Assembly: GCA_951406725.2 (NCBI GenBank)
Contig: OX597833.1
Span: forward strand, 19,964,001-20,028,000
DNA length: 64,000 bases
Source of the DNA: Octopus vulgaris
Lineage: Eukaryota
Direction of reading: 5' to 3'
This document shows, one piece after another, positions 1 to 64,000 of this stretch. The notes beneath the pieces were generated by a model. It saw only the letters and a program-made list of their open reading frames with translations, searched no databases and was not told the DNA's origin. Position 1 is the first letter of the stretch. Every line of letters starts with the position of its first letter. A program made the translations under genes and the position numbers.

Positions 1-63
1 AGGGATAGAAGCTCTTTAAACTTTGCCCAGGCTATTCATATTCTAGTGGTGACACTCTCTGAG

Positions 64-578
64 CATATATATACACATGTATATACATACATACATATAT
101 ACACATGTATATACATATGTATATACATACATACGTACATATATACATACGTATGTATGTACATATATACATACGTATGTACATATATAGATACGTATGT
201 ACATATATAGATACGTACATACATATATAGATACGTATGTACATATATAGATACGTACATACATACATATGTATGTACATATATACATATGTATGTACAT
301 ATATGCATATGTATGTACATATATGCATATGTATGTACATATATGCATATGTATGTACATATATGCATATGTATGTACATATATGCATATGTATGTACAT
401 ATATGCATATGTATGTACATATATGCATATATACATAAATATATACATATATACATAAATATATACATACATATATATACATAAATATATACATACATAT
501 ATATACATAAATATATATATACATACATATATATACATATACATAAATATATATATACATACATATATACATATACAT

Positions 579-609
<31 letters not shown>

Positions 610-625
610 CACACACATATGTATA
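64..625. repeat. Compound (TA/TACA/CA)n microsatellite with higher-order 20-bp units
   Basis: ATATGCATATGTATGTACAT repeated about 6-7x at 290-430 and ACATATATAGATACGTATGT-type units at 160-260; source of the Y/I/C/M-rich ORFs. Confidence 0.95.
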
Positions 626-1172
626 TGGTGGCTGCCCCCTCGCTATCGAGTATGGCCATTGCATCAAGCTTAATCAATGTTGTTATCGTGCAATGCCTGT
701 GCAAGAAGATTTTTTTTGTAAAGTGAGGAAAGGCTGTGCACTGAGTCAATCCCACTCACTAAGCAACAGTAGCCATAATCCGAAAAGAAGAACAAGTCAA
801 CATCATCGGTAACCACTGAGCCGCAGGTTTTATGTCGGAGTTATCCCAGATATCTTCTCCAAGAAGGATGCCCTAACAAAAGCTAGGAGTCCTTCACTCC
901 CAATGGTTTAACCGCGCAATCGAGTATTCAGTCCGATTATTTCTATGTTCCTGCGCATGATACATCCTTAAGATATATATTGGATGGTCGTTGACTCCCA
1001 AGAGTTCCTCCGCCCTTTGACGGGTTTTGTTTACATCCTGCAGGGTGTCCAATAAACACCCCCCCGCACGAAGCAAGCTTGGTGGGGTTGCCGGTTTAGT
1101 CGCTGACGACTCGACCATGCAACTGGTTGTACTGGGTTACATGTTACCAGTAGCACTCAAAAGTGACCTGAC
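625..1172 (-). mobile_element. Short CpG-rich non-autonomous retroelement, probably RTE-related 5'UTR plus 3' end
   Basis: Sharp boundaries inside microsatellite, higher GC and CpG, several hairpins at the minus-strand 5' end; resembles invertebrate RTE 5' regions from memory only. Confidence 0.4.
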
Positions 1173-1249
1173 ACATATGTATATATATACATATTTATAT
1201 ATATACATACATACATATATATACATATTTATATACATATATATATTTT

Positions 1250-3432
1250 TTTTCCTCTAGTTTCAGCTCAGAGCTGCGGCCATGCTGATGCACCGCTGTT
1301 TTGTGCTACACTGTTATTGCAAAGAACCTCGTCTAATATGTGGCACTTGGTGAAGAATGGAGTTTGATATAGCTACTCTCATTTGCACCTCTTGCCGTGA
1401 GGTAGGTTCATCTGGGATTCTCGACAGGAAGATGTCCAGCTTTGATTTAAAAACCACTACATCTACTTTGTGCAAGTTCCTAAGACTCTTTGGGAGAATA
1501 TTAAAAAGCTGTGGGCCCTTGAAACCCAGGCTGTTGCAGAAGCTGGTCCTGAAGTGTGATGGCATTGCTGGGATCTTTGGCACTATGCAGTGTCGTCCCG
1601 TTCTAGCATTGGTGTAGCTTACAATGCCAAAATTTGGCACAATTCCTTCCAGGATCTTCCAGACATATATTACTGCATACCTCTCCCGTCTTCTCTCCAG
1701 GGAGTAGAGTCTTAGCTGTTTCAACCTTTCCCAGTAGCTGAGCTGTTGCAAAGAGATGATCTTCTTTGTGAATCTTCTCTGGATTGCTTCAAGGTCCGCT
1801 GTTAATTTTACACTGGTGGGTGACCATAGCTGTGAGCAGTAATCCAGGCGGCTGAGGACGAATGTCCGCCAGAGGACCATCATAGTTTCCTTATCTCTGG
1901 TTCTGAATGTTCTTAGGATCCACCCAGCCAGTCATCTGCACTTTGTTGCCATCCTGGTAATGTGCACTTGGAAAGAAGTATCATCACTCATGTCGATACC
2001 CAGGTCCCTCACAGACTTAGGCTCTGGGATTGAAATTCCCTGTGGACCAGTGTATCCTGTAAGTTTAATATTCAGTTTTGGATGCTGGTAGCGCAGGGCC
2101 TGGAATTTTTCAGCATTAAACTGCATATTATTATCTTCAGCCCATCTGTAGATTGAGTCCAACTCCTGCTGCAGGTGTGCAACATCGCTGAGATTTTGTA
2201 TTTTCTGCGAGACTTTCGTATCGTCTGCATAGCTGGCCAGAGTGGCAATCCGGGCATTTGAGGGTATATCTGAGAGGGCCACTATAAAAAGCAGTGGTCC
2301 CAAGACAGTGCCCTGTGGAACACCGCTCACTATTTGTGTGTTCATAGAGGTGGCTCCATTAACCACTACCGCCTGACTCCTATCATTTAGGAAGTCATGT
2401 AACCACACCCCAAGTTATCCAGCTATGCCGAGGTCATGCAATTTGTGGCATATCATACCATGATCCACCTTGTCAAAAGCTTTTGCAAAATCAAGGTAGA
2501 TTACGTCCACATTTGATTTGTTGAGTAACTGCCTCAACACCCAGTCATAATGTTGTAAGAGCTGGGTCAGGCAGCTCCTACCTGGTCGAAAACCATGCTG
2601 GGTATCACTCAGCCAGTTATTTTCCTCAAGGAATGCGATTAGTTTCTTTCTGACTATCCGTTCCATGACTTTGCTGATGTGTGAAGTCAGAGAGATTGGC
2701 CTATAGTTTTTGGCATCTGCTCTACTTCCCCCTTTATGTATTGGGCATATTATTCCCTCCTTTAGCTTGCTTGGCAGTTTGCCATTCGCAAGAAAGCTCT
2801 GGAAGAGAATCTTGAGGGGTTTTGCCAGGGCATGCTTACACGCTTTGAGGAGGATGGCTGGGAAACCATCTGGACCAGCAGCTGAGTTTGTGTCCACTTC
2901 ATCTATGGCTAGTAGGACATCTTTTTCGCTAATGCCAATACATTCTATTGTAACCGCCTCACTGGTTATAGGTGAAGCGGCAAAGAAGTTCACTGGTTCA
3001 TTCACTTGTTTGTGTTCCAACGGGGTGGTAAAGACACTTTTGAACTGGTCATTCAGCATCTCACTGATCTTAGTTGGACTGTCTGTGAGGGAGCCACCCT
3101 TTTGGAGGAGGGGTCCTATCTTGTAGTGCATTGAGACTGTTTCTTTCGATAATGAAAGAAGGCCTTTGGGTTTGATTTAGTATTTTTTATAACCCAGGCT
3201 TCTTTGTCTGCTTTCTCCTTCACATAGGATTGTTGCAGCCTTTTTTCGATCTCCATCAGTGTGGTTTTCAGGCGGGACGTTGGTTGAGACGATTTGCAAC
3301 CTTCGTCCGTCGTCTCATGAGGATCTTCCTGTCTCTTGGAATCTTGCTCCTATTTGTTTTGGCCTTGTGCTCTGGGACATATTTCTGGCATACGGCTTGC
3401 ACAGAAGACATGAAACATTCTAGTTTCATGTC
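1250..3432 (-). mobile_element. 5'-truncated, disabled CR1-group LINE (ORF2 reverse transcriptase to C-terminus, short 3'UTR)
   Basis: Broken ORFs 3268-3430, 2415-3131, 1932-2408, 1314-1883 with RT motifs NYRPISLTS, QHGFRPGRSC, YLDFAKAFDKV, SGVPQGTVLGPLLF, YADDTK, and C-terminal LYSLERRRERY, FNILP, FKSKLD; stop at 1932, frameshift near 2410; A-rich tail near 1250. Confidence 0.95.
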
Positions 3433-3433
3433 A

Positions 3434-4110
3434 ATATATATACATACATACATATACATATATACGTACATATACATACATATATATATATACATACATA
3501 CATATACATATATACGTACATATACATACATATATATATATAGATACATACATATATATACACATACGTATATACGGATGTACATACATACATATACATA
3601 TGTACATACATATATATACACATATACATAGATACATACATACATATACACATATATGCATATACATACATACGTATACACATATATGCATATACATACA
3701 TACGTATACACATATGCATATGTATATACATACATATACACATATGTACATACATACATACATATATACATGTGTACATACATACATATACATACATATA
3801 TACATATGTACATACATACATATATACATACATACATACATACATATGTATATACATACATATATACATATGTACATACATACATATATACATACATACA
3901 TAAATACATATGTATATAGATATATATATATACATATGTATATAAATACATATATACATACATATATACATATGTATATAGATATATATATATATACATA
4001 TGTATATAAATACATATATACATACATATGTATATAAATACATATATATACACATATGTATATACATATATACACACATATAGATACATACACTTATGTA
4101 TGTATGTATG

Positions 4111-4144
<34 letters not shown>

Positions 4145-4348
4145 TACATATATATATATGCATACAAACATATATACGTATACATATATATATACATACC
4201 TATTTACATATATACATACATATATACACACACATATATATATATATATATACATATATATACACATATATATATACACACACACATATATATATATATA
4301 CATATATATATATGTATGTATGTATACATATGTGTATATATATGTATA
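3434..4348. repeat. About 900-bp compound (TA/TACA/TATG)n microsatellite
   Basis: Directly visible; abuts the truncated 5' end of the LINE. Confidence 0.95.
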
Positions 4349-4841
4349 CCATAAATCCTCAAGTATAATCCGTTTTTTTCCCCGAAAATTAAAAGGTCAA
4401 AATCTCTAGTGCGTACTATATACAAGGTCAAAAATGAAAAATATTTTCTAAGCAATGTCTGAGTCGCTATTTGCTGTCCGGCAATGTTTATTCAGATGCA
4501 TTTTGTGATGCCGGGCACGAAAATACCTTAAGCTAAGCCTGAAAGCAATGAAGTTATAGAAGAATCATCCATAAGTTGCTGTAAGCAACATTTATTAAAA
4601 TAAAAATATTCAGAACACAGAATAACCTGTAACAAAAACAATTTGCAAACATATTTACATTCCCATATAACAGTTAAGAATATCACCACTATTGTATTAT
4701 GCATGCGTGGAAGTGTTTGTTTGACTCAAGTTAGAGAAGGGTTGCGTATTATACACAAAATTTAGGCTTTTCAGAGGCACAGCCTCCTAAAAATCCCCAG
4801 TGTATTATACACAAGGGCAGAATATACTCGAGGATTTACAG
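4349..4841. mobile_element. pogo/Tigger-like MITE with TA target duplication
   Basis: TIRs TA|CCATAAATCCTCAAGTATA and TATACTCGAGGATTTACAG|TA; subterminal G(C/T)GTATTATAC repeats. Confidence 0.8.
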
Positions 4842-5321
4842 TAATTGATGAATAGTATCATCATCATCTTCCACGATGATGTAAGTTGGGTAGTTTTGAA
4901 GGATCCAATGAACTGGAGAACTGTGCTAAGCTCCAATGTTTGTTTTGGCATGGTTTCTACAGCTTGGTAATCTTCCTATCATCAACCATTTTACAGAATG
5001 TACAGAGCGCTTCTTCTTGTGACACTGGCATGAGTTAGCATTTAAATTATTGTGTCAAATGTAACATTTATTCATTCATATTATTTGGAATTAATTATGC
5101 ACTATCTTGTAGCTTTTGAGATTTCAATGATGTAATGGTATACTTTTAGAATGATGCTTTAGAAAGAAGGTAGATGTGTGAGGCCAGATCTCACCAGTTT
5201 GAACACAAACCAAGTAGACTAAAGGGTTAAGTAAAATGAAAAAGCAATTATAAAATCTTTCTGGGTCCTGAATTTTCAGAAGTTTCACTAAAGGAGACTG
5301 TGCACCATTCTTCACATGAAA

Positions 5322-5575
5322 TCATCATCATCATCGTTAACGTCTGTTCGACTGGGGTCTGGGAAGCCAAGGCTGCACCAGGCTCCAGTCTGATCTGGCA
5401 GTGTTTCTACAGCTGGATGCCCTTCCTAACGCCAACCACTCCGCAAGTGTAGTGGGTGCTTTTTACGTGCCACCTGCACAGGTACCAGGGGGGTCTGGCA
5501 TCAACCACAATCGGTTGGTGCTTTTAACGTGCCACCGGCACAGAAGCCAGCCAAGGCAGCGCTGGCATCGGCCCA
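5322..5575 (-). mobile_element. RTE 3'UTR fragment with (GAT)n tail
   Basis: CATCATCATCGTTAACGTC...CTGGATGCCCTTCCTAACGCCAACCACT, matching the 3'UTR of the RTE at 54013-55295; related copies near 4858, 7700, 15455, 16265, 17560, 56098. Confidence 0.85.
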
Positions 5576-5679
5576 TAATAAGAGTCATAATATTGCAGAC
5601 CCTGCATAAGTCATGCTGGCATGATAAAAACAGGTGCAAAAATGAAGACAAGCATAACACACACATTATTTATATATAT

Positions 5680-5732
5680 TTTTTTATCTAGTTTCAGCTC
5701 ATGAGCTGTGGCCATGCTGGGGCACCGCCATT
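5680..5732 (-). mobile_element. Isolated 3' end of the CR1-group LINE family
   Basis: Minus strand GGCGGTGCCCCAGCATGGCCACAGCTCATGAGCTGAAACTAGATAAAAAA matches the LINE end at 1250-1298. Confidence 0.75.
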
Positions 5733-6369
5733 CAAAGTTGCATCCCTAGTCATACACATATATATCATCAGATTAAAAAGTTGCCTAGCCGTACTTATTT
5801 TTCCTTTTGACTCTTTTACTTTTTATTTTCACACACGAAGAATACCTAAGACTAGAATTGGTAGCATACCATAGGAATACTAGCGGCTATTCGGGAATTC
5901 TAAGGGTGAACGAGCTCTATTTGTACTCTTAGATGTTCATAACAGAACACACTATATATATCATCATTTTAACATCTGCTTTTCTATGCTTGTAGGGAAC
6001 AGATAGAATTTTGTTGAGGCAGATTTTCTATGGCTGGATGCCCTTCCTGTCACCAACACTCGCCCATTTCCAGGTAAGATAATATTTCCCTATGGCCAGA
6101 TGTGTTTTTCACAGGAGGCTAGAAATTAACAGCATTATTTGTATGATGGCGATGCTCATTTGTAACCATCATGTGATGTCAAGATAAGGCTAAACACACG
6201 AGAATGTAGAAAATTAGCTGCATTTTTACCAAAACTTTCTTAAGGTTGGCACACAGCCTTCAGGGCACACATGCTAAAAGATGGCACTCTTGTAGTTATG
6301 TAACCAAGGTTTGACCTTGATTGCTCCAGTTTTTTCTTTCTTGTGCTACAGAGTAAACTTGGTTGCTCT

Positions 6370-7030
6370 GCTGGCAGTGTGCACCAAGGAAGAACAGAGG
6401 TCAGTGACCTGATTTCTCAAGCTTGAAATGTTTTGCAGGCTTTAAGCACAATATAAAGACAGCACTCTGCCATATAGAAGTGTGTACGAGGGGCTCGAAA
6501 AGCTTAAAAATGGCTGGACAAGAGTGAAGCATGAAGAGGGAGCAGGACGCTAACCAACCTCCACCACTGACAAACAACCATTGATGAGGTGGGATGTTCT
6601 CTGCATATTAGTCATGGCTCTGCATACAAAATCATTCACAGCTAGCTTCACTTTTGTAAAGTCTGCCAATGGAGCTTATGAGAGCACATAAACGCAATTG
6701 TGTAGAGACCTACCAACACTTACTTGACCACTACAATGATGAAGACGAAGCTTTTTCTGGAGAATTCAACAGGCAAAATATGGAGTGGAAATATCCAGGA
6801 TCGCCAGTGAAACAGAAATTCAAAACTCAATCTTTTGTAGAAAAAGTGATACTGTCTTTTAGGATACAAAAGGACCTAGACAGGAACATTATCAGGGAAA
6901 GGGGTCTACAGTCACCGATGATGAGTAACATGAGTAAAATGCTAGCCAACAAACTGAAACCAGAAATTCACACCAAACATCAATGTCTATTGTCAAGAAA
7001 GGAATGAGGGATGACAATTGAAAAACTGGA
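6370..7030 (+). pseudogene. Degenerate mariner transposase
   Basis: Translated pieces CTKEEQRSV, RSVYEGLEKLKNG..VKHEEGAGR, ISHGSAYKII, RQNMEWKYPGSPVKQKFKTQ..KVIL match mariner HTH and DDD regions; stops and frameshifts. Confidence 0.85.
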
Positions 7031-7493
7031 ATTTCAACTTGGTTCTCGATCGGCTCCAATGCACCAGCCAGTGGTATGTGAGTGTGTGTGTGTATATATA
7101 TCTCTCTCTAAATATATATATATATATATATACACACACACTCTCTATTCAGACTGTATATCAAGACATATCAAGAATGAATTACTTATTGGTTGACATT
7201 TGACAATAAAACACAACCAGGTGGAAATCAAGCTTTTTTGTCAAATATACACTCTTGTACAACAAAAATTATAGGTTTATAAATTAACTTCTTTACAATA
7301 TATTACATTATATATGTGTGTGTGTCTGTGTGTATATAAAGCACATATACATTGTGCAGATCATCATCAGGAGGTAGTTTTATAAAATGAATTTCACATT
7401 TTAAATATTAGCCATATAATGCAACAAAACTTAAAATAGACAGAATAACAAGCAGAATGAAATGTAAACAAAGCCAACATTGGATTGTATGTG

Positions 7494-7545
<52 letters not shown>

Positions 7546-8965
7546 CAGATGCACACACACACACCAGGAATACTGGTGCTAGGTGGGTGGGTGTTAAAGT
7601 TGATCCCCGTGGGATTTGAACTTAGAATGTAAAGAGCTAGAAGAAATACCACTAAGAATTTTGTCCAATGTGCTAATGATTCAGCCAGTTCACCGCTTCA
7701 TCATCATCATTTGATGTCCTCCTTTCATGCTGGCATGGGTGGAACGGTTTGACAAAAGCTAGCCAGGCAGAAGCCTGCACCAGACTTCTGTAACTGGTTT
7801 AGCAGGATTTTTACAGCTGGATGCACTTCCTAACACCAACCACCCAGCAGAGTGGACTTAGTGCTTTTTACATGGCACAAGCACAAGCAAGGTCATTTTT
7901 AGTAAGGTTTTTACAGCTGGGTGCCCTTCCAAACACCAACCACTTTACAATGTGGACCAGGTGCTTTTAAGTGGCACTTGCACTGACAGGGTCACCAAGT
8001 ACTTGCAAGACGAAAAACTCTTTTGAGAGGGGATGGGGGCATGAATGTATGTATGTACACACACGTATATACGCTCACATACATACATATAAATGCACTC
8101 AAAAGGTTGAAGCAACTTCAAAGAGGAGCTTTACATGAACATCATGTATACATTGCTTATGGGATGGCCAGCTGATGGATTAGCTTCAAGTGCTCATAGG
8201 TCTAGAGCAAGATTGCCTGCTAACCACCACTCTTTTCCTGGAATTTGTCATGAAAAATATCAACTTGATTGAAAAAAAAAATGGGGTATGGAAATAAATT
8301 ACTCCAAATGGAAAATCCTGTCACTTAAAATGGAAATCCTCACACTGGAAATAAGACACAACAGACTGCGGGTTACTTGGTAACAGTGAAAAAATGGATC
8401 GCACTAGCAGCTACATAGAATGGAACATTACACAATCTGAAAGAAGCAAGATATTAGCCAGCGTTAGGTTGTATTCAATAGCCTTTCCCAAGTGCAACCA
8501 AATATCTCAAAAACGTGATAGACACGCAGAGCAAATGTTGTTGACATACAATGTTTATGGGCTTTAATTTCACATGACATACCATTCTTGAGTTCGGATA
8601 AGTTTGGTATTTTGTATGTATGTGTGTATGTTTGTGATGAATATGTGTGTGCACACACACTCACATTTACATGCACACACATATTCATCACAAACATACA
8701 CACATTTACACACATACATACAAAATACCAAGTAGTATTTAATAGAGAAAAATAAATAACATTACTGCATGTACTTTATATGCACTTTCTGACAAGTTGT
8801 GGTGCACCTGAGCACTGTATACAATAATTTCATTATATTATATTGAATGCCACCCTGTAGACCGCTCAGAGTCATGAAGACAGGTTCACCACCTGCAAAC
8901 CAGCGGGAGAGAATCTGATCGTTGGTGGTCCTGTTGGCAGGACTAAACGAAGGTTCGGAGGGAGG

Positions 8966-8970
<5 letters not shown>

Positions 8971-9026
<56 letters not shown>
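8971..9026. repeat. (GA)n microsatellite
   Basis: Directly visible. Confidence 0.95.
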
Positions 9027-9027
<1 letters not shown>

Positions 9028-9179
9028 AATTAAAGAAAAAGTAATTACATACATATATCAGGAAGTGTTTCAACATAATGCACAAACGTAAAGAATTTTT
9101 ATAGAGAGATTCCTTCATAAAACCTAACATTTATATAAATAATATACATTTTACTACGCGGGCAGAATTTGGAAAAACA

Positions 9180-11675
9180 AAAGGGGACTAAATACACTCA
9201 AGTCGAATTACTCCAAAAGGAAATATATATTGTGAAGATTTATTATTGAAACGTATATTCTTTACCAGCAATTTGCAGTAAATAGTAAATATGTATAGAA
9301 ATTGGGAATGGGGTATAATAAACACAAGATTATTTAATAGGAGGAAAGATTTTCCCCTCACAAATGTCCGTCCAAAAAGCAGATAAAAAAATTTTCTGCT
9401 AACCCGAATCATATAATATTCATTTGAAGGTATCTTTCTCCCCCCCCCCCGCCAAAAAAAAAAAAACGGAAACATCCTTCAAGAGACAACATTCGTTACC
9501 CCCACCTCTCCTCCTACAACGGTGTCTTCGACAATTTGGTCTTTCCTATCACGAGTGAGGAATTAAAGAAAACGTAACTCCTTACCAAAAATGAGTCAAA
9601 ATAACAAGTGGGATATACATAAACACACGACCTACAAGCCAGTAAGGAACGGCTTCTAATCTATCGTAATGTTAGCTATAAATACAATTTCGGAAGTTAT
9701 TAGTGATCTGGTATTATGGCACAAACATCCTACGCCAAAATCTAAATTGAAATAAAATAAAAACGACGAAATATAGGTAAAATATTAAATGTAAACATTT
9801 CGACCCCCATCCCACTATGAAACGAAGTGAAAGGGAGTGAGTCAACAAGTACTTTTTTTATTTTTTTAAGCAATTTATATTTGTCTTAATGTCAGAGAAA
9901 AGGGCACCTTAAGAAAGTCGCTTAATGTATGGAAACAAAGCATCACGAGGAAGGGTTGTAGAGATTAATATAGGAAAGACTGGTAGCATAAATAAGCGAG
10001 TAGTGTCAAAGAGCCATCTTCAGAGAGGATGTGTACGCTTTTAAATTCAACTGACCCGATTGAGGTAAACAATTTAAACGAACTGATTGCCCAGGCGATT
10101 GCGAGAAGAAAAACAAAATTGCCTTTCTGAAAACTTAAACTACGTGAAAATCTAAGGCAATTAGTAAAATAAAATATTAAAAAAAGTCTAGCGAGACTTT
10201 GTGTCTGGGGAAAATAGGAAAAAGTGCAAGAGAATTAGTGACGTTTATACATTTCCTTAAAGACATTTAACGACGTAGTTGACGTTTAATGGTTGTCAAC
10301 TGGTATTCGAAAACGTGATTCGTATCCATAATTTGTTGAAAGCTTACCTTTGCATAATAACAGCAAGAAGACGACGAAAAAAAGCCAGAAATGGATGAAA
10401 ATTCTAAGCTCGTATTTCAGACATATTTACCATGAAACTATTGTTTGTCCAGCCCACCCATACCTCCTCTACACAAGGAGTTATCGCCCTTCCATGCTGC
10501 AGTACAATATCACATCTTATTAGTAAACATCGCTTTTATTTATATTTTTTAAAAGATTTTCATTACTGTAGTAATTATTGTTGTTATTAGTATTTATCCA
10601 GCAATGTAATTTGATAAAAAATAAATTTAAATTGTGAGAACGGAGAGAAAAATTAAGGTTTTTTTAAATATTTATTTTAAAGATAAATTATATACATTAC
10701 TAAAATATGTGTATTCGAATTTGATGATTCACCCTCTATCACTACTCTGAGTTTCCTGGTTAGATGCGAACCTTCAGAACGAAAACTCCAAGAAGAGATG
10801 GGGTGAATCATCAATCAGCGTCGAACAAATAAATAAACACTACTATGTGTATTGAATTTTATTTTTATCTCTCGTTTACATATCCAAACATTATTTAAAT
10901 CAAGAGAAATAAAAAACAATATCTGCTACTTGAAATTCCCCCAAAAACAAAAAGATCTTTTTTTTCGGATTGCAAATATATAAATAAATAAATAATAATA
11001 AAAATAAATTTTTAAATTGGAAAATATTTAATATCTCTACCTGTCTAGATCGTCCACAGTTGGCAAATCAATTCACAATGTGAATCAGTCAATTGTGTTT
11101 TAGGTGGCCCAGAGGCGATGTGAGCGATTGTAAGTTTCACATGTAACACACCATTTCATATCTATGGTCTTGTAAGAAAACAATCCCTCGATTCACATAC
11201 GAATGCTCTCATTTGCTAACCGTTTATTGCTGCTTTTCCTTATCATAGCTACTACCATTACTATACAATGACAAGTCAATAACAAAAATGTCTAGCTTTC
11301 CTATATTGACAATATTATGAATGGGGGAATTGATCAGGCTACGAGCCAGGTTGTCGGGGAAATAAAATTTCTAAATCGAATTCGAATCTCCAGAAAAAAA
11401 TGGAATTAGAGATTACGGATACGCGTTTTCACCTTCCTTACAGTCTTTCTAAACAAAGAAGATAATAATAATAATAATAATAACCCAGAGGGGAAAACAA
11501 TAATGGCTTATGTTGTTCAATCAATTCGCGAAGTTTTCACTGACACAGCGGATTCTTTAAGAAAACTATTAGTCATAGTTTTCTGAAATATGTTTTGAAT
11601 GTCGATCAGTTTATGTAATATCCGTGAAACTGGAAAAGAAAACTATTTATACACCTTGTGTATGTATATATGTGA

Positions 11676-11728
<53 letters not shown>

Positions 11729-12385
11729 GAGATTATTTTCGTTTTTTCTATCAAGTATAATAAATTGTGCTGATCAATCGTTTATATATATACTAGCAGT
11801 ATCGCCCGGCGTTGCTCGGGTTGTAAGGGAAATAACTATATAAGCATTTTTAGAGAGTTATAGCCAAAAAGTAGCAAAATAGGCCTTAATTTCATTTTAG
11901 ATTGTGGGAAATAACAAACTATCCTTTCTTTCGGTTTGTTTACGTTTAGCGTAATGATTTCAAATAGGCTCATTCGAAAAAGTAAATAGAAATAGTCTAA
12001 GGCTCTTCTGGGAAAGTCTGTGGCTTGGTCCAGTTTCTTCAGAAAACTCACCGAAAGAAACAGTTTTTAAATTTTCACAAGCATTTGACACACACACCAG
12101 AATGTGAGTTTTCTGTAAATTTTGCTTAATTGGAGTTTAAATTTTAAAAACTGGACCTGGCATGACGCGATGCATTGTACTTTCAAAAATGCCAGGTAAA
12201 TTGTAATTGAAGAAATCCTATATTGTAGATTTCTATAACTCCCAAAGGGAGGCAGATAAAATCTGCCTTTTATAATAAGAGATATATATGAATATGTTTG
12301 TATATCTGTGTATATATATAATGTATGTATAACTGTGTGTATATAATGTATGTATATCTGTGTGCATATATAATGTATGTGTGTG

Positions 12386-12416
<31 letters not shown>

Positions 12417-13145
12417 ATGTATGTGTATGTGTATATACACATATATGTATATATATAAATATATTTAAATATATATATTATATATTTAGATATATATTAT
12501 ATATATTTAGATATATATTATCATCATCATCATCATGATATTATATATATCTATCTATATAATATATATATATATATATATTATATATTTAGATATATAT
12601 ATTATATATATATATATATATATTTAGATGTGTGTGTATTATGTATGAACACACACACGAGAATAAACATGAATCAGTTTCATTAGCAAAAGAGGTAAAA
12701 AGGAAAAAAAAAACCAAACCAAAATCAAGGAATCAAAAAAAAAATAATAATAAACAACAACAGGAATCAATTATTAAGATGTACTTTTACATACATACTT
12801 GAGGTTGAGTAAACGTTAAGGGAAATCCACGAAGAAGGAGGATCAGGCCAAAGACATAATAATATAATAATAATAGTACACGTGTGCAGACAAATGCAGT
12901 TGTTGAAAGAGACAACGGAGAGAAAACAAAATGTCCCTTAAAACATTGAAAAAGACAAAAAAAAGACCAAAGTGCCCCTATTATATAATAACGATTAATT
13001 AATATCTCAAGAAAATTAAATACCACAGCGTTTTTCGTCGATGCGATTTTGCTCCTATCCTTTTGTTCAGAGGAGAAATACAGGTTCCAAGGCATACGAA
13101 ATAAAGAAGGTGGTGATATATCTTTTAAAAAAAAATGCGTGTATA

Positions 13146-13177
<32 letters not shown>

Positions 13178-14100
13178 GTGATTATCCTTGGAAATATAAT
13201 ATAATTCAGATTTTTTTTTTTTTTTGAAGGTATCCTGTAGTAAAACTAGGAAGAGTGCTGCTATTATTATTAAAGACGATTACACTGTCCCAATCAGATT
13301 AAAAGCTGAATAGAAAATAATACAAACATGCACACATACCATTGAATCTACCAAACTAGCTTTCTTTATATATATATATATTTTTTTAATTATATTATAT
13401 ATCATATATAAAATGTATGTATGAAATCAGTGTATGTGTAAATGAAAATAAAATAACACGGCCAAACCTTATACCACGGAGAGTGAGAAACAGCTGTTTC
13501 AATAAGACTGATTTCTGGCTTTTGTTTTCCTTTTGCTTTCATTCCCCTCTACGCAGGTTTTCCCCGCTTTTGTCTTTGGTACTTTTCGTATTCATACAAA
13601 TTAAAGCGATAGACTCTGTATATATATATAATGTGTGTGTGGTTACAGGAAGTAAGAGAAGGAGAAACAGGCACCAAAAAGGGAAGAGAAAGATAGAAAA
13701 ATATTGAGCTTCAGTCAGTGCGAGATGGAAAAAACGGAAAGCTAAAAAGACCTGTGAAGTTTATACATATATGTATATATATTATATATATATGATGCTT
13801 TCTTTCTTTTCCTTTTTATCAAAAACAGATCGGAACAATTCAACTTTTTCCCTCTTAATAAAACATAGAAAAGCGACCAACTTACTATTGTTACAACCGC
13901 CGCCGTTGCCTGCTACTGTCGTTGTTGCTTTCAACGAAAAAGGTGGCGTGATTACTGCTGACAACAAACAGGTAGCAACAAGAATAGAACCTGCTGCTGA
14001 TACCAAGTCAGTGCTCTTCAGAAGCTACCGGTAATCATTATCCAGAGCAATTATTAATTAGAAAGATTTATCATCATCATCATTAGCCATTCGTTTTTAT
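9180..14100 (-). promoter_or_regulatory. SINE-free, CpG-retaining block; candidate promoter or 5' exon region
   Basis: About 5 kb with no SINE or LINE copy (only a Helitron and microsatellites), many intact CpGs, minus-strand donors AAG|GTAAGC (10348) and CAA|GTATGT (about 12794). Confidence 0.4.
11793..12282 (-). mobile_element. Non-autonomous Helitron, 490 bp
   Basis: Minus strand starts A|TCTCTTATTATAAAAGG and ends CCCGAGCAACGCCGGG-CGATACTG-CTAG|T: 5'-TC, subterminal GC hairpin, 3'-CTAG, insertion between A and T. Confidence 0.85.
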
Positions 14101-14149
14101 TTTAAATTATCATTGCTATTATTTTAACAATTGAAGTTCATTATAATAT

Positions 14150-14233
14150 ATCATTATCATTATTATTATTATTATTATAGTTAATAATAAAATATTATTA
14201 TTATTATTATTATTATTATAGTTAATAATAAAA

Positions 14234-14264
<31 letters not shown>

Positions 14265-14420
14265 GTTAATGATAAAATATTATTATTGTTACTGTTAATA
14301 ATAAAAATATTATTGTTGTTATTGTTAATAATAAAATATTATTATTATTGTTATTATAGTTAATAATAAAATATTATTGTTATTGTTAATAATAAAAATA
14401 TTATTATTATTATTATTATT
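14150..14420. repeat. (ATT)n-derived minisatellite, unit GTTAATAATAAAATATT(ATT)n
   Basis: About 8 units visible. Confidence 0.9.
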
Positions 14421-15759
14421 ACAACAAAAGATCTTAAAATGTGAGTTCCCTTCCTACCTGGCTCTTTATTTGTAACAAACACACATACCTGCACGCACAC
14501 CACACATACACACACATACAGTAAATGGTTGTGGTGTCACCGAAAATATTTATTGAATGTAAATTGAAAAGTCGAAAATTTGTTTAGGAAAAGACAATCT
14601 GAATTTAAGAACAAGTTGGAATGGCAGAGAGCTTTCTTTGTATGGTGTCCAAATTCAAATCTCGCTACATATGGTGTCCAACTTACTAGTTTATCTCTAA
14701 AACTATTATAGCAGCAAGTTACAGATTTATGTCAAGGTGGTTGTCCATCAACACTTAATAATTCTCACATATGAAAAGCGATGCAAATATATGCTGTACC
14801 AGTAAATATCCAGTAAATATTTAAAAAATGCATTGTTACTCTGCCCGAAAAGATAGGAGCTAATCACACTGACTATCTCAAAGGAAGCAGTGATTTTTCA
14901 ATGATAAAGTTTGTATTTAAGACACTTCAGTTAGAAAGTCAAACATCTCTCTTAATACAATGACCTTGGGATAAAAATAACAAAAATATGGAATATGGAG
15001 ATAGGATCTGTAGTTGTGATTTCAAGAGATGCAGGAGTAAATGAATTCAAAACAAACTGAAGAATTTCTACACCAATCTTTTTCTATGAAAATTCCTAAA
15101 GATAAGACTTTCCAGAGAGGTCATACAATTTTAGGATACAATAACAAAGAATAAATTAAGTTAAAAAAATCTTTGTTGGGATACTTGGCAACTTTCACAC
15201 TGTTTTCTTTCTATATATATTCTAGCAGATAAGAATTCTGGTTTTATAATGTGTGGTCAAACTGCAGTCAAAGGAAAGCCTGATTGAAATGAAACAGACA
15301 TAGCCAGGAATATGGTACTAGCAAACAAAAAGGCCTACTATTGAACAATGAGATGTTACTAACATTCTGGTTATTGGTTACAAGGTTATTATAAATAAAT
15401 TGCCGCAAGGACAATGATCAAATTTGAGGGAAGGCTGTCATCAGTCACCATCCATTAGGCATGGGTTGGACGGTTTGACTGAAACTGGTAAGCTGTAGAG
15501 CTTCACCAGACTCCAGTCAGATTTGGCTTAGATCCAATAGCTGGATGCCCTTCTGAATGCCAAGACGTATTGGGTGCTTTTTATGTGCCAGTTATGTGAC
15601 ACTGGCATTGGCCATGACTATGATTTCACTAGGCTTGATGAGTCTTCTCAAGCACAGCATATCACCAAAGGTCTCGGTCACTTATCACTGCCTTCATGAG
15701 GCCCAATGTTTGAAGGGTGCTTTTTACAAGCCACCAGCATGGGTGCCAGTTATGTAACA

Positions 15760-16110
15760 CTGGACCATATCTTTACACACAATACAACTGGTATATGATG
15801 TAATTTACTGATGATAATTCTTATTTTATCAATCCACAAAGGATAAAAGACAAAGTCAACCTTGGCAGAATTTGAAATCAGAATGTAAGACGCCAGAAGA
15901 AACTCCACTAAGCATTTAGTATGATGTGCTAAGGGTTCTGCCAGCTTGCTTTAGTTATTATTTATTGGTAATAAGGCAGAAAGCTGGCAAAATCGTTAGC
16001 ACACTGGGCAATATACTCAGCAGTATTTCATCTGTCCTTACATTCTGAGTTCAAATTCCACCAAGGGTCAATAAAATAGGTACCAGTTGAGAACTGGGGT
16101 TGATTCAATT
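15760..16110. mobile_element. Two degenerate SINE-B copies head to head
   Basis: Minus copy 15785-15950 and plus copy 15975-16110 with AGCTGGCAAAATCGTTAGCAC...TTCTGAGTTCAAATTCC. Confidence 0.7.
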
Positions 16111-16884
16111 GACTTGCTTATTACTAACCTTTTTTTAAGAATGCAAGGGTTGAGATGGTTGCTTTGTCTGATTGGTAGAGAACTATGAGTGTCTGGCAAC
16201 AGTCCAGATGCCTCATCTTGGTGTTTGCTTGGCTCAGAACAGTAGCTCCATCAAAGAAACAATCATCATTCATTACCATCACTGTTTAATGTCCATTTTC
16301 CATGCAGGTATGGAATGGATGATTTGACAGGAGCCAACAAACCAGAGGTCTGCACTAAACTCCAATGTCTGCTTCCTTTGGCATAGATCCTACAACTGAA
16401 TACTCTTCCTAATGCCAACCACTTCACAGAGTGTTGTAGGTGCTTTTTAGGTAACACTGGCACTAGTGAGGTCACCAAGCAACTCACAAGATGTGACCCC
16501 TCAACTGAGGGAGGAGTGCAGTGTTGAGGGAGCTGACTTTATACCACCAAGAAAAACATGCCTTCCAAACTGAGATCACAGCTTCTGTTTCTGCAAATGC
16601 CAACATTTCAGCGCTTGCCAGAGCATCGTCGACCACAATCTAATTTACAAACACATATGCACAAGGCCACACCATTTGGTCGGAGGTGAGCAATTGATTA
16701 CATCAACACAAGTATTTGACTAACAGTTCATTGACCCTAGAAGGATGAATAATAAGGCTGACCTGCAAATTTAAAAGCATGTAACGAAATAGGGTTTTAT
16801 CTCAAGTTCTGTTGATTCTGCTTTCCACTGCCCTAATTGTATTACAATGATGGTTCTGTGTTGATATCTATATCATTTATCTTT

Positions 16885-17240
16885 TTCTTGTTTCAGTTAT
16901 TAGACTGTGGCCATACTGGGGTACCATCTTAAAGAGTTTTAGTTGAATGAATTGATCCTAGTACTTTTTCTTCTTTTTTTATAGGCTAATATTTATTCTA
17001 TCAGTCTCTTTTGCTAAACTGTTTAGTTACAGTTTGTAAACACACCAATACCAATTGTCAATTCATATTGGGGGACAAACACAGGCACACACACACAAAT
17101 ATATACAACAGTCATCTTTCAGTTTCTCTCAACCAAATCCACTCTCAAGGCTTTGGTCAGCCTAAGGCTGTAGTAGAAGACACTTGAACCCAGAACCATT
17201 TGGATGGGAAGAAAAATGTTTACCGCCCAGCCACACCTGT
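16885..17240 (-). mobile_element. SINE-A, degenerate
   Basis: Matches the family consensus with an internal deletion. Confidence 0.8.
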
Positions 17241-17364
17241 GATCAAAATACATAAATAAATAAAAATAAAAACAAAAGAAAAATCACTTGAAGTGAAACT
17301 ATAGAGATTTCAATTAGTAATAATTTGAAGAACAAAACACAATCACATCAACATATCAAAACAT

Positions 17365-17424
17365 GAGATTGAACCAGCAGCCTTTATAATCTCCAGTCTA
17401 ACACTCAACTGTTTTAGCTATCTG
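17365..17424 (-). pseudogene. Degenerate tRNA-Phe-like sequence (pseudogene or SINE head)
   Basis: Minus strand GATAGCTAAAACAGTTGAGTGTTAGACTGGAGATTATAAAGGCTGCTGGTTCAATCTC resembles the tRNA-Phe D arm to T arm; no intact acceptor stem. Confidence 0.45.
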
Positions 17425-17934
17425 TAAACACCTTCATAATTTATGTGAAATATATTTACTACCATTAAAATGAGAATATTTTGCTAGAGTACATAAAATA
17501 ATGAAGAGACACACACACACACAAAAAAAAAAAACTCATTCCTTCTCCACCTCCTCCTTTAATGTCCATTTTCCATGCTGGTATGGGATGGGTGGTTTGA
17601 CAGGAACAAGCAAGTCAAAAGACTACATCAAGCTCTGCTGTTTGTTTTGTTGTGGCTTCTATGGCTGGGTGCCCTTCCTAATGCCAACCACTTTACAGAG
17701 AGTACCAAATGCTAAAAATTCAAAATATACCATGTTTGATGGCTTATAAGACACACTTTCTATATCCTTTTCAAAAAATATGTCTCAAAAAAATCCCCCT
17801 GGGTCCTATATGCAAAGTTGGGCTTCCCATCAACTAAATTTGTTCCTGATGCTCACTATTATAAGTTAATTTTAATCCACACAGTCTCTTCTCGTATCCT
17901 GACTTATTTTTGATTGAGACTTCTAGCAATTGTG

Positions 17935-18597
17935 CTTGAGAAGACATGTCAAGCTAAGTGAAATTGTGGTTGTGGCCAATGGTGGTGACACAAAAAATGG
18001 CACTCGTACCAGTGATACATAAAAGGTACCAATTTCAGTGACATGTAAAAGGCACCTGTGCCATTATCACATAAAAGGTTCCTGTGCTGGTGACATGTAA
18101 AAGGCACCCATTTCAGTGACATGTAAAAAGCACCTGTGCTGGTGGCATGTAAAAGACACCTGTGTCAGTGACACTTACAAGGCACCTGTGCCGGTGTGAC
18201 ATGTAAAAGATAACCATGCCAGTGACACATAAAAGGTATCTGTGCTGATGACACATAAAAGGGCACCCGTGCCAGGGACATGTAAGAGGCACTCTTGCTG
18301 ATGACACATGAAAGTCATCCATGCCTGTGAAAGATAAAAGGTACCCATGTTGGTGACATGTATAAGGCACTTGTGCCAGTGACACATAAGAGGGCACCTG
18401 TGCAGGTGATATATTGAAGACATCCAGTAGACTCTGTAGAATGGCTGGTATCAAGAAGAGCATCCATCCAGAGAAACCAAGCCAAAACAGACAACTTGAG
18501 CCTGGAACAGCTCTCCGGCTTACTAGCTCTGGTCAAACAATCTAATCCATGCCAGCATGGAAAAATGGACATTAAGTTATGACGATGATGATGATGA
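17935..18597 (+). repeat. RTE 3'UTR-derived element with an expanded ~26-bp minisatellite, inside a pogo-like MITE (about 17728-18760)
   Basis: About 15 units of GTGCCAGTGACA(C/T)(A/G)TAAAAGGCACC at 17990-18410, then the RTE tail and (GAT)n; flanking TIR-like GGCTTATAAGACACAC / GTGTGTCTTTTATGCC. Confidence 0.75.
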
Positions 18598-19435
18598 GTA
18601 ATGTTTTCTGCTATAGCTCAAGTACTTTTGTAATATTTTGTAATGTTAGATTGTGTTAAATATTACATGCTTTAATGCACTAAAATCTTTTTACTTCCAA
18701 ATATGTGATGTTGAAATTGGGTGCAGCTAATAAGCCAGTGTGTCTTTTATGCCATAACAGGTTTGTTGTGTTTTACATAATTTTACAGATTTCTTTTAAA
18801 TGTTTTAGATTTGTCAGAAATCTATATATTTACACAGGACAGAAGTATTGAATCTATTGCAAATTCATAAACACTTTTACCCTAAGTCAAGTCAGACTTT
18901 GGTAAACGCACACAACAATTCAGACACCAATTCGGCCCGCTGAAAATAGTAGTTAAAACTCTCACAGATCACATCTTTAAATGAAGGCAACTTTTGTACA
19001 TAGTTCCTGAAATGCAAATGTCTTTCATTACAGTTTTTCAACTAATTTATTTTCAAATAATTTTTCATACATGCAGGTATGGCTGTGTGGTAAGAAGCTT
19101 GCTTCCCAACCACATCGCTTCAGGTTCAATCCCATTATATGGCACCTTGGGCAAGTATCTTCTACCAAAGCCTTAGGCCATGTGAGTGGATTTGGTAGAC
19201 AGAAACTGAAAGAAGCCCATTATGTGTGTGTGTGTGCGTCTATGTCTATGTGTGTGTGTGTGTATCTTTGTGTCCGCTTCACAACTGGTGTTGGCAAGGG
19301 CTTGGGAATGGGGTGCAATGGGTGCACTTGCACTCACTAAAATTTTGTAGGGGTACAAAATTCAATATTATACCCACTACTCACCTTTTTCAGATTTAGA
19401 AAATAGTGTTTTAAAAAGTGATCAGTAAAAAGTTG

Positions 19436-19478
<43 letters not shown>

Positions 19479-19496
19479 ATACACACACACACACAC

Positions 19497-20344
19497 ACGA
19501 CAGAAGTAAATAGACACCCAATAAAACATTGTTTTATGTTTATTTTAACTTGAAAAGGTTTATATTTTCTATTAATTGACATTTTCTATTTATGCCTGTT
19601 CAATCATTCCGTGTACAAAAAAAACCTTGGAACTGTCCGTATTTCAAGGCGGACTTAGCGTAAAGTCGCAGATAACCTTGGGATCCCACTTTCTACAGTT
19701 AATAGAGTGATTGTGCAATTCACCAGAGAGGGGAAGGATTCCACATCACCTCACCCAATCAACCAGAGCCGTTTTGTTAAGAAAAGTGTTGAGGATAAAC
19801 CTCATTGCAATGCTTCTGGCATAACAAAACAAGTTGATGTCAGTCCCAGAACAGCTGTCAGGTATCTCAACAAACTTGGCTATTATGGTAGAGCAGCAAG
19901 AAGGAATCAACTTCTTCAACCAGCCAATATGAAGTGGAGAATAGGGTCCTTGCATTGAAAAATGCGAAGGGCATGTTGACTAAATATTAAATATTTACAT
20001 TTGCGAAGGCCTTTGACAAAGTCGACCACGGAGTGATATGTCACAAATTACTCAGACTCGGCATAACAGGAAAAGTAGGTGAAATGTGCAGACGACTCAC
20101 TGGCTGGATCCTGAGGACATTCCGGACAAGAGACTGCGAGACCATGTTGACACTATGGAGGACATTTGTCCTAAGCCACCTAGACTACTGCTCCCAACTG
20201 TGGTCACCGCATAGTGTCAAACTAACCAACTTAGAGAGGCATTGCCTCAGCCGGAGAGTATTATAACAGTTGATAAATAATTTGAATGCATAATTTCAGA
20301 TTTAAATAAATTTTAACGATTGTAAGGGTGTCTATTTCTGTCAT
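19497..20344 (+). mobile_element. Internally deleted Tc1-like element with a transposase N-terminal fragment
   Basis: TIR-like GACAGAAGTAAATAGACACCC / GGGTGTCTATTTCTGTC; peptide [15 protein letters not shown]...[22 protein letters not shown] typical of Tc1 HTH domains. Confidence 0.75.
19990..20230 (+). mobile_element. Internally deleted fragment of the CR1-group LINE
   Basis: FAKAFDKVDHGVICHKL..LGITGKVGE fused to CRRLTGWILRTFRTRD.ETMLTLWRTFVLSHLDYCSQLWSP; homologous to 2415-2490 and 1800-1940. Confidence 0.9.
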
Positions 20345-21334
20345 ATCTTTGTTTAAATAACAACAATATAACAACCACAACAACTCTTCAATTCTAGCAC
20401 AATTGATGAATTCCATAATCAAGAGCCCTTCACAGTTCAGTTATCACTTCCTCATTTCCTTGGAATAGCACAAGTGATCCCTCATCATCATTGTCATCAT
20501 GTTCTACTGCTACTGCACTTACCACAACTAAACAATAGCAACAACAAGATCAGTGTCGAAAGCCACTCTTCAATACGAGAACAATTGATGACCTATTAAA
20601 CTCCACAATCAAGTGCCATCATCATGTCGGAAGCCTGTGTTTGTTGCATCAAGCGAGAGAATGTTCAGCAAACTTCGCTGTTTGAAGACCTGATTCTGTA
20701 CCACAATGATGCAACACTGTCAGACACACTGTGTTGTAATGTATGAACATAAAAACTTGTGCAACGAAAACACTTTGGACATCCTCTAGGAAAACTTCAT
20801 CATCAAAATAAGCGAATATAGAATAAATTTTGGAATGATTTTGAAGCATTACTTTTCCATATATAATGATAAAAAAAATTATTACATCTATGTTTTGATA
20901 TTAAGATAGAAAAGAAATTGGCCTTGTTTGTAACAAAATTTGGACCTGAGTCTGCACCCTGTAATAAATTTTGTTCCTGAGCCACTGGTTGTCGGTGTAT
21001 TTACATACCCTTAACTAAGCGGTTTGGCAAAAGAGACCAATAAAATAAGTACTAGGCTTAAACAAAATTAAATCGTGGGGTCAATTTATTTATCTAAGAC
21101 CTTTCATTGCGGTGCCCCATCATGGCTGCAGCCAAATGACTAAAACAAGTAAACGGTAGAAGATAAATGAGAAAATTTCCCCTCAAATCGCACCATACCA
21201 TTTTAAATTAGGAAAAGACTCATTATGAAAACTGATGAGATAATATACACAGAGTCATAGGTGGTACCAGTCAGTTATATAGACTATGGAGAGCATCTGC
21301 AGAGAAAGATGAAGAGCAACTGCTGAAATGAGTG

Positions 21335-21680
21335 TTGCTTCCCAACCACATGGTTCTGGGTTCAACCCCACTGCATGGCATTTTGGGCAAGTGTCTTCTG
21401 CTATAGCACTGGTCTGACCAAAGCCTTATGAGTGGATTTGGTAAATGGAAACTGAAAGGATGTTGTGTATGTGTGTGTGTATGTGTCTTTGTTTCCCATC
21501 ACCACTTGACAACCAGTGTTGGCAAGTTTACATCTCTGTAAATTAGCAGTTTGGTTAGACTGATAGGATAAGTGCCAGCCCAGCCCAAAAAAACAATAAG
21601 TGTTGGGGTCAATTTGTTTGACTTATATTCTTCAAGGTGGTGCCCCAGCTGAGTAACAGTCTCATGACTGAAACAAAAGA
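21335..21680 (+). mobile_element. SINE-A, 5'-truncated and diverged
   Basis: Consensus match. Confidence 0.8.
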
Positions 21681-21842
21681 TATATATATATAAAATACAA
21701 AATGGGACAAGAATGCAAAACATCCGGACAGCTAGGTGATACAAAAAGGGACAACAAAACATCCAGATAGACGATACAGAGAAAACAAGGACGGGTCATT
21801 CGAAGCCCTCTATCCTCAATCAAGCACCAGATTATCCTTGCA

Positions 21843-22051
21843 ATTTCGGCTGATTATTCTTGAGATTGCTCCAATCTGGCCAGCCCCAAGGAAAAACTAA
21901 GCTAAGAGCATTAGATTCATTGGAAGAAAGCAGCGAATGTATACAAAAACAAGGACAGAAAAAAATGGACAAAGTTACACAAATATAAATACAATAATAA
22001 ATACAATAAAAATAACAGGACATAAAAACAGGTGTCTTTCGACTAAGGACG

Positions 22052-22117
<66 letters not shown>

Positions 22118-22285
22118 TTCGGCTGATTATTCTTGAGATTGCTCCAATCTGGCCAGCCCCAAGGAAAAACTAAGCTAAGAGCATTAGATTCATTGGAAGA
22201 AAGCAGCGAATGTATACAAAAACAAGGACAGAAAAAAATGGACAAAGTTACACAAATATAAATACAATAATAAATACAATAAAAA
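21843..22285. repeat. Near-identical ~165-bp direct duplication (21843-22010 and 22116-22285) separated by (TA)n
   Basis: TTCGGCTGATTATTCTTGAG...AATACAATAAAA occurs twice; possibly a Penelope pLTR-type relic. Confidence 0.9.
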
Positions 22286-22369
22286 TGGATAGATATATAG
22301 ATATATACACACACAGAGACATATACATATATATATAAACATATGCACAGACATATATATATATATATA

Positions 22370-22841
22370 TTATGGAGATGTACTTGCATAGCAAGTGACC
22401 TGATCTGAGATCATATCCTGAAACAAAAACAATTGCAGCACGGAAGGTGTTTATAAGCCATTTAAAAACACACAAAAACCGTTAGATTTACTTGAACATT
22501 TAAATTCAATTTGTCAAAATATTTTCGTTGCTTTGAAACCACAGCCTGTTCACTGACAAAATTCTGTGCTATATATATATATATTCAAAAACAATTGCAG
22601 CGTGGAAAGGTGTTTATAAGCCATTTAACTTCCATGCTACAGCACAGAATTTTGTCAGTGAACAGGCTGTGGTTTCAAAGCAATGAAAATATTTTGACAA
22701 ATTGAATTTAAATGTTCAAGTAAATCTAACGGTTTTTGTGTGTTTTTAAATGGCTTATAAACACCTTCCGTGCTGCAATTGCTTTTGTTTCAGGATACGA
22801 TCTCAGATCAGGTCACTTGCTATGCAAGTACATCTCCATAA
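22370..22841. repeat. Foldback A: ~200-bp inverted arms with a variant hammerhead motif
   Basis: Arms 22370-22570 and 22641-22841; motif TTTGTCA-GTGAACA-stemII-GAAA-ATAT-TT-TGACAAA at 22651-22701. Confidence 0.9.
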
Positions 22842-22860
22842 TATATATATATATATATAT

Positions 22861-23283
22861 ATAATTAGTGAATGGAAGAAATGGAGTTGAACGAAGATTG
22901 TATAGAATTCCTTTTATTACATTCTACACATGTTTCAAAGGCCACAATTTTCCAAATTCTGATTAAATAAGGATACCATATTGCAGCTTTCTCTTCAGGA
23001 AAAAGCAGGAATTACGTTGATAGAACAAAACAAAACAGAGGCGCAGGTTTAACCATGGGCTCTTAAGGAGCGTCCTCGTTCGAATTGCTTTGCTGCGCCT
23101 CTGCTCTGTTTTGTTTTGTTCTGTCAACGTAATTCCTGCTTTTTCCTGAAGAGAAAGCTGCAATATGGTATCCTTATTTAATCAGAATTTGGAAAATTGT
23201 GGCCTTTGAAACATGTGTAGAATGTAATAAAAGGAATTCTGTACAATCCTCGTTCAACTCCATTTCTTCCATTCACTAATTAT
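22861..23283. repeat. Foldback B: ~185-bp inverted arms with a hammerhead motif; right arm continues as unique sequence to about 23440
   Basis: Arms 22861-23046 and 23093-23283. Confidence 0.9.
23143..23222 (+). ncRNA. Minimal type-I hammerhead ribozyme motif (mirror copy on minus strand about 22922-23000)
   Basis: TTC-CTGAAGA-GAAAGCTGCAAT...ATTGTGGCCTTT-GAAAC-ATGT-GTA^GAA; palindromic ACATGT at stem III. Confidence 0.65.
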
Positions 23284-23436
23284 ATTAAACTTCAATTATC
23301 CGCACCAACGCACGGTTGCAACACCAAATGGTCTTATCTCCAACCGTGTTTTTTTCTGCTGTGATTTTTGCTACCCAGGTATCGGTTAAACTTTTGAATA
23401 ATCTGTAACAAGAAAATTCATCTTTCCATTTCAACA

Positions 23437-23490
<54 letters not shown>

Positions 23491-23614
23491 TGTGCATATG
23501 TTTATATATATATGTATATGTCTGTGTGTGTGTATATATCTATCTATCTATATATATATAATAAAGGTAGCTTGTTCGCAATTTACAACCAGAAGGCAGA
23601 AGTGACATACATGC

Positions 23615-23661
<47 letters not shown>

Positions 23662-23848
23662 TACATGTGTGTGTATTGCATTATCGTAAAGACTCTCAGA
23701 AAACAGCAGATGTGGGGGTGGAAGTGATTCTACAGATATAATAATTGTTCGCTTATTTTCATATTTTCAATAATTCTAAAAGTATACATATTTCAATTCT
23801 TCAAATAAAACTCATGAAAAGCAAAAAAAAGAAAAACAATAAGGGAAA

Positions 23849-23893
<45 letters not shown>

Positions 23894-24907
23894 TACTATC
23901 ACATGAACTGTTATGTTGTTCTATTTTATATGGTAAACTGAACCAGTAGGTGTGAACTAAAATACTCTACATCTACAATTAATTCTATTCATCAGAATAT
24001 GCCTTATTTGCTTCAATGCTGTTATTTTTCTGTTTTCTGTTGTTTTCCCCCCGAAAAGTGATTCACATAAAATTATTCAATCTTCATAAAATTCAGATAT
24101 TCCAGAGCAGATAAATGCTTTAAGTACACCAACGAAAGAATGTCGATTTCTGAATAGTCCACTTTGCATAACAATCTCCAACTGTTAGAAAAGGTGATAC
24201 TATGTTAGGGCGAGGTCAGAACAAGCATTATAGAAACTACTGTATTTCATAACCCAATTCTCACAGATTTTAAGTAGATGATGATGATGATGATGATGAT
24301 TTAACAATAAAAGGTGGGAGATGCAATATTTACATTGCACTAAAACTGGTTAGCCTTTATTCATCAATTATATCATTTTGACCCTCACCAATTTTCAACA
24401 CATTTCACCATTTGCTGAACAAGAGAATTGCTACCATTTCCCTTACTCCAATCTTCTTGCAACACAAAATATAACTAAACTGTCACCAAACATTCTTTTT
24501 GTCTACAAAACTAGTTTCTTTCTCTCATATATATATATATAATCTACTAATTACTTCAGCCCACTGGAGTGATAAAGGTAGAATGAGGTATTTTTCTATT
24601 CTTGTATGTTATATATTTTAATAATTACTGATATCTTTATATATTATATATGTAAAGCATATTTTATATATGTATGTATACTGTTATTATTGTTATAATT
24701 GTCCTTTTAGTAAATAAATAAATAAATTGACATAACATAATATAATGTCTAAAAGTTGATGAATACCACCTATTGATCCCCTCCATTTTCTTATTGCTCT
24801 CTCTCTCTATATATATATATAAATATATACACATACACAAACACACACACGTGTGAGTGGACAATGAAAGAAAGGCACTAAACACATTTAGCGAGAGTTA
24901 CATCTAT

Positions 24908-25224
24908 GGATCAAAACAGTTTGATACAAATTCGTTAGTACTCCGAGTTTCAAGCGTGATGCTAATCTTCAGCCATTTTGAATTTGAATGAAAGAAGTTG
25001 ATTGTTATTACCATAAGGTGGTCAAGAAAAGTCGTGACACCATGTGACCTATCACGACACCACATGACCTTCCTTGACACCATAAGACTGTCTGCAACCA
25101 ATCGCAGCCCACCTTATGGTAATAATAATCAGCTTCTTTCATTCAAATTCAAAATGGCTGAAGATTAGCATCATGCTTGAAACTCTTGGAGTACCAATGA
25201 ATTTGAATCAAACTGTTTTGATCC
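24908..25224. repeat. Foldback C: ~115-bp inverted arms; spacer has three ~21-bp GACACCA..GAC units
   Basis: Arms 24908-25021 and 25109-25224. Confidence 0.9.
25155..25196 (+). ncRNA. Minimal type-I hammerhead ribozyme motif (mirror copy on minus strand about 24932-24972)
   Basis: TGG-CTGAAGA-TTAGCATCATGCTT-GAAACTC-TTG-GAGTA^CCA; stems I, II and III can all be drawn. Confidence 0.7.
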
Positions 25225-26567
25225 TTACATATATGCATATAATATATATTTATATATATATATTGAGAAAGAGAGAGTGCTCTCTACTAGCCCCACCGAC
25301 TTGTGTGTTCCACCCACATATAGCAAAACTCTTCACACACCCTCTCCCAACAAACCAATCTACACCTCTTCCCTTCCTCGCATTTCCTTCTTCATACACT
25401 ATGCCTTCCTCTCACTCCCCAATCTTGTCCTCACAGTTTCAAACACAGCCTAGTTGTTGTTCTTTGCTGAATAAACCAATGTTTAAAGGCATTCCAGCCA
25501 TAACCATCTTGCCTTCTCCAGACAGTTTATCTAGGACTACACAATTCAATGTATCCATCCCTTTTGTTCTTTTACGTAAAGTAGCGTGTAATGAGGGAGA
25601 TTATTTTATTATGTAGGTATGAGATATGGACGACCATGTTGAGGCATCTTCATTGGCTTGAATATATTGAACACATCCGAGTGATGAGAGATAATTTCTA
25701 AATCTGCTGACATCCACATTGACAAGAGCTCTTAACCCTCTTGGGACACCCAGGGCAATTGATCATCCCAAGTGATGCAAGCTGAAAGGATTTTGAGGCT
25801 GGTTCATCGGCCTAATGGAACAAATGTTGTGAATGGTTAGTTATGAAGTGTAATAGTTAATCAGAGATCATCTTTTAGTAGTTGTATCTCAAAAGAAAAA
25901 ACATTTTGGTCGTTTTGGTTACACATACCAAAACACTGCGTGTCTCAAAATGGTTAATCATTCATTTACTAGGGAGTGAGGCATTATTTGGACTCATTTT
26001 CTAGGCTTATATAAGCAGAAGAAAACTAGAAGAAAAACATCTTTGCTAAAGTAATTAATGTCCTGTCACAATACAAAATTGATGATTATATTCGTTTTGT
26101 GCCTAGAATAGCCTAATTTAAACAGAAGAAGAAAATAGTGGCAGATCTTTAAGTATCTCTTTTTTATAAATGACTTTCATAAGGCAAAAAAATACTGCTT
26201 TCTCATCAATTATGAATAGCACACAGTTAAACTAATTATGATGGTTTTTCACCAAGCCGTTTGCAGCAACTTCATCCAAAACAAAACTGATATTACAGCC
26301 ATATATCGGGGACTACTACATCACTGCATTGGTGACAAGTGTAGAGTACAGGTATGTCTCTCATTGGTTTCAGTCATTTAGTAGCCAGCCATATCAACCC
26401 CAGTAATTATTTCAGCTTGCTGCTTATTTTATTAAGATGCCAAGTTTAGGGACATGACATAATCAATAGTACTGGGTTTTTTTTTAGAAGGGGAGTGATG
26501 ACTAAGTGTTATGGTGTTGGTGGGGTAGGAGTACCAGCTTCAAAATCAAAAGTTGACATGGGGTTAA

Positions 26568-26927
26568 ACCTTTAGTGTTTAAACCAGTCATATCCAGCCA
26601 AAATATTCTACCTGTTTTATGTTGAAACTGTCAAGATCCAACCTCTTAACCTATAATGTCATTTTAGAAATATACAATATCACCAGACATATGGGATAAT
26701 ATAGAATTAATTCAAAAAAGATTATATTTGTGTTATATTGCAATACTACACAGTGGTTGTGTAAGCTATGAAATCCTCATCGCTACTGTTATTTCGCACG
26801 TTCGGATGACCTCTACTCAACTCCTCAATGTCTAGACTTCTCGCTCTATATCTACGTATTGGGCTAGCCTACTTCATTGTCTGGGGGTGTCAACACAATT
26901 TGACAGTGTAATCTGAATGCTAAAGGG
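26568..26927. mobile_element. piggyBac-type (TTAA) MITE interrupted by a solo-LTR-like insert
   Basis: TTAA|ACCTTTAGTGTTT ... GAATGCTAAAGGG|TTAA; uninterrupted homolog at 31412-31631. Confidence 0.75.
26731..26897 (-). mobile_element. 167-bp solo-LTR-like element
   Basis: Starts TGT, ends ACA, flanked by a perfect 5-bp direct repeat ATTTG (26726-26730, 26898-26902); absent from the sister MITE. Confidence 0.65.
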
Positions 26928-27044
26928 TTAATCTCCAGCAACATATTGAATACCAGTTGAAGAAGAAAAATTTAGCTTTTCAGAGAAATCTCAAAACATA
27001 AGGAGGAAGTACACAAAAACACATAGCTAAATCAAACAATTATG

Positions 27045-27340
27045 TAAGTTAAGTTAATTATTTGGCTCTAAAAGCAAAAAGCAAGGCCATGTAGGGGGAC
27101 ATGGAGTTATGTACAGGGTGGTGTTCATGCAAAGAGTTCAGGCCATTTGTGGTCAAGGGAGACTTTGAACCGAGCGGTCGTCGGCATCTTCACTATCTCG
27201 TCCGGCAGCTTATTCCACGGATCCGCAACCTGGACGGAGAAAGCCCCTCTCCTTCGATTGAGATGAAATCATCGCAGATAGAGCTTTTCAGAGTGATCCC
27301 GCAGCCGACGCTCTGGAGCAGGAGTGAAGAACACCTCTTT
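27045..27340 (-). mobile_element. CR1 LINE 3' fragment (a second family)
   Basis: Minus frame FFTPAPERRLRDHSEKLYLR*FHLNRRRGAFSVQVADPWNKLPDEIVKMPTTARFKVSLDHKW, a CR1-type C-terminus, then short UTR and (TAACT)n tail. Confidence 0.85.
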
Positions 27341-28134
27341 CAAGAGGTTACACTTTCCGCTTATGATGTTGTGAACAACTGAAAATGATTGCATTTGAAT
27401 GAATTTCTTTCTTTGTTTTTAATCTTGTTTACTTTGTCACTTAGGTGACCAAAAAATAAGTAAAACTCACCAAACATCCCAAAACAAAGCATATTACCAA
27501 CACAGCAACTATTTAACTAGTTGAGAGCAAAGATCATGGTTAGAGGATGGGTTTTTTAGGAATGGTGATTCAGCTGTAAGAATTCCTAAAGCAACAATTC
27601 TAAGATATCTAATTTGACAAAACTAGCTAACACATATTAGCCCTGAGAAAAATAGATACAAAATGTGTTAAGAAAGTTCATTAAGTATTGTTGTCATGAA
27701 ATGTGTTTTTACACCTAGCATATTATTTGATCAGACTTAAAAGATTGTAGTCCACAAAAGAGAATGTTTATGGATTGGTGACATAATTTCTATAACCGTT
27801 CTAGAGTTAGCCTGACTGCCATTCAGTACAAATAATAGCCATACCTTCCAGCCCTACCAAACACTTTTGTTTCTTTATTGTAACATATGTCACCTGATGA
27901 CTGAGAAATATGTTGCTAACAGAAGGAGGTATTCAATAACTCAGGATCCACTACTAACAGCTTAGATATCAACAGCAAATACACCATATCATATGCCTTT
28001 TTTTTTTTATTACACATACACACAAACTAACATGGCTTAGAATTAGTGGTCCTCTGGACATCACTACAGAATACACCAAACTACATTGTTTGATAGTTGC
28101 AGGACCATGAGCAAAGTAAGACTCCCACAATAAT

Positions 28135-28665
28135 CTAGGAATTACAACCGTGTTTCGTGGTCTGCTACCACAACAGCTCCTTTATAGGATCCAGTTAGCT
28201 TAAGACATCATCAGGAGGAACCACGTCCGGTTTCGGCCCCTACTTCTCTACTGTTTTGACGTGGCGGGGCCCCCCCTTTCGGAGGTGTCTTCAGCTCTAG
28301 TGTTGGTAGCATGTCTTCTTTCTTCTTCTTTCTTCTGTTCCCTGGCCTCTTCAATGTATCGTCAGCGAGTGTCAACCAGTGACTGACTGTCTTGTCAAAT
28401 TTTTCCTTTAAATACCTGCCGCATAGGCTCCAACAGGCAGCCCCAGCAAGTTGTCACGTGACACTGTCTCACCTTAACTGACTAGTGAAGGCGCGTAGTT
28501 TTAGCCCGCACTTTTTCTAAACGACTGTCACCTGTCAGTCAGCTTGTCTCACCTAGTGATGTTATTTCCTGTCAGTGTGTTTATGACTTTCAAGCCATTT
28601 TCGGTCTTCCCGCTTCAGCCATATATAGAAGCTGGCTTTTTCGACCGCCTCCTGTACTCTCCTTT
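28135..28665 (-). mobile_element. CpG-rich insertion with tandem hammerhead-like cores (Penelope-like?)
   Basis: Minus strand CTGAAGA...GGCCCC..GGGGCC-GAAAC followed by CTGATGA...GAAAC. Confidence 0.4.
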
Positions 28666-30189
28666 ATATGAATAAATGAAGGAGATAAACTGGCTCCAGG
28701 TAACAAACAGAAGTTTCTTCCACTTCAGCAGGTGTCAGGATCAAACTCTACCAAGTGTTTTCTCCATAATGAAAGCAATACTATCAACTCTATATGAAAG
28801 GAAAGCTATATAAATAGTTAACATACTAACAAAATAAGAATGCAGATAGACTGGCCTAGTTTTCACTGTTACTCACTCAGTCAAGGAAGTTTGTTATGCT
28901 TTGATGGTGATGATGAAAGCCTAGACATTGGTTTACACGGCTTGTTTACTGCTCTCATTTTCGCTTTCTTAACAACAATAATAGTTGGCCAACTAACTAA
29001 TGGAAAAGAATCTGCAGGAGATCTCAGCAGTCTATTGCCGACACCAAAGCAAGATGCAAGATCAGTGTCAATATGCATATATATATATTATTTTGTCAGT
29101 CCAATAGCCCTTGCATAAGCCTGAAGGAAAGCTAATTATAAAGAACAGCAGCCAGTATGTGTGTTTAGTAAAAAAAAAAATACACTAAGTAAACAAAGAC
29201 ATCAAATAACTTATGAAATACTGCATTTACTGATTCACATATTTCTCTCATCAATTCTGGTTGAAGGTGTTAGCAACAGGAAATTCTGTTATTCCTAAAT
29301 TAGTCTTTATGGCAAATGAGCAGAAAATGTTAATAACTTTTCTATGCACTGCTATTTGTGCTTATTATAATACTTTTCATTCAGACATGTTGTTCACCTT
29401 TATATAATACATACAATATTCCTCTGTGAGAGAAAATAAATTTCACCTCCTCACCAGCCAACAGAATCATTATATTTTCATAGGTTTTACATTAGGAAAC
29501 TAATCTTTTATCTCAATATTTTCCCCATTATTAGGTAGTTTAAAAAAAAAAATATTTTTCATCAGCCCCAGGACTCATAAGATCAGTTACCCAGTTTCTA
29601 TTGGTGTATAAACAACCAAGATTACGACATTTTCCAAGATGGGATGCTAGTCTGTTGCTGGGTTGAGGGCCAACAGCTTAGAGGGAAAGAGACAAGCCAA
29701 TTACACTGACTCCAGTACTTGACTGCTACTCTATTCAATCAACCCCAAAATGATGAAAGACAAAGTGAAGCTTAGTGGGATTTGAACTCAGAATGTGAAG
29801 AGCTGCAAAAATAATGTTAAGCATTTTGTCTGATATACTAACAATTCTGCCAGTTTGCTGCTTCATCAAATAATTTAGCCCAGTATTTTTTCAACAGGAC
29901 AGCAATAGTATACAAAGATGGTACCAAGATTTAAATTGCCAGGTTCAAAATGTTAACCCACAACAGTTTTCTTAGAATAAAACAAACTGAAATTGCTCTT
30001 TCTGCTTATGTTTTGAGATTCTCTGAACATCTATAGTTTTCTACATCAATTAATGTTTATAATCATACATTTACTTAGTGATTATCCCATTACTACTTCA
30101 GTGAGTATAGTGAAATCTATGCTTCACTGATGAGGCCATAAACAGACCAAAACATAAGGTCATAAGATACAAATTTCTCCATAGTATCT

Positions 30190-30530
30190 TTCTTTTCTTC
30201 ATTTTACTTGTTTCAGTCATTAAACTGCAGCCATGCTGGGGTACTGCCTCGAAGAATTTTAGCTGAACTAATCAACTGCAGTACTTATTCTATCTGTCTC
30301 TTTTGCCAAATTGCTAAGGTATTAGGACATAAACACACACACACACACACATATATATACAACAAGCTTCTTTCAGTTTCCATCTTCTAAATCTACTCAC
30401 AAGGCTTTGGTCAACCCAAATCTATAAGTAGGAGAAGGCTACTTGCCCAAGGTGACATGCAATGAGAGTGAACCTAGAGCCATGTCGTTGGGAAGCAAAC
30501 TTCTCACCATACAGCCACGCCTGCACCTAG
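30190..30530 (-). mobile_element. SINE-A, diverged
   Basis: Consensus match. Confidence 0.85.
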
Positions 30531-31411
30531 TAGTCAAAATAAATTTCAAAAATATATCAAATTTTTAACTAAAGAGTTAGGGGTTCATACTTTGTCACTG
30601 GCACTATGCTGTGTCATGAGTGGAACCCCACCACCAAAAAAACACTGAACCTTTCTTACCCCTGCTTTCCAAGCAGTCAACCATGTAAAAATATAGAAAG
30701 AATGATTTGGTAATATCTCACAAACCTAATAAGTAGCTTAGGGGTTTATGTGTGCAAGAGTTAATCTTGTCACACAATGCACTGAGGCCAGTACTTTCAG
30801 CAGATTTATTCAGAAATGAGATACTAGCAAAAGGGAAGTGTAAACATGTTTGTAACAAATGTCAAATATTTCATTGAATTTAATATGCACCAAAATATGC
30901 TGGTATTAATTTACTCCATAGCACTGATATTTAAACATTTCAAGGTCTAATGTTATGACATGTTAACCAAATTTTCGGTTCTTACTTCTATGTTTTTTTA
31001 ATTTCTTTTTGTGGCCTAGATAAACAGAGGCAGGGCAACATGCATGACCTTTATTGTGGGGCCTTCAAGAATGGCAAAAGAAAGAGAGGAGCTTACGATA
31101 AGGCCTGAATATTTGCAACAGTGTAAACTCAACTAAAGGTAGCAAAGGATTAGGTGTAGGTACTGAACCAGAAAACAGATTAAGTCTACTCACCAAAGGA
31201 CAAGTATAGTCTATCCAATAGGCTTTTAAACAGTTCCCATCTACCAAATTTCACTCATGAACACTTGGGGTAAACCAAGGCTATAACAGGAAGCACTTGT
31301 CTAAGGTGCCCTCACAATGGAATCAAACCAGTTAATGTTCTGCCCATAGTATCTTGTCAAGATTACCTTATGTTTTATCTGGCTTTACATTATATCTGAT
31401 ACAATTATTAA

Positions 31412-31631
31412 CCCTTTAGTGTTTAAACGGGCCATATCTGGCCCAATTATTCTACATGTTTTATATTTGAACTAGCCATATCTAGCCTCTCACACCTAAC
31501 CTACACTGACATTCTAAAAATAAGTAATCACATTATTGAAACCTCAAAGCTATGAGATAATGCATGATTAATTCAAAACAATTTGAGTGAAAAAGCATTA
31601 CATTTAACAGAGTAATCTGAACATTAAAGGG
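31412..31631. mobile_element. piggyBac-type MITE
   Basis: TTAA|CCCTTTAGTGTTT ... GAACATTAAAGGG|TAAA. Confidence 0.75.
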
Positions 31632-31799
31632 TAAAGGTATTTTATGGCATATAAAGTAGACTTTTTCCACCAAAAAAATTGTCTCATAGATCACCCTTGT
31701 TCCTACATGTGAAGTTGGATCTCCCGTAAGCTTTAATGCAGAAAAAAGCTATTTTTTCCTGAATACAATTAGTCCACATTATTTTGTAAGGAGCACAGG

Positions 31800-31985
31800 G
31801 TCAGTTTCTCTGGTGTGTATATTCTTCCCTAGACAGGACACCGGTCAGTTGCAGAATTACTCGTGTTTATCAGCTGAGTGAACTGGATCAGCATAAAATG
31901 AAATGTTTTGCTCGAGAACATGACACATCAACCAGTCCAGGAATTAAAACCACAATCTCACGATGAGTCCAGTATCTTAAGCTAT
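31800..31985 (-). mobile_element. SINE family C (tRNA-like head), degenerate
   Basis: Shares CAGCTGA(G/A)TG(A/G)ACTG and GAA..AACC(A/C)CAATCT with 57590-57835, which has B box GGTTCGATTCCC on the minus strand. Confidence 0.55.
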
Positions 31986-32004
31986 GTGTCTTTCTTTTCT
32001 TTTA

Positions 32005-32379
32005 TTTCTTTTATTTGTTTCAGTCATTTGACTGCAGCCATGCTGGAGCACCGCCTTTAGTCGAACAAATCAACCCCAGGACTTATTCTTTGTAAGCCTA
32101 GTACTTATTCTATCGGTCTCTTTTTGCCGAACCGCTAAGTTACGTGAACGTGAACACACCAACATCGGTTGTCAAGCGATGGTGGGGAGACAAACACAGA
32201 CACACAAACATACACGATGGGCTTCTTTCTGTTTCTGTCTACCAAATCCACTCACAAGGCTTTGGTCAGCCCAAGGCTATAGTTGAAGACACTTGCTCAA
32301 GGTGCCACGTAGTGGGACTGAACCGGGAACCATGTGGTTGGTAAGCAAGCTACTTACCACACAGCCACTCCTGCGCCTA
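32005..32379 (-). mobile_element. SINE-A, full length
   Basis: A box TGGCTGTGTGG, B box GGTTCAGTCCC, CORE-like ACCTTG(A/G)GCAAGT, tail GCAGTCAAATGACTGAAACAA. Confidence 0.95.
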
Positions 32380-33242
32380 CATTTTCCTGTCTCTACATTT
32401 GTCCTCGAAATGCATTGCTAAAATTGGGGAGCATCTAATATACCCATGCATCTTTTATGCTATCAAATATGGGATAAATAAAATCTTTGGAAAGGAATTG
32501 AATGAAATGAAGTAGAATTATAGAATATGTAAATACACACACACACAGAGGATACTTTTCGATTTCCTTCTCAAAACATTTGAAGAGAACATGTTAATGG
32601 ATTTCTTCAAAGCCTGAAGAATGCTACAGTAAGCAGCCACAGTCTAGAGACAGTTAAATTATATCAAAGGGTGACTTACACTCTAACAGGCTAATTATTA
32701 TATATTGATAGAAACTATATATAAGATAGATCTGAGATTAAGCACAAACGCAGTGAAGCTTCAAGCAGTTTTTAAAATGGAATCAATATTCAACTCTGTC
32801 AAAGAATTTATATTTTTGTGTCAAGTAATACTGTGAAAAAAAAAAAAAAGTAAACCAATCTGCTGATTTTGCAATTGTTTTTTTTTTTCTCACCTTTTTA
32901 TCCTTCTTCTTTATACAGTATTGTGAGAGATTTAAATGTTAACCAAAATAATGCTTAAGATAGTTTTATCCAATTTTTTTTCTTGTCAAGTGTTTGGTCT
33001 ATCTTTATACATTATAGAAGAAATTATCAAAACTTGTTTTGCATAGCTATTTTACTTTTTCGCTTTTATCACAGGTTAGCTTCAAAGAAAGATGCTTTAA
33101 ATGCTAAGTATTCAAGTAAAAATCTTTAATATCACACTTGTTAGAAAACATAGCAGGGAAACAGTAAATTCCCTTCTCTTCATATGCACATTGTTTCTCT
33201 GTTGAGCTTCATGTTAGTCAGAAGTCCTTTCATACAACTCTC

Positions 33243-33449
33243 TCTTTACTCTTTTACTTGTTTCAGTCATTTGACTGCGGCCATGCTGGAGCACCGCCTT
33301 CAGTCGAGCAAATCGACCCCGGGACTTATTCTTTGTAAGCCCAGTACTTATACTATCGGTCTCTTTTGCCGAACCACTAAGTAACGGGGACGTAAACACA
33401 CCAGCATTGGTTGTCACGCAATGCTAGGGGTACAAACACAGCCACACAA

Positions 33450-33482
<33 letters not shown>

Positions 33483-33656
33483 CATATATACGACAGGCTT
33501 CTTTCAGTTTCCGTCTACCAAATCCACTCACAAGGCATTGGTCGGCCCGGGGCTATAGCAGAAGACACTTGCCCAAGATGCCACGCAGTGGGACTGAACC
33601 CGGAACCATGTGGTTGGTTAGCAAGCTACTTACCACACAGCCACTCCTGCGCCTAC
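33243..33656 (-). mobile_element. SINE-A, full length and young
   Basis: As above, CpGs largely intact, (GTAAAAGA)n tail. Confidence 0.95.
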
Positions 33657-34020
33657 AAATAGCTTCTTCCCATAAACTGCTGCTCTCTGGAACTCATTCA
33701 TCTTGTTTTCCTTTGTATTGTGGTATTCACTCCTTTAAGCCCTCTGCCAATCAACATAATTTGAATTTGTAGGCTCCCTTCTTTTCTTTCTTTATTGTCC
33801 CTTACACTATAGTGATCTCAAGTCTTCTTCGGGACATAATCATAAAAAAAAGACATGTGGTAAGAAGCTTGCTTCCCAACCTCATGGTTCTGTGTTCAGT
33901 TCCACTGTGTGGTACCTTGGGCAAGTGTTTTCTACTATTGTCTCAGGCCAACCAAAACCTTATGAGTAGATTCGGTAGATGGAAACTGAAAGAAGCCCAT
34001 CCAACATATGTGCATGTGTG

Positions 34021-34715
34021 TAAAATATCTGGTGGTGTGGGTTATGGTCTAGTCACCCGTATTGTAAATCAGGTGGTTCACAAAGGAGTCATACCCAATG
34101 ACTGGTGTAGCAGCACTATAGTCAACTGTTACAAGGGTAAAGGTGATGCCTTAGAGAGAAATAATTACAGAGGTATCAAATTATTGGGTCAGGTAATGAA
34201 ATTAGGGAGAGAGTTAGCCTAGATGAAATGCAGTTTGCTTTTGTGCCAGGGAGAAGCACCACAGATGCTATATTTCAGGTAAGGCAGCTGCAGGAGAAAT
34301 ACATATCCAAAAATAAACCTCTGTATTTGGCCTTTACTGACTTGGAAAAAGCCTTTGACAGGGTCCCCTGACCCCTTATCTGGTGGTCAATGTGGAAACT
34401 AGGGATAGATGAGTGGTTGGTGAGAGCTGTCTTCATACTCTAATTGCTTTATCTACCAAGGTACTGTCAATTCAAATAGCTGGTCCCTCTGTTGGGTCGA
34501 CATTTGGGCAAACTCTCTCCCACTCCTCCTCTTCATGTAGCAACTTTTCATAGTAGCATCTCCAAGTCTCTCTCTTTGCAGCATCATGATTCTCTCTCGT
34601 ACACTGTCTTGTAATACAAGACACTTCAAGTCTCTGGTCCTCATGATGCAGAACATTGGCAAATTTTTTCTTATCTGCTTCCCCACTGGCTAAGTAAACC
34701 TGTCCCCAGCTTCCC
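34021..34715. mobile_element. Rearranged RTE RT fragment inside SINE-A (33855-34960)
   Basis: Plus 34021-34430: IPNDWCSSTIVNCYKGKGDALERNNYRGIKL, MQFAFVPGRSTTDAIF, LAFTDLEKAFDRVP; minus 34430-34715: the upstream part ...WRCYYEKLL...VDKAIKSMK. Confidence 0.9.
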
Positions 34716-35149
34716 TTCTGGCAATATGACACAGTTGATGGATGGATGGATGGATGGATGTGTCTGTGTTTGATTCCCCCATCACTGCTTGACAACCGGT
34801 GTTGGTGCGTTTGCATCCCTGTAACTTAGTGGTTTGGCAAAAGAGAATAATAGAATAAATACTTGGCTTAAAAGAGAAGCTCTGGGGTCGATTTGTTCAA
34901 CTAAAACCCTTCAAGGCAGTGAACCAGCAAGGCCACAGTCAAATGACTGAAACAAATGAAAAAAAAGAAGAAGAAAAAAAAAGAATCTATAAAATGGTGA
35001 CTAAGTAGCAGGTAATTTAGCATTGACTAGAAAGCTTTGTACTGTTTGTTCCAGCTATCTATGTTCTGAGTTCAAATTCCACGGAAGTCAACTTTGCCTT
35101 TCCTCCTCTTGAGATAGGAAATAAAGTACTTGTCCAGAGCAGTGAACAA

Positions 35150-35400
35150 GCTGAATGGTTAGACCATCAGACAGACTTGCTTGTAGTATCTGTTCCAGCT
35201 GTTTGCATTCTGATGGTGACACCTGCAATGACGCTGGTGTGAAACTCTATGAGCCTTTGCTTTTCTCTCGGACAACATTGGTGATGTGGAGAGGGAAGGC
35301 TTGTCTGCATGAGCAATTGTTGGCCTTTCTATGCTTTGGAGAGAAACTTCCCAAGTGCAAATCCATAGTCTCGTGAGACACATGGAAACCTTGGACAATG
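35150..35400 (-). mobile_element. Highly degraded RTE-like C-terminal fragment
   Basis: Faint ET.DL and WSNH pieces resembling ETWT...RWSGH; heavily frameshifted. Confidence 0.35.
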
Positions 35401-35414
35401 ACATTTCTGAATGC

Positions 35415-35595
35415 ATAGGAAAAAGAGAACATAGATATAAACTATTATGTCTGGGGAGAGTCATTTTCTTTTTGTGCCTTATAATTTAACACACTCACAG
35501 GTAAAATTTCCACTTATTTCTTATTTTCATTTTCATAAAATTATTGTTGCGTCTTGCAACCTTTTCAAAAGGTTGCAAGACGCAATGAAAATTTG
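35415..35595. repeat. Foldback E: perfect 19-bp arms at 35547-35585 capping a pLTR-like relic
   Basis: TTGCGTCTTGCAACCTTTT-C-AAAAGGTTGCAAGACGCAA followed by TGAAAATTT. Confidence 0.7.
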
Positions 35596-36052
35596 GTAAT
35601 GGATGGGACACTAAACACCCTTGTTTGAAAATATATGGATGCAGATAGTGTATCATATAGCCAGCTGGAGACGATGTTTACTGGGGTTAAATAACAGTAA
35701 CAATTGTCCTAACCAGGACTACCACATTATATTGGCAAATAATCTTTACAATATGTAATTCATTTAATTTAAAAGCTATTTGCTTCATTAGTGGATTCTT
35801 CCTCATCAACCCTTTCAATCCAGAGCTCACCAATAAACTGTTTGTTTTCTAGGGTTATTTTTTTTGCCAACCACCATTATTACAACAGACTAAGGTGGCA
35901 AACTGGCAGAATTGTTAGCATACCTTATGAATGGATTTGGTAGACAGAAACTGAAAGAAGCTAGTCATATAGTATCATCATCATCATTTAACATCCATTT
36001 TCCATGCTAGCATGGGTCGGTCTGTATATATATATATATATATATATACTTC

Positions 36053-36207
36053 ATTTAAAAGCAGCAGAAATATAACAAAAGCTGTTACTCAGAGTTTCAT
36101 GTTCCTGCTCGTCAGACAGTTTGTTTTTTTTAATAAAACTGTGTGATGAACAGGAACGTGAAACTCTGAGTAAAAGCTTTTGTTATATATTTCTGCTGCT
36201 TTTAAAT
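36053..36207. repeat. Foldback D: ~70-bp inverted arms, each with a hammerhead motif
   Basis: Minus arm CTGT-CTGACGA-GCAGGAACAT-GAAACTC-T-GAGTA^ACAG (36082-36119); plus arm CTGT-GTGATGA-ACAGGAACGT-GAAACTC-T-GAGTA (36139-36172). Confidence 0.85.
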
Positions 36208-36267
36208 AAAGCATATTACTCTACCTCTGGTATTTGAGTACTCTTTTTCCACCTTGTTTCCCATTTA

Positions 36268-36324
<57 letters not shown>

Positions 36325-36432
36325 GTGTGTGTTTACTTATTCTGACCTCATGTGATAGCTGTAATCAAATGACTCTGAAATACAAGCTGTGTCATTCATT
36401 TCCAGTAAAATGTCTGACCATGGGGAAATATT

Positions 36433-36650
36433 GATCTCAAATTTTGGCACAAGGCCAGAAATTTCAGGAGAGGGGGGGAAGTTGATTACATTGACCCCAG
36501 TGCTCAACTGGTACTTATTTCACAGTCCCCGAAAGAGATGAAAGGAAAAGTCAACCTCAGCGGAATTTGAACTCAGGATGTAAAGACAGACAAAATGCCA
36601 CTAGGTATTTCGCTCAAGTGTGCAAATGATTTTGCCAGCTAGCCACAGTA
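36433..36650 (-). mobile_element. SINE-B (older tail) inserted into an RTE-tailed SINE with a 17-bp TSD
   Basis: GACCATGGGGAAATATT (36416) and GACCATGGGAAAATATT (36651) flank it. Confidence 0.75.
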
Positions 36651-37734
36651 GACCATGGGAAAATATTAGCTTACATGAAAACAGGTGAGTGTCGGTGACA
36701 GGAAGGGCATCCAGCCACAGAAAACCTGCTTTAATAAACTCCACCCAAACCTATGCAGACATGTAAAAGAGTATATTAAAATGGAGATGATACATATATA
36801 CATAATTGATTTAATTGATATTAGTACCTTCTTGTTTTTGATTTTATAAAGCCCTGATTGATAAAAGACAAAGTTGAAACAGACAGGATTTGAACCAAGT
36901 GTGATCCTGAGTGAAACGAACTTGGGTGGCCTATTTCCTCAGCTGTTGCACTTCTTATTTACTAAAAGATATGTCTAAGGTCTGAAGGAGAACAAGAAAG
37001 AATGTGTGGGTGTATGAAAGAGAATATATGTAAAAGAGGAGGAAGAGCACATATGGATATTAGAGAGAGAGAAAGAGAAAGAGACAGAGGGGGAGATAAC
37101 ATATTTTTGTATGGGTGAAAGAGAGAACAATAGATAATGTATGTTAGTATGTATATGAGAGAGAATGAAAGTCACTGGTGGTGGTGGTGGTGGTGGTGGT
37201 GGGGAAGCAACAAAGAAAAGAGAGAATCCTAGTCTAAGTAGATACTTCTTGGTATTAATACTGACTCTGTTGTTAATATATATATATTTGTAACAAGTTC
37301 ACTGGCTAATTGCAACACCAGCGCCTGTTCTGGCAGTTTTTCTAAATATTGCTGGCAGGGAGATGATTACACTGTTATCTCTAGTGGTCAGGTATCCATC
37401 ATTGACAAGACCAAGGGAGGTTGAAATTACATGGTCTAGTAGTCTCTGTGTTTGAGGTGGTGGGAATTTATCTCCCCACTAGCAATATAAACAAGAGTGC
37501 ATTTTGCATAAATAGCCAATATGAGAGTTACTCTCATGGTATCTATTGCAGTATAGTTTGTTCTAACAGAACGTCCACATTTAAGTGGGGATCAATAGTA
37601 CCTCTTGGTAATATATATATTTCTGTATGGGTGGTGGGGTGAGAAAGAAAATATATAAATGTGTTGTGTAAGGATGTGTTAAAGAAAAGAGATAGAAGAA
37701 AATATATGACAGGTGAACAAAGAAAAAGAATATA

Positions 37735-37908
37735 TAGGCATAGGAGTGGCTGTGTGGTAAGTAGCTTGCTTACCAACCACATGGTTCTGGGTTCAGTCCC
37801 ACTGTGTGGCACCTTGGGCAAGTGTCTCCTACTATAGCTTCAGGCTTACCAAAGCCTTCTGAGTGGATTTGGTAGACGGAAACTGAAAGAAGCCCATAGT
37901 ATATATGC

Positions 37909-37956
<48 letters not shown>

Positions 37957-38183
37957 ATGTGTTTGTCCCTCCAACGTCACTTGACAACCGATACTGGTGT
38001 GTTTACATCCCCGTAACTTAGCAGTTTGGCAAAAGAGACCAATAGAATAAGTACTAGACTTACAAAGAATAAGTCCTGGGGTCTTATTAAAGAATAAGTC
38101 CTGGGGTCTTATTTGCTTGACTAAAGGCAGTGCTCCAACATGGCCGCAGTCAAATGACTGAAACAAGTAAAAGACTAAAGAGT
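37735..38183 (+). mobile_element. SINE-A, full length with a small internal duplication
   Basis: AAAGAATAAGTCCTGGGGTCTTATT twice at 38064-38112. Confidence 0.95.
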
Positions 38184-39909
38184 ATATGTTTGTGTGTGGG
38201 GGGGGTGGGTAGAAAGAGAGAGAACGGAACAGTGGGAAACTGAGATTATTAAAATATTTACTAGTTATAATGATTTTATAATATTATTCAGATAACCAAT
38301 GAAACAGGACCTTTTTTTTTTTTCCTCTTTTGTTTAGGCATAAGCAGGTCTGTGTGATCAAGAAGCTTGCTTTGCTGCCATGTAGTTTTGATTTCAGTCC
38401 CACAGCATGGCACTTTAGTTAAGTGTCTTCTACAATAGTCCTAGGCTGACCAATGCCTATCAATGTATGTATGAGTGTGTTTGATCCACCAAAACCACTA
38501 TCACCACTAGACAAAACTGGTGTTGGTTTGTTTATGTCCTGATACCTAAGTGGTTTCGCAAAAGATACTGATGAAATAAGTACCTAACTTTAGAAAAATA
38601 TGTACTTTTGTTGATTTGTTCAAACCCTTCAAACCCTTCAAAGATGTGCCCCAGCATTGCAGCAGACTAATGACTGAAACTAGTTTTATAAATATATATA
38701 TATGTATGTGTGTGTGTGTGAGTCAGTATGTACACACACACATACATCCTTCCAACTAGGTATACTAAATCATTGATTTCACAAGCTCCTCACACTATTC
38801 TCAATGATATACATAATTAAATCAAAATAAAAGGAGAGTAAAAACAAAAATATAGTCTATGTTAATAATGATAATCTGTCACATAAAAATGGGTTGCATC
38901 ACAGACCACTTAATAGGGGAGCATCAATGTAGAGGTCATTTGAAATATATAACCAAATCACCTTTATACCAGACCCAGCTATGTTAAAATAAAAAAAGGA
39001 CACATTGGATAATGTAGTTATAAATATACTATGTGAAAAAAGGAAATAGGATATGTCATGGATGGATTGCTTTTGATCATATTTATGGTAGGTTGAATTC
39101 TCTCCAAGAAAAAAAAAAAGATATTTTGATTATGTACCAGTATATCTTCTTCACAACAGTAATATTCAAGAAGGGACAGCGCACTGATATATCTTGATAC
39201 TAATATTATAGTTGTTAAAGCCATATTGAAAAATTTTGAGAATTTGGGATGAGGGACATGATTACAGGCCTTTTACAAAAGAAATAGCTGTGTTTAGTTG
39301 TTAGCTTTGTTTTTTAATGATTTTTGCCTTAAACAAAGCTTGAGGTCACACAAGTATAAGGGACTACAAAGGAGGAAAAGAAAGGGCCTAGAGATTCAAG
39401 ATATTGATTGACAAAAAGCTTAAAGGATTAAATATCACAGACCAGCAGCACACAAGACGATGGTGGTGAGTTCCAGAGATCAGCAGTTCAAGGAAAGAAG
39501 CTGTTAGAATAAACAGACTTATGACTAACAGGAAGCTAAACATAGGAACGATGTGCCTCAGAAGCAGGTGACGTTTAAAAGTCTTGACAGAGAGTAGTAG
39601 ACATGAAAGTTTATTAGAACAATGATCATGGAAATACTTAAAAAAGAGATACAATGAAGATACATTTTGATGATGAGCCAAAGACTTAGCAGAAAGAAGA
39701 GGGCCTACTATTTTAACGACTTGATTCTGAATTCAATCAAACAAGTTACAACACTCTGGGGAGGTGCCAGCCCAAAGATGACAGCAATATTCAATAAAAG
39801 GCTGAATAGTAGCCATATAAGTTACTCTCAGGAATAAGAAATTTGAGAGCATGTTTAGTTCTGATCAAGCCAACCTATGGTGAAAGGTGTTCCAGCCATT
39901 CTTCTTCTA

Positions 39910-40325
39910 TACTCTTTTACTTGTTTCAGTGATTTGACTGCGGTCATGCTGGAGCACCGCCTTTATTCAAGCAAATCGACCCCACAACTTATTCTTTGGA
40001 AGCCTAGTGCTTATTCTATTGGTCTCTTTTGCTGAACCGCTAAGTTACGGGGACGTAAACACACCAGCATCGGTTGTCAAGCGATGTTTGGAGGACAAAC
40101 ATAGACACACAAACATATACACACACATACATATATATATACATATATACATATATACATATATATGATGGGCTTCTTTCAATTTCCGTCTACCAAATCC
40201 ACTCACAAGGCTTTGGCTGGCCTGAGGCTATAGTAGAAGACACTTGCCCAAGGTGCCACACAGTGGGAATGAACCCGGAACCATGTGGCTGGTTAGCAAG
40301 CTACTTACCACACAGCCACTCCTGC
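39910..40325 (-). mobile_element. SINE-A, full length
   Basis: Consensus match. Confidence 0.95.
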
Positions 40326-40399
40326 ATTTCTTCAGACATAGAATGTCACCTAATGCATTCTTCCTATTCTAAGATGGTAAAGTATAATTTCTTAGAAGC

Positions 40400-40985
40400 A
40401 AGTATAATTTCTTAGAAGTTGAGTGTGTTCCAGCCAACCCCATTTTCTCCTCTTGATCTGGGTTTTGATAAGTTGCTGATTCACCTGTTCCCACAATGCC
40501 AATGCCTTGTTTGTGAGTCTGTCTAGTCATCTCATTTGAAGGATGCTCTGGAGACATTTATTCACAATGTTCAGAGCTTGTTAATAGAGAACTTTGTGAT
40601 TTGCCATGCTTCACACACATATAGAAGGACCATCTTTATGTTTATGTTAAAGCTGCTGAGTTTCGTGTTTGTTAACGATGTTTGTGATCTCCAGATGGAC
40701 CTGAGCACCCTGAAGGCAGCTGTAGTTTTCCCAATCCTTATTTTTATATCCTTATTGACAATACTTCTTAGATATGTGAAATGACTGACGTCTTCAATTT
40801 CCCTTCTGAAGGAAAATGGAAGCACGGCAGATCCAAAACATGGAGAAAATTCAAAGGAATGAAACACTGGCAGTGGTTACACCTGGAGATAATTGCAATT
40901 CACTACCAAATATCAAGATAGGTGGTAATCTCTTGGTGGTGCTCAATGCTCCACATAGAGCCAAAGGAATTAAGAAAAAGAAGGG
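40400..40985. mobile_element. RTE-clade LINE 3' part with an inverted 5' segment
   Basis: Minus 40800 to 40400: IEDVSHFTYLRS..DIKIRIGK..AF..L.SIW.S...VLLY.CEAW...QIKRRKWGWLEHT; plus 40800-40985: PSEGKWKHGRSKTWR, then 3' end ATGCTCCACA..AAAGGAATTAAGAAAAAG, also seen on minus at 43163-43215. Confidence 0.8.
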
Positions 40986-41196
40986 TGTGATTGGGTGGGT
41001 AGTATGGCTGCTACTTCTAGCATGTCAAGCAGCCACATAGAGGATCTCTCACCGGCTCAGTTTGGATTGTGGCAAAGATAACCTGATTTGTCTATAACAA
41101 ACTGTAGTTTATGATCATGCCAAGGGCTAAACCAGGTTAATAATAATGATAACCATGCTATTTCAATTAAATATCATATGATTTCAATTAAATATC

Positions 41197-41609
41197 ATAG
41201 GCGCAGGAGTGGCTGTGTGGTAAGTAGCTTGCTAACCAACCACATGGTTCCAGGTTCAGTCCCACTGCGTGGCATCTTGGGCAAGTGTCTTCTGCTATAG
41301 CCTTGGGCCGACCAAAGCCTTGTGAGTGAATTTGGTAGACGGAAACTGAAAGAAGCCTGTCGTATATATGTATATATATATATGTGTGTGTGTATATGTT
41401 TGTGTGTCTGTGTTTGTCCCTCTAGCATTACTTGAGAACCGATGCTGGTGTGTTTACGTCCCCGTAACTTAGCGGTTCGGCAAAAGAAACCGATAGAATA
41501 AGTACTGGGCTTACAAAGAATAAGTCCTGGGGTCGATTTGCTTGACTAAAGGTGGTGCTCCAGCATGGTCGCAGTCAAATGACTGAAACAAGTAAAAGAG
41601 TAAAAGAGA
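41197..41609 (+). mobile_element. SINE-A, full length and young
   Basis: ATAGGCGCAGGAGTGGCTGTGTGG...GACTGAAACAAGTAAAAGAGTAAAAGAG. Confidence 0.95.
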
Positions 41610-42247
41610 TCCATTAATAATATATCTCTACTTCAACAAAATATATGACTTTCTGTGCCATTTTTAGTACATACCAAAATTATTCATTTTTAGATTGTTA
41701 TTTTAGAAGTTTTAAATATAGAGTTGAGGCTAAAGTTAGCAATGGAAACAATTAAACAGGCTGTCTATTGTTCTATAAAAATAATAAATGCCCTTGTGTT
41801 TATATTTTCAGCTATAATAGAAGGAGGAGAATCTTAAAATTCTTAATTAGCTCCTTTGTCAGTTTGTATGCTGTACTATGTCCCCAGCAATAATTCTTAG
41901 TTGTTGATGGATCAGTTCATTTAAATGTAAATAGGTACAATGAGGAAGTACAGTTAACACCTGGAAGCATCAAAAGTTGTGTATAAAATGGTGAGCATAT
42001 GTGCTGTACTGAGATCGAAATTCTTCTCAGAAAAGACAACTGGGCAAAAACCCACCCAAGTATATTCCTTCATTGAACTAATATATGAAAACAAAATTCT
42101 CAGTGACACCAAAACAGATGTAAAAAAAAAAAAAAAAGAGAAATGTTGGGGATGAGAAGAATAAATTCAATCTTTCTCCCAACTGACAAGTTTGATGTTG
42201 TGCTTGGCCAATAATAAGTAGGTTGATGTCTGCAGGATAGACATGTA

Positions 42248-42482
42248 TCTTATTTCTTTATTGCCCACAAGGGGCTAAACACAGAAGGGACAAACAAGGA
42301 CAGACAAAGGGATTTAAGTTGATTACATCGACCCCAGTACATAACTGGTACTTAATTTATTGACTCTGAAAGGATGAAAGGCTAAGTCGACCTCGGCGGA
42401 ATTGAACTTAGAACGTAACAGCAGATGAAATACCACTAAGCATTTCGCCCGGCGTGCTAACGTTTCTGTCAGCTTGCCGCCT
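42248..42482 (-). mobile_element. SINE-B monomer, full length
   Basis: Head GGCGGCAAGCTGACAGAAACGTTAGCACGCCGGGCG, core GGTCGACT..GCCTTTCATCCTTTC, tail GCCCCTTGTGGGCAATAAAGAAATAAG. Confidence 0.9.
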
Positions 42483-42700
42483 TTAGACATGTAGGCAGGA
42501 ATGGGAATCCAGAAAATTGAAAGACTTGTAAAGAATGATTGGGCAAAGTGTTAATGGCAATGGCAGATGTGTGTGTGTGAGGGAGAGAGAGAGAGAGATG
42601 GTCTTGCAGGAGTGACAACAGAAGGAAATACAGGTGGGACAGGTGAGTCTGGGTGGGGAGTAGTTTTCATCTTGGTGACACACAGAAGGATACTTGAGAT

Positions 42701-42964
42701 CAGTGGTTTTTAACCTTTTTTTTTTTTTACCTATGGACCCCTTTGATTCCTATTTTACTCAGGTGAATCCTCATAGCCATTTAATGTTTTAAAAAATCCT
42801 ATAATATTTTCATAATTAAACATTATTAAGAATTGTATTTAAAAAAAAATTTTTTTTAATATTTTGTCCTGTTGAAGTATAACTAATTTATTGCAGATAA
42901 ATGTTAACAACAGAATCTTATATCGACCCCTAAGGGCCATAAGGACCCCTGTTGAGAACCACTG
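42701..42964. mobile_element. hAT (Charlie-like) MITE
   Basis: TIRs CAGTGGTTTTTAAC / GTTGAGAACCACTG; subterminal GGACCCC; flanks CTTGAGAT / CACTAGAT. Confidence 0.8.
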
Positions 42965-43559
42965 CACTAGATAGTTTCCTGTTGTCTTCTCAAGACCCAC
43001 AAAAGATCTCATAAATTCTGCTCTACACCGTAACAAAAACATAAGCCATACAGTGCTCCCACTGTTTAGCTACACAGGAATCCTTATGTGACTGTTCAAC
43101 TTGCTAGAATTAGCAACCATATTGGAAACTGGCCATAATAATAAATTCCTTCAAATCACAACCTACTTTTTTCTTCTCAATTCCTTTGATCGCATGTGGA
43201 GTAAAGCACACCAACAAGAGATCTTCATATCAGTCACATTCTTTGGCAATGGACTGCAGTTGCAGTTGTCTCCCAGTGAAACTGCCTGCCACTGCTTTAG
43301 TTTCTGTGGAGTTGCTCCACATTGTTTCTCATCTGCTATGCTTCTGCTTTCCTGGGGGTGTCTACAGAAGGGGAAATTGAAGATGTCTGTCATTTCACAT
43401 ATCAGAGAAGTATTGTCAATAAGGAAGATGGAACAGATCTGGACATAAAAATAAGGACTGGGAAAGATATAGCTGCTCTAAGGATGCTCAGACCCAGTTA
43501 GAGATCACAAACCACGAATTGCTTATGGAAAATGTATATAATAACTAACAGGGGTCCCT

Positions 43560-43765
43560 TTGTGATCACGTGTGTACCATTGGCGATTTTTTTTCCTCTG
43601 TCTTCCCTTCTCTGGATCTTTCCTTCTATGTTTCCGACAAAGAGCTCTGCTCAAAACGTTAAACCCTCCTTCTTTCTTTTCTGAGCGTCCAATAATACTA
43701 TATTTGTTCCACGTCCTCGCGTTGTTGTTTTTTTGTGCTTTCTTGTTTGGATTAACTTTATATAC
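43560..43765 (+). mobile_element. Penelope-pLTR-like relic with a decayed hammerhead
   Basis: GTTT-CCGACAA-AGAGCTCTGCTC-AAAACGTT-AAAC at about 43630-43664. Confidence 0.5.
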
Positions 43766-45379
43766 CTCAGCTGATTGAGTTACAACAGCTAATATCCAGT
43801 TTGTGAACATAGCGTGACTCTACAGTTACAAACAGTCTATATATGACACTCACAAGAATGAAGAGAATATCATATGTGGTTAGCATAGGTATGGCTGTGT
43901 GGTTTAGAAGCTTGCTTCCTACGGATGTGGTTTTGGGTTCAATTCTACAGTGTAAAACTTTGAGCAAGTGTCTTCTACTATAGCCTTGGGCTGACCACAG
44001 CCATGTGAGTAGATTTGATAGATGGAAACTGGAAGAAGCCTGTTGCATGTGTGTGTGCGCATTTATTTTTATATTCAGTTATAATAATTTTACAGTAATT
44101 TTATAGTAATTTTACATTAATCTGATGAGTTACTCTATACTTTTGTAGAGTACAAATTTGTTATTCTTAAACAAGGATGTTGTTGACAGTAACTTTGAAG
44201 TTTCAGCCAGCTAAGCCATCGGGTCTGTTTCTTTCAACTTACGGGTTGGACCACGTCGCTGTATTTACCCGGTGCATATCGCCACACACTCCCGGCGACT
44301 GACGGCATCGATCGCGCCTACGTCCACGTGTACGTGGGCGACACCGCAAGGTTCGCTTCAGCCTTACTAGGTCGGGCACGGTAGAGCGGCGGAGCTCCTG
44401 GCGACTGGCGCAACAACAGTTTAATTGACCAAAACTTCGAAATCATTGCCAACAACATTCTTGTGTAAGGATAGTGTGTGTGTAACCTTGTCTAGACATC
44501 ACATGATGGTTGTAAGCAGGCATTCATTTCTAGTCTTCTCTGAAAAACCATGCCCAGCCATGAAGAAATATTACTTTTCCTGGAAACAGGTAAGGGCTGG
44601 CAACAGAAAGAGCATCAGGCAGTAGAAAAATCTGCCTCAACAAATTCTCTCTGATCCAGGCAAGCATGGAAAAGTGGACATTAAATGACGATAATGATGA
44701 AGAAGATGTTGATGAGATACAAAGAGAAAAGATTGTCTGGCTTATTTTCCAGTTCAGTTATATGGTGGTGTTGGTGGTGGTGGTGGTGATGATGATGATG
44801 ATGATATATTTATAACTAATAAATTCCATCTAGAAATCAATTCTAATTTTTCAATCAAAGATTTAGGGAAAAACAACAATTTATTCATCGATGATAGAAT
44901 CAGGGCAAAAAAAGAGAGAGAGAGAGAGAGAGAGAAAAAAAAAAAAAGAAAGCATGACTATATAAAATATTTTGATGAAAGTCTTAGAATTTAAAAAAAT
45001 ATTGATGCTGCAAGAGTACAGGACTTGATTATCATCTCCATCATTTCAGCAATATTGGTGAGGTAAGCTAACATCAAATTTCAATAGATAACACACTTTT
45101 CCCACAGTTACTTGAAAAACTTTAAACCTGATTAAAGCAGCGAATCGGCTCACATGTAAGCCAACAACTGTTCTCCAGAAACGGGAAATAGTCGTATACT
45201 GTTTAATGTCTATCTAAATTCAACGATGATTACATTGTCAGAAATAGTATAGAGAAAGCAAAGCCAAATGTTTAAATCTCATTTAATTGATACTGATTCA
45301 TACATAATCAATAATGTATTCATACACGGTTTATTGAGGAAAGAGATTCAACGTATCACATCAGCAGCAACGGACGGCT

Positions 45380-45852
45380 ATTACAAATATATATATTTAT
45401 GTGTGAGTGTGTGTGTGCGTGCATATATATGTGTATGTGTGTGTGTGCATGCATATATGTGTGTGTGTGTGTGTGTGTGCATATGTGTGTGTGTGCGTGC
45501 ATATGTGTGTGCGTGCATATATATGTGTGTGTATATGACTATGTATGTGTGTGTATGACTATGTATGTGTGTATATATATATGTATGTATATAAATGTAT
45601 GTATGCATGAATGTATATATATATGTGTGTGTGTGTGTATATATATGTATGTATATGTGTATGTATATATACATGTGTATATGAGTATGTATATATATAG
45701 AGATGATGATGATGTATGTATGAATGTATATATATATATGTGTGTGTGTGTGTGTATATATGTATGCGTATGCATGTATGAGTGTGTGTGTGTGTATGTG
45801 TATGCATGTGTGTGGTGTGTGTGTGTGTGTATGCATGTGTGTGTGTGTGTGT
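45380..45852. repeat. Compound (GT/AT/ATGT)n microsatellite
   Basis: Directly visible. Confidence 0.95.
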
Positions 45853-46314
45853 CTGAAACTACTGATTACCTTGCTTGAAAAAAAACCACACAGACATAAA
45901 ATAACTTGTTCTGTAGGTTAGCCGTGGATAACAAATTTCTGAGAGACACTCGTTAAAATTAAAGTTATATTGTTGTCGCTTGACTGCTTAATAGCTTGTC
46001 CACGCTTGTTTTGGAATTACCACTAATCCTTGAATAGCTTAGTATTAATGTTTGCTTTGTTAATCCCAACTAGTAATTTCAAGTTATGTGTCAACTAAAG
46101 TTTCAATATATGTCCATTAGCTTTTAGATGTTACACTAAAACGAAACAAAATAGCAAATAAATAATCTACCACTGGACTATACTAATTGGAAACGATCTG
46201 AAAGTAATGACTAAATGTATTTAATCTCTTATCTTTTATTTGTTTCGGTCTTTAGAATGTGGCCACGCTGGAGCACTGCCTTGAAGAATTTTTAGTTGAT
46301 TGAATCAAACTCAT

Positions 46315-46711
46315 TACTCTTTACTCTTTTACTTGTTTCAGTCATTTGACTGCGGCCATGCTGGAGCACCGCCTTTAATCGAGCAACTCGACCCCAGGAC
46401 TTATTCTTTTGTAAGCCCAGTACTTATTCTATCGGTCACTTTTGCCGAACCGCTAAGTAACGGGGACATAAGCACACCAGCATCGGTTGTCAAGCAATGC
46501 TAGGGGGACAAATACACACACGCACACATATATATATATACACATATACGACGGGCTTCTTTCAGTTTCCATCTACCAAACCCACTCACAAGGCTTTGGT
46601 CGGCCTGAGGCTATAGTAGAAGACACTTGCCCAAGGTGCCAAGCAGTGGGACTGAACCCGGAACCATGTGGTTGGTAAACAAGCTACTTACCACACAGCC
46701 ACTCCTGCGCC
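46315..46711 (-). mobile_element. Young SINE-A nested in an older SINE-A (46225-46835)
   Basis: Older tail at 46225-46305; its body resumes at 46738. Confidence 0.9.
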
Positions 46712-47376
46712 CATTACTTCCTTTTTTTTTTTTTGAAGACTGGTACTTATTTCTCTCAGCCTCTTTTGGTGAACTACTAAGTTACAGGGATGTAAACACA
46801 CCAACACCAGTTGTCAAACAGTGGAGAGACAGGGGAACAAACATATTTCCCTGAAGATCATGACTTTCCCCCAAATGTTCAAGTTGGACAACAAGCATAT
46901 CGATCTCACCAATTTAGTAGAACCTCTGCAAAGATCATGTGCACTGCCTCTCTTCCTTATAAGAGAAGTGATACAGAAGATAGGACAGGGCGAGTGGGAA
47001 GGCAAGTAAATTCACAAGAATGTGAAAGGAGTATGGAACATAAAAAGCGATGGAAACAAAGAGGAATGCAGGTATGTCTGTGTGGTAAGAAGCTTGCTTC
47101 CCAACCACAAGGTTCCAAATTCTGTCCCGCTGCGTGGAACTTTGGGCAAGTGTCTTCTACTATAGACTTGGACCGACCAAAGCTTTGTGAGTGGATTTAG
47201 TAGATGGAAACCGAAAGAAGCCTGTTGTGTGTGTGTGTGTGCATGCATTTTTGTGTCTGTGCTTGTCACCCCCACCCACCTGCTTGGTTTGTTTACATCT
47301 CTGTAACCTAGCAGTTCAGCAAAAAGAAACTGATAGTGTAAGTACCGGGCTTAAAAAAAATTAAGTTTATCAAGGT

Positions 47377-47780
47377 ATAGGCGCAGGAGTGGCTACATGG
47401 TAAGTAGTTTGCTAACCAACCACATGGTTCCGGGTTCAGTCCCACTGCGTGGCACCTTCTGCAAGTGTCTTCTGCTATAGCCTCGGGCCGACCAAAGCCT
47501 TGTGAGTGGATTTGGTAGACGGAGACTGAAAGAAGCCTGTCGTATATATATGTATGTATGTGTGTGTATATATTTGTGTGTCTGTGTTTGTCCCCCTAGC
47601 ATTGCTTGACAACCGATGCTGGTGTGTTTACGTCCCCGTTACTTAGCGGTTCGGCAAAAGAGACCGATAGAATAAGTACTGGGCTTACAAAGAATAAGTC
47701 CCGGGGTTGATTTGCTCGACTAAAGGTGGTGCTCCAGCATGACCGCAGTCAAATGACCGAAACAAGTAAAAGAGTAAAGA
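47377..47780 (+). mobile_element. Young SINE-A nested in an older SINE-A (47065-47835)
   Basis: Older head and body 47065-47355, tail 47783-47835. Confidence 0.9.
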
Positions 47781-48972
47781 GTGTCCCAGCATGGTCGCAG
47801 TCGAACAACTGAAACAGATAAGATAAAAAGATAAAAGCATTCTGAAGGGTTACAAATATATCCTAACTCCTTAAGAGTTTGCAGAAAGGATGTTTGAAGA
47901 GTGATTAACAAATATTTAAATGATCTTAGACTTAAGAGTTTTATTTACATATCAAAATCAGACTTCGAGTAGAGGCTTTGTTATAAATGTGGTCGCGAAA
48001 GGCAATCAAAGGACTTTGACAAAACTAATTGATTGGTTGACTGACATGAATGATTATCAAACAATTGATTAGTCAATCGGTTAAGTAGTGAACCAATTGA
48101 CAGAGAAATAATAAAGAAGTGAAACAGAACCAGAGCGTGTGTTTATTATGATAACACAACATAAATATATAGATCTTATTTCAGTCAGTCAAGGACCACA
48201 GTAACAAATTTCAGCTTGGTGCTCAATCAATGGAAACAGATTTAAATTCAAATAATTTTAGAGATATTCTACCTGGTTGTTGCTTATCCCTGAGTCAGTC
48301 CCCCATTGATCAAGTTTAGGATGAAAGATTTTGCAGCCATGATCATCACATGGTTTTTTTTCTTCAGGCATAGTGTGTCTCTAAGACTATACTGTTCAGC
48401 ATATCCTTTCTTCATTTTAAGATCGTAGGAAATGATTTAGCTGTTAGTTCTAGCAGGCCATGCGACCACATGAAAGCTTCTTCATTCGTTTGTACTTAGT
48501 TTTATCAAGATAAAAGTTGAAAAACTAAAACCAACACATCATATTTTTTACAAATACTAAAACATGCACACATTGTTTTCTTTTTAAAATTAGCAAAAAG
48601 ACAAATATATTACTTTAATAAAATAATATTACTCTAATAGCTTTCTTTTAACCCTTTCACTCATGTTAAATTACTCTTCACTTATATCTGACGGAATGCA
48701 GGTTGTTTGTTACCAGCTGCTGCCGCCTGAACAGAAAACACCCCTTCTCCCTCGTGGCTTGTTTATGTAACAACATAACATTCCACATTTAAATGGAACA
48801 GACTTGTTACGACTGTTAACAAACATCAGAAACACTTTTAATGCTCTCTATCTTTATTACGGGTCAAGACACCATGTATTTTGTGTTATTGTTTAGCCCA
48901 ATGTCAGCCTTGGTTCACTGGCCATACGGTCAAAGGCGTTCAAGTAGCATGAACTTCCATTTATTTTTATTA

Positions 48973-49740
48973 AGGTGGCGAGCTGGCAGAAATGTTAGCA
49001 CACTGGGTGAAATGCTTAGCGTGTATTTCGTCTGCCTCTATGTTCTGAGTTCGAATTCTGCCGAGGTCGACTTTGCCTTTAATCCTTCCGGGGCCGATTA
49101 AATAAGTACCAGTTACGCACTGAATCGATATAATCGACTTAATCCATTTGTCTGTCCTTATTTGTCCTCTCTGCGTTTAGCCCCTTGTAGGTAGTAAAGA
49201 AATAGGTATTTCGTCTGTCGCTGCTTACTGAGTTCAAATTCCGCCGAGGTCGACTTTGCTTTTCATCCTTTCGGGGTCGATTAAATAAGTACCAGTTACG
49301 CACTGGAGTCGATATAATCGACTTAATCCGTTTGTCTGTCCTTGTTTGTCCTCTCTGTGTTTAGCCCCTTGTGGGTAGTAAAGAAATAGGTATTTCGTCT
49401 GCCGTTACGTTCTGAGTTCAAATTCTGCCGAGGTCAACTTTGCCTTTCATCCTTTCGGGGTCAACAAATTACGTACCAATGTAATCGACTTAATCCGTTT
49501 GTCTGTCCTTGTTTGTCCCCTCTATGTTTAGCCCCTTGTGGGCAATAAAGAAATAAGAAATGTTACCGCACAGGGTGGGGTGGGGGTATGCTTAGCGAAA
49601 TTTCTTCTGACTTTACATTCTGAGTTCAAATGCTGCCTGGGTTGACTTTGCTTTTCATCCTTTTTTTGGGGTGGGGGTCAATTAAATCAACTTAGACTTG
49701 CCCCTTCAAACTTGCTGGCCTGGTGTCAAAATTAGAAATC
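48973..49740 (+). mobile_element. SINE-B trimer (three ~181-bp units) followed by a headless older-tail SINE-B
   Basis: Junction GTAGTAAAGAAATA|GGTATTTCGTCTG at about 49205 and 49389. Confidence 0.9.
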
Positions 49741-50491
49741 ATTATTATATCTTTTGTATCATTTTACTTATTTCAATCATTGGACTGCAGCCAAACGGGT
49801 GGGGTGGGGATTACCCCCTTGAAGGGTTCAGTTGAACAATCAAAATCCTGTTTATTTTTTTTTAAAGACTTTTTTGCTGAACATAAACAAACCAACACCA
49901 GTTGTCAAGCAGTGGTAGAGGATAAATACAAACATACACACATATATACAGCAGGCTTCCACACAGTTTTTGTCAGCCAAATTCATTCACAAGGCTTTGG
50001 TCAGCCTGAGGATATAGTAGAAGACGCTTGCCCAAAGTACTGCACAGTGAGATTGAACCCAAAATCACATGGCTGCAAAGTGAGTTTTTTAACCACACAG
50101 CCATACCTACATCTACTATGTCAAAGGATGACATTGTTCAATGTATATTTTTTTCTCTTCAAATCAGTTTGGTATGATTTTCAGAGTGACTTGACTGCTA
50201 TTTCTAGCATGTCAAGCTATTATGTAAAGGTTCTCCTCATTTGCTTGTAGCTTTCATAAGCAGTAAACCTGAATGGATCTTCTTTATTTTTTATATATCC
50301 AAGTAACCTATTGTTTAGCAGAACCTGTAACCTAGATTTGGTGTTCAGTTATAGCTATTCCACAACAGTTAATAAGATTGTTAGCATTACTGGTTTGGTG
50401 GGGACATAACACTAAATCGTTATTTCATACTTTTGGAAGACAATAGAGCATATCACTCACTCTTAGATATTATTGATTATGAATACTACCC

Positions 50492-50667
50492 ATAGGCGCA
50501 GGAGTGGCTGTGTGGTAAGTAGCTTGTTTACCAACCACATGGTTCCGGGTTCAGTCCCACTGCGTGGCACCTTGGGCAAGTGTCTTCTACTATAACCTCG
50601 GGCCGACCAAAGCCTTGTGAGTGGATTTGGTAGTCGGAAACTGAAAGAAGCCCGTCGTATATATGTT

Positions 50668-50717
<50 letters not shown>

Positions 50718-50897
50718 TGTATGTGTTTGTGTGTCTGTGTTTGTTCCCCTAGCATTGCTTGACAACCGATGCTGGTGTGTTTATGTCCCTGTTACTTAGC
50801 GGTTTGGCAAAAGAGACCGATAGAATAAGTACTGGGCTTACAAAAGAATAAGTCCCGGGGTTGAGTTGCTCGATTACTGAAACAAGTAAAAGTAAAG
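50492..50897 (+). mobile_element. SINE-A, young, with a deletion in the tail
   Basis: Consensus match; GCTCGA joined directly to TTACTGAAACAAG. Confidence 0.95.
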
Positions 50898-51479
50898 TAT
50901 ACCTTTTCTCTTTATTCACATTTCTATAACTACAGGGCATGCCCTAACACATCTCCACCACTATTCTGCTTCTCTTCCAACTGGAGTAAACACTGTACCT
51001 CCCCTATCATATTACTCTCCTGCTAAGTTGAGGAGTCTTCACTTGTGAGTTACATGGCAATTACACAAGAGCTAGTACCATGTAAAAAGCACCCACTACA
51101 TTATGTAAAGTGGTTGGCATTAGGAAGGGTATCCAACCATAGAAACTGTAGCAGGAATATTCAGCAATCATCAGATGCCATAATTTGCTAGAATATTGCC
51201 TATATCATCAACAAAATCTGACCAATCACAACTTCATGCGGAATAGGCTCCAGTGACATCTTTTCCTTTGGTGTGCTTCCTTCTGAGCCTATCGACCAGT
51301 ATAAATTCAGTACATTATGACTATTAGACAGAGAGCTTTGGAATTCAGCAAGGAGAGCATTGACAATCTCTGTAGGAGTTGACCAACAGCAGACAGCAGC
51401 TGACAACATAAAGGTGATGAATAGTTGGAGGATGAACAACATTAGAAGTCAGTAGCCGGCAGAAACTACTAACATTTTA

Positions 51480-51900
51480 AGGTGGCAAGCTGGCAGAAGC
51501 ATTAGCATGCCGGGCAAAATGCTTAGCGGTATTTCGTCTGCCGTTAAGTTCTGAGTTCAAATTCCACCGAGGTCAACTTTGCCTTTCATCCTTTCGGGGT
51601 CGATTAAACAAGTACCAGTTATGCACGGGGGTCGATGTAATCAACTTAATCCCTTTGTCTGTCCTTGTTTGTCCACTCTATGTTTAGCCCCTTGTGGGTA
51701 GTAAAGAAATAGGTATTTCGTCTGCTGCTATGCTCTGAGCTCAAATTCCACCTAGGTCGACTTTGCCTTTCATCCTTTTGGGGTCGATTAAATAAGTACC
51801 AGTTACGCACTGGGGTCAATATAATCGACTTAATCCGTTTGTCTGTCCTTGTTTGTCCCCTCTGTGTGTAGCCCCTTGTGGGCAGTAAAGAAATAAGAAA
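51480..51900 (+). mobile_element. SINE-B dimer
   Basis: Same junction as the trimer, at about 51712. Confidence 0.9.
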
Positions 51901-52680
51901 CTACTAACACTTTATCAGCTGCTACAACTACACCAAGAACAAAAAACTCTCTCAACATTTTGTTGTTCATAGTAATGGCAACTATCATTTTTTTTGTGTG
52001 TGTGTACGTAAAGAATAAAATTTTGTTTATCAAAAATCCCAACAGACTCCTGTAGTTTTCTTCAAACAAAACCATCAAAACAAACGCTGGAGCTTGATGC
52101 AATTCTCAGAAATTGACAGCCCATCGAACCATCTAACCCAATCCACCATGGAAAATGAAAGTTAAATGGTGAAGATGATGATGAATACTCAAGTATTTTA
52201 TATTCAAATAGATGCTTATCAAGGCTCAATTCTCAACTCCTGTTTATTAGAGTTCTCCATGTTATTTATAGATGACTTCAAGGCCAAATGGTTTAGTAAG
52301 CAGCAACAAATACAGAACTCCACTGCCACCAATGAAGTGGATTTGCTAAAGAAGACTACCTACAAATTCTATACAATGTTTTCAATGTGAACTATGGGGG
52401 CATAAACAGAAATCTCAAGCAGGTTGACAGAAAAGCAGGGCAACATATGTAAGAGATCCATAAGAGTAGTTAGCAGTAAAAGCACCGATGAAATGCAATA
52501 TTTCAACAACATAGAAGATTTGCTAGAAATAGTTGTTTCTTTTTACCTAAATGATGCAGACTTGGCTGTGTGGCCAAGAAGCTTGCTTCACGACCATGTG
52601 GTCTTGTGTTCAGTCTCACTGCTCAGTACCTTGAGCAAATGTCTTCCACTATGACCCCAGGCCAACTGAAGCCTATAAGT

Positions 52681-53085
52681 GTAGCTGAGGGGTTAAGAAG
52701 CTTGCTTTTGTAGTCATGTGGTGTTTGGTTCAATCTTACTGCACATATCTTGGGTAGGTGTCTTCTACAGCCCTGGACTGACTAAAACCTTGTGAGTAGA
52801 TTTGATTGACAGAAACTGAAAGAAGCCTGTCATGTGTGTTTGTGTATAGCTTTGTCTAGTCATTACATGATGGTTGTAAATAAGCATCACTGTCATACAA
52901 GCGAGGTTGTTTGTTTACAGTCTCCCATAGGGAAACAAGTCTAGCTATAGGAAAATATCACCTAGCTTGGAAACAAGTTAGGGCTAGCAACAGTATGAGT
53001 ATTTGGCCATTGAAAATCAGCCTTAACAAATTCCATCTGACCTATGCAAGCTTGGAAAACTGGTGATCACGATAATGATGATAAC
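52681..53085 (+). mobile_element. SINE with family-A head but a different body and RTE-type tail
   Basis: Head to GAAACTGAAAGAAGCCTGTC, then CATTACATGATGGTTGTAAAT...TCTGACCTATGCAAGCTTGGAAAA...GATGAT; same body at 5961-6190(-), 44470-44705, 53570-53775, 58215-58437. Confidence 0.75.
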
Positions 53086-53089
53086 CTAA

Positions 53090-53530
53090 TCAGTAACAGG
53101 TGTAGGTATTGTGAAAGCATAGTAGCTAAGGTGAAGAGGGAGTGGACCAAAGTTCAAGAAACTATTTACCCTTTCTGAGTGAAGAGCAGATTGCATGATA
53201 CACGAGCGAAGTGCAATATTGCATGGAAGTAAGTCATGTGCACCAAAAGTAGATGATATGCCAAGGTGAGTATGCACTACAGGATATGTAAAGGCTACTT
53301 GCATAATCAATAGAGTAAAGGTGAGATGACATGAAAACAATGAAAGGCATTGGGGGAATTAGATGAGAGAGAAGATTGCATTAGTACAGACATTTGAGGA
53401 TATCAGCATGAAGGAGTGTCAAGCAATACAAGCAGAAGTACCTTATAGAAGAAGTAGACAACAGAAGACATGGGAAGAAGTGGTGAAATCTCATCACAAG
53501 ATGGTAACCCTTTTGAAGGAAATAACAAAA
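53090..53530 (+). mobile_element. Degraded RTE C-terminal fragment
   Basis: Colinear with 54711-55270 (KF..L, ..AILHGS.., R..KTWEEVVK). Confidence 0.65.
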
Positions 53531-53980
53531 TGAATTAAGTTCGTAGGGTTGAATGTGAGTACATTGCGTGACAGTTGTAAATCAATGACAAGCAACGTCA
53601 TTCATTTCCAGTTTTCTGAGAGAACATGTCAAGCCATGGGGAAATATTAGAAAGCTTGGAAATAGGTAAGGATTGGTGACAGGAAGGGCATCAAGCTGTA
53701 GAAAATCTGCCTCAATATACTGTGTCTGACTCACTCAAGCACTGGTGAGTGGACATTAAAATAATGATGACGATGAGGACAACAACAATGATGATAAGAA
53801 AAAAAAACTGAGTAGGCACAGGCATGGTTGTGTGGTTAAGAAGCTCGCTTTGCAACCATGTGGTTTCAGGTTCAGTCCCACTGTACAGTACCTCATAGTA
53901 TAAGTGCCTTATACTATAACTTTGGGCTGTGAGTAAATTTGGTAGGTGAAAACTATATAGAAGGCCACTGTCTGTGTGTG

Positions 53981-54012
<32 letters not shown>

Positions 54013-54015
<3 letters not shown>

Positions 54016-55295
54016 TCATCATCATCATCATCGTCGTTTAGCATCCGTTTTCCATGCTAGCATGGGTTGGACGGTTCTACTGGGGTCTGTGAAGCCAGAA
54101 GGCTTCATCAGGCCCAGTCAAATCTGGCAGTGTTTCTACGGCTGGATGCCCTTCCTAACGCCAACCACTCCGTGAGTGTAGTGGGTGCTTTTTACGTGCC
54201 ACCCGCACAGGTGCCAGACAGAGCTGGCAAACGGCCACGAACGGATGGTGCTTTTTATGTGCCACCGGCACAAGGGCCAGGCGAGGCTGGCAACGGACAT
54301 GAAACGGGGCGGTGCTGGCAACGGTCACGAAACGGAAGGTTCTCTTACATGCCACCGGCACTGGTAACACATCTGCAATTTCCATTGATCGATTTCCATT
54401 CTGATCCTCACTTGCCTCAACGGGTCTTCACAAGTAGAGTTTCTTCATGCCACCGGCACTGGTAACACATCTGCAATTTCCATTGATCGATTTCCATTCT
54501 GATCCTCACTTGCCTCAACGGGTCTACACAAGTAGAGTTTCGACATGCCACCGGCACTGGTAACACATCTGCAATTTCCATTGATCGATTTCGATTCTGA
54601 TCCTCACTTGCCTCAACAGGTCTTCACAAGTAGAGTTTTGTGTCCCAAGAAGGGAAGGTATGCATACTTAGGCTGGCTCCATCCCATGTAGAAGGCCACG
54701 GGTTATGGACTCACTTGTCCTGCCGGGTCTTCTCGCGCACAGCACACTTCCAGAGGACTCGGTCTCTAGTCATTTCCTCAGTGAGACCTAAAGTTCGAAG
54801 GTCGTGCTTCACCACCTCGTCCCAGGTTTTCCTGGGTCTGCCTCTTCCACAGGTTCCCTCAACCGCTAGGGTGTGGCACTTTTTCACACAACTATCTTCA
54901 TCCATTCTCGCCACATGACCATACCAGCGCAATCGTCTCTCTTGCACACCACAACTGATGCTTCTTAGGTCCAGCTTTTCTCTCAAGGTACTTACACTCT
55001 GTTGATTATGAACACTGACATTACACATCCATCGGAGCATACTGGCTTCATTTCTTGCAAGCTTACGCATATCCTCAGCAGTCACAGCCCATGTTTCACT
55101 GCCATGTAGCATGGCTGTTCGTACACACGCATCATACAGTCTGCCTTTCACTCTGTGCGAGAGGCCTTTTGTCACCAGCAGAGGTAAGAGCTCTCTGAAC
55201 TTTGCCCAAGCTATTCTTACTCTAGCAGTTACACTTTCAGCACACCCGCCCCCGCTACTGACTTGGTCACCTAGGTAACGGAAACTATCAACTAT
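54013..55295 (-). mobile_element. Young 5'-truncated RTE LINE: open C-terminal ORF (55295-54711), ~700-nt 3'UTR, (GAT)n tail; sits in the microsatellite of a SINE-A (53813-55470)
   Basis: VDSFRYLGD...RVRIAWAKFRELLPLL...KGRLYDACVRTAMLHGSETW...RRLRWYGHVARM...GRGRPRKTW, no stops over about 190 codons. Confidence 0.95.
54348..54638. repeat. Three tandem 98-bp units in the RTE 3'UTR
   Basis: CATGCCACCGGCACTGGTAACAC...AGTAGAGTTT starting at 54348, 54446, 54544. Confidence 0.95.
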
Positions 55296-56339
55296 AAATA
55301 TATATATATATACGATGATGATGATGATGTATATAGTGTGTTTGTTCCTCCTACATTGCTTGACAACTAGTATTGGTTTGTTTACATTCCCATAACTCAG
55401 CAGTTCAAGCAAAGAGCTCAATAGAATAAGTACCAGACTTAAAAAAAAAAAAAATATCAAGTACTGAGTTCAGTTTTGTAAAAAGTAAAGAAAAAAAAGT
55501 AAAAGGTGACCCAGTTCTGATTCTGACCTCTAGCTATTTCCCTTATTTTCTTTCTTTCATTAGAACTCCTGTTTCCACCTTGCCCTTCTCAAAATCAATA
55601 AAACTAACTCATCCATTGCTAAATGGCTCTGATTATGAGACAAAGAAATCAAACAATTCACACAGGCAATGGGGTAAATAAATACTGCTTGATCGATCGA
55701 TGCCCCCCCCCTAATTCACGCCATTCAACCATGAAGTACAAGTACCTTTTATAAACATGTAAAGTGAGATCATTAAGCAACTGTCTTCGTTTACCGAGCT
55801 AACGAATACAAAAATACATATTAGATTAGTTTAATTGGCAAATGTAAAAAATCACAAGCAATGCAATGAATATCTTTTTTTCATTCTTCTACTGGTTTCA
55901 GTCTATGAACTCTGGCCATGCTGGGGCATCACTTACAAGGGTTTTAGTGCTGGATAGTTTTTTTTTCTCTCTTGCTTATTTTATCTTGTAAAAGATGAAG
56001 TAGCCAAGTTCACTTTGATGGAAAGGTATATATGCCAAGTTAGGCTAAATAATATAAATATAGATAATATAAACATATAATTTCTCTCTCTCTCTCCATC
56101 ATCATCATCATCGTTTAACGTCCGTTTTCCGCGCTAGCACGGGTTGGACGGTTTCGACCGGGGTCTGGGGAGCTCGGGACTGCCCCAGGCTCCAATCTAG
56201 TCTGGCAGTGTTTCTACAGCTGGATGCCCTTCCTAACGCCAACCACTCCGCGAGTGTAGTGGGTGTTTTTTACGTGCCACCTGCACAGGTGCCAGAGGGG
56301 TCTGGCAACGGCCACGTTCGGATGGTGCTTTTTATGTGG

Positions 56340-57090
56340 GGGGGTGGTGCAGAAATATAGGGGAGCACCAGTGGGGAGGGGTGGTTCAGAGAAATGATGA
56401 CAGGTTCTAGGCAAGTAGAACGTAGGATATCGAGAGAGGGGTAATGCATGGTGAAATAGCGTATTGATGAGGGGGGTTCGAAGAGTAGACACCTATAATG
56501 GTGGTGGGAGAAGCGACATCCGGTATAGATGGAGCAAAATATAGAGATATCCAGTATTGGTGGTGGGGGTGGGCAGGGCGGGTGAAGATACGAAGTTTGA
56601 TTTTAGACGAATGAAGATAGATAGATAGATAGATAGAGAAATTAGATAGATAGAGAAATTTGATAAATAGTTAGACAGAAAGAGAAACATAAATAAATGG
56701 TAACCGAAGTGAAAATTAAGCATTCAACTTATCTGCACTCAGGACTACAGCTTGTGGATGAATGAGAGAGTGAGAGAGAGAGAGAGAGAATGAGAGAACA
56801 TATGTGTATTAGAAGGGACATACTTCAAGATGGCGCGAAGATACGAAGTTTGATTTTAGACGAATGTAGATAGATAGATAGATAGATAGATAGAGAAATT
56901 AGATAGATAGAGAAATTTGATAAATAGTTAGACAGATAGAGAAACATAAGAGGGAGTATCCGGTGTAGATGGTGAGAACAGTGTTCACCGGTATTGGTGG
57001 TGGGGGTGGGAGGGCGGGCGCACCGCGCATTGGGAGAAGATGAGGTTTTAGGCGGCAGAAAGAAGACAGGATTGAGATGAAATGCTTATA
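56340..57090. repeat. Purine-rich element with permuted internal duplication and (GATA)n
   Basis: Blocks B(56519-56581)+A(56585-56691), then A(56838-56949)+B(56959-57018). Confidence 0.7.
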
Positions 57091-57129
57091 TATATATATA
57101 TATATATATACTTCTTTTATATATGTTCT

Positions 57130-57510
57130 TTTATTCTTTTACTTGTTTCAGTCATTTGACTGCAGCCATGCTGGAGCGTCACCTTAAAGGGCTTTTAGTT
57201 GAAGAAATCTACCCCAGGACTTATTCTTTGTAAGCCTAGTACTTATTCTATCAGTTTCTTTGCTGAACTGCTAAGTTACTGGGACAAAAACACACCAACA
57301 TTGGTTGTCAAGCAATTGGGGGGGGGGCAAACACACACACAAAACTATGTACATACATACATACATATATATGATGTCTACCAAATCCACTCACAAGGCT
57401 TTGGTCAGTCCAAGGCTATAGTAAAAGTCACTTGCCTGAGGTACCATACAGTGGGACTGAACCTGGGACCATGTAGCTGGGAAGCAAGCTTCTTACCACA
57501 CACCCACACC
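57130..57510 (-). mobile_element. SINE-A
   Basis: Consensus match. Confidence 0.9.
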
Positions 57511-57521
57511 TATATAAATAT

Positions 57522-57569
<48 letters not shown>

Positions 57570-58449
57570 CTCATGATCATGTGATCAACCAGATCAGATA
57601 TTATACATAGCTGGTCACAATGCACTTTGCATCAATTTTTAACTTTCAAATGATGCTAGTGCACTGATAAGGTGAGCAGGCCAACAGTCCTCCTGATCAG
57701 AAGCTACTCTGTCACAGGGTTACCTGATTACAGCTGAATGGACTGAAGCAACGTGAAATGAAAGAGCACAACATGCTGCTCAGTCTGGGAATCGAACCCA
57801 CAATCTAGTAATCATGAGTGCAACACCCTAACCACACACACACATTCTCAACCATGTGGTATTGGGTTCAGTCCTACTGTGTGGCACTTTGGACGAATGT
57901 CTTCTAATATAACTTTGGGTTGACCAAAGCCTTGTGAGTTGATTTGGCAGGCAAAAACCATCTGAAAGCCTGTCATATAAACACACACACACACAAAGCA
58001 TGAAAAGCGGATGTTAAATGATGATGATGATGATGATACCTGTACATTGCCTATATAGCCTTATTTTCGTTCTTATTCCCACAGATCCTGTATCCCTTAA
58101 CTCAAAGTTAGATTTTAGGCACTTAGTCTGGTTTGAGACACTTATTGTGTGTACCTATTATATACCTTATTCACATTTTCTTTCTAGTATATGTGCATGT
58201 GTGTGTGTGTCCCCATGGTTAGACATCAAGTGATAGCTGTAAATGAGCATTATTGTCATATAAGTGAGGTGGTTCATTTCTAGCTTTCTGTGAAAAACCC
58301 TGTTTAGCTTTGGGAAAATATTATCTTGCCAGGAAACAGGTGAGGGGAATGGTAACAAGAAAGGGTTTCCAGCTGTAGAAACTCTGCATCAAACAAATCC
58401 TGTCTGACCCATGCTAGCATGGGAAAGTGGACGTCAAATATTCTTTTTA

Positions 58450-58874
58450 TACTGTAGGCACAATGCCCGAAATTTTTGGGGAGGGGGCCAGCCAATTAGA
58501 TCAATCTCAGTATGTTACTAGTACTTAATTTATCGACCCCTGAAAGGATGAAAGGCAAAGTCGACCTTGGCAGAATTTGAACTCAGAATGTAAAGACAGA
58601 TGAAATACTGCTAAGTATTTCACCCAGCATGCTAACGTTTCTTATTTCTTTATTGCCCACAAGGGGCTAAACATAGAGGAGACAAATAAGGACAGACAAA
58701 TGGATTAAGTCGATTACATTGACCCCAGTGCATAACTGGTACTTAATTTATTGACCACGAAAGGATGAAAGGCAAAGTCGACCTCGGTGGAATTTGAACT
58801 CAGAATGTAGCGGCAGACGAAATACCGCTAAGCATTTCACGCGGCATGCTAACATTTCTGCCAGCTCGCCACCT
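58450..58874 (-). mobile_element. SINE-B (young tail) fused to a headless older-tail SINE-B
   Basis: Minus junction AAAGAAATAAGAAACGTTAGCATG at about 58640. Confidence 0.85.
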
Positions 58875-59509
58875 TTGGATATTAAATGTTGATGATGGTG
58901 ATATGATGATGATGATCATGATGATGACAGTGATAATGATGATGATGAGGAGGAGTAGTTGTGAGGTCTGTGCTTTCCACAAGTTCATTAGCGGTATGAG
59001 CGAAGTGATACGGCAACAGCCACTGATGAAAATTATGTAACAGATTCAGCTGGCCAGCAACTTATCTCTACTGTTCTGGCATTCAGTGTGTGCAAGTGAT
59101 ATGCAGAGATATTTCCTAAACACAAAAGCTTTTAGTAGAAAGCATAGCCATTAGTAAACATTCTCTGAATCAGATGATACAAATTAACGTACCATTGAAC
59201 AATGAAGCAAAGTTGTTGATGTTGTTTAGTTCAAAGTAGGTCCTGGTTAAACAGGCCTATGATCAAAGATATTTGTTCTAGCCATGACAGTTATGCCTTT
59301 CAATCAGACAGTGGATCCTATACTTTGTATCTTTTACGTGTTTCAGTTATTGGACTGTGGTCATGCTGGGGCACTGCTTCAAAGGGTTTAGTCCAAGAAA
59401 CCAACCCTAGTACTCACTTTTTAACTCTGATACTTATTCTATTGGCCCCTTTTATCAAAGCACACACACACACATATCGGTAGCTAGACAAATACTATGA
59501 GCTTCCACA

Positions 59510-59914
59510 GGTGCAGGGGTGGCTGGGTGGTAAGTAGCTTGCTTACCAACCACATGGTTCTGGGTTCAGTCCCAGTGTGTGGCACCTTGGGCAAAGTGTC
59601 TTCTACTATAGCCTTGGGCCTGACCAAAGCCTTGTGAGTGGATTTGGTAGATGGAAACTGAAAGAAGCCTGTCGTATATATGTATATGTATATATATTTG
59701 TGTGTGTATGTGTTTGTCCCCCCAACATTGCTTAACAACCGATGCTGGTCTCTTTGCATCCCCGAGACTTAGCGGTTTGGCAAAAGAGACTGATAGATTA
59801 AGTACTAGGCTTACAAAGAATAAGTCCCGGGGTTGATTTGCTTGACTAAAAGGCAGTGCTCCAGCATGGCCACAGTCAAATAACTGTAGCAAGTAAAAAA
59901 GTAAAAGAAAAGAG
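59510..59914 (+). mobile_element. SINE-A inserted in an older opposite-strand SINE-A (59325-60035)
   Basis: Older copy tail 59325-59480, head 59915-60035. Confidence 0.85.
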
Positions 59915-60074
59915 TACCAAATTCACTCACTAGGTCTATAGTAGGAGGCTCTTGCCCAAGGTGTCATGCCGTGGGACTGAACCCGAAACCACAACCACAT
60001 GGTTGGAAAGTGAACTTCTTAATCACACAGCCTGCATCTATCTAGGACTATATTTTGTAATGTATCTCTCTTTT

Positions 60075-60277
60075 TTTTTTACTCTTTTACTTGCTTCAGT
60101 CATTTGACTGTGGCCATGCTGGAGCACCACCTTTAGTTGAGCAAATCAACCCCAGGACTTATTCTTTGGAAGCCTATCAGTCTCTTTTGCTGAACTGCTA
60201 AGTTACATGGATGTAACACATCAGCATCAGTTGTCAAGTGATGTTGGGGGGACAAACAGACACATACACACACACAT

Positions 60278-60321
<44 letters not shown>

Positions 60322-60495
60322 CATATATATGACGGGCTTCTTTCAGTTTCCGTCTACAAAATGCACTCACAAGGCTTTGGTTGGCCCGAGGCTATAGTAG
60401 AAGACACTTACCCAAGGTGCCACACAGTGGGACCGAGCCCGGAACCATGTGGTTGGTAAGCAACCTACTTACCACACAGCCACTCCTACACCTAT
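60075..60495 (-). mobile_element. SINE-A, full length
   Basis: Consensus match. Confidence 0.95.
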
Positions 60496-61279
60496 GCACA
60501 CAACCACTTCTACGCTTCTTCATTTATTTTTCCTGTTTGTTAAAATAATAGGGTGTTATTTGAGGGAGCTTTGGTTGCTATTTCCAGAAGCTCCCCTCCA
60601 CAGAAGGAGGACTTTGGAAGAATTGTTTCAGTGTTTGTTTTTATAGAGAAACACATTTAACAGTGTGTTGTACAGTAATGTCTTCTTGTCTGTGAAATCT
60701 GAGAAGTAAACATGAAGAAACTGCAAAAGATGATAAGATATACCAGACTGGATGGGAAAAATAAATCTAATATTATTAATTTAGATAAGCAGCTGTGAAT
60801 TAAAAGCATCAGATTTTATCAATTAAAACAGACAAGAAGAAAAAAAGTAAAGAGTCAGTAAAGCAAACACAAAAAAAAACTAGAAAAAAAAGGGTGCAAA
60901 AATTGTAGATTAGTACTACAAGGGTGGTAAGAAAAGAAAAAGACTTAAGTAAAATTTGAAACCACTTAAATGGTTGAGTTTGGCTTACAAAGTGGTTCAA
61001 GTTAGGACAAAGTGTCGGAGAGGTTACTTAAACAGTCTCGCGTGACATCATCAATGCAATGAGAAAAAGACGAGCATACTGATGGTGGTGGTGGTGATGA
61101 TGATGATGACTTTGAAGTATGTTAGCTGGTAAAAAGCAATCATCCCAAAACCAAATAACTATATTTAGTAACAAATCAATTGCAAAAGCAGTAGAACCAC
61201 TAGCTTGCTTTTATATCTAAATATTCAATAAGGTTTGCAGCCCACAAAACTACACAGACCTCAACAAAGAAGAAAAAAA

Positions 61280-61554
61280 CATACATACACATATATATAT
61301 ATACATATATACATATATATATATATATACACATATATATATACATATACATACATATATATATACATATACATACATATATATATACATAGATATATAC
61401 ACATATATATATATACATATACATACATATATACATAGATATATACACATATATATATATATATATATACATACATATATATACACATACATATATATAC
61501 ACATATATATATATACACATACATATATATACACATACATATATATATATATAT

Positions 61555-61650
<96 letters not shown>
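61280..61650. repeat. (TA/TACA)n microsatellite
   Basis: Directly visible. Confidence 0.95.
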
Positions 61651-61653
<3 letters not shown>

Positions 61654-62033
61654 AACTTACTATCTTTCAATGATTATTCAGTGTACCAATATCCTGCAAT
61701 CAGAAACAACATGAAAAATGAAAGAACTTCAAAATGGTAAAATGTGGTAAAACAAAAAAAAACAAAAAACAAACAAACAACAAAAACAAAAAAAAAAAAG
61801 TGGGAGGGGAATAACAAAATAAAAGACCTTTCCAATGAAGCCAAAAAAAAAGAAAAAAAAAAAAAGAAAACTAACCAAATGAATGAATAAATAAATAAAT
61901 AAATAAATAAAAGTAGCCAAATTACATGTTTATCGGTCATTAAAATATTTATCGCATAGCGTTATTATGATTCTGGAATTTACATAAAACAATGTCATAA
62001 ACGTGCAGTTTATTGACAGAAACAGTGAGCATG

Positions 62034-62036
<3 letters not shown>

Positions 62037-62102
<66 letters not shown>

Positions 62103-62137
62103 TGTGTGTGTGAGTGTGTGTGTGTGAGTGAGTGTGT

Positions 62138-62182
<45 letters not shown>

Positions 62183-62359
62183 CGAGTGTGTGTGTGTGTG
62201 TGTGAGCGAGTGTGTGTGTGTGAGCGAGTGAGTGTGTGTGTGTGTGAGTGTGTGTGTGTGAGAGAGAGAGCGAGTGTGTATGTGTCTGTGTGTGTGTGTG
62301 TGTGAGTGTGTGAGCAAGTGTGTGTGTGTGTGTGTGTGTGTCTGTGTGTGTGTGTGTGT
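62037..62359. repeat. (GT)n/(GAGT) microsatellite, about 320 bp
   Basis: Directly visible. Confidence 0.95.
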
Positions 62360-63137
62360 AAAGGAGAGACTTAAAAGGTATTACTACACTGAATGCAATA
62401 ATATCAGCTGCAAGAAAATTGTATAGGTATAGATAATAATTTCTGGAGAAATGGTTGTTAGCTGCTTGGGAAGTGAAGAGGGGTGAGTTGGCTGTTATGG
62501 CAGAGTATTGGTTTTTGAATTCGGTAATAGAGAATTAGAGAAATGGAGAGGCAGAGTGATTTTGTTTCGATAAATTAAAAGAACAAACTAAATTTGTAAT
62601 TTGTGCTGTCAATCAATATTTATCTCATCAAAATGTGAGAGCTGATTATTTTATTTTCTCATTTTTAGCTATCTGTATTAAAGAGAGAGAGATTATCGTT
62701 GCTAACTTCAATAGAGTACCTCTCCAAGGTATATCTATAGTAAGAGAGAGAGAGCAATGGAACCTCTACATGGTTGATATAACTGCTAGTAATAGCAGCC
62801 ACATCTCCCTCAAATCACACTCTACCATCTTAGAAAACGAATAACACATTGAATAATGTTGTCCTGATAAAAAAAAATGAAAAAAAAAGAGGATGGTCAA
62901 GGCTGGAACACATTCCATCTGCAAGTGTCTTTTGCTGTAACCCCAGGCCAACCAATGACTTGGGAATGAATCTGAGAGACAAAAAACTATGTGGAAGTCC
63001 TTTTGTGGGTGTGTGAGTGAGCGCGCACGCATGTATGCCTGTTCTTATGTCTGTGTTTGTTTCCCCCACTGCTTGACAACCAATATTGGTTTGTTTATGT
63101 CCCTGTAATATAGCATTTTGGCAAAAAAAAAAAAAGA

Positions 63138-63547
63138 CAGGTGAAGGAGTGGCTGTGTGGTAAGTAGCTTGCTTACCAACCACATGGTTCCGGGTTCAGT
63201 CCCACTGCATGGCATCTTGGGCAAGTGTCTTCTGCTATAGCCTCGGGCCGACCAAAGCCTTGTGAGTGGATTTGGTAGACGGAAACTGAAAGAAGCCTGT
63301 CGTATATATGTATAGGTATATATATGTATGTATGTGTGTGTGTGTCTGTGTTTGTCCCCCTAGCATTGCTTGAAAACTGATGCTGGTGTGTTTACATCCC
63401 CGTAACTTAGTGGTTCGGCAAAAGAGACCGATAGAATAAGTACTGGTCTTACAAAGAATAAGTCCTGGGGTCGATTTGCTCGACTAAAGGCGGTGCTCCA
63501 GCATGGCCGCAGTCAAAATGACTGAAACAAGTAAAAGAGTAAAGAGT
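63138..63547 (+). mobile_element. Young SINE-A nested in an older SINE-A (62900-63640)
   Basis: Older copy breaks after TTTGGCAAAAAA and resumes at GACCAATGGAATAAGTAC. Confidence 0.9.
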
Positions 63548-63857
63548 AGGACCAATGGAATAAGTACAAGATTGAAAAATAAGTACTGGGGTTGATTTGT
63601 TCAGCTAAAAAGCCTTCAAGACAGGGCCCTGGCTGAAACAAAAAAAAAAAAAGATGAAAAAGACAGCTTACTGTAAAACAAGGTGAATATGTCCGGCCAC
63701 TTAATATCAATAGGATGTGTTCATTAATTATGAGGTGGGCGCGGTAAGAGGTGATGTGTGTAAATGCATTGTTATTACCAGTTCGAATATCCTAGTGGAA
63801 GGTTTGAACTCGTAAACAGGCATTCACTATGTTTTGTCAGGGAGAAAATTTCTCCCT

Positions 63858-64000
63858 GTAGGCGCAGGAGTGGCTGCGTGGTAAGTAGCTTGCTTAGCAA
63901 CCACATGGTTCCAGGTTCAGTCCCACTGTGTGGAACTTTGGGCAAAGTGTCTTTTACTATAGATTCGGGTCGACCAAAGCTTTGTGAGTGGATTTGGTAG
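63858..64000 (+). mobile_element. SINE-A head, runs off the window
   Basis: GTAGGCGCAGGAGTGGCTGCGTGG...GGATTTGGTAG. Confidence 0.9.

Follow-up and report, generated by a model that had tools for sequence, protein, structure and literature searches.

The five palindromes found in a 64-kb window of Octopus vulgaris DNA (the whole stretch analysed) probably each consist of two 5'-truncated ends of an endonuclease (EN)-bearing Penelope-like element (PLE), joined head-to-head in a single insertion in which reverse transcription of sense RNA was primed by each of the two nicked target strands. The arms come from the pLTR ends of families that encode an ORF, with outer ends at two fixed sites, one per arm, a target duplication round the pair, and inner ends that vary independently. 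The palindrome is an insertion product and not a mobile unit, and the hammerhead ribozymes are passengers of the pLTR.

All five palindromes described in a first, sequence-only reading (22370-22841, 22861-23283, 24908-25224, 35547-35585 and 36053-36207, here A to E, as are the families of their arms) were recovered, and the lack of visible similarity between them was confirmed, the five arms showing no significant DNA similarity (best pairwise E 0.01). Hammerhead motifs reading outward from the centre were found in both arms of A, B, C and E as described, and D is a truncated version (Table 1). The limits had been drawn too narrowly, since one-sided tails carry B out to 23436 and E to 36272, that of C begins at about 24852, and the left arm of D reaches 35442; the statement that most palindromes lie in or beside (TA)n holds for A, between (TA)n runs, and for B, within (TA)n adjoining A, but not for D. 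Palindrome A is compound, comprising one typical insertion (22586-22841), whose layout is repeated at three other loci (L251, L253 and L255), and an extra inverted duplicate that takes in about 80 nt of flank. This flank (22289-22370) is mirrored at 23470-23551 with 97.6% identity over 82 nt, and because it is included, the outer left arm was counted as a DNA-level duplicate, likely produced later than the insertion. No host gene was recognised among the stop-to-stop frames of at least 110 aa in the window, and sequence searches of the PDB gave no relevant match.

Table 1. Arms, tails and hammerhead motifs of the five palindromes (positions in the window).
Feature	Position	Strand	Remarks
Family A, typical insertion	22586-22841		43-nt inverted untailed piece 22586-22628 (-) and full tailed arm 22638-22841 (+); flanked by (TA)n runs
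Family A, type I minimal hammerhead	22658-22694	+	G3-C8 core; stem III palindromic; stem II decayed in this copy
Extra inverted duplicate of A arm	22289-22573	-	Arm 22370-22573, 98% to right arm; hammerhead 22553-22517; flank 22289-22370 included
Family B, untailed arm	22859-23045	-	Hammerhead 22998-22925; C3-G8 core; predicted GUA cut
Family B, tailed arm	23047-23436	+	Hammerhead 23146-23219; 150-nt tail 23287-23436
Family C, tailed arm	24852-25021	-	Tail about 24852-24907; hammerhead 24972-24939
Family C, untailed arm	25072-25226	+	Hammerhead 25158-25193; sole window arm matching the strict descriptor
Family D, untailed arm	35442-35574	-	U3-A8 core kept; GAAA box disrupted; stem I 5' strand missing
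Family D, second arm	35558-35594	+	Overlaps first arm at centre; core broken; 3' part and tail lost
Family E, untailed arm	36044-36123	-	Hammerhead 36115-36086; stem II decayed
Family E, tailed arm	36130-36272	+	Hammerhead 36143-36172; C3 to G breaks the 3-8 pair; tail 36217-36272

The link to Penelope drawn in the sequence-only reading was right, every arm belonging to a multi-copy PLE family of which it forms the pLTR end, and its proposal of ORF-less foldback retroposon families is unsupported, every family having longer copies with a PLE-type ORF upstream. In these longer genomic copies, the endonuclease ORF lies about 0.6-1.4 kb upstream of the arm. The loci analysed were the top-scoring matches rather than random copies, and seven of them (L335, L337-L340, L343 and L359) form one segmental duplication that was counted as a single event. 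The endonuclease is found 0.9-1.4 kb upstream of the arm at 24 of 30 family A loci (one being the query's own locus) and about 0.55-0.6 kb upstream at 29 of 30 family B loci; for family D, an endonuclease ORF is linked in 9/30 long copies, with GIY-YIG above cut-off in L362, and for families C (2/30 loci) and E (2-3/30 loci) the link runs through decayed EN remnants only. Frames bearing reverse transcriptase (RT) were observed for A, including a 1025-aa open frame (L434) that has RT motifs and matches GIY-YIG in Pfam, and for B, where a relative (L401, 85% identical) has an 899-aa frame with RT and EN motifs between two pLTRs. The B-family ORFs matched neither RT nor GIY-YIG among the Pfam models of the local library, and their assignment draws on motifs, weak BLASTP similarity (E 2e-4) and Atlas neighbours with GIY-YIG/RVT_1. 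A and D are related at the protein level (42-54% over the ORF C-terminus) and have a CX3-4CX2C linker resembling that described for Neptune and Nematis. Together, full copies appear to have the organisation of EN+ PLEs, with a single ORF holding RT and, C-terminally, a GIY-YIG domain upstream of the pLTR, and the pLTR, with its predicted minimal hammerhead, appears in the partial tandem pLTR-ORF-pLTR layout in L401, the sole sighting of it. A complete RT and GIY-YIG ORF upstream of an A arm (L043/L403) was dropped as the A parent, since it aligns poorly with the A-linked endonuclease and has no colinear sequence in common with other A copies, and PLE matches at L004 (C) and L237 (E) were left out as non-colinear neighbours.

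The ends of the insertions are asymmetric. Among 147 inverted pairs, 120 combine a tailed with a short, untailed end, three have two tails, none has two short ends and 24 are unclassifiable, which gives one tailed and one untailed end in 120/123 classifiable pairs of families A, B, D and E; the same holds for 53/53 classifiable B and E pairs retrieved with tail-free queries, and for C, whose reference has no tail and whose pairs stood outside the classification, the asymmetry was judged by inspection only. Target-site duplications, scored as non-simple direct repeats of at least 11 nt at both outer ends, surround whole pairs in 17/28 cases in A and 23/39 in D, against 1.3 and 0.8 in cross-paired nulls. 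The same test gave 1/24 in E (null 1.8), with a reference ending about 9 nt before the tail end, and 4/29 in B, a weak signal because the targets are (TA)n; B and E insertions lie mostly within (TA)n. An inverted 5'-truncated copy with a one-sided tail, a target-site duplication and an AT-rich or microsatellite target are all characters of PLE insertions. The interior is variable: junctions differ from copy to copy, spacers range from 0 to more than 3 kb, some with ORF sequence, and the same arm-plus-spacer unit, looked for at many loci as the sequence-only reading had proposed, does not recur. Solo arms are common, and a single tandem array, a run of four (L060), was seen among 30 A loci, all families otherwise consisting of solo arms and inverted pairs.

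In the favoured reading, the element's protein would nick the two strands of a target that is AT-rich or (TA)n, one strand priming at a distal internal start to yield the tailed arm and the other at a proximal start, probably on the same RNA, to yield the untailed arm. Both cDNAs would copy back across the hammerhead, halt early or run off the RNA 5' end, and then be end-joined. Because both would run from the element 3' end inward, the 3' ends, and hence the ribozymes, always point outward. The tail asymmetry suggests that the two starts are coupled within one insertion.

An origin from the same PLEs by another route, in which the inverted arm arises by fold-back self-priming, by a template jump of one cDNA or from an antisense template, with endonuclease cleavage during resolution creating the untailed end, appears unlikely. 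Self-priming on a template of antisense polarity was suggested in PMC3846280, and PMC8557442 suggests that the tail stems from EN-mediated resolution. The near-identical arms of young B pairs (copies 98-99% identical) would fit such copying, as would self-complementary junctions, for example the TTAA centre of many E pairs; arms within one B pair are less divergent than arms between loci (0.54% vs 2.72%), which suits the favoured single insertion but also fits gene conversion or subfamily structure. A fold-back copy can, however, neither hold a tail absent from its template nor outreach the template 5'. The arms are unequal, as had been observed at the outset, but either may be the longer: in 28 B pairs the tailed arm reaches further inward in 11 and the untailed arm in 14, with three tied, which argues against simple fold-back copying, and in L184 the two arms each extend to the fixed 5' stop considered below. 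Fold-back variants with an added template switch could still account for these pairs.

Nearly all arms of families A (58/60) and D (32/34) extend no further 5' than one particular base, and because of this fixed 5' stop many D and A palindromes are of like size, at about 290-360 nt. Of 30 long A copies, 28 have TATAWA at -30 of the A stop; of 27 long D copies, 20 have RGWYV at +28 of the D stop, and D has another RGWYV at +21. A fixed stop with promoter-like spacing suggests that sense, uncleaved RNA served as template in A and D, the usual template likely being the 5' leader of the transcript, which would give units of about 200 nt. A splice acceptor of textbook appearance falls at the A stop as well, and contigs of four presumed-RNA runs, which by their nature cannot show ends, held no informative joint at this stop. 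An extra G, as expected from a cap, was present at 11/17 junctions in the raw count and at 6/12 (p about 0.03) after removal by eye of five junctions in which the G could derive from the other arm or the flank; the extra-G cases in D are all AG repeats, which slippage could produce, and the cap signal is weak. No fixed 5' stop was found in B, C or E, and a cluster of ends in E was put down to the self-complementary TTAA and query bias.

It is more tentatively conceivable, and on balance doubtful, that a single RNA, capped, sense and uncleaved, serves two priming events, one for each target strand and each at its own set site, with copying running off at the transcription start, and that the D promoter lies within the ribozyme, so that the 200-nt run-off units would themselves be transcribed and remobilised as SINE-like mini-elements with U3-A8 (in A, G3-C8) hammerheads cleaving as dimers. 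A related proposal, improbable as an account of the palindromes and able to coexist with two-strand priming, is that A and D spawned non-autonomous units of about 200 nt with an internal promoter, for which short copies would supply the transcripts and other elements the machinery in trans, every insertion building the palindrome anew. Short copies do dominate, with 0/39 A arms and 2/46 D arms extending beyond the fixed stop in sets found via the 3' part, the DPE-like motif of D falls inside the unit, and non-LTR retrozymes have been proposed as non-autonomous PLE derivatives in the account of 10.64898/2026.07.22.740005. The 5' leader of a full-length mRNA would, however, yield the same short product, the same subfamily includes long copies (L035, L036, L201 and L210), L060 was the only tandem retrozyme array seen, and copy ends do not pile up at the predicted ribozyme cut site (within 2 nt in 2/39 A and 1/46 D arms).

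Hammerhead motifs are present in all five families. A strict descriptor matched 20 times in 600 kb of blindly chosen positions, against 1, 0 and 0 in three dinucleotide shuffles, which is far above chance, and 17 of the 20 lie outside any inverted pair. In the same sample, the relaxed motif points outward in 6/13 abutting palindromes and inward in 0/13, and among all 104 inverted pairs it is outward in 9, inward in 3, both in 1 and absent from 91. The families appear to conserve a type I core with a 3-8 pair, stems I-III and a UH triplet; in copies anchored outside the core, the 3-8 pair is G-C in 41/57 (A), T-A in 34/38 (D) and C-G in 47/57 (E). In the window, 1 of 10 arms (C, 25158-25193) matches the strict descriptor, the B hammerhead, though in agreement with its family, shows a bulge in stem II, and stems or cores have decayed in the copies of A, D and E. 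An Rfam search of the window returned no hammerhead family among the best 150 of 351 matches, six family loci gave no match at gathering score, and miRNA matches were put down to noise from hairpins and microsatellites. When seven window arms were folded as single strands by MFE, none had a significant z-score; the only significant one came from a better-preserved family copy (L038, z -2.3).

Folding predictions for A, B, C and E bear out, thermodynamically, the suggestion that the ribozyme fold competes with a long dsRNA hairpin. Were the palindrome transcribed by read-through, pairing with the opposite arm is predicted to take up 92-100% of the hammerhead segment, and releasing that segment would cost a predicted 53-160 kcal/mol, so that the hammerheads would be locked in dsRNA. 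The predicted dominance of the hairpin and the like sizes of many D and A palindromes would suit ORF-less foldback retroposons moving as whole palindromes, with a ribozyme fold set against an ADAR-edited hairpin, but this very improbable model is largely refuted by the variable junctions, the long and partly ORF-containing spacers, the common solo arms, the tie of every family to a PLE-type ORF and the decay of most window arms. Least credible is an origin by post-insertion DNA-level inverted duplication, as seen in the outer left arm of A, or by assembly artefact, given that whole pairs are flanked by target duplications, that their two ends differ by a tail and that the C centre is present in independent DNA contigs. 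As far as checked, the palindromes are real, an artefact being unlikely for the two checkable centres: that of C (24992-25156) has 0 differences in single-copy-depth contigs of an independent sequencing run (X2), and part of that of A (22596-22698) has 1 difference in a single-copy-depth contig of a run (X1) that may be the source sample.

The layout is the published PLE inverted-pLTR-plus-tail architecture and is already known, PMC8557442 describing an inverted truncated copy, a one-sided tail and a (TA)n bias. As in the EN+ PLE insertions described there, for Pen2a_Av (PMC3846280) and for D. virilis Penelope (PMC2377424), the octopus insertions have head-to-head inverted pLTR ends, a tail at one end, a target duplication round the whole unit, (TA)n or AT-rich targets, a reading-frame start inside the pLTR and tail (seen here in A and D) and long copies with an RT and C-terminal GIY-YIG ORF. 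Unlike those insertions, both octopus partners are cut to 40-390 nt, so that no ORF is left; the tails measure about 55-65 nt (A, C, D and E) or 150 nt (B) against the 30-40 nt described, and the fixed 5' stop of A and D arms is a further difference from these descriptions. The minimal type I hammerheads of metazoan PLE pLTRs (PMC4209133) are also among the closest systems, family A differing by its G3-C8 core, which a limited literature search found only as a laboratory rescue mutant (PMC11167929), supplements possibly listing further core variants. The in vitro mechanism of Anolis PAc (PMC11167929), in which both strands are nicked and extended, two internal RT starts bound the tail and uncleaved RNA is the substrate, agrees with the pair of fixed outer ends and with the hammerheads being intact in octopus copies, the two starts not being tied in that account to the two arms of one insertion. 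Metazoan non-LTR retrozymes (10.64898/2026.07.22.740005) are described as likewise short non-coding units with a type I hammerhead and kinship to PLE pLTRs, but they form head-to-tail tandem arrays, whereas the octopus units, apart from L060, occur in head-to-head pairs or as solo arms and have parents linked to an ORF. Nor are they foldback elements or MITEs, which have a fixed internal structure and symmetric terminal repeats, since their junctions and spacers vary and their ends are asymmetric.

The occurrence of three 3-8 core pairs (C-G, U-A and G-C) in one genome points to selection on the catalytic fold, and implies that standard CUGANGA searches miss whole families. Extrapolation from the blind sample gives about 60,000-140,000 strict hammerheads in the 2.8-Gb genome. 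PMC3846280 and PMC8557442 leave open by what route the tandem and inverted structures of PLEs arise and whether the template is sense or antisense, and the octopus stubs, as very abundant PLE debris, are of value as a natural data set on this question. The strictness of their tail asymmetry, the independence of their inner ends and a 5' stop at promoter-like spacing speak for coupled priming of both strands on sense RNA, a model that yields specific predictions for the existing in vitro PLE system.

The families to which the arms of the five palindromes (A-E; see table) belong are Penelope-like elements (PLEs), each arm corresponding to the pLTR end of an element. Every arm in the window is a member of a multi-copy family in searches of this genome (about 700-2800 first-look candidates per arm; 40 scored, 30 fetched), with copies showing fixed 3' ends and variable 5' ends; solo copies are frequent, and inverted partners, where present, lie 0 to >3 kb distant. 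Recurrence of one arm-plus-spacer unit at many loci, raised by the sequence-only reading, was not found among the fetched copies, and the link to Penelope was borne out by PLE-type endonuclease/ORF sequence upstream in longer copies of A-E. In family B, 29/30 loci found via an upstream endonuclease-like peptide carry a same-strand arm about 0.55-0.6 kb further downstream; locus L391 comprises an inverted tailed arm, a 661-aa RT-EN frame and an untailed arm (tailed and untailed denoting an outer arm end with or without an extra one-sided tail), and L401, an 85%-identical relative, a pLTR, an 899-aa frame and a pLTR. The B ORFs had no match in local Pfam, aligned weakly (E 2e-4) to a Pfam-confirmed RT + GIY-YIG protein and have GIY-YIG and RVT_1 clusters among their Atlas neighbours. 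Between RT thumb and endonuclease they carry a long segment rich in Asn and Ser (L391:4022-6004, L401:2706-5402), reminiscent of the N-rich inserts described for rotifer Penelope elements (PMC3846280). The A arm lies 0.9-1.4 kb downstream in 24/30 endonuclease loci, and in L434 RT motifs and GIY-YIG occur together in a 1025-aa frame; for D, a homologous ORF end (42-54% to A) is upstream in 9/30 long copies, with a Pfam GIY-YIG in L362. A and D arms hold the start of similar reading frames that continue through the tail, matching the pLTR and tail description for Pen2a_Av (PMC3846280). Families C and E are older, and colinear endonuclease remnants were seen in 2/30 and 2-3/30 loci, respectively. 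Another PLE family (L403:2672-5023, +; 784-aa open frame, Pfam RVT_1 + GIY-YIG) adjoins an A arm by chance. Loci L335, L337-L340, L343 and L359 carry a segmentally duplicated A derivative, its arm fused to the A ORF interior after arm position 156, with several copies near contig ends. The sole retrozyme-like array seen (L060, G000:C30:16935110-16935843) has four A arms head-to-tail, spaced about 240 nt apart and separated by (TA)n.

Features of the window, in window positions
Feature	Position	Strand	Remarks
Palindrome A	22370-22841		type I hammerhead layout on each arm
Palindrome B	22861-23283		type I hammerhead layout on each arm
Palindrome C	24908-25224		type I hammerhead layout on each arm
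Palindrome D	35547-35585		cut inside hammerhead motif
Palindrome E	36053-36207		type I hammerhead layout on each arm
Typical A insertion	22586-22841		
Extra mirror copy of A arm	22370-22573		plus 82 nt flank
Flank outside A	22289-22370		mirrored beyond B at 23470-23551, 97.6% identity
~400-nt repeat, example copies	33239-33655, 39900-40326, 41198-41609, 46316-46804, 47378-47781, 59509-59913		
LINE-type reverse transcriptase frame fragment	1314-3176	-	stop-broken
LINE-type reverse transcriptase frame fragment	33773-34825		stop-broken
LINE-type reverse transcriptase frame fragment	54711-55469	-	stop-broken
Tandem repeat, ~53-nt period	17985-18532		copies 72-76% identical

All five palindromes described from the sequence alone were found, four with outward minimal type I hammerheads in both arms and D truncated within the motif, and no significant DNA similarity was detected between arms of different families, as had been claimed. 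A strict hammerhead descriptor, permitting C-G, U-A and G-C as 3-8 pairs, gave one match in the window versus a mean of 0.07 over 30 shuffles, and 20 in a blind 600 kb from 30 contigs versus 1, 0 and 0 in three shuffles. Three of these 20 fell within an inverted pair, all outward; in abutting palindromes of the same sample the relaxed motif was outward in 6/13 and inward in 0/13, and 91/104 inverted pairs of all kinds had no motif. The C centre is present in single-copy-depth contigs of sequencing run X2 (0 differences), as is part of the A centre in those of run X1, possibly the source sample. At least five more hammerhead families, absent from the window, occur in the blind sample (L271-L330; e.g. 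L278, L293, L297, L306, L310, L311, L326), at least two with U3-A8 cores; one C3-G8 family accounts for six occurrences across the 600 kb. A very abundant ~400-nt repeat, with many copies in both orientations (16870-64000), makes up most of the window's remaining inverted pairs and apparently most of those in the blind sample as well; these are chance neighbours without hammerheads.

Copies of A, D and E anchored outside the core (80, 69 and 67; dropped if gapped or <70% like the yardstick) have a 3-8 pair of G-C in 41/57, T-A in 34/38 and C-G in 47/57, respectively. U3-A8 has been published for Schistosoma PLEs, the hammerheads of which form opposite-strand pairs 100-700 bp apart with low in vitro activity (PMC4209133); in the literature searched, G3-C8 appears only as a partial-rescue mutant. 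In the window, both B arms agree with their family and C(+) is intact; stem or core damage is seen in the arms of A, D and E. As to the proposed competition between ribozyme and hairpin, predicted folding of whole palindromes (A, B, C, E) places 92-100% of the hammerhead segment inside the hairpin, so that in any read-through transcript the hairpin would be expected to win outright.

For families A, B, D and E, 147 inverted pairs were compared at their outer ends. In 120, a tailed end faces an untailed one; three have two tails (compound A of the window, plus a duplicated D locus that enters the count twice) and none has two untailed ends; in 24, an end was located elsewhere. The A and D queries partly favoured tailed copies; the B and E queries did not, and their pairs were tailed plus untailed in 53/53. 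Non-simple direct repeats of >=11 nt surround the whole pair in 17/28 A and 23/39 D cases, versus 1.3 and 0.8 in cross-paired flanks; the low counts for B (4/29) and E (1/24) are uninformative or negative because the targets are (TA)n and the E reference is short. Divergence within pairs versus between loci was 0.54 vs 2.72% (B), 6.3 vs 8.5% (D), 7.0 vs 8.6% (A) and 7.2 vs 8.3% (E), which fits a shared template but would also fit subfamily structure or conversion.

A fixed 5' stop, 10-12 nt before the stem I anchors, was seen in A and D, with 58/60 and 32/34 arms, respectively, terminating at or downstream of one base; none was found in B, C or E. Copy ends of A and D show no pile-up at the predicted ribozyme cut site. 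Copies found by the 3' part alone extended past the stop in 0/39 (A) and 2/46 (D), although targeted searches recovered many longer copies. TATAWA lies at -30 from the stop base in 28/30 long A copies and RGWYV at +28 in 20/27 long D copies, with a second match at +21; -30 and +28 are canonical spacings from a transcription start for promoter motifs of this consensus. An extra G precedes the stop in 11/17 arms, or 6/12 (p about 0.03) once five junctions at which it could derive from the other arm or flank were removed by eye. Such a G marks a copied cap in LINE-1 (PMC11702581); Inr and DPE are described in Drosophila Penelope (PMC2377424), and TATA and Inr have been published for a rotifer pLTR. 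The A stop also resembles a splice acceptor, and RNA contigs did not discriminate between the two readings; we lean towards a transcription start for the fixed 5' stop of A and D.

Two-strand priming on sense RNA followed by head-to-head end-joining is the most likely route to the inverted pairs. The PLE protein would nick both strands of an AT-rich target, each nicked strand would prime cDNA on sense RNA, one per internal start site (two sites), the cDNAs would halt early or run off the RNA 5' end, and the two would be end-joined head to head. An Anolis element in vitro nicks and extends both strands, with two starts bounding the tail and uncleaved RNA used (PMC11167929); we infer that the two starts may be coupled to the two arms of one insertion because pairs here show the tailed/untailed asymmetry. 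Fold-back may still apply if combined with a template switch or with trimming by the endonuclease. Simple fold-back self-priming (PMC3846280) would make an inverted arm but leaves unexplained those untailed arms that exceed their tailed partner in length; of the B pairs, 14 have the longer inward reach in the untailed arm and 11 in the tailed one, with 3 tied.

Element A of the window is compound, and B sits in (TA)n between the A arm and the mirrored flank; the mirrored flank therefore points to an inverted duplication that enlarged the A palindrome, B being inserted later into its (TA)n. The architecture itself is stated in PMC8557442, PMC3846280, PMC2377424 and PMC8969392; the window palindromes belong to this already described architecture, and the members themselves are new.
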